In this document: piece after piece, positions 1 to 64,000 of the stretch
Position numbering within the stretch: position 1 is the stretch's first letter
Layout of the letters: each line of letters opens with the position of its first letter
From: Macrostomum lignano
Taxonomy: Eukaryota
NCBI GenBank assembly: GCA_002269645.1
Contig: NIVC01002427.1
Span: 1 to 64,000 of the forward strand
Reading direction: 5' to 3'
DNA: 64,000 bases
Made by a program: the position numbers and the translations under genes
The notes under the pieces: generated by a model
Databases searched by the model: none
Told to the model about the DNA's origin: nothing
The model's input: the letters and a program-made list of their open reading frames with translations, nothing else

Positions 1-139
1 TCAGTAGAATCTGTCTAGTTCAATTTTGTTATGTCATTTATCTCTCTCCCTCGCTGCCTTCTGATTGGCTCTCAGTTCTCGCCTCTTTCCTTGGTTGCGG
101 ACTCCACCCCACCCCCTGTCTTATCTTACACCCCTCCAG

Positions 140-746
140 TATATTTGAATAAATATACCCGTTTAGGCCCTGCGCTTCGCTATCGTTTTTTTCCGAAGCC
201 TCTCCAAGGCCAATCTTTAAAACCGTACCGTTTCTCCGAGAAGACCACTCGAGGATATCGATTCCTTCAAGAATTTATGAAGAAACTTAGTGCGAGGGCC
301 GGTCTAAGCAAGGTCTACAATAATCACTGTATTAGGTAAGTAAATTTCGTTTTCCGATATGGTATATAAATAGTATATAAATAGTATATTTATAAATAAT
401 AGTTTTAACTAGTTCATGTAAAATTACTTTCCTTTGATTCTCCCACAGAGTCACTAGAGTGTGCGATCTAGACGCCGCTGGCCATTCGCTGCAAGACATA
501 ATGCTTATTACCGGTCAGAAATGTGAGAAGACGGTCAAAAGTAATTTAACCAGGTGCCGGGACCACAGTCTGTTCAGGAGTTCCAAGGCAGTGAACTGTG
601 CACTAAGCCGGCATATTCCAAGCACAAGCACAATGCCGTCCAATGAGGCGTCTTTCTCTGCTAATGCGAGCGGCTCTATCAGTTCTACTGTCTGCACGCA
701 AGTGATGACGGATCACCAGTTGCAATGCCACCCCACAATCAATTGA
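140..746 (+). CDS. 3' exons of a Crypton-type tyrosine recombinase (DUF3504-like) gene; 5' part lies outside the window
   Basis: Exon 140-335, intron 336-448 (GTAAGT...CCCACAG), exon 449-746. The spliced product reads ...FLQEFMKKLSARAGLSKVYNNHCIR-VTRVCDLDAAGHSLQDIMLITGQKCEKTVKSNL... This matches the Crypton YR C-terminal pattern MKxxSxxAGLSxxYTNHxxR...LxxAG...IMxxTGHK. Recognised from memory, no HMM run. Confidence 0.7.
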
Positions 747-1899
747 CGAGCCGGTTCCTCGGCCAGTTCATATCGAGGCCTGTACGTCCGAAGCGTGTTT
801 GCATTGACGGAACAACAATTTTATTAACACTGTGTTTGAGTAGGGCGTATCTATCAAATACTAATTCTTCGAGAGAAACTATGGCTTTAGACATTTCCCC
901 CTCATTTTCATATAAGTAGTTGTTGTCTATATTTTTTAAAACCGTATAAATAAAAAATTAATCATCTAATAATTAATTTTGGGTCATCTAAAAACTCGTT
1001 AAACTAATGTTTTTTTCTATGGACAATAGCACGCATCCCGCGTGCGTGTTAATGGGTAGCGAAATGCTTGTCAATGCTATAAATCAGTTTGATTGAAATC
1101 TATATGACTAGTCTATTTTTGTATTGATTTCTTGAATCACATAATCTTAGTTTTTTATTTCTTGAAAAATCAAATCAAGAGAAAAAATTAAATGAAACTA
1201 AACCATTTTTTTATTTAAAAACTAGTTCAGCTTAACAAACTGAATAATAAACTTAATTTTTTAAAGTTAACAAGTATTGCCAAGACATAGCACTTATTGT
1301 TAAATTAGGGTTCAATTTCTATATTTTTGTGTTCAATTCTAATTTATATAATTTAGGCACCAAAAAGCATAGGGACCAAAAAGTGTAGATACTTCTATTT
1401 CTATATAGCTATTACTATTATTCACTTTGGTAACAAGACATTAGCAATTATTGCAATTGGCAGTTATAGCAATTAGACACTTTGGTAGTAGATCTGGGTA
1501 AACTAGTTAACTTTTTATTTGTCAACTGTGTTAACAAGTTTATTATAGTTGTATAGCTCATATAGGGCCCAATTCATATATAGTATAACAAAGTATATAG
1601 AAGTAAAATATACTTATTTTGTTTGTAAACAAAATAAAAACAATAACATTTTAATTTTTTGTATAAATAATTAATTAATTAAATTTTTTTATTGAAATAG
1701 ATTGATTAAAATTGAAACTGATTGATTAGATTGGGATCCCTGTCATTGTGATCCCTTTGTTGTTATCATGTAATCAAAACTATTTAAATTAATACCCAAA
1801 GTATCTTAACATTAAAGTCAATATGAAAACAATAATATATTTCACAACTAGTTAGTTGGCAATGGCACAAAAGTTGCATAGTACTTGTAATTGATATTA

Positions 1900-2950
1900 A
1901 GTTGGATTTGCCAGTTTTGGTAATCTTACTCCATCAGACACAGAAGCAATTAAAAAAAATATTTGGATTTAAGCATTGTAGCAACTGATTGAAAATGTTG
2001 GTACTAAGCCTCAACTGAGTTATTGGCTCAGTGTTGGCTATCTAGAGTCCTCTGCCATATATTCTAGATAGAAATGAGAAAATTGGTAGCCACTTATTTC
2101 CATCTTAAAGTATTTTGCCAATCTAAATGTTTTCAAAAAAAGGAATTAGTTGTAACTAAGTAAAAAAATAAGGAAGTGCAACAAATGTCTCAAATGAGGC
2201 TATGATTGCTCCAATAAGTAAAAATGCTAAAGCAATCAGGCTGTGTAGCCACAAGGACAGTTAAAACTATCAACCTGTTCTAATTTTTGTTTAAGACTAC
2301 TAGACATGGCCTTGTAATAGATGTATTGGCCCAAATGAAATTAGACAACTTGTTGGTTCCAGGTTGAAAATCTACCAAATGGCAGTTATCTGGACTTTTT
2401 CAAATCAAAATCTCGTATAAAAATGCTGAATGTTTGGTGCTAGTTGATGTGGGACCTCAAGAAATGGTAGGAACTGTCTTAGGTTTTGCCAGGGAGCAAG
2501 GAAAGATAAGTGGCTAAACAAACCTATGATGCTCCACATGTATAGCTAGCAATTGTGCAAAAAGTGTTAGCAAAGCATCAAAGGTGCCATCTAAGTAGAA
2601 GTTGATTGCCTCTAGTAGAGCCTACAAATTTTCTTGGTATCTAAATACTAGAATTCAATTAATACCTAGCTTAGAGTCAAAGAATAAAAATGATTGACCC
2701 ATGTGCTCATGAAATTCAGGTGGAATCACTGGGTCTATTAGATTGTTTAGCTAAACAGGCACTTTCGAAGTAGTTTTTTTACATTTTGGATCATTTTCAT
2801 TGATGCCTTTTTTGCAGTGCAACCCTAGCAGCTTTAGGCAGCTTAGCTAACATGATCTGCAATGATATTTGCTAGTAAATGCTAGGTTGAAGCAGCCTTA
2901 GCTTGCATGTTTGTAAAGGTATATAACATCTTCTTATGTTGCAGGGGTAA
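1900..2950 (-). mobile_element. Decayed Mutator/MULE DDE transposase remnant
   Basis: Minus-strand translation gives PVIPPEFHEHMGQSFLFFDS, NFYLDGTFDALLTLFAQLLAIH, *PLIF, DFDLKK and FHLGQ. These are MULE motifs (FLxxDS, DGTF, FxQLxxIH, DFE, CxFHxxQ) broken by stops and frameshifts. Boundaries are approximate. Confidence 0.7.
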
Positions 2951-5536
2951 CTTCTCTATTAAAATTCCCATTGTTGACACCAAGTTGTAATGGGGTGTTT
3001 TCCTTTGTCTTTATAAATTCTACTGTTATGCCACCAATTTGTCACAGGGGATGCTTATATGTCTTAAGTATATTTCTTAGCACTTTGAAATTATAACTGA
3101 ATAACTAACTTGATAACTCCTTTCCAAAGATTTTTAAAGGTCTGAGAATGTGAATGCAAGTTTTTGGGTAAGAACAAAAAAACTGATTTATTTGGGGTGA
3201 AATTTGCTTATATATAGGGTCCTAGGGATGCATTTATAACAAAAAGTAATTATTGCCAATGTTTTATGTAGTAAAACAAAAATAAAATGGTTTTTATTTT
3301 TGCTTAAGTTTAATGTGGCTACTATTTAACTATTTTTTGCATGTAAATCATAGTAAGAACTATACAAAATTATTTATCAATATTATTATGCATACAGAAA
3401 TAGGCAAATATTATGTACACTAAACAATGAGTACAGGCTAGTACATACACTTACGCCAAAATCAAGCCTTTTTAATCAAAAGACAAAAATAACAACCAAT
3501 CAGATAACTTGTAATGTTTACTTATCTAAAGTGTCTAAAAGCTATTTTGAAAATTTGTTCAGTTTTAAACTCTGCTTAATGAAGTTTGGCCATGATAGCA
3601 TGATAGCATGCACTTGACAAGCTGCATTATAATTATTTATGTACTTTTGGATTTCCTAATGAACTAAGAAATATTGATCTATAAGCCAAGATTACCATTT
3701 AGCAAGCTCTTTTATTTGCTTCAAAACTTGGCTTGCTAGAGATTTCCCTTGTAATTGGTATATCTTCTTTTGCGCTTAAACTGGGAAAAGCCATACAAAA
3801 CTGTCAGAAGTAAACTTTGTAATATTTTATCATTCAAAGAAATCTTTGTTAAACTAGATGCTAGATGTTAGACTAGTTGACTGCATAATTTATCTAAATT
3901 TTGTTTTAGAACTTTTATGCATCATAAACCATCAAAGGTAGACTAAAATAGTTTTTTTTTCAAACCACTAAATTGCAAATATTTCAGTATCAAAATTTTT
4001 CACTGATTGACTTTTTGTTAGCTAGCAAACCTTACTATCTTTTGTTATTACTAGTTTAGACAGTTTTGGTTATAATAGTTGCTTTGGTACCTATTACTAA
4101 AATATACCCAAAATATCAAGAAGACAAAGAGCATTCTAGTAAGTATTAGTTTGCTAGCAACCTGTATATTTTAATTTATTAGCAATAGTAGAGAGAATGT
4201 GGTATTAGATTAGTGTTATGTCTGCAGTTGTCAAAGGCAAGTACATATAAGCCTAAAGAGGGCATAATTCTGTAACTAATTGCCACTTGCAAATGTCCAA
4301 CTGGCAAATGTCTGGCTAGCAAACATCAGCAAACATTGTAGACCCAACCAATAGGAATTGAGGTTTTTATATATTATTTTAAGTAGGATCTTATGTTATT
4401 TTGAGAAAAATGGGAGTCTATACAGATGGTATCTTGTATAAATGAGAAAATGCTTGCCAACATTCTTTGACCTGTTTAAAATCTTAAAATTGAGAAAATC
4501 ATCAAACTCTAATTGCAAAAAGCCTACTTTTACTACTTAGGTAACAAGAGTACTAAGTAAGTAACATAATAACTTAAGTTACTCATACAAATTAAATCAA
4601 TAAGAGCAGAGAATTGCACTAGGCTAGGAAGTAGAACAAAAGGGCAATAATATATAGGAAAAAGTTGCAGGCACAAATAACATAATGGGCAGAAAAAGCT
4701 AGAATGATAGCGATGGAGACGAAAATAGTAAGTAGTACACAAAATGGAGACAAATGATTATAGTAAGCCAAGGCAAATTAAAATATAGCACCAAGTTCAA
4801 GTAGATTTCCAATGGGCAATGCTAGACAATCTGGCCATAGGATGAACAATTCGAGATAAACATGCAAAAGCTAATGAGCTCTTATACATAGACACTCACA
4901 AACTAGAGAGGAGGGGCAGGTGGCTGTGGTCTGGGGGCTAAGATCTAGCATTTGCAAGTCAATCACAAAATAGTCTATCAGCACTAACAATTGTAGTTGG
5001 AATATGAAACAAAAGCTATTGGTGGAAAGCATGGCAGCAAAAAAAAAGTGTTAATAGACAATGGCAGTTTAAGCCTGCCATTTTCTGTCTGGCTTGCTAA
5101 AGAAGAGCTAAATGTGGTTCTCAAAAGCCTAAAACAAGTGATTAATATACCATACTCTAGTTGCTAGGTTGCTAATGCTGGCTATAGGAAACACTGCGAA
5201 CTATCATATTTATTTCAAGCTTGCGATAAATTTAATAACTAGTATAAAGTACTTTTAAAAAGTTATAGTAACAATAGTGTAAGATGTATAGGCCCTATGT
5301 GTTGCTAAAATTATGCATTTGTGTTGGCTATTTTAATTTACAATATTGCTGATTTTACTCATTTTAAGTATAGTAGCTAACCTGCAATCTAGTTCCCCCA
5401 TTCGGGGCGCCCAATAAGCAAGGAGCAAAAATTATTCATGCAAATCTATTCAAAAAAGCTTTAAAAACTTGTTATGTTACATCATTGCATGCCTTGTCTG
5501 TCTATCTGACACTTAATTAGAGGCATACGCGGCAGT

Positions 5537-6913
5537 ATGTTTTCTGAAATGGAGCTAGACTATAGCTGGGCATCTTCCGTTGACACTCAGTTCAATGCAG
5601 CACCATTGCCTAGGCTAGAAATGATGCTAGCTAGTCCTGCCAGCAAAGGCAGCAGCACTCGAGGTGGCCATCGTGGAGGTCGCGGTAGTAAAACTTCCAC
5701 TGTCACCCCTAGAAGCTTGAATTATAGTGCAGCTTTGTCAACACCGTCACCTTCGCCTGTTGTGTACAGCGCCCTGACGTCACGTTTAGAGTTTGAGTCA
5801 CCGGAGCAATCAGCTAATAGTGGTGTCAATGGTAGCTACTGGTTCACCAAAAGTTCCGGCAGAGGTCGTGGGCGTCGGTTGCATTTTGTTAATTATAGTT
5901 CAGGAACTTGGCGATCAGAGCTAGGCGGCAATATCGCTTTTAATTCAGCTGAAGGCGAGGCTGAGCATGTTGACGAAGACTGTGCCAATATTGACTTGAA
6001 CCAATCAGTGATTGATTTAACCGACAGTGCCGATCAAGAATTGTGTAGCGCTGCTATTAGTCCGGATTGCCAATTAGTTAAAGAAACTGCTGCAGAGAGT
6101 AGCTGCGCACCACTTCAACAGCAGGAGTATTACATCATTGGACAATTTCCCGTACTGTTGGTATCTTGCGAGCAGGCAGGATTCTTAACTACTAACGAAC
6201 AGTCCTCCAGTTGTTCAATGCTGAATCTGCAGTCGGTGACTTATCAGCAGCCTAGCTATAATTCTGGCGCTGCTAGTCAGCCGGGCCGTCATCATCCTCA
6301 TCAGCAATCTAATTTTGTTTGCACAGACGATTGGAAACCAGATTTCAATACTAACGCTAATCGATCGTCTGAAATACTACTGGTTAAGCCATCGCCACAG
6401 CCGTCTCAGCAGCAGCAGGAGGAGCAGGCTCAGCAGTACCTGAAACAATGCCAGATAGATGCCCGCCTCGATTCGGGTTACGGCACCAGTCAAAGTTCCA
6501 GTTTAGTGGCTGGCTACTATGGATCTGAACAGTTGAGCCAGCAGCAAGTATTCTTTAACGAACAGTCAATGTTTTTGACTGGCGAACAACAGGCTGATAG
6601 GCGACAGGTGTGGTTGCCGAATCAGCAACTAACTAATGCTGAAACAATTATTCAACCTTCAGCCGAGATTGAGCCGCAGTATCCCACCTGCCAGCAGGGT
6701 GAGGCGGCAGACTTTTCCTTAGTCGAATTGAGCGTCTGCCAACCGAGCAGCGAATACGATAATTTAAACTCTTCAGCTGGTGCCTCCTCTCTTGGCAGTG
6801 TGCCAGCTATTTTGGGCGACTCCTTTTTCGATAATAATAATAACATTGGTGGTGATAAATCGCAATTCTTCGGCCTCTCCGCTGGCGCCAGTTTTGAATT
6901 AGCCGATTTATAA
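5537..6913 (+). CDS. Intronless 458-aa S/Q-rich low-complexity protein of unknown function
   Basis: 1377-bp non-repetitive ORF, richer in GC and CpG than its AT-rich flanks, with an ATG start. No domain recognised. Confidence 0.6.
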   Translation: MFSEMELDYSWASSVDTQFNAAPLPRLEMMLASPASKGSSTRGGHRGGRGSKTSTVTPRSLNYSAALSTPSPSPVVYSALTSRLEFESPEQSANSGVNGSYWFTKSSGRGRGRRLHFVNYSSGTWRSELGGNIAFNSAEGEAEHVDEDCANIDLNQSVIDLTDSADQELCSAAISPDCQLVKETAAESSCAPLQQQEYYIIGQFPVLLVSCEQAGFLTTNEQSSSCSMLNLQSVTYQQPSYNSGAASQPGRHHPHQQSNFVCTDDWKPDFNTNANRSSEILLVKPSPQPSQQQQEEQAQQYLKQCQIDARLDSGYGTSQSSSLVAGYYGSEQLSQQQVFFNEQSMFLTGEQQADRRQVWLPNQQLTNAETIIQPSAEIEPQYPTCQQGEAADFSLVELSVCQPSSEYDNLNSSAGASSLGSVPAILGDSFFDNNNNIGGDKSQFFGLSAGASFELADL

Positions 6914-7029
6914 TCTATGATCAACTGGCAATGAAGTCGGATTGGGTTACAAACATGTCAATAACGGGATGCCTTATAAAGCGCGCACGACATATGCTCA
7001 TAAAAATTTAAAATCTATTGTCAGTGCTT

Positions 7030-7325
7030 TTGATACACACTGGCACAACACAAGCGTGCAAGTTTGATTGGCACACACTGACACAAGCGTGCAAGTTTGA
7101 TTGATACACACTGACACAAGCGTGCAAGTTTGATTTATACACACTGACACAAGCGTGCAAGTTTGATTGATACACACTGACACAAGCGTGCAAGTTTGAT
7201 TGATACGCACTGACACAAGCGTGCAAGTTTGATTGATACACACTGACACAAGCGTGCAAGTTTGATTGATACACACTGACACAAGCGTGCAAGTTTGATT
7301 GATACACACTGACACAAGCGTGCAA
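7030..7325. repeat. 33-bp minisatellite (TGACACAAGCGTGCAAGTTTGATTGATACACAC), about 9 copies
   Basis: Direct tandem units visible; accounts for ORFs 6998-7325. Confidence 0.95.
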
Positions 7326-7983
7326 TAAGGAGTTAAAAAAATTGCCTAAGCGCTTAAGTCACTGTGCAGATTTGCAAAATTATCAAAAAATACACGTACA
7401 TACGCGTGCTAATTCAGCCCTTGACCAAGGACTCCATAAGGAAACTTTCTGTTGCTAGTTTTATAGTAATCTGTAATAATATTGTAGTCGATTTATTGTT
7501 GATTTAATCATGCATAACAGGTTTAAAAGTGCATTTTGAAGAATCTTTTTTATTAATAGCACTACATTCTAAAGTTTTGAACTTTCTACACTTGAATAAT
7601 ATCTATACTTGCCTTATTGCATTAAAAGCGTAGCGCATTCAAGTTTATCTGAATGCTATAAGTAGTATTTATAGCGCTTTAATAAGTACAAACACAATTT
7701 TTGTTATTTAAACTTATTTTTGTTTTTGAAAAAAAGCAGAATCGTGCGCTGATTGTCTTCATTTTGCCTTCATTCAAGCTCCAGTTTTTCCATTCTATTA
7801 ACCATATCATTGCTGCTTTAAATTTTTAACAAAAATTCTAAATTTCTTTCTTTTGCCATTGTTCTGACAGTTGTTTTGTCTTCCACATTGAATTTTTTGT
7901 CCGTTTGTGCTTATTTTTTAATATGAAAACATTCTTAAAATACATTAATTTTTTTCGCACCATGGTTTTTTTGCTGTTGTACC

Positions 7984-7994
7984 GCCGGAAGTGA
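7984..7994 (+). promoter_or_regulatory. ETS/GABP-like motif CCGGAAGTG upstream of CCDC51
   Basis: Consensus match in a CpG-containing patch about 730 bp upstream of the CCDC51 ATG; motif match only. Confidence 0.25.
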
Positions 7995-8162
7995 AATGGT
8001 TTGCGCGTTTAGTGGTGGCATTTAGTAGTATCTTTTCAAATAAAATCTACCCAAATTTTTTCTTCTGTCTTTGTTTTGTGTTAAATATATTTGTCTCTGT
8101 TATTTACGCTTTTTAACTATCCCTTTGAAATAAAGAAAACTATAGTGTATTAAAAACACCCC

Positions 8163-8580
8163 CCTATGTTAAAGGACACCCAGTGTGATAGTGGACACCT
8201 CAGTGTGATAGTGGACACCCCAGTGTGATAGTAGACACCCCAGTGTGATAGAGGACACCTCAGTGTGATAGTGGACACCCCAGTGTGATAGTAGACACCC
8301 CAGTGTGATAGAGGACATCTCAATGAGATAGTGGACAGCCCAGAAGACACCCCAGTATGATAGAGGACACCCCAGTGGGCCCAGTGGGATAGTGGACAGA
8401 CCAGAGGACACCCCAGTGGGATAGTGGACAGCCCAGAGGACACCCCAGTGGGATAGTGGACAGCCCAGAAGACACCCCAGTGTGATAGAGGACAGCTTAG
8501 TGTGATAGAAGATACCCCAGTGGGATATTGGAGACCCCAGTGTGATAGAAAACACCCCAGTGTGCTTGAGGACACCTGAG
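8163..8580. repeat. About 20-bp minisatellite (GACACCCCAGTGTGATAGTG variants)
   Basis: Tandem units directly upstream of CCDC51. Confidence 0.9.
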
Positions 8581-8713
8581 TCTGTCAGAGGCCGTCTGTA
8601 TGTGCTATCATTTGTATGATTATGAGTTTTATATAGAGTTTTTGACTTTTTTCTACTTTCTACTGGCAGTAGTGCTGTGGCGTATTACTTCATTATATTA
8701 ATATTTATTTTGC

Positions 8714-10502
8714 ATGGCACCCTACAGTCTTTCTTCTGTCTGTGCTATTCAATCAGTTCGATTGAATCGAGGTCTGTTAAAATTCGGCAGACTTGATAAT
8801 CATTACTGTTATTATCGGCGCCATCACGTGACTTACTATTCTTCATCGGCAAGTTCCATAGAAACGCAGCAGCAGAAGGAGCCAGTTGAGCAGCAGCAAC
8901 AAACTAATGTCATTTCTTCCGCCCTGCTGAGATACTTCAATTCCCTGGCTAGCTGGTACGAATCACTAATTGGTTTAGACGATGTTCGTAGAGCTCAACA
9001 AGCTGTGCTCAATGCCGAGGAGAAATTCTTAGACTCTCAACAGCACAGGCGGACCCTGCAACAGCAACAGCAGGCGCTAAGCATGGAACGCGACAGGCTT
9101 GAATTAGAGATGGACAAATATCAGAAAGGAGAAGATAAATATTTGCAATTGATTTTGCGAGAGCACGATTTAATTAAATCTGAGCAGAGTCTCACTCAGC
9201 GAGTTCAGGTATTTGCTAGCTTTAATTGTTTGATTTATATATACTATTTTGTGGTTCATATATTTTTTACTCTAGCTGTTAGACTCGTATACTTTGTCTG
9301 TTAGACTCGTGTACTTTAGCTGCTACTGCTAGCCTCGTACTTTAGCTGCAAGACTTGTACTTTAGTTGATAACCTCATGTACTTTAGCTAATAATTTCAT
9401 GTACTTTAGCTGCTAGACTCGTGCATTTTAACTGCTATACTCATGTACTTTAGCTGCTAGACTCAGTACTTAAGCTGCTAACCTCGTGTACTTTAACTGC
9501 TAATCTCATGTACTTTGGCTGCTAGACTTGTACTTTATTGGATTTCCTTATGTACTTTAGCTACTAATTTCATGTACTTTAGCTGCTAACCTCGTGTACT
9601 TTAGCTGCTAGACTCTACTTTGGCTGCAAGACTCAGTACTTTGGCTGCCAGACTCATTTACTTTAGCTGCTAGACTCCAGTACTTTGGCTGCTAACCTCA
9701 TGTACTTTAGCTGCTAACCTCGTACTTTAGCTGCTAATCTCATGCACTTTAGCTGCTAACCTCGTACTTTAGCTGCTAACCTCATGTACTTTAGCTGCTA
9801 ACCTCGTACTTTAGCTGCTAACCTCATGTACTTTAGCTGCTAACCTCATGTACTTTAGCTGCTAACCTCATGTACTTTAGCTGCTAACCTCATGTACTTT
9901 AGCTGCTAACCTCATGTACTTTAGCTGCTAACCTCATGTACTTTAGCTGCTAACCTCATGTACTTTAGCTGCTAACCTCACGTACTTTAGCTGCTAACCT
10001 CATGCACTTCAACGCCCGACAGGCTGCCGAGCACGAGGAGCGCAAGAAGTTTAGCCAGCTGTCAGCTGCATTCCGCGCCAGCCACGAGCAGGAGCGAGCC
10101 CACAGCGACCGGACCAAGTACTGGACACTGATCGGCTCGGTTGCCGGGACGTTGCTAGGGGTTGGTGCAGCTTCTCTGCATCGCTGGCTGCGACTCCGCG
10201 AAGCAAAAGAAAATCAGAAACTAGCAGAGGCGTTGCGAGGACAAGCCGATCAGCTTAACAACCTGTTGGCGTCGTTAGCAACCGCTGCAAATGCTAATTC
10301 TACTGTTGCTAGGACAGATAGCAACAGTACTGAGGCATCGCTATTAGATAGTCCTACTGTTGATGAGGCAGCAAAGCAGCTGGAACTGGAACGGTTAATC
10401 GATATTGGAATGAAAAGAACAGCAGTTCTAGCGGCCAGTGCCGCCGCTTTGGGCTGTTTTGCAGCCTACTTGACTGTTAAATTATTCGGCTCATTGTCCT
10501 GA
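8714..10502 (+). CDS. CCDC51: CCDC51 / MITOK mitochondrial K+ channel subunit homolog, 2 exons
   Basis: Exons 8714-9208 and 10023-10502, phase 0. WYESLIGLDDVRRAQQAVLNAEEKF...KYLQLILREH and EERKKFSQLSAAFRASHEQERAHSDRTKYWTLIGSVAGTLLGV match CCDC51. The N-terminus resembles a mitochondrial targeting sequence, and there are two hydrophobic segments. Confidence 0.9.
9270..10010. repeat. About 22-bp minisatellite (TACTTTAGCTGCTAACCTCATG) in the CCDC51 intron
   Basis: Tandem units run to within about 12 nt of the acceptor. Confidence 0.95.
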
Positions 10503-10532
10503 TTTGCTTTGCTATGTTGATGCTGCATTAGA

Positions 10533-11230
10533 CTGATCCTTGCTCAGGCTGATCCTCGCTCAGGCTGGTCCTTGCTCAGGCTGATCCTTGCTCAGGCTGA
10601 TCCTTGCTCAGGCTGATCCTTGCTCAGGCTGATCCTCGCTCAGGCTGATCCTTGCTCAGGCTGATCCTTGCTCAGGCTGATCCTTGCTCAGGCTGATCCT
10701 TGCTCAGGCTGATCCTCGCTCAGGCTGATCCTCGCTCAGTCTGATCCTTGCTCAGGCTGATCCTTGCTTAGTCTGATCCTTGCTCAGGCTGATCCTTGCT
10801 CAGGCTGATCCTTGCTCAGTCTGATCCTTGCTTAGTCTGATCCTTGCTCAGGCTGATCCTCGCTCAGTCTGATCCTTGCTCAGTCTGATCCTTGCTCAGG
10901 CTGATCCTTGCTCAGGCTGATCCTTGCTCAGGCTGATCCTTGCTCAGGCTGATCCTTGCTCAGTCTGATCCTTGCTCAGTCTGATCCTTGCTCAGGCTGA
11001 TCCTTGCTCAGTCTGATCCTTGCTCAGTCTGATCCTTGCTCAGTCTGATCCTTGCTCAGTCTGATCCTTGCTCAGTCTGATCCTTGCTCAGTCTGATCCT
11101 TGCTCAGTCTGATCCTTGCTCAGTCTGATCCTTGCTCAGTCTGATCCTTGCTCAGGCTGATCCTTGCTCAGGCTGATCCTTGCTCAGTCTGATCCTTGCT
11201 CAGTCTGATCCTCGCTCAGGCTGATCCTCG
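10533..11230. repeat. 16-bp minisatellite (CTGATCCTTGCTCAGG/T), about 43 copies, just after the CCDC51 stop
   Basis: Direct tandem units. Confidence 0.95.
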
Positions 11231-11647
11231 TGGGCTGCGGGCATTTAAAACTAAAAAAATATACCCTCCTATAAAACTATAAGAAAAATAATAACAGCTT
11301 TTTAACTGTTAGATTTAGCAGTTTTGGCCATACACAAAATAACGAATAAAATGTTTCACCTATAAGCTTAGAAATTGTAGACAGTCTATGTTTGCCATGC
11401 TGAGATTAACTATATTTGTTATTCTTTGTTAACTATTTTTAAAATGAAATATTACTAACAAATCATCACTGCGAACTGTAGTAGGAAATGCTTATTTAAT
11501 ACAAACCGGCTTTACGTCTGCAGCGAACAGTATTTTGATTTTAAAGCTAACGCCTTTTTATTTTTTCTTTTCATTTCATACACAGAAATAAGCATTGTTG
11601 GATTCTTTAACTATCCAAAAAGTCGCCTATAAGCTTGCACAGTATCA

Positions 11648-12880
11648 TCCTAAACTACCCCAGATAGACACCCCTAAACTACCCCAGATAGACACCCCTA
11701 AACTACCCCAGAAAGACACCCCTAAACTAACTCAGATAGACACCCCTAAACTACTCCAGATAGACACCCCTAAACTACCCCAGATAGACACCCCTAAACT
11801 ACCCCAGATAGACACCCCTAAACTACCCCAGATAGACACCCCTAAACTACCCCAGATAGACACCCCTAAACTAACTCAGATAGACACCCCTAAACTACCC
11901 CAGATAGACACCCCTAAACTAACTCAGATAGACACCCCTAAACTACCCCAGATAGACACCCCTAAACTACCCCAGATAGATACCCCTAAACTACCCCAGA
12001 TAGACACCCCTAAACTACCCCAGATAGATACCCCTAAACTACCCCAGATAGACACCCCTAAACTACCCCAGATAGATACCCCTAAACTACCCCAGATAGA
12101 TACCCCTAAACTACCCCAGATAGATACCCCTAAACTACCCCAGATAGATACCCCTAAACTACCCCAGATAGATACCCCTAAACTACCCCAGATAGATACC
12201 CCTAAACTACCCCAGATAGACACCCCTAAACTACCCCAGATAGACACCCCTAAACTACCCCAGATAGACACCCCTAAACTAACTCAGATAGACACCCCTA
12301 AACTACCCCAGATAGACACCCCTAAACTACCCCAGATAGACACCCCTAAACTACCTCAGATAGACACCCCTAAACTACCCCAGATAGACACCCCTAAACT
12401 ACCTCAGATAGACACCCCTAAACTACCCCAGATAGACACCCCTAAACTACTTCAGAAAGACACCCCTAAACTACCCCAGAGAATCACCCTAAACTACCCC
12501 AGAGAATCACCCTAAACTACCCCAGAGAATCACCCAAAACTACCCCAGAGAATCACCCTAAACTACCCCAGAGAATCACCCTAAACTACCCCAGAGAATC
12601 AACCCTAAACTACCCCAGAGAATCAACCCTAAACTACCCCAGAGAATCACCCTAAACTACCCCAGAGAATCAACCCTAAACTACCCCAAAGAATCACCCT
12701 AAACTACCCCAGAGAATCACCCTAAACTACCCCAGAGAATCAACCCTAAACTACCCTAGAGAATCAACCCTAAACTACCCTAGAGAATCAACCCTAAACT
12801 ACCCCAGAGAATCACCCATAAACTACCCCAGAGAATCACCCCTGAACTTCCCCAGGGAATCACCCATAAACTACCGAACT
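11648..12880. repeat. 24-bp minisatellite (CCCTAAACTACCCCAGATAGACAC) switching to a GAGAATCA(A)C variant at about 12480
   Basis: Tandem units; produces the artefactual IDTPKLPQ ORF. Confidence 0.95.
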
Positions 12881-13055
12881 AGCAAGCAATCATTGTTTTA
12901 TCCTTTCAGATAGCCTGAGCTCACTTTTCTCTCAGTCTCATCGGCGAGGAAGCACCCCTTTCCGCCATTGCCGTCGGCATTCGAAAAAAGCATTATCCCC
13001 TATTTTGTTTTTATAATCCCCAAAACTTCGCTTCAATAAATTAAAGCATTCCGCC

Positions 13056-16000
13056 ATGGATTCGAAACCGTCCTCGAAACTCAACTGTCGTCACTGCGGC
13101 AGCTCGGAGATCAACGAAGATCGAAGACGAGGCGACACAGTCTGCATGAACTGCGGCGCTGTGCTCGAGGAGGGTATGATTGTTAACGAGGTGGAGTTTC
13201 AGGACAGCGCCGCTGGCAGTGCTCAGGTTGGTTGTGTGCTTGCTTGTTAGTCCTGCTAGTGGATTGGAGGGTCGATAGGAAGTCAGACAGGAGAGTAGAT
13301 GTTCGAGTAGACAGGAGAGTAGATGTTGGAGTGTAGACAAGAGAGTAGATGTTGGAGCGGACAGAAGAGTAGATGTTGGAGTAGACAGGTGAGTAGTTGT
13401 TGGAGTAGACAGAAGAGTAGTTGTTGGAGTAGACAGAAAAGTAGATGTTGGAGTAGACAGAAAAGTAGATATTGGAGTAGACAGAAAAGTAGATGTTGGA
13501 GTAGACAGAAAAGTAGATGTTGGAGTAGACAGAAAAGTAGATGTTCGAGTAGACAGGAGAGTAGATGTTGGAGTGTCAAGAGAGTAAATGTTGGAGTGTA
13601 GACAAGAGAGTAGATGTTGGAGTAGACAGAAAAGTAGATGTTGGAGTAGACAGAAAAGTAGATGTTGGAGTAGACAGAAAAGTAGATATTGGAGTAGAAC
13701 GGAGAGTAAATATTAGATAAGAAGAAGAGTAGATGTTGGAGTAGAAAGGAGAGTAGATAGTACAGTTGATGTTGGAGTAGAATGAGAGTAGATAGGATAG
13801 ACAGGAGAGTAGATGTTGAGTAGAGGATAGAAAAGTAGACATGAAGTACTATAGACTAGTTAACAGAGTAGATGTAAAAAAATCTATAAAAGTACATCAG
13901 AGGAAATTGCTGTTGTGTGGCCTTGACTGCCCTTCCTGCCCTTCTCAAAAATATCCCAACTCCCACGCAGGTGATCGGACAGTTCATGGCCAATGACTCG
14001 TCCGGTTTCCTGCCGGGCAGCGCCAGTCTGGCCAGTAAGCTGGGCTTCCAGCGCGAGTCGCGACAGCTCACACTGAACAATGCGCGCCGCCGGCTGCAAC
14101 AGGTTGGCGGCCAGTTGCGCCTGACGCAGCACCAGATTGACATGGCCTATAATTTCTATCGGACAATATTGAACCGCGGCTGGACTCGAGGCCGGAAGGT
14201 GAATTACGTTATTGCCGCTTGCTTGTATATTGTCTGCCGGACTGAGGGCACGCATCATATGCTGCTGGATTTGAGCGACCTGCTGCAGGTTTGTGTGGCC
14301 AATTTTACTTTTTGCGTGTTTTTTAGTTGCTTGATTTAGTGAGCATTGGGTCCTTGTTGCATTCAAGCTGGGTCTTTGTTGCATTCAAGTCACTGTTTCT
14401 CGGGTCCTTGTAGCAGTTAAGTCACTGCTTCTTGGGTCTTTGTAGCATTTTGGTCACTGCTTCTTGGGTCTTTGTAGCATTTTGGTCACTGCTTCTCGGG
14501 TCTTTGTAGCATTTAGGTCAATGCTTTTTGGGTCTTTGTAGCATTAGGTCACTGCTTCTTTGGTCTTAGTAGCATTTTTGGTCACTGCTTCTTGGGTCTT
14601 TGTAGCATTTTGGTCACTGCTTCTTGGGTCTTTGTAGCATTTTGGTCACTGCTTCTCGGGTCTTTGTAGCATTTAGGTCAATGCTTTTTGGGTCTTTGTA
14701 CCATTAGGTCACTGCTTCTTTGGTCTTAGTAGCATTTTTGGTCACTGCTTCTTGGGTCTTTGTAGCATTTTGGTCACTGCTTCTTGGGTCTTTGTAGAAT
14801 TTAGGTCACTGCTTTTGAGGTCTTTGTAGCATTTTTGGTCACTGCTTCTTGGGTCTTTGTAGCATTTTGGTCACTGCTTCTTGGGTCTTTGTAGAATTTA
14901 GGTCACTGCTTTTGAGGTCTTTGTAGCATTTTTGGTCACTGCTTCTTGGGTCTTTGTAGCATTTTGGTCACTGCTTCTTGGGTCTTTGTAGAATTTAGGT
15001 CACTGCTTTTGAGGTCTTTGTAGCGTTTAAGTCACTGCGTCATTGTTACCTGGCCATTTGTAAATCACCTTGGCTTAAGTCTTTGTAAGTCAATTTTTCC
15101 TCAGGTCTTTATAGCGGGTAGATAATCATTCTCATTTCCCGGGTCTTTGTAGTGTTTGTTAGAATAGCCAATCCCCTAAAGTCTTTGTTGCCTGCTAAAG
15201 GTCAACTACCAGCTGTTTCTTTGCATTATTCTTACACCGCTCCTACTCCAGGTAAATGTGTACGTTCTGGGCCGCAGCTACACTGAGATAGCCAAGCGCC
15301 TGTGCATCAACATCCCAGCTCTGGATCCGTGCCTCTATATTCAACGATTCGCTCAGAAATTGGAGTTCGGCGACAAGTCCAGAGAGGTGGAAACCACCGC
15401 AATGCGACTGCTGCAGCGGATGAAGAAGGACTGGATTGCGGTGGGCAGGCGGCCGGCTGGCCTGGCCGCATCGGCCCTGCTGGTTGCCGGGCGGTTGCAT
15501 AACTATAATCGGACTGTTGAGGATGTAGCCAGGTTTGTGATTTTATCTCTGAATTCTGTTTTATTACCCCATTGGGATATTTGTACCTGACACTGTGCTC
15601 AAGATCCCCTATTGGGATATTTGTGTCTGACACTGTGCTCATGATCCCCTATTGGGATATTTGTGTGTCTGACACTGTACTTAAGATCCCCTATTGGGAT
15701 ATTTGTGTGTCTGACACTGTACTTAAGATCCCCTATTGGGATATTTGTGTCTGACACTGTGCTCAAGATCCCCTATTGGGATATTTGTATCTGACAGTGT
15801 TCAAGATCCCCTTATTGGGATATTTGTGTCTGACACTGCGCTCAAGATCCCCTATTGGGATATTTGTGTCTGTGTCTGACACTGTACTCAAGATCCCCAA
15901 TTATCCCCCATTGTGATATTTGTATCTGACACTGTTTTAAAGATCGACTATTGGGATACTTGTACCTGACACTGTGCTCAAGATCCCCTATTGGGATATT

Positions 16001-19000
16001 TGGTCAAATCCAAAGCCGCCCAAACCCGCCACAGAATCGCCAAGATCAGCGAGCAGACGGCGCGCAAGCGGCTGCAGGAGTTCGCCAAAACGCCCAGCTC
16101 CACCCTCACTATCGAGGAGTTTCTAAGCGTTGACTATGAAGGGGAGCACGATCCGCCCGCCTTCTTGGAGGGCCTCAAGCGGGCCACCACCGACCGGGAT
16201 GAGACCGATATGGACCGGATGTGCCAGGAGGTCGGCGAACTGGAGGCCCTCATCGATAGGGAGATGGAGAAGCTGCAGGTAAGAGTAGCCAGCCTCTCAG
16301 ATCCTCAGTTGCTGGGCCAGCTTCCCAGATCCTCAGCCTCCCTTAGTTGCGGAGCCAGCCTCCCAGATCCTCAGTTGCTGGACCAGCCTCCCAAATCCTC
16401 AGTTGCTGGGCCAGCCTCCCAGATCCTCAGTTGCTGGGCCAGCCTCCCAGAGTGTCAGTTGCTGGGCCAGCCTCCCAGATCCTCAGTTGCTGGGCCAGCC
16501 TCCCAGAGTGTCAGTTGCTGGGCCAGCCTCCCAGATCCTCAGTTGCTGGGCCAGCCTCCCAGATCCTCAGTTGCTGGGCCAGTCTCCCAGATCCTCAGTT
16601 GCTGGGCCAGTCTCCCAGATCCTCAGTTGCTGGGCCAGTCTCCCAGATCCTCAGTTGCTGGGCCAGTCTCCCAGATCCTCAGTTGCTGGTCCAGTCTCCC
16701 AGATCCTCAGTTGCTGGGCCAGCCTCCCAGATCCTCAGTTGCTGGGCCAGCCTCCCAGATCCTCAGTTGCTGGGCCAGCCTCTCAGATCCTCAGTTGCTG
16801 GACAGCCTACCAGCTACTCAAGCTATGCAGATAAAATCCAAGATTCACTCCACCGCACCCCAGGAGCGCCGAGTTCGCGGCATCGTCTCCGGTCTATTCG
16901 TAGTCGCTGGAACCGGCACCGCGGCGTCGACCTCTTCAGCAACGGCTGGCCAGCAGCCATCGACACCGGCAGAGCCGGCGGCCGCAGAAAAGCCAGACGT
17001 AAAGCCCGACGCTGCCGCTCAGTTTCTGTTGAACTGCGACGATGCCGAAGTGAATCTGAGCGCCCGGCACGTTCTGAAAGACGCCCTGGAAGGCGTTGTC
17101 GATGCCGAAGAGCTGGAATGCTGCGTCGACGATCTTCATCAGGCTGTCGGCGCTGGACCATCGTCTCAGCAGCAACAGGAGCAACAGCAGCCTCAGACTT
17201 CGTCGAGTTCTTTGACTAGATCTGCTGGTCACGGCGTCGACCATATGATGGCTGCCGTTGGTATCGACATGAAGCCGGCATTGAGTTCGCTCGCTCAGGC
17301 GCCTGGCATTATAACAAAATCTGAGTGTTACACTTCCATAGAAACTAAGGTATTGGCTCTTTGATTTGGAAAAATTATTGCCACTTTTAGATACTGGCTC
17401 CAGTTTTCCGAAGTCATATCGTGTTTTTGATAGCTTTTAACTTCCTGCAATGGAACCTGGTCCATTTCAAGGTCTCAAACTGGAACACTTCGAGGTCTTT
17501 GAGACTGTTGCGGTTGCTTCCAATGTCCTTCAAATGTCCTTATTGGTGTCTGGTTCCTTCCAATGTCCTTCAAATGTCCTTCATTGGTGTCTGATTGATT
17601 GATTCCCATATCCTTTGTAGGTATCCGGTTGATTCCAATGTCCTTCATTAGTGTCTGATTGATTCCCATATCCTTCATTGGTGTCTGGTTTCTTCCAATG
17701 TTCTTCAAATGTCCTTCATTGGTGTCTGGTTTCTTCCAATGTTCTTCAAATGTCCTTCATTGGTGTCTGGTTTCTTCCAATGTTCTTCAAATGTCCTTCA
17801 TTGGTGTCTGGTTTCTTCCAATGTTCTTCAAATGTCCTTCATTGGTGTCTGGTTTCTTCCAATGTCCTTCAAATTTCATTCGTTGGTGTCTGGTTTCTTC
17901 CAATATCCTTCATTGGTGTCTGGTTTCTTCCAATGTCCTTCATTGGTGTCTGATTGATTCCCATATCCTTTGTAGGTGTCCGGTTGATTCCAATGTCCTT
18001 CAAATATCCTTCATTGGTGTCTGGTTTCTTCTAATGTTCTTCAAATATCCTTCATTGGTGTCTGGTTTCTTCCAATGTCCTTCAAATGTCCTTCATTGGT
18101 GTCTGGTTTCTTCCAATGTCCTTCAAATGTCCTTCATTGTTGTTTGGTTACTTCCAATGTTCTACGTAGAATGTATATGTATACAAATGTCCCTTCGTTG
18201 GTGTCTGGTTTCTTCCAATGTCCTTCAAATGTCCTTAATTGTTTCCTGGTTGCTTCCAATGTCCTTAATTGGTGTCTGGTTGGTCCTAATGTCCTTCAAA
18301 TGTCCTTCATTGTTGTCTGTCCAACTTTGTCCAGTTGCTTTCAGTGTTCACCAGCGGTCTGATTGCTTTCACAGGCTTTAATTGTAGAGCATTTTTGCTC
18401 ACTTATTTAATTCTCAGCCGTTCTTGGCGCCAACGGACGACGCTGCCAACGACGGTGAGTTGAGTCTCGAAGGCATCGACGATGAGGAGCTGGAGCGGGA
18501 GTACCTGCTCAGCCGGCGAGAGGTGCTGATTAAAGCGCGCGACTGGTACCGGCGCAACGCCGACTGGCTGCGCGACACCGAGAAGCGTCGGGCGAAGCTG
18601 GCCGCTGTCGCCGCTGCCGCAGCCGCCGCCGCTTCAGGCGACCCGTCTGGCGTGGGCAGCGTCGACGTTGACGACGACGTCGCTCAGCTGGCGGCCGCCG
18701 CCTCCGCCACCGCTACGTCGGCGCCGAGACGGCGAACTAAACGAACAGCCCATGCTAGCGGCATTCAAACCACTGAGCAGGCGATTGAAGTGGCAATCAG
18801 GTTTGAGTTTGGGGAGCGATTGACAGGTTTTCGGTTTGGTTCTTTTAGTGTAGATAGCGTGAATTGGCCTCTGGGTACGTGGGCTGGTTAGTATTTATGA
18901 TAGTGGCTATTTAGGCTAGTAGGTATTTAAGCTAGTGAGTATTTAGACTAGATGGTATTTAGGCTAATGGGTATCTAGACTAGTGGGTATTTAGACTAGT

Positions 19001-19856
19001 GGGTATTTAGACTAGTGGGTATTTAGACTAGTGGGTATTTAGACTAGTGGGTATTTAGAATAGTGGGTATTTAGGCTAATGGGTATCTAGACTAGTGGGT
19101 ATCTAGACTAGTGGGTATTTAGACTAGTGGGTATTTAGGCTAGTGGGTATTTAGGCTAGTGGGTATTTAGGCTAGTGGGCATCTAGGCTAGTGGGTATTT
19201 AGGCTAGTGGGTATTTAAGCTAGTGGGTCGCGTATTTAAGCATGCGCAGACGTGTGCCTTTTGAGTAGATCGCAAAAAAACTAGTCACGTGTCGCATCAA
19301 GCAGAGAAATTTACTTGCGAGATCCCTGGTCATGTAGTTATTAAAAGTACCTCTCCCTTCACCCCAATCCCTCGCCAGATCCAAGCGCTCCCTGTCCTCC
19401 AAGATCAACTACGAAGCGTTGAAACTGCTGTCTGAGCCTCTGGTCAAGCAGCAGCCAGGTGAGGAGGCTGCCGCTGCAACTGCCGACCAGCACTCGGCAC
19501 TTCCCAGTCCGGTTGCGGTGAAGCCGCCGCCAGCTGGCGATGACTTGCCTCCGCCGCCTCCGCCTGCAGTTTCCTCTGCCAACACGCCAATCGACATTGA
19601 CCATGTCGATGCTCCGTCTACATTGTCGAAACAGGCGTCGACTAGTATTGATGTCGTGTCTTCTGCTGCTCCTGTTCCTGCTCCTGTTTCTGAGCCATTC
19701 CAACAAGAATACAGTCAGATCGTTGAAGATCTAGACGATGAGGACGAGTATTACGACGACGACCCGTCTTCGAATGTAGTCCAGCTTTTACGACGCAAAG
19801 GAGCCGGCCAGTATGGCGCTGGAGCTGACGACTTTGATGACGAATGGATTGATTGA
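13056..19856 (+). CDS. BRF1: TFIIIB 90-kDa subunit BRF1, 7 exons
   Basis: Exons 13056-13226, 13971-14288, 15252-15532, 16035-16278, 16831-17349, 18418-18800 and 19379-19856, all GT-AG with consistent phases. Contains the Zn ribbon CRHC...CMNCGAVLE, cyclin repeats ([41 protein letters not shown]), DPPAF, GIDDEE and SSKINYEAL. Confidence 0.95.
13265..13860. repeat. 24-bp minisatellite (GTAGACAGAAAAGTAGATGTTGGA), BRF1 intron 1
   Basis: Tandem units. Confidence 0.9.
14345..15110. repeat. About 31-bp minisatellite (GGTCACTGCTTCTTGGGTCTTTGTAGCATTT), BRF1 intron 2
   Basis: Tandem units. Confidence 0.9.
15570..16000. repeat. About 40-bp minisatellite (GATCCCCTATTGGGATATTTGTGTCTGACACTGTGCTCAA), BRF1 intron 3
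   Basis: Tandem units with an internal ATCCC/GGGAT inverted repeat. Confidence 0.9.
16287..16805 (+). repeat. 28-bp minisatellite family A (CCCAGATCCTCAGTTGCTGGGCCAGCCT), BRF1 intron 4
   Basis: Tandem units starting about 8 nt after the donor; the same family occurs at 37862 and 56998. Confidence 0.95.
17490..18310. repeat. 30/41-bp minisatellite (TCCTTCATTGGTGTCTGGTTTCTTCCAATG +/- TTCTTCAAATG), BRF1 intron 5
   Basis: Tandem units. Confidence 0.9.
18900..19225. repeat. 16-bp minisatellite (CTAGTGGGTATTTAGA/G), BRF1 intron 6
   Basis: Tandem units. Confidence 0.9.
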
Positions 19857-20356
19857 TTAATTTCATTGTAATACCAGTCTTTCATTGTGCCTGCGGGTCA
19901 GCTGTTTTTTTCCGCAAGTGCAGATTGCACCGAAGTCAAGGGTGAATAGAATGATTTTGTATATAAAAAGGTAATGAACTACAAGCTATTATTGTATTGG
20001 ATTGTACCTGTAATGCGTTATTAATCAGCGATAAATTAATTGTAAACAGTTTCTCGCGTTTGCAATCCTAATCGGTATCGTTTTATCGTATGTAGAGGTC
20101 TTTCTACTTTAAGTAGTTTTGTTCTGTTTGATTTAAAGCTGCTAGCTGGAAGTCTTGCTGTAAAGGATTAATACAATAGTGTGTAGAAGTAGATATTAAG
20201 TAATACTACGAGTTATTACAATATAATATTTTGAATGCTTTTATATTGTTTCTTCTTTGAAACACTAATGCATGCACCTTTTGCAGCCGACGTACGCGCA
20301 AATATTGACGAGTGTAAAATACAGGATTTACAGGTGCATGCAACACTCCAATCTCG

Positions 20357-20728
20357 GGGGCCGTAGCCCAGCGGTCTAGCGCAGGCTCTGGTGTGCCAGC
20401 GACCCAGGCTCGATTCCAAGTGCAGTCACATTAATTTGGGGCTGAATTGGAATCTCGGCTTGTTGGCTCTGCTCGTGCAATTAACGGCCTTGAGAGCCAA
20501 CCCTCCAAGGCGCAGTGAAGTGTACATGCCTAACGATAAAATAAAGTTAGGTACGCTGTACACTCCTGTGTGAGTGTGTGCCTGTGCGTATGACTGTACG
20601 TATCCGCGCGCAATTGTGTGCCTGCTCAGGGGAGTCGGCGGAATGGGCAGTAATGCCTCTCGCCAGTTGTGTGCCAATGTCGCTTAAAGTGCGGCAGGGT
20701 GCACAAAGCCCCCTGCCTCTAATTAAAA
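20357..20728 (+). mobile_element. Full-length tRNA-derived SINE with 15-bp TSD
   Basis: AACACTCCAATCTCG at 20342-20356 and 20729-20743. The head GGGGCCGTAGCCCAGCGGTCTAGCG carries an A box, GGCTCGATTCC is a B box, the 3' end has a GGCAGG...CCTGCC hairpin, and there is an A-rich tail. Confidence 0.85.
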
Positions 20729-21909
20729 AACACTCCAATCTCGAGTAACTATGGCGTCCTTACTGCATTAGAAGGGACTCATGACGCACTAATAAAAAGG
20801 AGCTTATGCAAAAAACGAAGTAAAACAAATAGGAATTTATATAATTTACGATAAAACTCTAAACTCTAGACTAGTAAGCTCTAAACTACAATAACGTAAT
20901 AAGTTCCTGTGTAAAATCATATGGGAATCCAGGAATATCACAATCGGCAGTACTCTTTTTAGCTTAATTGACTTTCAAATTAACGGGCGCAGCGATTTCT
21001 GGTTTTGATAAAGAACGAATACAAAATGTGAACAACATATAGGAATGATTTTACATTTAGAGGCAGTTGGTATTTTTCTATATTGAAACACTATGTGTTG
21101 CATTCAAAATGCGATCGTACTTTCAATTTATTCTAACTCAAAGTTTTATTTCAATTTCAAACTATTTACAACTTTACGACAAAACTATTCGTAAGTTTTA
21201 TTTAAACTAACATGTTTGCAATAAGAAATGAGTTTAAACGTATAAAAATCTTGCAAAATAATCAAAAAATAACTTTTTTCTTTGTATTAAAAAATAAATT
21301 TTGTTGTACTAATTGAGAGTTTAACTACAACTTTTAACTGGTATTTGTTTCGTATAAAATTATGCGAATCTATTTTATCTGTTCATTCATTAATTGAGTC
21401 GTTTTGAGGTTTAAGCCTTTAACTTTAGACCAAAGTAGACTAAAAGACCGTTGTTATTTTATCGTATTTACTAAACGATTCTTTGCGTTAAACTCAATAT
21501 TCTACATTAAAAAACTTACAAACGCAATATCGTGAATATGTTTTACTTGTACAAGTAACTGTTATTATTCGTTTTTTGGAATCATCGTATTGCTTAAAAA
21601 GCTAGTCTTTAAAATATCCTTACACTACAGACTCACAAAGTGTCCGTGACATGGCGAAACATGGTTGTTATTTTTATGCTAAATTAAAATTACACATCGG
21701 CTATGGAAAAGCATAACTGGACTAACTGGCCTGTTTAGTTAGATATTTAATAATAAGCCTAAATAATTTATAATAAAAGTTTGGCATTTAGTTTTCTCTT
21801 TTAGTTTTTCAAAGTTTAATTTTTTTAATTTGGTAGCGATGCTTGTTTTTTTTTAAATAATAGAAAAATAAAGGCCAACACCAACATATAACTATAAGTA
21901 AATTATTAT

Positions 21910-21948
21910 AGCCAATGCATTTTGACACAAGTGGTCATCTTCAGGGCT
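21910..21948 (-). ncRNA. Decayed minimal type I hammerhead ribozyme at the Penelope terminus (probably inactive)
   Basis: Minus strand reads AGCC-CTGAAGA-T-GAC cacttgt GTC-AAAA-TGCAT-T-GGCT. Stems I and II pair. Restoring four CpGs gives GTC-GAAA-CGCGT-C-GGCT. Confidence 0.7.
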
Positions 21949-22660
21949 TGCACTCATGGTTCACAATTCCAAATATTTAAATAAATAAAGAAAATCAAAA
22001 ACTGTATAGGGAAATAGACAAATGGGTTTAGTCCAGTTGATAATTGTATATTAAGAGAAAAATAAATTAATTTTTTAGGCCATCACACAGAACAAAGAAA
22101 CAAAAGCAAACAATATTGGCAGGGAAAAAGCCACAAACCCACACCAAGCCTAGAAAACTTTGAGCTATAAACTGACTCCTCCACCTACAAGCTAAGTATT
22201 TAGACTAGATTTATGATGCTTAATGTACAAGGCTTCTAGCACTCTGAGTTTGCTAGGCTTATCAAATCTATATCTAGGCCTATCCAGAACAGTGAAAAGC
22301 TTAGTCAACTTATGCTCACAATAAGCATTACAACTAAGCAAGTGATCATGCATATGATGCATAGCAGTTATTCATTCTATGCTCCCTAGCCCTAGTGTAT
22401 AGGTGCCTTTTGGTTTTTCCTATATAGGAAATTATGTTCTGATCACCAGAGCAACAAAATTGATAGATGACATTAGCAGACAGAGCTCTAGGGGCCTTCA
22501 ACTTTAACCTGCTAACAAACTGGCCGATTTTGGCAGTCTGAAACACAACCATGACCCGAAAATTGAAATACTTCAAGAAATTTCTTTTAAGCCTCTTTTC
22601 CAGACTCAGGGATAGGACACCAAGGTCTAAAGAATAGGAGTTTGATTGGATACATGCAAA

Positions 22661-23222
22661 TTTGGCAACAAACAAATTCGGTAACAGAGATTCACAATGG
22701 ACTAATTTGGCAAAAACAAATTCGGCAACAATCTAGGCAAATTTGGGGTCACGTCTTTTTATAGCTAGTAAAAACAAGTTAAAGCAAACTACATGTAAAA
22801 AGGCTTTCTTACAATACACGTGATGAAAGTTTAAAAAATGTGAAATAATGCCCACAAAAGCATGCTAAAGGAACCAAAAAAGTGTTTTGTTAAATTGGAC
22901 ATCCTACATTTTGAGAAATCTGAGTAGTGAAAAAGGGCCATGAAAAGTGAAAAGGAAATATGAAATATGAAATTAACAAACATTTCTTGGAAAGAACTTA
23001 AAACTCAATAAGAATAAATTATAATAGATTAAACACACTTTGTTAAAAAGGGAAAGCTAATCTGCATTATAGAATACCATTCTACAAAAAGAATTATCCA
23101 AATCATAGGCAATTGTTTTTCTTTCATTAATTGTCACCAAATTTGCCTAAATTGTCGCCAAAATTGCTTTTGCCCAACTAGTCCATTGTGAATCTCTATT
23201 GCCAAATTTGTTTGTCGCCAAA
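22661..23222. mobile_element. MITE-like insert with about 88-bp imperfect terminal inverted repeats inside the Penelope ORF
   Basis: 22661-22748 is the reverse complement of 23135-23222 (shared core GAGATTCACAATGGACTA). The interior is AT-rich. No TSD identified. Confidence 0.65.
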
Positions 23223-24343
23223 CTGCTCAGCACCTGTTTGATCAGCACATCACTGGAACTAATAAATGTGGGTTTGCGGTATACCTTAGTGCTAACAGTG
23301 TCCAGACTCAACTCAACCTCAATGTCAAGAAAGGGCAACTTCTTATCATCCCCTTTCATGGTGAACCAAATGTTTGGGTAAGTAGAGTTTAGCACTTGAA
23401 GAAATTGACTTTGCTTACTAGCCTCATTGAAGATTGCAAAGGTATTATCAACATATCTCTTATAGAAGGTTGGAGCATAGGGAAGAGATATCCACTGCTT
23501 CTCCCAGTGTGCCATGCAAATGTTAGCTAGTGTGGAAGCAAGCAGGCTACCCATGGCACACCTGTCAACTTGGCAATTAGTATTTGTCTTGGAAGAGAAA
23601 GATACCCAAAGTAGCAATAAGTCAACAGCTTCCTAAACATCCCTTTTGGAATTTCAGGAGACTCAGCAAAGACAAGGTCAGTTAAGTTGACTCAAGCCAA
23701 AGTCTAATCATTTAATGCATAAATTATATAGTTTGAGCTATGCCTAACTTATATTTGTAGTTACTATATAAATAACAATAAATCATTCTGATATTAGATA
23801 AGAGCTAGGCCTATTAATTCCTAAATAAGTGTAAGGACTTAGATCCAGTCTAACTAGGCATATTTTAAACAGTAATCACATTGTTTCATAAAGTTAAGGC
23901 TAGTATGGCTTAAAATATACAAATTATTATTTTTTATATGAGCGTACTTTCTATTTGACACTATGGACTATAGTTCCTAGATGTATTTCACACTATAGTC
24001 TACATATTTGTATGCCAAAATAATGTATACCATATTTGGGTCATTATATTTATAGGAATTTTTCCTACCAGAAGGCCACCAATGACTAGACTATGGTATA
24101 TAATAATAGAAGATGCCATAAACTTATTGCTACAATATAATTAGCACTTTGCAAATTAAGCTTAAGGTAATAACTAGTTGTCTTGCCTATTTAATTAGCT
24201 AAATTTTACTTTTCTTTATTCATGCCCAGTTTTAAAGTTCCATAAATCACAAGATATCAACATATTTAAGCAGTTTATTCAGGAGATTTTATTCTCTGTG
24301 TGTTGTTTGCTTTTAAATTTTATTCTATTAAATCTAAAAAGAC

Positions 24344-26112
24344 ATGATTGACGATTTGAAAAGTGAGCAAGCCACTAAGCCGCCATCGGCTGTGTCGGCA
24401 TTCTGGCACAATATTTCTATGCGATACCAAGCAGCTCTAGACAAGTGCACACCATTCACTACTGGCCGATGGGTTGGGTTCTGCTTACTGTTCCTGCTGT
24501 TTGCTTTGCGAATTCTTTTAGTGCAGGTAAGTTTTTTATGGGGGTTGCAAATGTTCCACTTTTAGTCTGTTTGTGTATGGGATTAGAGTCGAGCTTAATC
24601 AGGGCTTTTAATTATAATAATATTTAGTTGTTCAAGTACCCCGAAATCAGAATTAAGCTGGAGATGATGAACACATCGAAATCATTATTAAAGTGGTGAC
24701 GATGAACACGCTGAAATCGTCATCTAGCTTGTGATAATGAGCACCCCGAAATCATCATCTAGCTGGTGATGGTGAGCACCCCGAAATCATCATCCAAGAA
24801 GAGATGATAAGCACCCCGAAATCATTTTTTCAGCTGGTTATGATGAGCACCCCGAAATGATCATCCAGCTGGTGATGATGAGCACCCCGAAATCATCATC
24901 TAGCTGGTGATGGTGAGCACCCCGAAATCATCATCCAAGAAGAGATGATAAGCACCCCGAAATCATTTTTTTCAGCTGGTTATGATGAGCACCCCGAAAT
25001 CATCATCTAGCTGGTGCTGGTGATGAGCACTCGAAATCATCATCCAGATGGAGATAATGGATATTTTAATTTTACGCTTGTGTACTTTTACCAATTAAAT
25101 TTTCATTCGCAATCAAAAGTGATATAAATTGACATTTGCCTTAATTCAATTCTCGCAGGGATTCTACATAATCGCCTACGCATTGGGTATCTACCTATTA
25201 AACCTGCTAATTGGTTTTCTGACCCCAATGGACGCCGTGTCGCTGGACGAGGACGGGCCCAGCCTGCCAACCAGGGCCAGCGAAGAGTTTCGGCCGTTCA
25301 TTCGAAGACTGCCGGAGTTCAAGTTCTGGTAGGCAGGCTGTAGTAGGGGGCTTTGGGGGCGTGCTCATGCTCACTGAGTGTTGTTTTGTCGATTGTAAGA
25401 AAATTTACTCAGTATTGAATCGAATGTAGTATTGACTTACGACTGAAAGGTCGGGGGTTCGATTCTCGACCGAGTTTTAACCATTTGTGTCCTTGAGCAA
25501 GATACTTAACTCTCTGCATTGCTTCAGTTCAGCCAGCTGTAAAATGGGTGCCAGCATTAGCTGGGGTAATTGAGGTGCAATCGCTTATTACTTTTACTGA
25601 CTATTAGAAGGTCAAAGAGCTGATACAGTACACCCTGCGTGAGCTTGTGTATGAGTGCGGTGCCCGCGTACAGTATTTGCGCTTTTGTATGTGCTCAGGG
25701 AATGGAAAGTGCTGTCTAGTAAAGGATTTACGAATTCGAATTAAATAAAAGTACACAACTTGCCCAACACCATGTCAGGTACTCTTCAACCAGGGCCACA
25801 GTGATCTCCCTGTTCTGCACTCTAGTGCCGGCATTCGACATACCAGTATTCTGGCCCATACTAGTTATGTACTTTTTCTTGCTGTTCACTCTGACTATGA
25901 AGCGACAGATTAAGGTGAGAAAGTTCACGTCTGATAAAATTGTCTATATAATTGCAGAAGCTAGAGTGAAGAAGATGATTTATAACTCAATTGTCCCCCC
26001 TCAGCACATGATCAAGCATCGTTACATTCCGTTCACCTACGGCAAGCCGCAGCACAAAGGACGCGAGGACAATGCAAGTCCTGTTGGAAGTCAGCACGCC
26101 GCTAAGTCCTAA
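24344..26112 (+). CDS. RER1: Golgi-ER retrieval receptor RER1, 4 exons
   Basis: Exons 24344-24526, 25159-25328, 25779-25914 and 26005-26112. Motifs [63 protein letters not shown] and [17 protein letters not shown]. Confidence 0.95.
24640..25060. repeat. About 35-bp degenerate palindromic minisatellite (GATGATGAGCACCCCGAAATCATCATC core), RER1 intron 1
   Basis: Tandem units. Confidence 0.85.
25405..25750 (+). mobile_element. tRNA-derived SINE with MIR/CORE-like central domain, RER1 intron 2
   Basis: B box GGTTCGATTC (25456-25465) lies in a T-arm-like hairpin. It is followed by GTGTCCTTGAGCAAGATACTTAACTCTCTG...TCAGTT...CTGTAAAATGGG, which closely resembles the MIR CORE consensus as recalled. 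Ends in an A-rich tail. Confidence 0.75.
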
Positions 26113-26264
26113 CTGGTCGAATCTGACTGCACTGTGCAACTTATAATGTGCATGATTTGTCTTTTTAACATGGTAACTCTCTGTTTTGTACGTTAAAAAT
26201 AGTCTTTTGAAATGGGTTTTGGTGATGGTAAACTTTGGAGGCTTTTGCTGTTGATTTCGAGCCT

Positions 26265-26600
26265 TAAGAATCCTGAAGGATTCTGTGTGACTGCTGAACT
26301 TCAGTAATCCTGAAGGATTCTGTGTGACTGCCGAACTTCAGCAATCCTGAAGGATTCTGTGATTGCTGAACTTCAGTAATCCTGAAGGATTCTGTGATTG
26401 CTGAACTTCAGTAATCCTGAAGGATTCTGTGACTGCCGAACTTCAGTAATCCTGAAGGATTCTGTGTGACTGCCGAACTTCAGTAATCCTGAAGGATTCT
26501 GTGTGACTGCCGAACTTCAGTAATCCTGAAGGATTCTGTGTTTGCTGAACTTCAGTAATCCTGAAGGATTCTGTGTGACTGCCGAACTTCAGTAATCCTG
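26265..26600. repeat. About 35-37-bp palindromic minisatellite (GAACTTCAGTAATCCTGAAGGATTCTGTGTGACTGCC) downstream of the RER1 stop
   Basis: About 9 contiguous units with no spacers. Confidence 0.9.
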
Positions 26601-27589
26601 AGTTTTTAGAGAATATTAATAACTATAATGTTACTTCATGCTATATGTCGGGTATAAAAAGGAAAATCTTGTCCTTATTTCTGTTTTCAAATTGTTTCCT
26701 TTCATATTGTTGGCGAATGAGTTTGATGCTGCTTATAATAATAATTTGGTATAAAATTCAGCACAAAAACGCGCTACATATGCCAGTCCCGTGTGCGTAA
26801 GTAGAATATATAAAATATAAATATTGCATCGAGCAAAGTTGTTGCTATTTGAAATTTATTCAGAACCTTTTCTCCAGCGGCAGGCAGCTCTCTACCGCAT
26901 AAATTATGCTAATTAGGTTGCTTCCTACCTTGTTGCAGTTTAAAAAAAACAAAAATAAACTCAAAGGCAATATGTGACGGCCAAAGTGACCAAATTGTGT
27001 CTGACCTCTATTTGTCCCCTTTGCCCTTGTGTCTAAATAAAACACATGAAATCGTATTGACTAGTCTTGAACAGAAATCAATTTGATAAATGAGATAATG
27101 AATTTTGTTCATATTCCTTTCTAGATTCGGTTTGTTTAAGGTTCTATCTTTCTGAGAAAAAGACTTTATTGATCAAATGTAAACCGTAGTGTTTAGTCGA
27201 TTATGATGTCATAAGGTTCGATATGAGTAGTTAACTATTAATCTACTAATGCTATTTTCAATTTGTTTTAAAATGTTTACAATTAAATAAAAAACATCTT
27301 ACTGCCTTCCAGTGTGCACCCGCATCCTAGAATAATTAAATTCTGCATTAGGTTTCAGACACAATGATGCAGCCTAATTCAATTGTTGCAAAATTAATTT
27401 AACAATTTATCTTTATAAAAGTGTATTTCTATGCGTAAAAGTTTTATTGTCCCTGCTACATTATGTCATAAATAATTTGCTAGCTGATTTGCACTGCGAC
27501 TTCTCTGGTGTTCGAATCATTTTCTTCTCAAGTTTGTTAAAATTTTAAATTTTAGTTCCAATTTGCATGCGGTTGAACACATCGTGTAA

Positions 27590-28760
27590 AACCCACCCCC
27601 AGAAACTCCATCAAAAATCCGCCCCCCAACCTTCAGAAACTCCATTAAAAATCCGCCCCCCCCCTCCAAAGACTCCATTAAAAATCCTCCTACAATTTGC
27701 TCCCTCCTCAGAAATTCCATCAAAAGTCCGCCCCCCAGAAACTCCATCTTAAATCCGCCCCCCCTCAGAAACTCCATCTAAAATCCGCCCCCCCCTCAGA
27801 AACTCCATCTTAAATCCGCCCCCCCCCTCAGAAACGCCATCTAAAATCCGCCCCCCCCCCTCAGAAACTCCATCTAAATTCCCCCTCTCAGTAACTACAT
27901 CTAAATTCCTCCCCTCTCAGAAACTCCATCTAAATTCCCCCCCTCTCAGTAACTACATCTGAATTCCCCCTCTCAGTAACTACATCTAAATTCCCCCCCA
28001 CTCAGTAACTACATCTAAATTCCCCCCCTCTCAGTAACTACATCTAAATTTCCCCCTTTCAGTAACTACATCTAAATTCCCCCTCTCAGTAACTACATAT
28101 AAATTTCCCCCTTTCAGTAACTACATCTAAATTCCCCCTCTCAGTAACTACATCTAAATTCCCCCCTCTCAGTAACTACATCTAAATTCCCCCCTCTCAG
28201 TAACTACATCTAAATTCCCCCCCTCTCAGTAACTACATCTAAATCCCCCCTTCTCAGTAACTACATCTAAATTCCCCCCTTTCAGTAACTACATCTAAAT
28301 TCCCCCCCTCTCAGTAACTACATCTAAATTCCCCCCTCTCAGTAACTACATCTAAATCCCCCTTCTCAGTAACTACATCTAAATTCCCCCCCTTTCAGTA
28401 ACTACATCTAAATTCCCCCCCTCTCAGTAACTACATCTAAATTCCCCCCTCTCAGTAACTCCATCTGAAATCCGCCCTCCCCTCAAAAACTCCATCTAAA
28501 ATCCGCCCCCCCTCAGAAACTCCATCTAAAATCCGCCCCCCCTCAGAAACTCCATCTAAAATCCGCCCCCCCCCTCAGAAACTCTATCTAAAATCCGCCC
28601 TCCCCTCAGAAACTCCATCTAAAATCCGCCCTCCCCTCAGAAACTCCATCTAAAATCCGCCCTCCCCTCAGAAACTCTATCTAAAATCCGCCCTCCCCTC
28701 AGAAACTCCATCTAAAATCCGCCCTCCCCTCAGAAACTCCATCTAAAATCCGCCCCCTAA
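27590..28760. repeat. About 30-bp C-tract minisatellite with A-B-A variant blocks between RER1 and VPS15
   Basis: AAATCCGCCCCCCCTCAGAAACTCCATCT at both ends, AAATTCCCCCCTCTCAGTAACTACATCT in the middle. Confidence 0.9.
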
Positions 28761-28867
28761 ATCTGGTCAACATTTCAGGCCAACAGTTGAAACACGGGGT
28801 GCATCTGTCATCGGCAATACAGAGTACGCGGTGCACTCCTAATAAAGCAAATAAATACCCAAAGCAA

Positions 28868-31800
28868 ATGGGCAATCAAGTTGGCAGTGTTAGCAGCGCG
28901 GAAGTCAATAATAAGTATAACCAATGCTTGCAAGATCTCACTGAGTACGAACTGCAGACTAAGCTTAAAGAGACTGCATTTTTTAAAGTTGTTCGATCGA
29001 GGTATGTTCTAAATGTCAAGTTTATTGATGTTTAATTACTGCAAATATTTTTCAGTATTACAGACAGTTTCTACTTGTTACCGCTTATTTTCAGACACTC
29101 GGAAGGCGATGTTGTGCTCAAGGTGTACATTCCGCCTAATTCTAGCGTACCCATAAAAGAGTATTTAGATCGTATTGACGCCCAGAAGAGGGTCTTTCCT
29201 AATCCTACCAATGCCAATGTCCTGCCCTATCAGAGGTAGGCAATTTCTGTTTGTGTGCAATGCAAATTATTAGTATACTGCATCTCATGGTTTGAGTATT
29301 TAACTGAATTAACAACTTTAATCAGAACTATAAACTCACTCTCACTGAATCACTCTAAAGTACAATAAGTACTCTGAGACACCACATTAAAATGCAATAG
29401 GTACTCTGAGACACCACACTGAAGTACAATAAGTACTCTGAAACACCACACAGAAGTACAATAAGTACTCTGAAACATCACTCTAAAGTACAATAAGTAC
29501 TCTAAAACACCACACTGAAGTACAATAAGTACTCTGAGACACCACACTGAAGTACAATATGTACTCTGAAACACCACACTGAAGTACAATAAGTACTCTG
29601 AAACATCACTCTAAAGTACAATAGGTACTCTAAAACACCACACTAAAGTACAACAAGTACTCCGAGACAGCACACTGAAGTACAATATGTACTCTGAGAC
29701 ATCATACAACCCCCACTACAGATGCCATTATTCGGAGCGCTACGCCTGTCTAGTGCGTCAGTTTGTAAAGTACAGCCTCTACGATAGAATGGACACTCGG
29801 CCGTTTCTATTGGACGTAGAGAAGCGTTGGATCGCCTTCCAGCTATTGTGTGCAATCGCTACGCTAAACAAAGTGTCACTGTGTCACGGCGATATTAAAA
29901 GTGAAAACGTCCTGCTCACTAGTTGGGGCTGGGTACTATTGACGGATTTCGCTCCTTTTAAACCCGTATTTTTGCCAGACGATAATCCGGCAGATTATAG
30001 CTTCTATTTTGACATTTCTGGTCGAAGGACTTGCTACATTGCCCCTGAGCGATTCTATCATGCTAATCGATCTTCCGCTTATGGTAAGGCAGCGGCTGCT
30101 TCTGCTAGTGGAGTCGCTTCAACCGCTGCTGTCGAGCCCGATGCAGACTTTGGCCTCAGTCAAAAACAACAGAATGTGGTAGGCACATTTCTTAGAAACT
30201 GTGGTGTTTTCAAGGCTTATTAAAATTGTGTTTCTATTTTAACAAACCAAAATATAGTTACATCCGCTTTCAGTTCACTTTTAAAGTCACGTACATCGTA
30301 ATTTTGTAAGCGCGGATGAAATTTGCATTTCTTAGAAACCGTGTTTTTGAAGGCTGCTTCTTTATTAAAAAAGATAGTAACGTCACACTCATTTATCAGC
30401 TCACTTTAAATTTTAATAAGTTTAAATAAATTCATAGTTTAATATTTATTTCGCTGTCAGGCCTTGAAAGTTAAGCAATATTAGCCCGGGTTAGTTAGTA
30501 CTTAGTTATCATCATATCTAAAATTTGATTTTATATTGAAAACTAACAGAAACGCGGACAACTGGAGCACAGCATGGATGTGTTCTCCGCTGGATGCGTA
30601 CTATTAGAACTGTTTAGCGAAGATTCCAATAGTCAGCCATTCGATCTGTCTCAATTGTTGGCATTTAAAAAAGATCAATACACGCCTACTAAACTGATAC
30701 TGCGACTGGCGGATGAGAATATTCGGGTGAGAATTTGACTCTTACCATTATGGTTCGTAACTTGACTGATCCTAATGAATTCGCGCCTCTAAAATACCAC
30801 AATGGCACCCTTTATGATGCCCCAATGACACCCTTTATGATTTCCCCAATGACACCCTTTATGATGCCCCAATGACACCCTTTATGATTTCCCCAAGGAC
30901 ACCCTTTATGATGCCCCAATGGCACCCTTTATGATGCCCCAATGACACTCTTTACCCCAATGACACCCTTTATGATGCCCCAATGACACCCTTTATGATT
31001 TCCCCAATGACACCCTTTATGATGCCCCAATGACACCCTTTATGATTTCCCCAAGGACACCCTTTATGATGCCCCAATGGCACCCTTTATGATGCCCCAA
31101 TGACACCCTTTATGATGCCCCAATGGCACCCTTTATGATGCCCCAATGACACTCTTTACCCCAATGACACCCTTTATGATGCCCCAATGACACCCTTTAT
31201 GATGCCCCAATGACACCCTTTATGATGCCGCAATGACACCCTTATTGATGCCCCAATGGCACCCTTTATGATGCCCCAATGACACCCTTATTGATGCCCC
31301 AATGACACTCTTTATGATGCCGCAATGACACCCCTTATGATGCCACCATGACACCCATCACTGTGCCACCATGACACCCATCACAGTGCCATCATGACAC
31401 CCATCACAGTGCCACCATGACACCAATCACAGTGCCACCATGACACCCATCACAGTGCCATCATGACACCCATCACAGTGCCATCATGACACCCATCACA
31501 GTGCCACCATGACACCCATCACTGTGCCACCATGACACCCATCACAGTGCCATCATGACACCCATCACAGTGCCACCATGACACCAATCAGAGTGCCACC
31601 ATGACACCCATCACAGTGCCACCATGACACCCATCACTGTGCCACCATGACACCCATCACTGTGCCACCATGACACCCATCACTGTGCCACCATGACACC
31701 CATCACTGTGCCACCATGACACCCATCACAGTGTCACCATGACACCCATCACAGTGCCACCATGACACCCATCACAGTGTCACCTTGACACCCATCACAG

Positions 31801-34800
31801 TGCCATCATGACACCCATCACTGTGCCACCATGACACCCATCACAGTGTCACCATGACACCCATCACAGTGCCATCATGACACCCATCACAGTGCCATCA
31901 TGACACCCATCACAGTGCCACCATGACACCCATCACAGTGCCACCATGACACCAATCACAGTGTCACCATGACACCCATCACAGTGCCATCATGACACCC
32001 ATCACAGTGCCATCATGACACCCATCACTGTGCCATCATGACACCCATCACAGTGCCACCATGACACCCATCACTGTGCCACCATGACACCCATCACTGT
32101 GCCACCATGACACCCATCACTGTGCCATCATGCACCCATCACAGTGCCATCATGACACCCATCACAGTGCCACCATGACACCCATCACAGTGCCACCATG
32201 ACACCAATCACAGTGTCACCATGACACCCATCACAGTGCCATCATGACACCCATCACAGTGCCATCATGACACCCATCACAGTGCCATCATGACACCCAT
32301 CACAGTGCCACCATGACACCCATCACAGTGCCATCATGACACCCATCACTGTGCCACCATGACACCCATCACTGTGCCACCATGACACCCATCACTGTGC
32401 CACCATGACACCCATCACTGTGCCACCATGACACCCATCACTGTGCCACCATGACACCCATCACTGTGCCACCATGACACCCATCACAGTGCCATCATGA
32501 CACCCATCACAGTGTCACCATGACGCCCTCAAATAGCTTCTAAAGGAAAAAATAAATTAAAAAAGCTGGTTAACCAACCAGGACCTGATCACCACCATGC
32601 TGAGCAAAGAACCGCTGAGTCGCCTATCTGGCGAGGAGCTGCTCATTCAACAGCGAGGCAAAGCGTTCCCGGACTATTTTTACACCTTTCTAAAGACCTA
32701 CTTGGCCCCGTTCGCCTCGGAGATACAGCTGCCGGATGATAAGATTGCTAGACTGAAGAAGTAAGGGCTTGGTTGAGTTGTTTACTCAGTTATCGAATAC
32801 TCATTTCAACAAAGCTCGAGCTAAAAAATCTTCGGGCTTGTAAATCTTCGAGTTTGTGAAGCTTCAAGGTTGTGAATCTTCGAGCTTGTGAAGCTTCAAG
32901 GTTGTGAATCTTCGAGGTTGTGAAGCTTCAAGGTTGTGAATCTTCGAGCTTGTGAAGCTTCAAGGTTGTGAATCTTCGAGCTTGTGAAGCTTCAAGGTTG
33001 TGAATCTTCGAGCTTGTGAAGCTTCAAGGTTGTGAATCTTCGAGCTTGTGAAGCTTCAAGGTTGTGAATCTTCGAGTTTGTGAAGCTTCAAGGTTGTGAA
33101 TCTTCGAGCTTGTGAAGCTTCAAGGTTGTGAATCTTCGAGTTTGTGAAGCTTCAAGGTTGTGAATCTTCGAGCTTGTGAAGCTTCAAGGTTGTGAAGCTT
33201 CAAGGTTGTGAATCTTCGAGCTTGTGAAGCTTCAAGGTTGTGAAGCTTCGAGCTTGTGAAGCTTCAAGGTTGTGAAGCTTCAAGGTTGTGAATCTTCGAG
33301 CTTGTGAAGCTTCAAGGTTGTGAATCTTCGAGCTTGTGAAGCTTGAGTTTGTGAATCTTGGAGTTTGTGAATCTTTGAATTTGTGAATCTTTAGGCTTGT
33401 GAATCTTCAGGCTTGTGAATCTTCAGGCTTATGAATCTTCAGGTTTGTGAATCTTCAGGTTTGTGAATCTTCAGGCTTGTGAATCTTCAAGCTTGTGAAT
33501 CTTCGAGATTGTGAATCTTCAGGCTTGTGTGAATCTTCGAACTTGTGAATCTTCAAGATTGTGAATCTTCAGGCTTGTGAATCTTCGAGCTTGTGGATAT
33601 TCAGGCGTGTGAAGCTTTGCGCTTGTGAATCTTCAGGCTTGTGAATCTTCGGGCTTGTGAATCTTCGAACTTGTGAATATTCAGGCTTGTGAAGCTTTGA
33701 GCTTGTGAATCTTCAGGTCGGCAAACATCCCGTCGGGCAGTGCCCTTGTCGAAACCGAAGTTAGATAGTTTGAAATACAATTAAAAATCAATATCTACTC
33801 ACCTAAAAGACATTGTGAGCATTGATATTCCATTTACGAGTGTATATTCTCTTGACACAACTTTCAGAGCCCTATTCACCCAGAGTCACATTGCAAAGTT
33901 TCTCATATTGGATAGCGACAAGAAGTCCGAACGGAACGTTGGATTAGTAATCATTTTGAACTTGTTGACCTCGTCAGTTCGGCACGTTCGCTTTGCCCAA
34001 TCGAAACTGGACGGTTTGAAGTGCTTGGAGAAACTGGCCTGCCATCTGCCTGATCACATCGTGCTCGACCGGATACTGCCGTATATTGTGAGCTTCTCCC
34101 AGAATCCTCATTTAATCCTTCATCAATCTGCTCAACAGAATCCCTAGTTATCTCTTCATTACCTGCCTGTTTCTTTATCATCATCACCAGCATGTTCCAC
34201 AGAATCCCTCTATTCATCATCATCATCACCAGCATGTTTCACAGAATCCCTCTATTATCCTTCATCATCATCACCAGGCTGTTCCCCAGAATCCCTCTAT
34301 TATCCTTCATCATTATCACCAACCTGTTCCCCAGAATCCCTCTATTATCCTTCATCATTATCACCAACCTGTTCCCCAGAATCCCTCTATTATCCTTCAT
34401 CATCATCACCAGTATGTTCCCCAGAATCCCTCTATTATCCTTCATCATCATCACCAGCATGTTCCCTAGAATCCCTCTATTATCCTTCATCATCATCACC
34501 AGCATGTTCCCCAGAATCCCTCTATTATCCTTCATCATCATCACCAGCATGTTCCCCAGAATCCCTCTATTATCCTTCATCATCATCACCAGCATGTTTC
34601 ACAGAATCCCTCTATTATCCTTCATCATCATCACCAGGCTGTTCCCCAGAATCCCTCTATTATCCTTCATCATTATCACCAACCTGTTCCCCAGAATCCC
34701 TCTATTATCCTTCATCATTATCACCAACCTGTTCCCCAGAATCCCTCTATTATCCTTCATCATTATCACCAACCTGTTCCCCAGAATCCCTCTATTATCC

Positions 34801-37800
34801 TTCATCATTATCACCAACCTGTTCTCCAGAATCTATAGTATCCCTATATAACTCTGCCCTAATCCCAAATCCTCAGCTGGACATGATGACGGATTCCAGC
34901 AGCCGAGTTCGGTCTGGCGCGATCCTCAGTCTCGCCAACACCGTGGGCCGAATCGATACAGTCGGCTACAAATACGTCAATCTGTTTGCCGACTACATCT
35001 TCCCCACAGTGGAGCACCTGTCTAGGGACGTCTCAGTACAGGTGCGCTCGTCGCTGGCCGAAATTCTCGGCCGTCTGGCCGATACGGCTAAGAAGTTTTT
35101 GGACAGCGTCCGCGAACAGTCGATGGCCGCTTGGCTGCCACCGATGGAGGGTCAAAATGCGACGACTACTGCGCTTAGTCAGCAGGAGGCTCAGCATCTG
35201 AGGGCCATCAATTTCGAGGCGGAATTGCAATCGTTGAGGCGGACTGTCTCTGGTTTGACTGTCACTCTGCTGCACGATTCCTGTCCCGCTGTAAAACAGG
35301 TCCGCTGGGTTTTATTAAAAACCTCTCAGTTGCTATGGTGTCAAATTAGTTGCTATGGTGTCTGATTGGTTGCTATGGTGTCTGATTGGTTGCTAGGGTG
35401 TCTGGTTGCTAGGGTGTCTGATTGGTTGCTATGGTGTCGGATTGGTTGCTATGGTGTCTGATTGGTTGCTATGGTGTCGGATTGGTTGCTATGGTGTCTG
35501 ATTGGTTGCTATGGTGTCTGATTGCTAGGGTGTCTGATTGGTTGCTAGGGTGTCTGGTTGCTAGGGTGTCTGATTGGTTGCTATGGTGTCGGATTGGTTG
35601 CTATGGTGTCTGATTGGTTGCTATGGTGTCGGATTGGTTGCTATGGTGTCTGATTGGTTGCTATGGTGTCTGATTGCTAGGTTGTCTGATTGGTTGCTAT
35701 GGTGTCTGATTGGTTGTTATGGTGTCTAATTGGTTGCTATGGTGTCTAATTGGTTGCTAGGGTGTCTGATTAGTTGCTATGGTGTCTGATTAGTTGCTAG
35801 CAGGGATCTTATATTCCCTAGATAGGCCACTTTGTACGGCGGTAATAGGGAAAGTGCAACCGCTGTTTTTCGTAACTTGTGTGAAAAAGCCGACGTGGGT
35901 TGCTTATAAATTTGAGTTCAGTAGCTTAGGACATAAACGCTATTTTTTGAGAATTTAATAAAACTTCTCATAATTTAATAAAAAGCTACTCAGTCAAACT
36001 AAAAATAATGCATGCACTGCAGAGACTACTGACGAAATTGAGTTCAGTAGTTGATTTTCGCGCTGTCGCGAGTTGCAAATTTTTTTACATTAGCTTCTAT
36101 GGCCACATAAGTGGTTGATGAGTGGCCCATCTTGTGTATATATGATCTTTGGTTGCTAGGGTGTCTGATTAGTTGCTATGGTGTCAGATTGGTTGCTAGG
36201 GTGTCTGATTAGTTGCTATGGTGTCTGATTGGTTGCTATATGGTGTCTGATTGGTTGCTATGGTGTCTGATTGGTTGCTATGGTGTCTGATTAGTTGCTA
36301 TGGTGTCTGATTGGTTGCTATATGGTGTCTGATTGGTTGCTATGGTGTCTGATTGGTTGCTATGGTGTCTGATTGGTTGCTCTGGTGTCTGATTGGTTGC
36401 TATATGGTGTCTGATTGGTTGCTATATGGTGTCTGATTGGTTGCTATGGTGTCTGATTGGTTGCTATGGGGTCTGATTGGTTGCTATGGTGTCTGATTGG
36501 TTGCTATGGTGTCTGATTGGTTGCTCTGGTGTCTGATTGGTTGCTATGGTGGCTGATTGGTTGCTATGGTGTCTGATTGGTTGCTATGGTGTCTGATTGG
36601 TTGCTATGGTGTCAAATGGGTTGCTATGAAGTCGGAATGCTGATGCATGGTGAATAATGTTCTCAAACCGCATACTTCAGTCCGTGCTCTGCTCCGACGC
36701 GCTCCGCCTATGCACGTTCTTCGGCCGGCGCGAAGCCTCCGATCACGTGATGTCGCACGCGATCACGTTTCTAAACGAGGGCCCGGACCTGAGATGGAGC
36801 TTCTACGAGCAGCTGTACTGCATGGTGGCTTTCATTGGCGATCACGGCGCCGAGATGCTGGTGCCGCTGCTTGAACAGGGGCTGGCAGACCCGGATCCCG
36901 CAGTGCTGGTGGCCGCCCTGATCTGCCTGCGCTCCCTCGTTGCCGACAGATCCAGCGACGTTGGCAGGCGATTCGGCGCGCCTCTCTGCGCCAAGTGAGT
37001 TGGTTGAGTAGCTTGTAGCGGCTAGTAATGATGATTGATATGTGGCGTTAAGCTGTTTTTATATGTAGCGATTCGCTTCTAAATTCCTTTTTGAAGACTT
37101 GCAATTTACGCCTGTAATTCCTCATTCTCAAAGAATCGCTACTATAATTGCTTTAAAGAAGCCTTAAGTTCCCTTGCCTTAAGTTTCCCCCAAAAGAATC
37201 GCCACTAAATCCCCCCTCATAGTATCGCCACTAAATTCCCCCAAAAGAATCGCCACTAAATTCCCCCAAAAGAATCGCTACTAAATTCCCCCAAAAGAAT
37301 CGCCACTAAATTCCCCCAAAAGAATCGTCACTAAATTCCCCAAAAGAATCGCTTTTAAATTCCCCCAAAAGCATAGTCACTAAATTCCCCTCAAAAAATT
37401 GCTGCTAAGACTAAATTCCCCCTGCCGCACCCCAATAGATCCCTGCCGCTGCTCAGCCATCCGGACGTATTCGTTCGGCACGCAGCCGCCGGCTTGCTGT
37501 GCGCCACCGCCGGTCGCCTCGGGCCCGCCGAATTCCACTGCCGTCTGGTGGCGCCGGACAGTCCGAACTCGCCGCGGGTGTCCGACCACCTGCCGGCCGC
37601 TGCCAAACGGCTGGCGGGAAGTCAGCGGCACCTCGCCAACGAAGTGCTGGTGCTCAGCGCCCTAGGGCCTCCCGTGCCGCCAGCCGCTTGGCGTTGCCTA
37701 GCAACCACTCCGCGTCATCTGGTTGAGCGGCTGTTCGTTGCACTGGAGGAGCGGCGACATGTTCGGCTGCGCTGTCAGACGGCTGGGGCTGGCAACATTC

Positions 37801-39276
37801 AGGACTCGGCGGGGGGCAGTGGGGACGAGTCGGGCGCTGCCGCTGACGGTGAGGACTGAGTCGCCCTCCCAGATCCTCAGTTGCTGGGCCAGCCTCCCAG
37901 ATCCTCAGTTGCTGGGCCAGCCTACCAGAGTGTCAGTTGCTGGGCCAGCCTCCCAAATCCTCAGTTGCTGGGCCAGCCCCCCAGATCCTCAGTTACTGGG
38001 CCAGCCTCCCAGATCCTCAGTTACTGGGCCAGCCTCCCAGATCCTCAGTTACTGGGCCAGCCTCCCAGATCCTCAGTTACTGGGCCAGCCTCCCAGATCC
38101 TCAGTTACTGGGCCAGCCTCCCAGATCCTCAGTTACTGGGCCAGCCTCCCAGATCCTCAGTTACTGGGCCAGCCTCCCAGATCCTCAGTTACTGGGCCAG
38201 CCTCCCATATCCTCAGTTGCTGGGCCAGCCTCCCAGATCCTCAGTTGCTGGGCCAGCCTCCCAGATCCTCAGTTGCTGCTCTCCCTAAGCCCGCAACCAC
38301 TCAGCAACCCCTGCAAGACCTCCCCCGCCCCGCCCCGCAGGCCCTCAGCAGCCGTGCTACGCCAGGCTAGAGGAGGACGCGGCCGCCCTCCTAGCCAAAC
38401 TCGGCCACCTCGGCCTGGAAGAATCCATGGAGGATCGCCTGTTGGCGCTGCGCGACCTGGCGCTGAAGCAGACGACCGCCAGCTCCGCAGCCGCATTGTC
38501 AACGCCGTCAGTGTCGTCCGCCGCGGTTGATTACATCGGCGTCGAACGCTTGAAGCTGTCGGATTTGGCAACTGTGACCGAGCAGCAGTCGGTGCTGCCC
38601 AGGCATCTGTCTCTGTCAGCCACTGGCGTGACGGTCTCGGCGTCGAATGTCGTCGCTGCGTCGGTCTTGGCTGGCCAGCCTGCGGCATCATCGCTGGCCT
38701 CGATGGGTGCAGCGGCGCCGGCGGCGTCTCTTGGGGCGACTGCCGCTAGCGACTTCGCTTCCGGGTCTTCGGTTGCAGTTGCCGGATCGTCGCCGTCTGC
38801 AGGTGGCGGAGCTCCGGCGGGTTCCGTTTCCATAGCAACCACTGCCGCCGCTGGTGTTGTCCTGCCGCCAGCCTCCGGCCGGTGCGCAACCTGCCGCACC
38901 GACCTGGACAACCTGCTGGCCAGACGGCGGGCCGAGTACGGCCTGTTGAATTCGATTGCCTCGTCTGTCAGCTATTCGAACTCGTCTGCGGGCGGATCGC
39001 TGGCCAGTGCCGCTTTCCCCGGCTGCGACACCTGGACACCGAAGGGCGTGCTGGTGAATCACATATCCGAGCACCGAGGCCGGATTAACAGCTTGTCAGT
39101 GTCCGCTGATCACCGGGCCTTCGCTACGGCATCCGACGATGCCACGGTTCGATTGTGGGATCTGTCAGATTGTCACAAGAATCCCGACCAGTGCGTGAGC
39201 GGCAAGTCTAAGCTGACCTATGCTGACTTCCCGTCCCGTGTGCTGGGCGCTTACTGGCAGGTGAGGCTGTGTGTGC

Positions 39277-39312
<36 letters not shown>

Positions 39313-41739
39313 GTGTGTGTGTGTGTGTGTGCGTCTGTCTTTCTGTCTGTGTCTCCCTGCGTGTCTGCCTGCGTGTCTGTGTGTCTGCCTGTGTGTCTGC
39401 CTGCGTGTCTGTCTGTCTGCCTGTGTGTCTGCCTGTGTGTCTGTGTCTGCCTGTTTGTCTGCCTGTGTGTCTGTCTTTCTGTCTTTCTGTCTGTGTGTCT
39501 GTGTGTCTGCCTGTGTATCTGTGTGTCTGCCTGTGTGTCTGCCTGTGTGTCTGTGTGTCTGCCTGTGTGTCTGCCTGTGTGTCTGTGTGTCTGTCTTTCT
39601 GTCTGTGTGTCTGTGTGTCTGCCTGTGTGTCTGTGTGTCTGCCTGTTTGTCTGCCTGTGTGTCTGCCTGTGTCTTAGTCTGTCTGTCCGTCTGTCTGACA
39701 GCTGACTGACAGGCCAATGTCAGGAGCCAATCGCCCCCACCCGCAGGCCGGGCCAGACTACAGCGTGGTGGCCTGCACAGAGGCGGGCGCCTACCAGCTG
39801 TGCGCCTCCACCGGGCAGCTGCGTTGGCGCTGGTCGGCCGCCCGCCCCACCCGCTACGATGCCGAGCAGCTGGGCGCCATCACCTGCTTGAGTCCGGTGC
39901 CCGACTCAGCCAACTGTTTCCTGGTGGCCACTGCACGTGGCGCCCTGCTCACTTGGGATGTTCGAACTCAGGACTTTGTGGCCAGATACGATGTTGACCC
40001 GAGTGTGGGCCTGATTACAGCTGTAGAGGTTTGTAGCGGCTTTAAAATTCATTTATTCTTGGATCCCCAAAATCCCAATTCGAAATCCCTAAATCGAGTT
40101 CAGATCCCAAAATCCCATTTCGAAATCCCTAAATCGAGTTTCGATCCCAAAATCCGATTTTGAAATCCCGAAATCGAGTTCAGGTCCCCAAAATCCGATT
40201 TCAAAATCCCGAAATCGAGTTCAGGTCCCCAAAATCCGATTTCAAAATCCCGAAATCGAGTTCAGGTCCCCAAAATCCGATTTCAAAATCCCGAAATCGA
40301 GTTCAGATCCCCAAAATCCGATTTCAAAATCCCGAAATGGAGTTCAGATCCCCAAAATCCGATTTCAAAATCCCGAAATCGAGTTTAGGTCCCCAAAATC
40401 CTATTTCAAAATCCCGAAATCGAGTTCAGATCCCTAAAATCCGATTTCAAAATCCCGAAATCGAGTTCAGATCCCCAAAATCCGATTTCAAAATCCCGAA
40501 ATCAAGTTTAGATATCTAAATGCCATGTGGCGATTAGCAAAGTAAAATTCTAAAGCATAATTTAAAATTTTAAATCCCATATCTGCATTAATTCCAGGCG
40601 CACTCGCTGACCTCCTGGCTAGCCGCCGGTACATCGCGCGGCATTGTGGACGTCTGGGACTGCCGATTCCAGCTGCCGCTGGTGCAGCTGCGGCACCCCA
40701 CCAGCATGCGGGTGCTGCGCCTTCGAGTCCTGCCCTGGTCAGCTGGCGGCCCGGCCTCCCAGCTGCTGCTGCACCCGCACCGGCTGCTGGTGAGCGTGCA
40801 GAGCAACAATGAGGTTGGCGACTGGGATCTGCGCTCCTGCGAACGGGTCCGCTGCGTCTGGGCCTCTGTGGCTCCCGTGCTCAGCGTCACCCAGTCAACT
40901 CCGCGCGGCTGCCACGCGGTGCTGCCGGTGCGTGCACGAAATTATCTTCTTGAAAACCTTTGTAGCATCATACTAAGTAACTAAGGGATTAAATCTACAA
41001 AAATCCCATTTTGGGATAAAACCTACAAAATCACATTTTGAGATGAAATCTACAAAAATCCCATTTTGGGATAAAACCTACAAAATCCGTTTTAGGGACA
41101 AAACCTACAAAATCCCATTTTGGGATAAAACCTACAAAATCCCCTTTTGAGAAAAATCTACAAAAATCCCATTTAGCGTTAAAACCTACAATGTCCCTTG
41201 TAGGGATAAAATCTACAAAATCCCATTTCAGGATAGCAACTACAAAATCCCATTTAGGATTTAAAGCCCTTACACCAAACAATTCTGAATGCCCCGCCCA
41301 GGTCGGGCCGGACCGTTGGTACGCCGGTAGCGACGACTGCCGCCTCCGCCTGTGGGACTGGGCCCGACCAGCCGACAGTCGCATCGTAGCCGGCAAATTC
41401 TCCGACTCTGTCAATCGTCGAGTAGCCTATCGTCGGGAGGCGCGCGAAGCTCTGACGGCCAATTCGAACACGGATGTCCTGTTTGAGGCCTATCTGTCCG
41501 CCAATGCCGGCGCTGCTTCCGGCGGCACTTCGTCCTCGGCTGCCGCTAATGTTGCCGCTACTAGCGGCGCTTCAGTAGTCGCTTCTTTGGCGCCGCCAGC
41601 CGGCTCGCTGTTGAGCGCCCAACAGCGCGCCAGCACAATGGGCTTCCGCGACGCTGTCACCGACATCGCGCTGATGCACGCTGGACAGCCCTATTTGCTG
41701 ACGGCCACCCGAGACGGCGTTATTAAATATTGGAAATAA
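28868..41739 (+). CDS. PIK3R4: PI3K regulatory subunit 4 / Vps15 (pseudokinase, HEAT, WD40), 13 exons
   Basis: Exons 28868-29001, 29095-29235, 29722-30178, 30550-30726, 32582-32760, 33868-34087, 34877-35299, 36681-36994, 37439-37848, 38341-39260, 39747-40028, 40598-40927 and 41302-41739, phases checked. Has the MGNQ myristoylation start, [67 protein letters not shown] and [10 protein letters not shown]. Confidence 0.95.
29330..29700. repeat. 32-bp minisatellite (CACTGAAGTACAATAAGTACTCTGAGACACCA), VPS15 intron 2
   Basis: Tandem units. Confidence 0.9.
30800..32525. repeat. Compound 23-bp minisatellite, VPS15 intron 4 (CCCCAATGACACCCTTTATGATG then CCACCATGACACCCATCACAGTG)
   Basis: The unit switches at about 31340. 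Confidence 0.95.
32830..33720. repeat. 16-bp / 32-bp higher-order minisatellite (CTTCGAGCTTGTGAAG-CTTCAAGGTTGTGAAT), VPS15 intron 5
   Basis: Alternating 16-mers, then degenerate monomers. Confidence 0.9.
34150..34830. repeat. 45-bp minisatellite, VPS15 intron 6
   Basis: CCAGAATCCCTCTATTATCCTTCATCATCATCACCAGCATGTTCC units; produces the artefactual [16 protein letters not shown]. Confidence 0.95.
35325..36630. repeat. 20-bp minisatellite (TTGGTTGCTATGGTGTCTGA), VPS15 intron 7, split by a MITE
   Basis: Tandem units on both sides of 35801-36151. Confidence 0.95.
35801..36151. mobile_element. 351-bp hAT-type MITE inserted in the minisatellite
   Basis: 8-bp TSD GTTGCTAG (35793-35800 and 36152-36159). 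Imperfect TIRs: CAGGGATCTTATATTCCCTAGATAGGCCAC versus the reverse complement of the right end, CAAAGATCATATATACACAAGATGGGCCAC. Confidence 0.8.
37180..37400. repeat. About 25-bp minisatellite (AAAGAATCGCCACTAAATTCCCCCA), VPS15 intron 8
   Basis: Tandem units. Confidence 0.85.
37862..38280 (+). repeat. 28-bp minisatellite family A, VPS15 intron 9
   Basis: Same unit as BRF1 intron 4, with a TTACTGGG variant block. Confidence 0.95.
39268..39705. repeat. (GT)n / (GTCT, GCCT) compound microsatellite, VPS15 intron 10
   Basis: Direct reading. Confidence 0.95.
40060..40510. repeat. About 41-bp minisatellite (AAAATCCCGAAATCGAGTTCAGGTCCCCAAAATCCGATTTC), VPS15 intron 11
   Basis: Tandem units. Confidence 0.9.
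40985..41265. repeat. About 27-bp degenerate minisatellite (AAAATCCCATTTTGGGATAAAACCTAC), VPS15 intron 12
   Basis: Tandem units. Confidence 0.85.
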
Positions 41740-42790
41740 CAACATTAAACTAGTTTTTGGTTATTCAAAAACCGTGTCCTCAGCAGACTACTGATTCGTG
41801 ACGCAACAAGTAGGCGTGTTGCGAATTTTATTGTCGAAATTTTTTACGAGCGTAATTCGTCTAGAAAGTTGCAATAAAATATTTTCTTTAATTGTAATAT
41901 CATCTATTTTTCTATAATATAAGAAATCAAGAGAGTTATTTGCCAGTACTTAATTATTACTATAATTAATTTAAGATTATTATTATCCAGTTGACATTAT
42001 TCTGAATGCTATTGACTAACAGTAGTAAATGATTTATATTTAATAGTACAGTCTATTTGTTATCATCTATAGTTTTCTTATTTCAAAGTCTTTCCCTGTG
42101 CAAGCTGCCGCGGAGCTGTGTCTGTAATTCTGTCTGTAATTCTGTACAGTTGTGTAAGTAATAATCAGTTATTATCTATTGATGATCACAGCCTGAACTT
42201 TAATAGTTGTACAGCATTCCATCTAAGGACTAATGAGCTACTATTATCTTCCAGAATAATAAATGATAAAGCCAGTAGTAGGTGCTTAATTATTTAGAGT
42301 ATCGGCCCACAAGGTTTCAGAGGTACTGGTAGAGTAGATTGATTTTGATTTTCGAAATATGCACTTGCTTTCTTCATCAGTTAGTTGAGTCAGTAATATT
42401 TTATTAACTGTAAAATATTTATGCGCTTTTTTGGACAGTAAATATAAATATACTATTATTGGTCTTCAAATAATATTTAAATGCTATTTTTACTACTCAT
42501 GCTACTACTACTACTGGAATAAATGGCTAAATGGATAATTAATAAAACCCACAAGTTTTCACACATTTATGTCTGTATTGTTTGTTTTTATTTCGCTAAA
42601 AAAAGTAACCTAGTTAATATTTTAGTATTGTGAGTTTCTTTACTTTAGAAACAGAATAAAAATATATTGCGGATGAAACTGTTTAAAATCCTCATTTATA
42701 AAGCTTAAGACACTTGTATAGCGTTGAACAAAGACGGCCATTATTTGTACAGTTTTTAGTGTAAGATATACTACTAATGAAACTAAGACC

Positions 42791-43063
42791 TTAGTAGTTA
42801 ATAGTAGTACTAGTTGGCGGGGCCCTCAACGTCATCCAATTCTGCTTGTCCAGCTCGTCCAGATATTCGGCTAATTTGGTCTTGTCGTCCTTGGCCGTCT
42901 GCACATGCACAAGAGTTGCCAGAGTTGGCGGCACGGGTGTCAGGGGCGTGTAGGCCGCCACTGTTGCCAGGTCAAGTGGGGGAGGCTCAATCGGCGACTG
43001 CTCATACGGCTGCTGTGCGCTACCGTCTGAGACCTCGTATTCGTAGATTTCGGCCTGTCTCAT
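42791..43063 (-). CDS. Small protein, possibly ANAPC16-like (APC/C subunit 16)
   Basis: GC/CpG-rich 90-aa ORF within AT-rich flanks, with the acceptor TTTACAG 50 nt upstream. TLATLVH...KLAEYLDELDKQNW resembles the human ANAPC16 segment TLKQVKH...KLAGLVEELEADEW as recalled. Coding status is likely; identity is tentative. Confidence 0.45.
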   Translation of the reverse strand: MRQAEIYEYEVSDGSAQQPYEQSPIEPPPLDLATVAAYTPLTPVPPTLATLVHVQTAKDDKTKLAEYLDELDKQNWMTLRAPPTSTTINY

Positions 43064-45195
43064 CAGGACAATGTCCTCTCGCCAGGCCGGAGCTGCCGAT
43101 GCTAGGCTTGCTACTGTAAATAGTATGTGCAGTGAGTGTGCGAATGCTCGCGCTGAGCTGAGGCAAATGTGACAAATGTGAGTGCCTGCGTACTTATCTG
43201 TATGCCTGCTCCGGGGTGAAATGAGGGCCGATTAGGCCCACTGTCGCATTACCCTCTATCAACCCCTCCCCTCGGCCCCCGCAAACCCAGGCAAATTTGT
43301 GTATTATTTACAGGAGCTGTGTACTTATTAATGAATCTTACTAAATAAATTCTTACCCTGGATTAGTAGGGCCAGATAAAGCGCAACGGCAAGCATGGTT
43401 GATTGACAAAGTTTTAAATCGATCGAGTCACGTCTGCTAATTAATAAAGTCTGCGCGGTGCTTTAAGCTGAGTTCTTACAGTAATGTACCTACTACAGCT
43501 TGTGAATAGCTTTTGCAATTGATTTCGTCAAAACTACAAACCCTCTCGTCCACTAATGCTGGCTTAATGGGATAATGGAAGCTAAATTTAGATCACGCCA
43601 TAGACAGCTGCTGTTGCGCTAAAAGTTTCATCATTCTGAATTTTGAACAGCATATCGTCAAAGCCAAAAGATTCATGAACACGGAGCAACTGATAGTAGG
43701 CAAGACCCATAAAAACCATAATTTTCATCTGGAGTAGTCCAATTGATTTCCCCTTAGTATTCGAGTATACGTTTTTTACTTAAAACACATCACTTAACCA
43801 ACAATTACATGTACAGTTCCCACACAGATATATATAACTGACCTATTTTAGCAAGACATATAAGACTACTGGACGTGAATATTTATTTCAATTCAAATTC
43901 GAAATCATACACAAACCTACACCTTCTTTCTACCATTTTACAAAATGACGAAATGACTCCGTCAACATCGAAACAGTCCGTCAACAGCGACTTCATTTGA
44001 TGCGATTAGACAAATTGTGTAAACAGTGTAATTGTTGAAGTGTTATTAAAAATTGTCTTCTTTGTAGTTTAAACAATTGCCATAAACCATAGTGCAAGTT
44101 AATGTCTGATTAATCCATTGGTATTGTTATAACTTATAATCAGTCTCCGGCTCTCTCTTCAAAATCCTGCATTTGCCAGAGGCATGCTAGCTGTGCAGGT
44201 TCCTTGTCGTTGTCGTCTTGTCGATTATAGTCTATAGAGTTTAGACTTCCTGTCGAATTGCGGGAACTGACTGGGCCATCTTCACTGTTGTCTTCAGGGA
44301 AACTTCTCGCTGTGCTGCGGTAAGGGTCTAGGGACTTGAAGGTGGGAAGAATAAAAGATAGGCCTAACCACCACTCAGCTCAGCCTCCACCAGAACCAAA
44401 ACGTCTTTTAAGTTTAATTGACTGAGGCCTGAGACTGAGGAGAGAGGCTATGCCTATAGATAATTAATACCATGCATTTCAAGTGACTGGACACTGGACA
44501 GCAACATTCATATTAATTTCTGCATGTAGAATTAAGTGTTGCAACTTTGCAAGTAATCAAGTATTGAGCAGTTTTTCTATTTTGGTAGAATCTGCCAACT
44601 AATTAATAATAATCTAATGTGTAAAAGTTAATATAATATTTTTAATGCAATCATAATTGCCCATCTTTCTAATGATATATAAGATTAAATCAAAGCATAA
44701 AATTGTTGTAAAATCACACTAGTTACAAATGTAGTCTAGGCATATTAGGCCTGGTATTATAGGCCTAAGCATAAATCATATTATTTAATTACCAATTCCA
44801 AATTTTATAGCACTTTAAAGGTATTGGTGCTTTTAATAAATGGTTGGGCTAGGCCTATATTATACAAAACTTGAGCCTGAAATGATCATAGGCCTAGTTT
44901 AGACTTTAGTTAAGTTATAGGCTAACAAGACAAGGTTATCTACAAGCAACAAATACGAAATATGCCTATTTTTGCAATAAATGGTAGAGCCTAATATATT
45001 GGAAATTCATAGATTGATTTAACAAAATAATAAAAGATCAAATTAATAAAATTATATAATATATTATAGATAGGAGTCTTACTCCATTTGCAGAAGACAA
45101 TTAGGGCCTAGGCTAAGCCTAAATACAAAAAAGATAAAGTAAGTCATTGTGCCATTTTTGGTGTAAAAGAACAATACTATTCATTTTGCAGTTAT

Positions 45196-45392
45196 CAGTG
45201 GCAGATCCTGGGGGGGGGGGCCAAGGGGGCCATGGCCCCCCCTCTCAGCTGCCTCAAAAAAATTCTACTTTTGCCTTTAGCCCCCTTCTAAGTAAAGAAA
45301 GGGCTTGGGCCTTGGGGTAGGTTCCTACTCGGGGCAGTATGAAAAAAGTTGCCCCCCCTCCCCCCCTCAAGAAATTCCCCGATCCACGCCTG
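45196..45392. mobile_element. 197-bp hAT-type MITE
   Basis: 8-bp TSD GCAGTTAT (45188-45195 and 45393-45400). Degenerate TIRs CAGTGGCAGATCC and CGATCCACGCCTG, with G- and C-tract subterminals. Confidence 0.8.
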
Positions 45393-45729
45393 GCAGTTAT
45401 TGATAAATAGTGCTTAGGCTACTCAAAAATAAAGAAAAAATGATAAATTGATTATTTAAAGTTTTAATTAAAGATAATAAATAAGCCTAACATATATTTA
45501 GGCTTATATATGCTATTTTTGGGAATTTGAAATTAATAATTAGGCATGAACTACTATAGAGAGGCCTATACTTACTAAGGAATATATTTTAATAAATTGC
45601 CTTGGATATTATAATTTCATATGCAAAGAAAGAATAAACAGGCTATCTTTGGCATAGTTTTATGTGTAGATTTTTTGTTATGACATTGAATGACTCTTAG
45701 GCTTATATTGCTGTTCTTTTTGATTTCAG

Positions 45730-47507
45730 ATGTCCAAATTTGCTGTGCTAAAAGTTGAAGGTCTGAGCAGCAGTGAAGATAGTGATACTAATAATGAAAG
45801 CAAGAAAACCACTGGTAATGGTCGTAAGTCAAAAAAGAACAAGCAACAGAAGCAACAGCAACCAGTGCCTGCTGCTAGAAGCAGCAAGCCTGCACAGCAG
45901 CAATCAAAGAGAAAATTACCAAACATGGAAGCACTGGCAGCACAGCAGGATGAGTGGCAGAAAAAAGATCAGGTTTGATTATTTGATTTGAATGTTATAT
46001 TTGAATTGTGAAATAGAGTAAGCTACTTAGTAAAAGTAGTAAAAAAGTGTTTTCCAAAATAGAATAACATGCAAAACGGTAAAGATTAAAAAACTTGAGA
46101 AACATAAACTAAAAACTAATTAGATGACGAGGCAATTGTAATTGATGTAAGTGTATAGTTACTCCCGCCGTTTACCCTGGCCGTGGTAAATAGTTGTAAA
46201 ATAACTCTACCGATCCAGGAGCTGTTAGACAGCAGTTATAAGCGCGAATTGGCCGAAGCAATAATGGCCAGCAGGCTCGAACAAGAAAAGCCTACAGCTA
46301 CAGCTTCGTCTGTCAATGCCAGCTCCCTGTCAGGCGTTCCAGGCAGTACTCTGACAAGAATTGAGGCGGAGAGCCGCCGGGCTGCGAACGCCACCGTGCG
46401 CAGAGAGAAACTCACCGAGAAGGAGCTTATTCGTCAGGAAGTTGAACTGGAGTTGCAGGCCAAGTTTCAGGTAAGACCTAATTTTAGTTTAGTCTAAATC
46501 ATCTACATGTAGTCCCATTTCCGAATCATATAGTCCCATTTCCGAATCATGTAGTCCCATTTCCGAATCATGTAGTCCCATTTCCGAATCACGTAGTCCC
46601 ATTTCCGAATCATGTAGTCCCATTTCCGAATCATGTAGTCCCAATTCCGAATCATGTAGTCCCAATTCCGAATTATGTAGTCCCTGATTCCGAATCACTT
46701 AGTCCCAATTTCGAATCATGTAGTCCGAATTCCGAATTATCTAGTCCCAATTCCGAATCATGTAGTCCCAATTCCAAATCATGTAGTCCCAATTCCAAAT
46801 CACTTAGTCCCAAATCCGAATCATTTAGTCCCAATTCCGAATCATGTAGTCTCAGTTCCGAATCGTTTAGTCCCAATTCCGAATCGGTTAGTCCCAATTC
46901 CGAATCACTTAGTCCCTGTTTCCGAATCCTTTAGTCCCTGTTTCCGAATCGTTTAGTCCCTGATTCTGAATCGTTTAGTCCCTGATTCCGAATCGTTTAG
47001 TCCCTGATTCCGAATCGTTTAGTCCCTGATTCCGAATCGTTTAGTCCCAACTCCTAATCACTTAGCCTAGCGCCTGGTTCTGAGTTTCAAGTCCGAGTCC
47101 ATCAGTCCAACCCAGTTGAAAAATACTACGAGTCCCAGTAAGAAGCAGAATAGCAGATGCAATTGCATTCCTCAAGTTCACAAATGCAACACTCCCTTTA
47201 ACAATGGATCCAGGAAGCCCTAGCCGTGAAAGAGGCCGAGAACGAGTCTCTACGAGCCGAGACCGACAGTCTGAAGCGTTCGCTGGCCAGTTCTGAAGCC
47301 CAAGTTGCTCATCTGAACTCTCTCCTCAGCTTAGTCGAAGGTAAAAAAGCCAAAGGTCTGTCCGAGCAGATCTACCAGCTCACATCCGTGATTTCCGAAC
47401 TGACAGACAGCACCAAAGTGCTGGACTCGGAGCTAGAGAAGGAGAAGACCAAGTCACGTCAACTGCAGGATCAGCTGGACAAGCTGAGGTCCAGTGCCGC
47501 TCGCTGA
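45730..47507 (+). CDS. GKAP1: G kinase-anchoring protein 1-like, 3 exons
   Basis: Exons 45730-45972, 46219-46470 and 47214-47507, phase 0. SKFAVLKVE..SSSEDSD, EWQKKDQ-ELLDSSYKRELAEAIMASRLEQE, and the C-terminal coiled coil ...ELTDSTKVLDSELEKEKTKSRQLQDQL match GKAP1 as recalled. Confidence 0.75.
46500..47060. repeat. 21-bp minisatellite (TTCCGAATCATGTAGTCCCAT/A), GKAP1 intron 2
   Basis: Tandem units. Confidence 0.9.
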
Positions 47508-47559
47508 AGTGCACGGGCTTCGTGATGCACCTTGAACGAACCCCAGATCCCATTTATCC

Positions 47560-48180
47560 CAGATCCCGAATTCCACTCCTAAATTGATCCCGCATTCCAC
47601 TCCTAAATTGATCCCGAATTCGTCTCCTAAATTGATCCCGAATTCCACTCCTAAATTGATCCCGAATTCGTCTCCTAAATTGATCCCGAATTCCACTCCT
47701 AAATTGATCCCGAATTCCACTCCTAAATTGATCCCGAATTCCACTCCTAAATCGATTTCGAATTCCACTCCTGAATCGATCCTGAATTTCACTTCTGAAT
47801 TGATCCCGAATTCCTGAATAGATCCCGAATTCCTCTCCTGAATAGATCCCAAATTCCACTCCTGAATTGATCCCGAATTCCTCTCCTAAATTGATCCCGA
47901 ATTCCTCTCCTAAATTGATCCCGAATTCCTCTCCTGAATAGATCCCGAATTCCTCTCCTGAATAGATCCCGAATTCCTCTCCTGAATTGATCCCGAATTC
48001 CTCTCCTGAATAGATCCCAAATTCCACTCCTGGATAGATCCCGAATTCCTCTCCTGAATAGATCCCGAATTCCTCTCCTGAATAGATCCCGAATTCCTCT
48101 CCTGAATTGATCCCGAATTCCTCTCCTGAATAGATCCCGAATTCCTCTCCTGAATTGATCCCGAATTTTACTTCTGAATT
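47560..48180. repeat. 24-bp minisatellite (GATCCCGAATTCCTCTCCTGAATA) downstream of the GKAP1 stop
   Basis: Tandem units. Confidence 0.9.
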
Positions 48181-48834
48181 GAGTCTTAGGACTCTTAGCA
48201 ATATATTTTTCTAAAAATTAACAGATACCGCGCATTTCTGCCCCAATATTGGAACTGTAAATGTACAAGCGTATCAGAGCAGACCATCTCAATTAAATTA
48301 AGTTTATAAGGAAATTAATTATTTAACCCTGTCATTGCCAGTTGCGAATGTAACAACACTTATAATTTAATATAAAAATCTAAACTAACTAGTTTTATAC
48401 GCTACTATAAGTAGAAAATCCAGCATATTTTAAAAATCTTGTTTTGTCTGTTGGTATTTAAAAGTTTTTTTTGCGAGAAAAAATACGACAAGTTTATGGA
48501 CAACACAATTTATACACCACAATTTGAGATAAATCTGCTTATGGCACGCGGACGATGAAAAAAACAAAATTCGAACAATTTTATTTAGAAATTAATATTT
48601 GCTCTTTCATATACATAAAAGACATACAAATTTAACAATATGGTATAATATAATTAAAATTTATAGAAACTGTCTGTACCGCAAATGTTTAGAATAGCCA
48701 GATGTGTCACTCGCAATTAATGTTGTGAAGAAAAAAACTAGATCGTCTACTGTTTTTCTCCGGGTTTGCTGCCTCCCGAGTCCCGACATATAGGGTTAGA
48801 ATGAACAACAAGCACTTAACCCGTACACAAGTGA

Positions 48835-49045
48835 GTGCAAGACGGACGAAACAGCCCCAACCTAGCTCAGCTAATGAGAGAGCAGTAAGGAGAGAGGTTC
48901 AAGTCAGATGTACGAAACTCAGCCTAGGGTGGCAGGCCCAATCTGGCTTAGCCAATGAGAGAGCAGTAAGGAGAGAGAAGACGGACGAAACTCAACCTAG
49001 GATGACAGACCTAGTCTGGCTCAGCCAATGAGAGAGCAGTAACAG
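48835..49045. repeat. Three imperfect about 80-90-bp repeats with GACGAAAC and (C/T)AATGAGAGAGCAGTAA motifs
   Basis: Motifs recur three times; probably a TE subterminal region. Confidence 0.6.
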
Positions 49046-50693
49046 TAAGGAAAGACTAAAATGAAAGTTAAACTGTTTATCGACGAGACAGGGAACTGGG
49101 GCGTCACCCCTTTTCTCTCTTGCTGTGCAACACGCATTGGTTTTAGCTTCAGTCTTAAATTGAATTCTATTTTAAATAATTTCCTAGCGACTAAAACAGA
49201 ATTTAAGATGCTAATTTAATAGGTCTGCTTGTAGAATTCAGAGACGACTGTTGCAGTTTTAAGGTTTAAAAAGGCAAAAACGCTAATTTGGCTAAGTAGG
49301 GATAAGCGAGTGGTATATCTAGACTAGCTATTCTAGAAATTGTGATATTTACCGAGTGCTTTATTACTCGCTGGAATAAAAAATTATTACGAGTAGCAGA
49401 CATACGAGTAAGACAGACAAGCAGACAAATAATGGCTAAAACGAAGTCTTAAACAAGGGTTCTCACGCGCTACAATTATGACAATAAATATTTGCGGGCA
49501 GCAATCGATATACATGCTGTTAACAATAGTCAAATTAAAATGGCCCATCAAACAACAAATTACATCGAATTAAAACGCTAGAGACAAGCCGGTTGCAGGC
49601 AGAGGAGAACTTGCCTCTAATTATAATAAATAGACTGACTACCTGCCATATGCATATAGGAATGAGAATGACGCAGCAGCCAGGTGTAGGTGAAGATGCC
49701 AATTTTGCCCAACAATTAGCAACGTACATCTTTTACAACACGAAGACACAGCACTATATATTAAAAAGTAAAGATAATTTCGCTTGAAATGACAAAAAAG
49801 GTCAGAACACGCACCCACACACAGATCTAAAAGAATTCTACTCGTACAAAGAATTTTTGGTAACGGCGCAAATATAAAATTACGGCAAGCGAACGCGCAA
49901 CGGTTATAGTCTATAATAAAGTGCGCTTACATTTAGCCAGTACTCTAGACAGGTAGCAGAAAATAGAAGAGTACATTATAATAGGTACAGTAAATTGGTG
50001 CAATATCAACAAAATAATAAACCAGAGTTCGTTCAAAAGAGTTTCTTTTAAACCAAAAAACCTACGCACTAACATAATCTCTAAATGAGTTGAGTCGAAT
50101 TCAGGTGAAGAAGGGAGATATGGATGCACTTTTAAACAGGGAAGGTGCAATTCTTAAAAGTGTGTACTTGTGTGGCTGGGAGGTTTAAATGTCCTTTTAG
50201 GCTGAGAAGATCGAAAAGTACTTTTAGGCTGAGAATATATTAGGTGGTAGGAAGGAAATTTAGTTTAAGGATAGAGTACCAAATGTACTTTTAGGCAATA
50301 AAGAGTAAATGAACTTTTGCTGAGAATATTGAATGTACTTTTAGGTCGAGCGTAGCAAATGTACTTTGATGAGGATGGGACGAACTTTAATTAACAATAA
50401 ATTAATAAATGAAGCGGCTGCACTAGAGAAATGACAATGAGTTGCAAGCATGAAAAAGCAGAGATCTAGAGCGTCGAGACTGTGCGGCTGCTCCACATGC
50501 ATCGTCCATGACGCAATGACAAAATAAAAAAACCAAGCATGAATTTTCCACTAAAAATTTATTTCTCAATCAAACAAATCTGTTGCTCTTTCCAAGAATC
50601 GCATAGAAAAAACAACAACGCAACAAAAGGTAAGCAACAGGACAAAACGACAACAAATAACAGAGTTAAGCTGATCACGTGATCTGCTTATGT

Positions 50694-53600
50694 TCAGGTG
50701 GCCGCGAGCTCCTGCATCAGGGGTGGCACCCTGGCAACCTGCAGTATCCGGGAGCCGTCGCTGTAGCGCACGTCCAGCCAGCGGACTCGAAGCAGCGCCA
50801 GCAGGGCGCGCTGAACGATTCGGCTGGCGGGTTCGCCAGATTCTGATTCGCACATTTTGGCGATGCCGTCCAGGTGGCTGAGGTACTGACTCTGAGCCTG
50901 GCGCACCTGCGGGTTGCAAACAGGAGGGCCTGTGTCTAAAAGAGGCGATTTTTCCAGGCGGATTTCTAAAAGAGGCGATTTTTCCAGGCGGATTTCTAAA
51001 AGAGGCGATTTTTCCAGGCGGATTTCTAAGAGGCGATTTTTCCAGGCGGATTTCTAAAAGAGGCCAATTTTCCAGATGTGTTTTTAAAAGAGGCGATTTT
51101 TCCTGGCGGATTTCTAAAAGAGACGATTTTTCCAGGTTTTCTAAAAAAGCGATTCTTTCAGGTGTATTTTCAAAAGAGGCGATTCTCCAAGCGTATTTCT
51201 AAGAGGCGATTTTTCCAGGTGTGTTTAAAAGAGGCGATTTTTCCTGGCGGGTTTCTAAAAGAGGCGATTTTTCCAGGTGTGTCTAAAAGAGGCGATTTTT
51301 CCTGGTGTGTCTAAAAGAGGCGATTTTTCCAGGTGTGTCTAATAGAGGCGATTTTTTCAGGTGTGTCTAAAAGAGGCGATTTTTCCAGGTGTGTCTAAAA
51401 GAGGCGATTTATCATTATCAGGGATGTTTTATAGCAAGCTATTACTTAAAGTTGTGTTGAAGCACTTATTAGGCGTGATAAATGGCGGTTTTTATTGTTT
51501 TCTATAGTCAACAGACGATTTTCCAAAACCTGTCCCAAGAAGCGACTATCTAGCAATGTGTTCAAACTCAGATTTCCCATAAAACAGACAGACAGACCTC
51601 CTCCTGCTCGGCAGAGGACAACAGCAGCGCCCTGTCCTCCTCAAGCAGATAGATTGCCAACAGTACAACCGCTGCCACTTTGCGGTGGCCGCCAAACAGG
51701 CGCAGCATGTCGCGATAATAGTCGGTCAGAGTCTGGTAGATTCGCTCCACGTCCGACACGCTGTAGAGGGCTCGGTCGTCGAGCCAGCGCTTACTAGTGA
51801 GGCTCATAAATGTGCCAATGATAGCCTCCCGTGTGTGCAGAACCGCCTCTTCGAGGCCGTCAGCAGCTTCGAATAGGACGACCCATGCGTCTCGATCGTA
51901 ATCGTAGGACAGTACGCTGATGATCTGGATTGCGCCGAATACTCGCAGCTGATGGGGTGAGGGGATTAGGGATGTGTACATCTCGAATGTCAGGTAGAAA
52001 ACAAGCCCATCAAATATTCGTATTAGGCTACCTTTTTAACCAGTTCCAGTTCTAGTGAACTAGATTAAAAAAATTCTGAATAGATTATCGAATGTCTGAC
52101 TGGATTATCGAATGTCTGATTGGATTACCGAATATCTGAATGGATTATCGAATGTCTGACTGGATTACCGAATGTCTGACTGGATTACTGAATGTCTGAC
52201 TGGATTACCGAATGTCTGACTGGATTACCGAATATCTGAATGGATTACCGAATGTCTGACTGGATTACCGAATATCTGAATGGATTACCGAATGTCTGAC
52301 TGGATTACCGAATATCTGAATGGATTATCGAATATCTGAATGGATTATCGAATGTCTGACTGGATTACCGAATGTCTGACTGGACTACCGAATGTCTGAC
52401 TGGATTACCGAATGTCTGACTGGATTACCGAATGTCTGACTGGATTACCGAATATCTGAATGGATTATCGAATGTGTGACTGGATTACCGAATGTCTGAC
52501 TGGATTACCGAATGTCTGACTGGATTATCGAATTTCTGACTGGATTACCAAATGTCTGACTGGATTACCGAATGTCTGACTGGATTACCGAATATCTGAT
52601 TGGATTACCGAATGTCTGACTGGATTACCGAATGTCTGACTGGATTACCGAATGTCTGACTGGATTACCGAATGTCTGACTGGATTACCGAATATCTGAT
52701 TGGATTACCGAATGTCTGACTGGATTACCGAATGTCTGACTGGATTACCGAATGTCTGACTGGATTATCGAATGTCTAAATGGATTATTGAATGTCTGAA
52801 CGGATTATCGACTGTCTGACTGGATTACCGAATATCTGATTGGATTACTGAATGTCTGACTGGATTATCGAATGTCTGACTGGATTATCGAATGTGTGAC
52901 TGGATTACCGAATGTCTGAATGGATTATCGAATGTGTGACTGGATTACCGAATGTCTGACTGGATTACCTTGACCAATTTGCCCAACAGATTCTTATCCA
53001 ATTGCGAGAGTATCGGCATAGCAGGTATTAATCGAATCATCTTTCTAACGGATTTCTCAAGCGTCGAAAATCCGTCCTCCAAATTAAACAGCTTCGAGGA
53101 CAAAGTCGAGGCGCACTGCTGATCGTACGGCAGCTGGTAGTCCGTGACGCACAGGCAGAGCTGGTGATAGATTGGCGTGGTCTCGAAGTGCCGGCCATCT
53201 GTCTGCCACCTGAAACAGTAAGGGCGCGTGACCAATTGAGTAATTAAGCTGCTGACCCACTATTCCTAAGCTCTTGATTCACTGTAACCCCTCAATGGGT
53301 CAATGAGTCAATAAGCTACTGACTGACCCACCTCTCTAAATCTTGACTCACTGTCACACTCCCTCAATGGGTCAATGAGTCAATAAGCTACTGACTGACC
53401 CACCTCTAACTCTTGACTCACTGTCACACCCCCTCGGCTTTAACGGGTCAATGAGTCAATAAGCTACTGACTGACCCACCTCTCTAACTCCTGACTCACT
53501 GTCACACCCCCTCAATGGGTCAATGAGTCAATAAGCTACTGACTGACCCACCTCTAACTCTTGACTCACTGTCACACCCCCTCGGCTTTAACGGGTCAAT

Positions 53601-56600
53601 GAGTCAATAAGCTACTGACTGACCCACCTCTCTAACTCCTGACTCACTGTCACACCCCCTCAATGGGTCAATGAGTCAATAAGCTACTGACTGACCCACC
53701 TCTAACTCTTGACTCACTGTCACACCCCCTCGGCTTTAACGGGTCAATGAGTCAATAAGCTACTGACTGACCCACCTCTCTAACTCCTGACTCACTGTCA
53801 CACCCCCTCAATGGGTCAATGAGTCAATAAGCTACTGACTGACCCACCTCTATAACTCCTGACTCACTGTCACACCCCTGCACGGGTCAATGGGTCAATA
53901 AGCTACTGACTCACTGACTGACCCACCTCTCTAACTCCTGACTCACTGTCACACCCCTGCACGGGTCAATGGGTCAAACCTGGGATCGAAGGACCGCAAA
54001 GCGCTGGTCTGCCCGAACTCTCCCGGCAGTATGGGCGTCGTTTCGCTATCAGCATCGTCCACGACTTCGTTAACGGTTATTGGCCCGGAAGAAGAGGCCG
54101 CCGCGGCGACAGCCGCGACCACCCCAGCATCCCTAGTAGCTTCATCATCATCATTGCCGTCTTCTTCGCCTATTCGGCTGTCGTCTGCGTCGACGATTTC
54201 GCCCTCGCCGACGCCGCTAGCCGAAGCCGTCATCTGATCGTCGAAGGAGCCGGAGGCCGGCTCCTGCTTGACCATGCCGCCGAACCTGACGCCTTCGAGG
54301 GACACGCAGGCCGGAGCTACGGAAGTCAGTGCCGACATCAGCTGCGAGTCGTCGATGTCGGCTGGGACGCGGCACCAGCGATAGCGCGGCTTCTTGAATG
54401 TCGGCCTGGCCCGGGAGCGGAGCTTCTCGTCCGCTGCGAATGGAATGGATTGAGTTGGGGATTTGGGCGTCGCAGACTGAACTGGGATTCTACAGCTAGT
54501 TTTGTGAGTTTATGGGATTTGGGATTGCAGTTTGGGATTTATGAAGCTAATTTAAGGATCTCAGCGGATTTTTGAGTGTAGTTTGGGATTTTGAAGCTAA
54601 ATTTCGGGATTTAAGGATCTCAGCGGCTTTGAGTGTAGTTTGGGATTTTGAAGCTAAATTTAGAAATTTCAGGGGATTTGAGACAGCACTTTGGGATTTT
54701 AAAGCTAATTTAGGTTTAGGGATCTCAGGGCATTTGAGAGTGTAGTTCGATATTTTGAAGCTAATTTTAGGGAGTTCAGGGGATTTGAAACTGCAGTTCG
54801 GATTTTGAAGATAAATTTCGGGATTTCAGGGGATTTGAAACTGCAGTTGGGATTTTGAAGCTAAATTTCGGGATTTCAGGGGATTTGGGACTGCAATTTG
54901 GGATTTTGAAGCTAATTTAGGAATTTCAGCGGATTTGAGACTGCAAATTGGATTCTTGAAGGGGTTGGCACTGTCACCGGCATTCGAAAGCCTTAATGGG
55001 TTTTTTAGGAATTTAAAACTAGGGATTTAAGAGAAAATCAAAGCAAACACTGGGATTGCTAAGACTCTGTGATTTTGGCAATGAAACTAGCTGGGACCCG
55101 GTACGTTGGGACATCGGATCCACTCAGGACAGGCAGTCTTACGCAGTATGAGGTCCTTCTTCATGCCAACAGCGAAGCACTTGTTCAGCCGGCAGGAAGT
55201 GCACGATCGTCGATATTCCTTGCTAATGTTGCAGCTGTTCTGATGCAGGCAGCGCAGCTGAGAAGTCTGCAGAAATTTTTCACGCGTCGCGTGCGTGGTA
55301 TGAGCAAGAGAGCTAGCATTTACCTGCATAGTTACTGCCCGGCTAGCTTAGAGAAATTCTAGGGAAGCAGGGTAGACAAGGTGGAGTCCATAGTGAGAAA
55401 GAGATCATGAGAGGGATGACGAAGAGAGACTGGGGATTGGGGAGATGATCAGAAAAAAAGTCTGGAAAGGTCAATGAGAATTATGGGGAAGTGTGGGAGG
55501 GAAACGTTAGGAAAGTAGAGTTTGGAAAGAGAATGATGAAAGAGGAGTCTGGGAAATAATGATGGAGGCTGAAAGAAGGATGGTGGAGGAGTCTGGGAAA
55601 AGGATGATGGATGAGTCTGGCAGAAGGGTGACGGATGAGTCTGGCAGAAGGATGATGAATGAGTCTGGGAGAAGGGTGATGGAGGAGTCTGGGAAAAGGA
55701 TGAAGGATGAGTCAGAGAGGATGATGATGGGAGAGTCTGGGAGAAGAATAATGGATGAGTCTTGAAAAGGATGATGGAGTCTGGGAGAAGGACGGTGGAG
55801 GAGTCGGAGAGAATGATGGGGAAGGAGGCTGGGAGAATGATGGGGAAGGAGGCTGAGAGAATGATGGGAAAGAAGGCTGGGAGAATGATTGGGAAGGAGG
55901 CTGGGAGAATGATTGGGAAGGAGGCTGGGAGAATGATGGGGAAGGAGGCTGAGAGAATGATGGGGAAGGAGGCTGGGAGAATGATGGGGAAGGAGGCTGA
56001 GAGAATGATAGGAAAGAAGGCTGGGAGAATGATAAGGAAGGAGGCTAGAAGAATGATGAGGAAGGAGGCTGAGAGAATGATTAAGAAGGAGGCTGGGAGA
56101 ATGATTGGGAAGGAGGCTGGGAGAATGATGGGAAAGGAGGCTGGGAGAATGATTAGGAACGAGGCTGGGAGAATGTTTGGGAAGGAGGCTGGGAGAATGA
56201 TGGGAAAGAAAGCTGGGAGAATGATTGGGAAGGAGGCTGGGAGAATGATCGGGAAGGGGGCTGGAAGAATGATGGGAAAGGAGGCTGGAAGAATGATGGG
56301 GAAGGAGGCTGGAAGAATGATAGGGAAGGAGGCTGGGAGAATGATTAGGAACGAGGCTGGGAGAATGATGGGGAACGAGGCTGGGAGAATGATGGGGAAG
56401 AACGCTGGGAGAATGATTGGGAAGGAGGCTGGGAGAATGATTTGGAAGGAGGCTGGGAGAATGATTGGGAAGGAGGCTGGGAGAATGATGAAGGATTCTG
56501 GGAAATAGGGAAATGATGGAGTCCAAGAAGCAGGGGAACAATGAGGAAAAAAAGGTTTAAAATAAATTCAGCATTAAAACAAACACTTTAAACGGCAATA

Positions 56601-56893
56601 AAAAACCTTACATCTCTCTTAGCATTCCGCCTAAAGAATGTTTTGCACGACTCGCACGTGGCCACGCCAAAGTTCTTCCCAGAGGCCAGCAGATCGCAGA
56701 CGAGGCACTTCGCTCCGGCCTTCAACGTCGACTGGCGACCCCGCCTACCTCGTCGACGCGGCGGAGGTGACGGCGACGGCGCAGCTGCGAAATCTTCGCC
56801 ATTCAGACCAGCAACAGAATCCTCTGCGCCCGTAGGGTCAGCCGGGTTCTGCCAATTACTGTCATCTTCGTTGAATTCCACGAATTCGCCCAT
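50694..56893 (-). CDS. Nuclear hormone receptor, HR96/DAF-12 (NR1J)-like, 6 coding exons
   Basis: Exons 56893-56612, 55266 (or 55257)-55143, 54433-53980, 53209-52969, 51948-51598 and 50906-50694. DBD CLVC...GKNFGVATCESCKTFFRRNAK / CLHQNSCNISKEYRRSCTSCRLNKCFAVGM. LBD SYDYDRDAW (HR96 has YDDDRAAW) and AF2-like PLMQEL. Confidence 0.85.
50935..51415. repeat. About 28-bp minisatellite (GTGTCTAAAAGAGGCGATTTTTCCAGGT), NR intron 5
   Basis: Tandem units. Confidence 0.9.
52070..52968. repeat. 20-bp minisatellite (TGGATTACCGAATGTCTGAC), NR intron 4
   Basis: About 45 units, starting at the first nucleotide of the intron. Confidence 0.95.
53240..53975. repeat. About 75-85-bp tandem repeat, NR intron 3
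   Basis: GGGTCAATGAGTCAATAAGCTACTGACTGACCCACCTC...GACTCACTGTCACACCCC units in two alternating variants. Confidence 0.9.
54480..54960. repeat. Degenerate about 47-bp repeat (GGGATTTTGAAGCTAAATTTCGGGATTT...), NR intron 2
   Basis: Recurrent motif. Confidence 0.75.
55380..56510. repeat. Purine-rich 24-bp minisatellite (GGGAAGGAGGCTGGGAGAATGATG), NR intron 1
   Basis: Tandem units; produces the artefactual GKEAGRMM and HHSPSLLP ORFs. Confidence 0.9.
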
Positions 56894-56997
56894 TGCCACA
56901 GATTTGGCTATTTTGCTGTGGTGCGGGACATGCAATGATAATTGTTGGAATTCGCTTGGGTCAGGCTCAGCTCCGAGCTGTGTTGTTGCTGGGGCTT

Positions 56998-57523
56998 AGT
57001 TCAAAGATCTGGGAGGCTGGCCCAGCAACTGAGGAACTGGGAGGCTGGCTCCGCAACTGAGGGAGGCTGAGGATCTGGGAAGCTGGCCCAACAACTGAGG
57101 ATCTGGAAGGCTGGTCCAGCAACTGAGACTCTTGGAGACTGGCCCAGCAACTGAGGATCTGGGAGGCTGGCCCAGCAACTGAGGATCTGGGAGGCTGGTC
57201 CAGCAACTGAGGATCTGGGAGGCTGGTGGCCCAGCAACTGAGGATCTGGGAGGCTGGCCTAGCAACTGAGGATCTGGGAGGCTGGCCCAGCAACTGAGGA
57301 TCTGGGAGGCTGGTCCAGCAACTGAGGATCTGGGAGGCTGGTGGCCAGCAACTGAGGATCTGGGAGGCTGGCCCAGCAACTGAGGATCTGGGAGGCTGGT
57401 GGCCCAGCAACTGAGGATCTGGGAGGCTGGCCCAGCAACTGAGGATCTGGGAGGCTGACCTAGCAACTGAGGATCTGGGAGGTTGGCCCAGCAACTGAGG
57501 ATCTGGGAGGCTGGCCTAGCAAC
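56998..57523 (-). repeat. 28-bp minisatellite family A, upstream of the first NR coding exon
   Basis: Reverse complement of the BRF1/VPS15 unit. Confidence 0.95.
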
Positions 57524-57559
57524 AGGAGACGCTGGGAGAACTGTGAGTCTGCCAGACTC

Positions 57560-60500
57560 ACAGGAGACAACTTAAATAGGCATCAGCATGAATCAGTTAG
57601 CAGCAATTTGACTAGAGTATGTTTTTTCACTTCAGTTCTCAATAACAAGAAAAAAAATCTGCTTCAAAGCTGTTTCCAATAATCAGTGAATAAAACGCTA
57701 TTCTATGATGAAAATCTCCTTATAGCTCTCCTGTGTTCGGGGACATGGGGGTCGAAGTGAGGCTAACAAAAGGTTAGAATTTTTTTAGCAGATGACTCAT
57801 CGGAACTAAGCAGAGGAAATAAAACGGTGACAAGAGACACTTGAAGAAATTTGGTTGACTGAATAACTGATTACATAATAACATGACTATGTTAGGAATC
57901 CATTCTATTGATTGAATCTTGCACATCTAATTCACTAGACTAGATATTGAGACTCTTACCCAAAGCTTGCATACAATTTTAACAAAAGCTCGCCAATCTA
58001 TCTCTCACCCTATCTTAGAATTGTCAATCAATTGATTAGTGACCCCAGCTTGCTTTAGATTTGATCTGTGATAACCTTAGCGGTATCATCAGCTTCTAGT
58101 CTAGTCTAGCAGTTAAAACCTGCCAAACAAATATAGGAACCTGTACAACATGTAAGAACCTGTCCAACAGGTAAGAACCTGTCTAACAGGTAAGAGCCTG
58201 TCTAAAAGGTTACAGGTAAGAACCTGTCTAACAGGTAAGAACCTGTCTAACAGGTAAGAACCTGTCTAACAGGTAAGAACCTGTCTAACAGGTAAGAACC
58301 TGTCTAACAGGTAAGAACCTGTCTAACAGGTAAGAACCTGTCTAACAGGTAAGAACCTGTCTAACAGGTAAGAACCTGTCTAACAGGTAAGAACCTGTCT
58401 AACAGGTAAGAACCTGTCTAACAGGTAAGAACCTGTCTAACAGGTAAGAGCCTGTCCAACAGGTAAGGACCTATCTAACAGTTATAAGAGCCTGTCTAAT
58501 AGGTAAGAACCTTTTTAACAGATATAGGAACCTGTCTCACAAAAAAGCTGTCTAACAGATATAAAGGTTGTCTCAACAGGTAAGAACCTGCAAAACAGAT
58601 ATAAATAGTCTGTCTAATAGGTAAAAACCTGTCTAACAGTTATAAGAGCCAGTCTAACAAATATAAGAGCTTGTCTAATAGGTAAAAACTTATATAATGC
58701 GTATAAGAGCTTCTCTAATAGGTTAAAAACCTATCTAACAGGTATAAAAGCCTGTCTATTAGGCAAAAACCAACAAATAAGAACAAATAAGAACTTATCA
58801 AACAAATAAGAACATATCTAAAGATATGCATGGCTTCTTTTTGATCAAAATGTGCAGGGCCCCTCCAGATTTCTTTATAAAATAGTCACCATTTAGTCAA
58901 TTTAAATTGACGCCAAAACTGAGAAACATATTTTGTTTTAATACTTGTATTTTCTATAATATTTTACGCAAACTAATTTTTGTTTAAACTAGCAGTAAAT
59001 TTTAGGATAAATAGAAGCGTTTTCGGCAGAGGAGAGACCAACCACGCGCATTGCCATTCACTAATGAAATAGCTATAGCAAAGAATAAGAGTTCCAAGAA
59101 AATAAGAATTGAAGAATTGTTTTCTGTGTTAATTCCTTTTAAGAAGTAAGATTGAAATAGACTGAAGAGTATACATTACATACTATTGAGAAGCAGCAAT
59201 ATTGAGTAGTAAGAGAATATGAAGTAGATCTGAAGTGATACGTGTAAGAATAACCGGAGGCTATGACCCTCTGATCTCAATAACGCCCAAGGACTTGCAA
59301 AGTATATGGAATACATATACCAGTATAGCCAATAGAACACTCAGGCCAAAAGTACAGTAAACACTACTGGAATCAGAATAAACGCTACTAGAATAACAGA
59401 GGAATAAAATCTTTAAGGGCTAATAGTTTTCTAAGAATAATACTCAGACTAAATACTCAGACTAAATACTCAGATATATACTCAGACCCATTCTAAGAAA
59501 CATTTCTTGGATTATTCCAAGATTGATAAATTCATAATTTATTAATAGGATAATCATGGTGGCAGCTACCAACATTTATAAAACAGGAGTTTAGCCCTTT
59601 GACAACTTAGTGACAGCTGTGAAATCATTTGAAAAGACAGAAGAAACACACCTGTGACAACTTGGTGGCAGCTAGTAAGGCTAAACAAAAGAATAATTAA
59701 GAGCCCTGGGACAAAGATTTTGCTTTTTTACATATATAGAGACTATACAAAACTTGAACTTGGTCAGTAACGTAACCAGAAATTTGTTAAAGGAAGGGGC
59801 AGATTCTAGAGAATAAGACCTAAGGTGGTAGAAGAAATAGCTCTATATCTAAGTAAAATTCACTTGGTTCCCCCTTTAATTTCTTTGGTTTTTTCCTAAG
59901 GGAAAAGCAACTATCCTCAACCTCCAGTTGAATGACTGAATTTGGTCCTACCTCCTACCTATCTATTATCTTAGCAATCTCTATTCTATATTTTGCCAAA
60001 CATTTCTATATGCTGAAATTCTATCTATGGCATATATGTAACTATACTATCTCGTTTAAGTCTAGTTTAAGCCTAAGATTAAGAAGAATCATAATTAAAA
60101 TTTAATAATTTTAAGTATAGATTGCAAAAAAGCCAAAAATAATTATTCTTGTGTAATTTATGATATAAAAATATGCCAATAGGCAATGACTATGTTTATG
60201 ATATCTAAAAAACAGTAAAATTAGTAATAGAACTTTAAACTAAAGACAAAAATTTATCATTTTTTGATATATATAGATAGACCTTATTAATATTAGTCAT
60301 TAGTTTGCCTTTTTAAATGGTTCCAAAGTTGATAAAATTAAATTGAAAATAAATAGCTAGGCATAGGGCCTATCTCTAAAAATATAAATTATTTGATTGA
60401 TAGAAATTTTAATAGGCATATCTAGCACCATTTTATTAAGAATGTATTTTTTTATTTTAAAACAAAATTTGTTTAAAAAATTCAGTATTCATATTTGCAA

Positions 60501-60700
60501 TTATTGCCCTTGGCTTGGCCTATGTTGTTTTAAGAAGAGTAATTTTAAGAATAGGCCCTACTGCACCCACTATTGGTCACTAACACTATCTCTGAACCTG
60601 AAGTAGACATAATAGGATTAGGATTAGGCGATACTCAGCGATAGGCCTAGTTTATTATTTTTTCTTTTGTGCAAAAGCCAGAATTATAAGCTAATTGATG
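57560..60700. other. CpG-depleted block, probably old TE debris (family not identified)
   Basis: Composition matches the decayed MULE and Penelope blocks; no diagnostic protein motif was read. Confidence 0.35.
58140..58460. repeat. 19-bp palindromic minisatellite (AACAGGTAAGAACCTGTCT), degenerating to about 58800
   Basis: Tandem units. Confidence 0.95.
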
Positions 60701-61051
60701 CTGCTCTGATACTATGATAGAAAGAAAGATGCTCGCATGTTTAGTAATAGTCTATATATATATCGATAAGAGTATGTATATATACGATAAGAGTATGACC
60801 TTCATTGCTATTTCGTATTTTGCAATAATTGCGTTCTTTAAAAATTCAACTTGTAACTTAAATTTCTATATATAAGGTACGTAAAATGATCATTTATCAA
60901 TTGCAACAATCAAGTCTGTTTTTACTTAAAATGAAGGCACTATTTTTCAAAAAAACTGTTAAAAATTTAAGTTACACTGCTATGAGCGAATTTTAAGGGC
61001 ACACTGTCCTCTGGTCTCAGGATTAAGTGGATAGTTTTTCGGCCTTTTAAA

Positions 61052-61381
61052 TATGTACTCTAAAAAATTCAATGTGTAAACAAACAAATAATCGAATGAT
61101 CCGAACTTCCGGAATTATACTTTATTTAATTATAATTATAAAAAGCGCCTGCGTAGATAGTTAGAAGAATATATATTGGGCGCTCTTCATAGAAATTGCT
61201 ATGCCTGGGCTTTATGTATGTACTCTAAAAAATTCAATGTGTAAACAAACAAATAATCGAATGATCCGAACTTCCGGAATTATACTTTATTTAATTATAA
61301 TTATAAAAAGCGCCTGCGTAGATAGTTAGAAGAATATATATTGGGCGCTCTTCATAGAAATTGCTATGCCTGGGCTTTATG
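61052..61381. repeat. Perfect 165-bp tandem duplication
   Basis: 61052-61216 is identical to 61217-61381 by eye; each unit starts and ends with TATG. Confidence 0.9.
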
Positions 61382-61559
61382 ACCCAGCTATTCTGAGCAC
61401 CGAAAGTCGGCTATTTCAGGATTAATGGGCACAACACGAGCTACATATAAATGGGAAAGCAAAAATGCATTGTACTAAATACTAATTCTCAGTGGACCAG
61501 CAGCGGCTTTATTCCGGCCTAGTTTTACTGCAGATAAAAAAAATGGGTGTCCAAAAGTA

Positions 61560-62008
61560 TGCCTGATGTATAGGGTCCTGCTTCCTGACAAACCGACTCG
61601 GCCACGCGGCCTTCTCCGTAGGCGACCGACGGTTGCACGTCGCCTGCATCTACGCCCCCACTGCCCCAGGACCAGCGAGGACCCCGCCGAGACTGAAGAC
61701 CTGTATGACAGACTTGGCCACCTCCTGGACTCAATCCGGGCTCGCGACCTTATATGTTTGAGGCTGGAGACTTCATGCAATGCGCCCCTGCCCGCCGATG
61801 GCCGCCTGGTGAAGAACTGTGGCGTGCCCAACGCCAACTCCGCCCTCCTGGTGACCTTCATCCAGTCTAGGAACCTCGTCGGAGTGAATGGCTCTTTACG
61901 GCAGCGGCTCGCGAAGCTTCCAACTTTCTTCCGCTCAAACGGCAGAACGACAAGGCTGGACTGAATCCTCTGCCCTTTCCAATTGCGTTCTAGGTGTGCA
62001 GATTGATC
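61560..62008 (+). mobile_element. Degraded LINE fragment encoding an AP-endonuclease
   Basis: VACIYAPTA, frameshifted GDF-NA and PTFFRSNGRTTRLD*ILCP are APE motifs, with frameshifts and a stop. Confidence 0.75.
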
Positions 62009-63975
62009 TACAGTGCAGCTGTCCGCACTGCCGCTGAACAGTCGGTGCCGCTAATGCGGATGAGGATGGAGGATGAGGAGGTCAGACAGGCGGCAGACAA
62101 CGTGAAGAGCATCCGTCTGAGTGGCCAGCCAGCGTACGATGCAGAGGGAGGCCCTGGCTACTAGGAGCGGCAGCTCGCCGCCGTTGACGACGCCATTCGA
62201 GCCGTCTCTGCTGCAGGCCCTGACGCAAGGAGCCGCGTGGCCTGGTCCACCATCAACACCCTGACGGGGCGCAAGCAGCGGGCGGCGCTCAACCTGGCAG
62301 GCGACACCCCGGACGAGCGTAAGAACAGTCTGCGCACGTTCTTCGCCGCCATCGTCAATGCACCGCCGCCGCCCACGCTGCCAGCTGATCTGCAACTGCC
62401 GCCTGAAACACCAGTGCCAACGGTGGAGCAGTTCAACACCAGTCCAGTCACCCCTGCCGATGTTGTGACCCTCGCCTTTAAGACCCCGGGTGGCAGGGCG
62501 CTGGGTCCAGACGAAGTGCCAATCGAGGCGCTGCGCATCAACTGCGTGGCCACTGAGGTCACCCGTGTGATCAACAGCGTGCTTGCCGGAGGTCCAGCAC
62601 CTACTGAATGGACCATGGCACACATCGTCGGCATACCAAAGAAGCCTGGCACCACCAAGCTGGAGGAACATCGAGGCATCTGCCTAATGTCCATCGCCGC
62701 GAAGCTGTTCAACCGGCTCCTGCTTACCCGGTTGCAGCCCGTGCTGGATCCCTACCTGCGGACCGAGCAGAATGGGTTCCGGCCTAGACGCGGCACTGTT
62801 ACGCAGATCCTGGTCCTTCGGCGAGTCATCGAGGAGGCGCGCACGCGCCAGTCAAGCCTGATTGTGGTCTTCGTCGACTTCAGGAAGGCTTTCGACTCGG
62901 TTGCCAGAAGCGCGCTTCCACTGGTGCTCAGAGCGTACAACGTGCCGCAGCAACTGGTCAGTGCTACGATGGCGCTGTACCAGAACACCAGAGCTGCGGT
63001 GGTGACGCCAGACGGCCTCTCGGACACCTTCGACACGTCATCCGGAGTGCTCCAGGGGGACACGCTGGCGCCCTTCCTGTTTGTACTGGTTCTGGACTGG
63101 GTGCTGCGGACTGCCCTACCAACAGCCGACGATGGCTTCCTCCTGCAACGCCGTGTGGGCCGCCGCCAGCCAGAGCGTCGCCTCAGCATCCTGGGCTACG
63201 CCGATGATCTCGCCCTGCTGTCCTCAACCGTCGAGGGCGCCCAACGTCAGCTGGACCGTCTGGTTGGCGTTGCTGCGAGCGTCGGTCTGGTGATCAACAC
63301 GCAAAAGACCGTCGTGCTCACCATGCCCACCAACATCCAAGCCGACATCTACTGCCGAGGCGCTGATGGGCAAACAACGCTGCTGCCGCGCGTTCAGCAG
63401 TTCGTGTACCTCGGCGGCCTGGTACCTGACGCCTTCGACGACCTGAGGCGTCGCCGTGGACTCGCTTGGGCGGCCTTCAACTCCATGAGGACCGTCCTGC
63501 ACTCTGCGGCCCTCCCAGACCGCCAGCGCTCGGCGTTGTTCCAGGCGGTGATCGAGACCGTCCTGCTCTACAACGCTGAAACATGGACGCTGACGGAGAC
63601 GCTCGAGCGACAGGTCGAGCCTTCAAGATCGGCGGCGGCGAGCATGTCACCAACGCGGCGCTGTACGCCCGAGCTCGCCTGGCCCGCCCCAGCGATCTGC
63701 TCCGCCGCCGGCGGCTCCAGCTGGCAGGCCACCTCATCCGCGCTGAGGTGTACTGCCCCGAGCCGGCGCAGGAGACGCTGCTGCTTGCGCTACCGGCGCC
63801 CTTCCGGCGGGGGCAGGCGCGCACTCGGCGGTATCCGGACTGCCTGCTGCCCGATGCTGGCGCCCCCGACCAGGCCGGTGGACCGGCCTTTCTCCGCTCC
63901 CGTGCTCTGAGGTGCGACCTGTGACGTCCAACATCGACCCTGGGGCGTAACTTGTTGTTGTTTTTGTTGTTGGTG
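62009..63975 (+). mobile_element. 5'-truncated RTE-like non-LTR retrotransposon with reverse transcriptase
   Basis: RT motifs HIVGIPKKPG, HRGICLMSIAAKLF, QNGFR, FVDFRKAFDSV, GVLQGDTLAPFLF, YADDLAL and FVYLG. Frameshift near 63615. (TTG)n tail at about 63951-63975. 18-bp direct repeats at 61991-62008 and 63976-63993. Confidence 0.9.
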
Positions 63976-64000
63976 TAGGTGTGCAGATTGATCACCGTCC

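What the first reader, a model, noticed from the sequence alone, without database searches (positions are those of the whole stretch)
16287..16805. The same 28-bp minisatellite in three different genes, with a shared rare variant block: a mobile tandem repeat
Family A occurs in BRF1 intron 4, VPS15 intron 9 (37862-38280) and upstream of the NR exon (56998-57523, inverted). In all three cases it is in the sense orientation of the host gene. An irregular roughly 50-bp block (TGGGCCAGCTTCCCAGATCCTCAGCCTCCCT(T/C)AGTTGCGGAGCCAGCCTCCC) is shared by 16313-16365 and 57039-57090 with one mismatch. A CAGAGTGTCAG-type variant recurs in all three. No shared flanks, TIRs or TSDs are visible, so whole array segments appear to be copied without a classical TE, for example via eccDNA or rolling circle, ectopic gene conversion, or RNA-templated insertion. 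The unit folds through CCCAG/CTGGG.
Basis: partly seen in the sequence, partly recalled or inferred. Interest (0 to 1): 0.7.

Follow-up and report, generated by a model that had tools for sequence, protein, structure and literature searches.

The report
Shared minisatellite in three flatworm introns
One 28-bp tandem repeat sits in spliced-out regions of three unrelated neighbouring genes of the flatworm Macrostomum lignano; the three arrays come from one ancestral array, so it is a dispersed minisatellite family, a known kind of repeat whose copying mechanism is not settled here.

Summary
The unit CCTCAGTTGCTGGGCCAGCCTCCCAGAT forms three arrays, at 16287-16825 (+), 37862-38280 (+) and 57000-57544 (-): 45 matches against 0 expected. 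The window is Macrostomum lignano assembly Mlig_3_7, contig NIVC01002427.1. Arrays 1 and 2 almost fill canonical GT-AG introns of BRF1 and VPS15. Array 3 lies in a 5'UTR intron or outron of a nuclear-receptor gene. All three are in host-gene sense.

A 52-nt irregular block is shared by arrays 1 and 3 with one mismatch. It carries a 10-bp insertion and two rare substitutions, which shows common descent. I found no TIRs, convincing TSDs or shared 5' flanks. Folding is no better than in shuffled sequence.

Each array has since homogenised its own variants. The same family is read through in two other M. lignano gene models.

Context: 33 minisatellite arrays make up 33% of the window, and several other families are distantly related to each other.

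Most likely this is a young dispersed minisatellite copied at the DNA level and then expanded inside introns. TE cargo remains a serious rival. It is a new member of a known kind, of moderate interest.

The parts
16287..16825 (+). Family-A array 1. About 18 units of 28 bp plus a degenerate last unit. It fills BRF1 intron 4.
   Evidence: TRF 16341-16820, 17.2 copies, 93% matches. Unit table. It has a private run of five CCAGTCTCC units.
16279..16830 (+). BRF1 intron holding array 1: GTAAGA...TGCAG, 552 nt, phase 0, no in-frame stop. The array starts 9 nt after the GT.
   Evidence: Sequence. ORF 15991-17364 reads through it. Exons on both sides are BRF1. The annotated 786-aa product can be reached only with this intron removed.
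16313..16364 (+). Irregular block in array 1. It combines the C>T variant CAGCTTCCC, a 10-bp insert TCAGCCTCCC and a GCTGGG>GCGGAG unit.
   Evidence: Matches 57090-57039 (-) at 51 of 52 positions.
37862..38280 (+). Family-A array 2, about 15 units, with a private run of eight AGTTACTGG units.
   Evidence: TRF 37865-38278, 14.8 copies, 95% matches. Unit table; variants.
37849..38340 (+). VPS15 intron holding array 2: GTGAGG...CGCAG, 492 nt, phase 1, with an in-frame TGA at 37857.
   Evidence: Sequence. Frames of the flanking ORFs. VPS15 helical/HEAT exons lie upstream and WD40 exons downstream.
38285..38307 (+). 3' flank shared with array 3: CTAAGCCCGCAACCACTCAGC.
   Evidence: Local alignment beat all 300 shuffles. 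The pattern CTAAGCCC N0-4 GCAAC occurs only here and at 56985-56999, against 0 expected.
57000..57544 (-). Family-A array 3, about 18 units. It has a four-unit (115-bp) higher-order period and private CCACCAGCC 3-bp-insert units.
   Evidence: TRF 57006-57523, periods 28 and 115. Unit table; variants.
57039..57090 (-). The same irregular block, lying near the 3' end of array 3.
56975..56999 (-). 3' flank shared with array 2: CTAAGCCCCAGCAACAACACAGC.
56916..57560 (-). Putative 5'UTR intron or outron of the nuclear-receptor gene. It runs from GTGAGT at about 57560 to CACAG at 56916, and the ATG is at 56893. The boundaries are inferred.
   Evidence: Sequence. The zf-C4 exon 56588-56935 (-) is identified. 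There is no RNA evidence.

Best explanation
Family A is a young, dispersed minisatellite family of Macrostomum lignano.

Shown:
- The three arrays descend from one already heterogeneous ancestral array.
- Each lies in a spliced-out segment of a different gene and occupies almost the whole intron, leaving only the splice-site-proximal bases.
- After copying, each array turned over on its own by unequal exchange or slippage. Evidence is the private variant runs and a four-unit higher-order repeat in array 3.

Inferred:
- The copying step was at the DNA level and did not use a transposase. A break in a short intron, or in a resident intronic array, was repaired from an ectopic family-A array. That would be interlocus gene conversion or template switching seeded by short shared cores, or reintegration of an array-derived circle.
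- The repair copied a stretch of units together with the array's degenerate 3' edge.
- The arrays persist because they are removed with the intron and carry no strong splice donors.
- Sense orientation is a by-product of chance or of selection on the pre-mRNA, not part of the mechanism.
For: Same unit in three loci only: 45 hits against 0 expected. Arrays are 91-94% identical.

Shared derived characters: a 52-nt block with one mismatch, colinear over 109 nt. GAGTG, AAATCC, GGA and GTC variants are shared between arrays.

Arrays 2 and 3 share a 23-nt degenerate 3' edge that is unique in the window.

Private homogenised runs: eight AGTTACTGG units in array 2, five CCAGTCTCC units in array 1, and a 115-bp higher-order repeat in array 3.

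No TIR and no shared 5' flank.

Canonical introns with consistent phase.

Three copies lie within 41 kb, and only two further M. lignano gene models read through this repeat among 1.8 billion representative proteins. That hints at modest copy number and local spread.

Other families in the window are also related in pairs beyond chance: 18 pairs at p<=0.01 against about 5 expected. Examples are 40062/54514 and 37185/50935. This fits repeated inter-intron spread followed by divergence.

The same two mechanisms are proposed for euchromatic satellites in Drosophila (PMC7403614) and Tribolium (PMC11610590).
Against: The copying step is not observed. There are only three copies and no empty site.

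The shared 3' edge of arrays 2 and 3 could equally be the terminus of a decayed mobile element.

The eccDNA signature described in PMC7403614 (truncated first and last units that add up to one monomer) is not clearly present, because the array ends are degenerate.

Genome-wide copy number is unknown, so three copies in 64 kb could be chance if the family is very abundant.

All three copies being in sense is not predicted by a DNA-level mechanism, although n = 3.
Confidence: 0.5

Rival explanations
1. TE cargo. Family A is the internal tandem-repeat module of a non-autonomous mobile element, such as a Helentron/HINE-like element or a tandem-repeat-containing MITE. The element inserted into short introns. 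Array expansion and decay have erased most of its termini.
For: Arrays 2 and 3 share a 23-nt non-unit stretch at the same offset 3' of the array, and it occurs nowhere else in the window. That is what a conserved element end would look like. Helentron-borne satDNA-like arrays dispersed through a genome are documented in the oyster (PMC7492417), and one Tribolium satDNA is associated with TE-like sequence (PMC11610590).
Against: No shared 5' flank, no TIR and no convincing TSD. Array 1 lacks the 3' motif and leaves only 9 nt before and about 8-25 nt after the array inside its intron. The shared stretch itself looks like degenerate units rather than a foreign module. No Helitron-type CTRR end with a hairpin lies at the homology boundary (read).
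Confidence: 0.28
2. RNA-mediated intron-to-intron spread. Excised intron RNA carrying the array is reverse-spliced or reverse-transcribed and inserted into other transcription units, always in sense.
For: All three arrays are in host-gene sense, and each almost fills a spliced-out segment. Several older related family pairs between the + strand genes and the - strand NR gene are also sense-to-sense. An active-looking LINE reverse transcriptase lies in the window.
Against: Three of three in sense has p of about 0.125-0.25. Homology does not extend to the 5' splice-site-proximal bases. It ends at different distances from the 3' splice site, 33 nt in array 2 against about 60 nt in array 3, and not at a common branch-point distance. 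There is no poly(A) or other retroposition mark. The two extra sense cases are biased by how they were found.
Confidence: 0.06
3. Very abundant genome-wide family. Family A, like other families here, has thousands of arrays, and three in one 64-kb window is chance co-occurrence. The apparent local clustering then says nothing about mechanism.
For: Tandem and simple repeats make up 15% of the M. lignano assembly (PMC5730564) and 33% of this window. Other families in the window also have relatives in other introns. The family is present at two or more other loci.
Against: Only 2 of the M. lignano gene models in a 1.8-billion-protein library read through this all-frames-open repeat. Of 33 arrays in the window, only family A recurs at above 90% identity.
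Confidence: 0.12
4. Independent origin of the three arrays, or an assembly artefact.
For: None specific. Many families here share short cores, so some similarity can arise from common motifs.
Against: A 52-nt block with a 10-bp insertion and two rare substitutions is shared with one mismatch. Each array is 400-550 bp, embedded between unique coding exons, and carries its own variant pattern in a long-read assembly (PMC5730564).
Confidence: 0.02

Closest known systems
Euchromatic dispersed satellite DNAs of Drosophila (1.688, Rsp-like) and Tribolium (Cast1-9), thought to spread by eccDNA reintegration, interlocus gene conversion or TEs (PMC7403614, PMC11610590, PMC4675708)
   Same: One tandem-repeat family forms short arrays at several gene-rich loci, including introns. 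Arrays share variants between loci and then homogenise locally. TE hallmarks are absent at many junctions.
   Different: The unit is 28 bp (a minisatellite), not 100-360 bp. No heterochromatic source array is known. Each array fills a whole small intron. eccDNA has not been tested. The truncated-ends signature is not seen.
Helentron/HINE-borne and MITE-borne tandem repeats of bivalves (Cg_HINE; PMC7492417)
   Same: Short satDNA-like arrays are dispersed through genes. Two of the three copies here share a short stretch next to the array.
   Different: There are no conserved left and right flanking modules, no Helitron-type termini and no TIR or TSD. One copy has no room for termini inside its intron.
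Introners (intron-generating elements of algae, fungi, tunicates and others)
   Same: Related sequence makes up nearly the whole of several introns in unrelated genes, in sense orientation.
   Different: Homology covers only the repeat, not the splice-site-proximal ends. Only 3 (+2) copies are known. No TSD or TIR was found. Nothing shows that these introns are new rather than old short introns inflated by an array.
Classical single-locus hypervariable minisatellites (VNTRs)
   Same: Unit of 10-100 bp, head-to-tail arrays of about 15-20 units, internal variant maps with local runs, and degenerate edges.
   Different: The family is multi-locus with demonstrable common descent. All copies are intronic.

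Membership tests
Dispersed tandem-repeat (satDNA-like/minisatellite) family | Head-to-tail arrays of one monomer | tested here: met
   TRF finds period 28, 15-17 copies and 89-95% matches at three sites.
Dispersed tandem-repeat (satDNA-like/minisatellite) family | The same monomer at several non-adjacent loci with unrelated flanks | tested here: met
   Three loci in three genes. Two further M. lignano gene models carry it. The 5' flanks are unrelated.
Dispersed tandem-repeat (satDNA-like/minisatellite) family | Identity by descent between loci, shown by shared rare variants | tested here: met
   A 52-nt block with an indel matches at 51 of 52 positions and is colinear over 109 nt.
eccDNA-mediated satDNA spread | The first and last monomers are truncated and together make one monomer (PMC7403614) | tested here: inconclusive
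   Arrays 1 and 2 start near unit position 12-17 and stop being clean near position 10-11. Degenerate units continue beyond both ends, so the boundaries cannot be fixed.
eccDNA-mediated satDNA spread | The family is present in the extrachromosomal circular DNA fraction | not testable with these tools
   This needs Circle-seq or 2D gels on M. lignano DNA.
Non-autonomous TE with internal tandem repeats (HINE/Helitron, TR-MITE) | Conserved non-repeat modules on both sides of the array in all copies | tested here: not met
   The 5' flanks have no similarity above shuffles. On the 3' side only arrays 2 and 3 share 23 nt, and array 1 does not.
Non-autonomous TE with internal tandem repeats (HINE/Helitron, TR-MITE) | Terminal inverted repeats, or Helitron-type ends (5' TC, 3' hairpin plus CTRR), and target-site features | tested here: not met
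   Upstream against reverse-complemented downstream alignments are no better than shuffles. No CTRR end lies at the homology boundary (read). With only three copies, weak TSDs cannot be excluded.
Introner | The element spans the whole intron including its splice sites, in many near-identical copies | tested here: not met
   Homology is confined to the array. The 9-20 nt after the GT and the last 8-60 nt before the AG differ. Only 3 (+2) copies are known.
Introner | The introns are lineage-specific gains, absent from orthologues | not tested
   No orthologous or homeologous gene structures could be fetched.
Structured RNA or DNA element | Folding more stable than shuffled sequence, or a match to a known RNA family | tested here: not met
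   z = -1.9 for four DNA units and z = -0.6 for the intron as RNA. There are no Rfam hits in the window.

The most novel reading that the evidence does not exclude
Minisatellite arrays in M. lignano spread from intron to intron by a transcription- or splicing-coupled route, for example reverse-transcribed or reverse-spliced intron RNA. That would explain why family A, and several older related family pairs between + strand and - strand genes, sit in host-gene sense and fill whole introns. It would be a TE-independent way of inflating, and possibly creating, introns.
Probability: 0.06. Interest if true: 0.85.

Novelty: new member of a known kind. Interest (0 to 1): 0.35.

Why it matters
Tandem repeats make up about 15% of the M. 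lignano genome (PMC5730564) and a third of this gene-dense window, mostly as one private array per intron. Family A shows by shared derived characters that such arrays are not always born in place. They can be copied between introns of unrelated genes.

If a genome-wide survey confirmed this, it would explain part of how this model flatworm's introns and genome became so repeat-rich. It would also give a tractable case, with short units and datable variant maps, for studying how tandem repeats move without obvious transposons.

There is a practical side too. All three forward frames of the unit are open, and two UniProt gene models already read into it.

Tried and rejected
External scans for the unit found nothing. 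I searched JGI metagenome contigs twice, viral contigs and prokaryotic genomes. No accessible DNA collection holds Macrostomum sequence.

Protein-level searches with the array translation found only two M. lignano UniProt models. Neither has a contig on record.

I tried to fetch homeologous copies of the locus to look for empty sites. The one contiguous annotated ORF (458 aa) exists on this contig only. The M. lignano reverse-transcriptase relatives are UniRef-only and have no contigs.

A search for half-units or solo units elsewhere in the window gave 3 hits, which is within the shuffle range. A splice acceptor at 34863-34879 resembles the AAATCC variant, but not significantly.

The apparent similarity to the 45-bp family at 34173 dissolved once the real units were read.

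I considered a circular-permutation or terminal-redundancy reading of array 1, because the CTCTCAG variant occurs at both ends. I did not adopt it, because the following units differ.

I considered a weak 5' resemblance between arrays 2 and 3 (GACT.A after GTGAG) and rejected it as within chance.

Literature searches for Macrostomum intronic minisatellites, satellite DNA or introners found nothing specific.
Full report
**Where the window comes from**

A contiguous 458-aa ORF of the window (5537-6913) is annotated on NCBI record GCA_002269645.1, contig NIVC01002427.1. This is the Macrostomum lignano Mlig_3_7 assembly, and the window is positions 1-64000 of a 174,892-bp contig. The LINE reverse-transcriptase ORF at 62237-63910 agrees: its named relatives are all M. 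lignano.

**The observation**

TRF finds 28-bp arrays with one consensus, CCTCAGTTGCTGGGCCAGCCTCCCAGAT:
- 16341-16820
- 37865-38278
- 57006-57523, inverted

The unit matches 45 times at up to 3 mismatches, all inside these three arrays, against 0 in 100 shuffles. Self-blastn gives 91-94% identity over 410-450 bp. Of the 33 arrays in the window, only this family recurs at distant loci at that stringency.

The irregular block is real. Positions 16313-16364 and 57090-57039 (reverse complement) match at 51 of 52 positions, and colinearity extends to 109 nt at 102/109 without gaps. The block combines three derived characters:
- a C>T change (CAGCTTCCC)
- a 10-bp insertion (TCAGCCTCCC)
- a GCTGGG>GCGGAG unit

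CAGCTTCCC occurs only at these two places in the window. The 10-bp insert occurs there and at one further site inside array 3, and nowhere else. Independent origin is therefore excluded for arrays 1 and 3.

Array 2 shares the GAGTG and AAATCC variants with array 1. Array 3 shares the GGA and GTC variants with array 1.

**Host genes and intron status**

*Array 1.* The exon ending at 16278 aligns to yeast Brf1 residues 247-313. The exon at 18424-18891 carries the Brf1 TBP-binding domain. The annotated gene starting at 13056 has Zn-ribbon, TFIIB and BRF1 domains and a 786-aa product.

Array 1 lies in a GTAAGA...TGCAG intron, 16279-16830. The intron is 552 nt, phase 0, with no in-frame stop. I enumerated GT-AG models across the seven ORF blocks. 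The results were:
- 741-859 aa with this intron removed, a range that includes 786
- 925-1043 aa with it retained

The annotation therefore treats it as an intron. By my reconstruction it is intron 4.

*Array 2.* It lies in a GTGAGG...CGCAG intron, 37849-38340, 492 nt and phase 1. Kinase and VPS15-helical/HEAT exons lie upstream and WD40 exons downstream.

*Array 3.* It lies on the minus strand between a GTGAGT at about 57560 and a CACAG acceptor at 56916, upstream of the ATG at 56893. That exon encodes the first zinc finger of a nuclear-receptor DNA-binding domain. Whether this is a 5'UTR intron or a trans-splicing outron is inferred, not shown.

In all three cases the array is in host-gene sense. 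It starts 9-20 nt after the GT and runs to within about 8-95 nt of the AG, so the array makes up almost the whole spliced-out segment.

**Flanks**

Alignment of 150-nt flanks against shuffles shows no shared 5' flank and no terminal inverted repeat. Arrays 2 and 3, however, share CTAAGCCC(CA)GCAAC.AC.CAGC at the same offset just 3' of the last clean unit, with 0 of 300 shuffles reaching the score. The pattern CTAAGCCC N0-4 GCAAC occurs only at these two places in the window, both in sense, against 0 expected.

Read closely, the stretch looks like old, degenerate units. It may include an inverted fragment of the unit (CCCAGCAAC against GTTGCTGGG). So what was copied included the array's degenerate 3' edge. 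Beyond about 23 nt the two flanks are unrelated. Array 1 lacks the stretch.

**After copying**

Each array has its own homogenised variants:
- array 2: eight consecutive AGTTACTGG units
- array 1: five CCAGTCTCC units
- array 3: CCACCAGCC three-base-insert units spaced in a 115-bp four-unit higher-order repeat

The shared block lies at the 5' edge of array 1 and near the 3' edge of array 3. The simplest explanation is expansion on opposite sides of the block after copying.

**Folding**

The unit contains the palindrome GCTGG(G)CCAGC. Four DNA units fold with z = -1.9, and the whole intron as RNA with z = -0.6, relative to dinucleotide shuffles. No Rfam family matches anywhere in the window. 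The folding remark adds nothing.

**Elsewhere in the genome**

All three forward frames of the unit are open, so I searched proteins with the array translation. Two M. lignano UniProt gene models read into the same repeat:
- A0A1I8J1R5, ARL3-like, whose C-terminus is the array translation with a GATG variant
- A0A1I8JRP3, whose N-terminus is a degenerate array

The family is therefore present at two or more further loci. This detection route only finds sense copies, so it says nothing about orientation. No DNA could be retrieved for either model. No accessible nucleotide collection contains the unit.

**Context in the window**

There are 33 minisatellite arrays, with a median length of 543 bp. 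They cover 33% of the window and 41% of its genic part, typically one private family per intron. This fits the 15% simple and tandem repeat content reported for the assembly (PMC5730564).

The families are not independent of each other. In an all-against-all comparison of 32 consensus units, 18 pairs reach p<=0.01 against about 5 expected. Examples:
- 40062 (VPS15, +) with 54514 (NR gene, inverted), related over the full unit length
- 37185 (+) with 50935 (inverted)
- the adjacent pair 30800 and 31341

Short cores such as GACACC/GGTGTC, AAATCCC and CCCAGA recur across families, mostly on the sense strand. The array next to array 3 (55574-56490) shares CTCCCAGA(C)TCCT with family A. I read family A as the youngest visible case of a more general process of copying between introns followed by divergence. 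This reading is an inference.

**Mechanism**

Shown: common descent, intronic residence, independent local turnover, and absence of TIRs and of shared 5' modules.

Inferred: the way the copy was made. My ranking is:

1. **DNA-level, transposase-free copying (about 0.5).** This would be ectopic templated break repair or interlocus gene conversion seeded by short shared cores, or reintegration of array-derived circles. These are the mechanisms proposed for euchromatic satellites in Drosophila and Tribolium (PMC7403614, PMC11610590). In its favour are the lack of TE hallmarks, the inclusion of a degenerate array edge, and three copies within 41 kb while the family seems rare in gene models.
2. 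**Cargo of a decayed non-autonomous element (about 0.28).** This follows the oyster Helentron precedent (PMC7492417) and is kept alive by the 3' stretch shared by arrays 2 and 3.
3. **Chance co-occurrence of a very abundant family (about 0.12).** This would remove the local-clustering argument without excluding either copying route.
4. **An RNA- or splicing-coupled route (about 0.06).** It would explain sense orientation, but it has no specific support. Homology does not reach the splice sites, and three of three in sense is not significant.

Convergence and misassembly are effectively excluded.

**Verdict**

This is a real multi-locus minisatellite family with demonstrable identity by descent, and in kind it is a new member of the known class of dispersed euchromatic tandem repeats. 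The held literature has no description of it for Macrostomum. The decisive tests are a genome-wide census and an empty-site comparison in homeologues or sister species. Neither could be run here.

Noticed in passing
window 7000-58900: 33 different minisatellite arrays (units 15-72 bp, median array 543 bp) cover 33% of the window and about 41% of its genic part. Typically one private family almost fills each intron of BRF1, Rer1, VPS15 and the nuclear-receptor gene.
   Followed up: partly
window 40062-40513 (+) vs 54514-54961 (-); 37185-37396 (+) vs 50935-51410 (-); 30800-31379 vs 31341-32528: Other minisatellite families are related to each other over whole units. 18 pairs reach p<=0.01 against about 5 expected. 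The pairs between the + strand VPS15 gene and the - strand NR gene are inverted, so they are sense-to-sense. This suggests older inter-intron spreads.
   Followed up: partly
window, consensus units of about 30 arrays: Short cores recur across families far more than in shuffled units, with a strand bias relative to the host gene. GACAC/GTGTC occurs in about 10 families. AAATCC/AATCCC occurs in 5-8 families, always on the sense strand. CCCCA and TCCCC score 7 against 0. The cause (common ancestry, a hotspot motif, or selection on pre-mRNA) is unknown.
   Followed up: no
window 55574-56490 (-): The 24-bp array in the next NR intron shares CTCCCAGA(C)TCCT and CCAGCCTCC with family A, with 0 of 300 shuffles reaching the score for each. 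It may be a diverged relative.
   Followed up: no
window 16279-16830: The BRF1 intron filled by array 1 is 552 nt, phase 0 and open in frame, so retention would add 184 residues without a stop. All three forward frames of the unit are open. Two UniProt M. lignano models (A0A1I8J1R5, A0A1I8JRP3) read into this repeat, probably as annotation errors.
   Followed up: partly
window 62237-63910 (+): A LINE-type reverse-transcriptase ORF (RVT_1, E = 6e-29) lies in a 62-66% GC block. Its relatives carry an exonuclease/endonuclease domain (PF03372) and include M. lignano proteins at 62-83% identity, as well as unnamed metagenome proteins at up to 84%.
   Followed up: partly
window 61046-61375: A 165-bp segment is duplicated in tandem at 99-100% identity in AT-rich intergenic DNA just upstream of the LINE.
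   Followed up: no
window 24638-25059: The 35-bp minisatellite in the first Rer1 intron has an internally palindromic unit (TCATCATCA...TGATGATGA). It shares CTGGTGATGATGA, inverted, with the 45-bp VPS15 array at 34173-34833.
   Followed up: no
window 34863-34879: The 3' splice site after the 45-bp array reads TCCCAAATCCTCAG|CTG, close to the AAATCC variant of family A (TCCCAAATCCTCAGTTG). The number of such hits is within the shuffle range.
   Followed up: yes
window 5537-6913 (+): An annotated single-exon gene of 458 aa has no Pfam match and no identical copy on any other contig of the collection.
   Followed up: no
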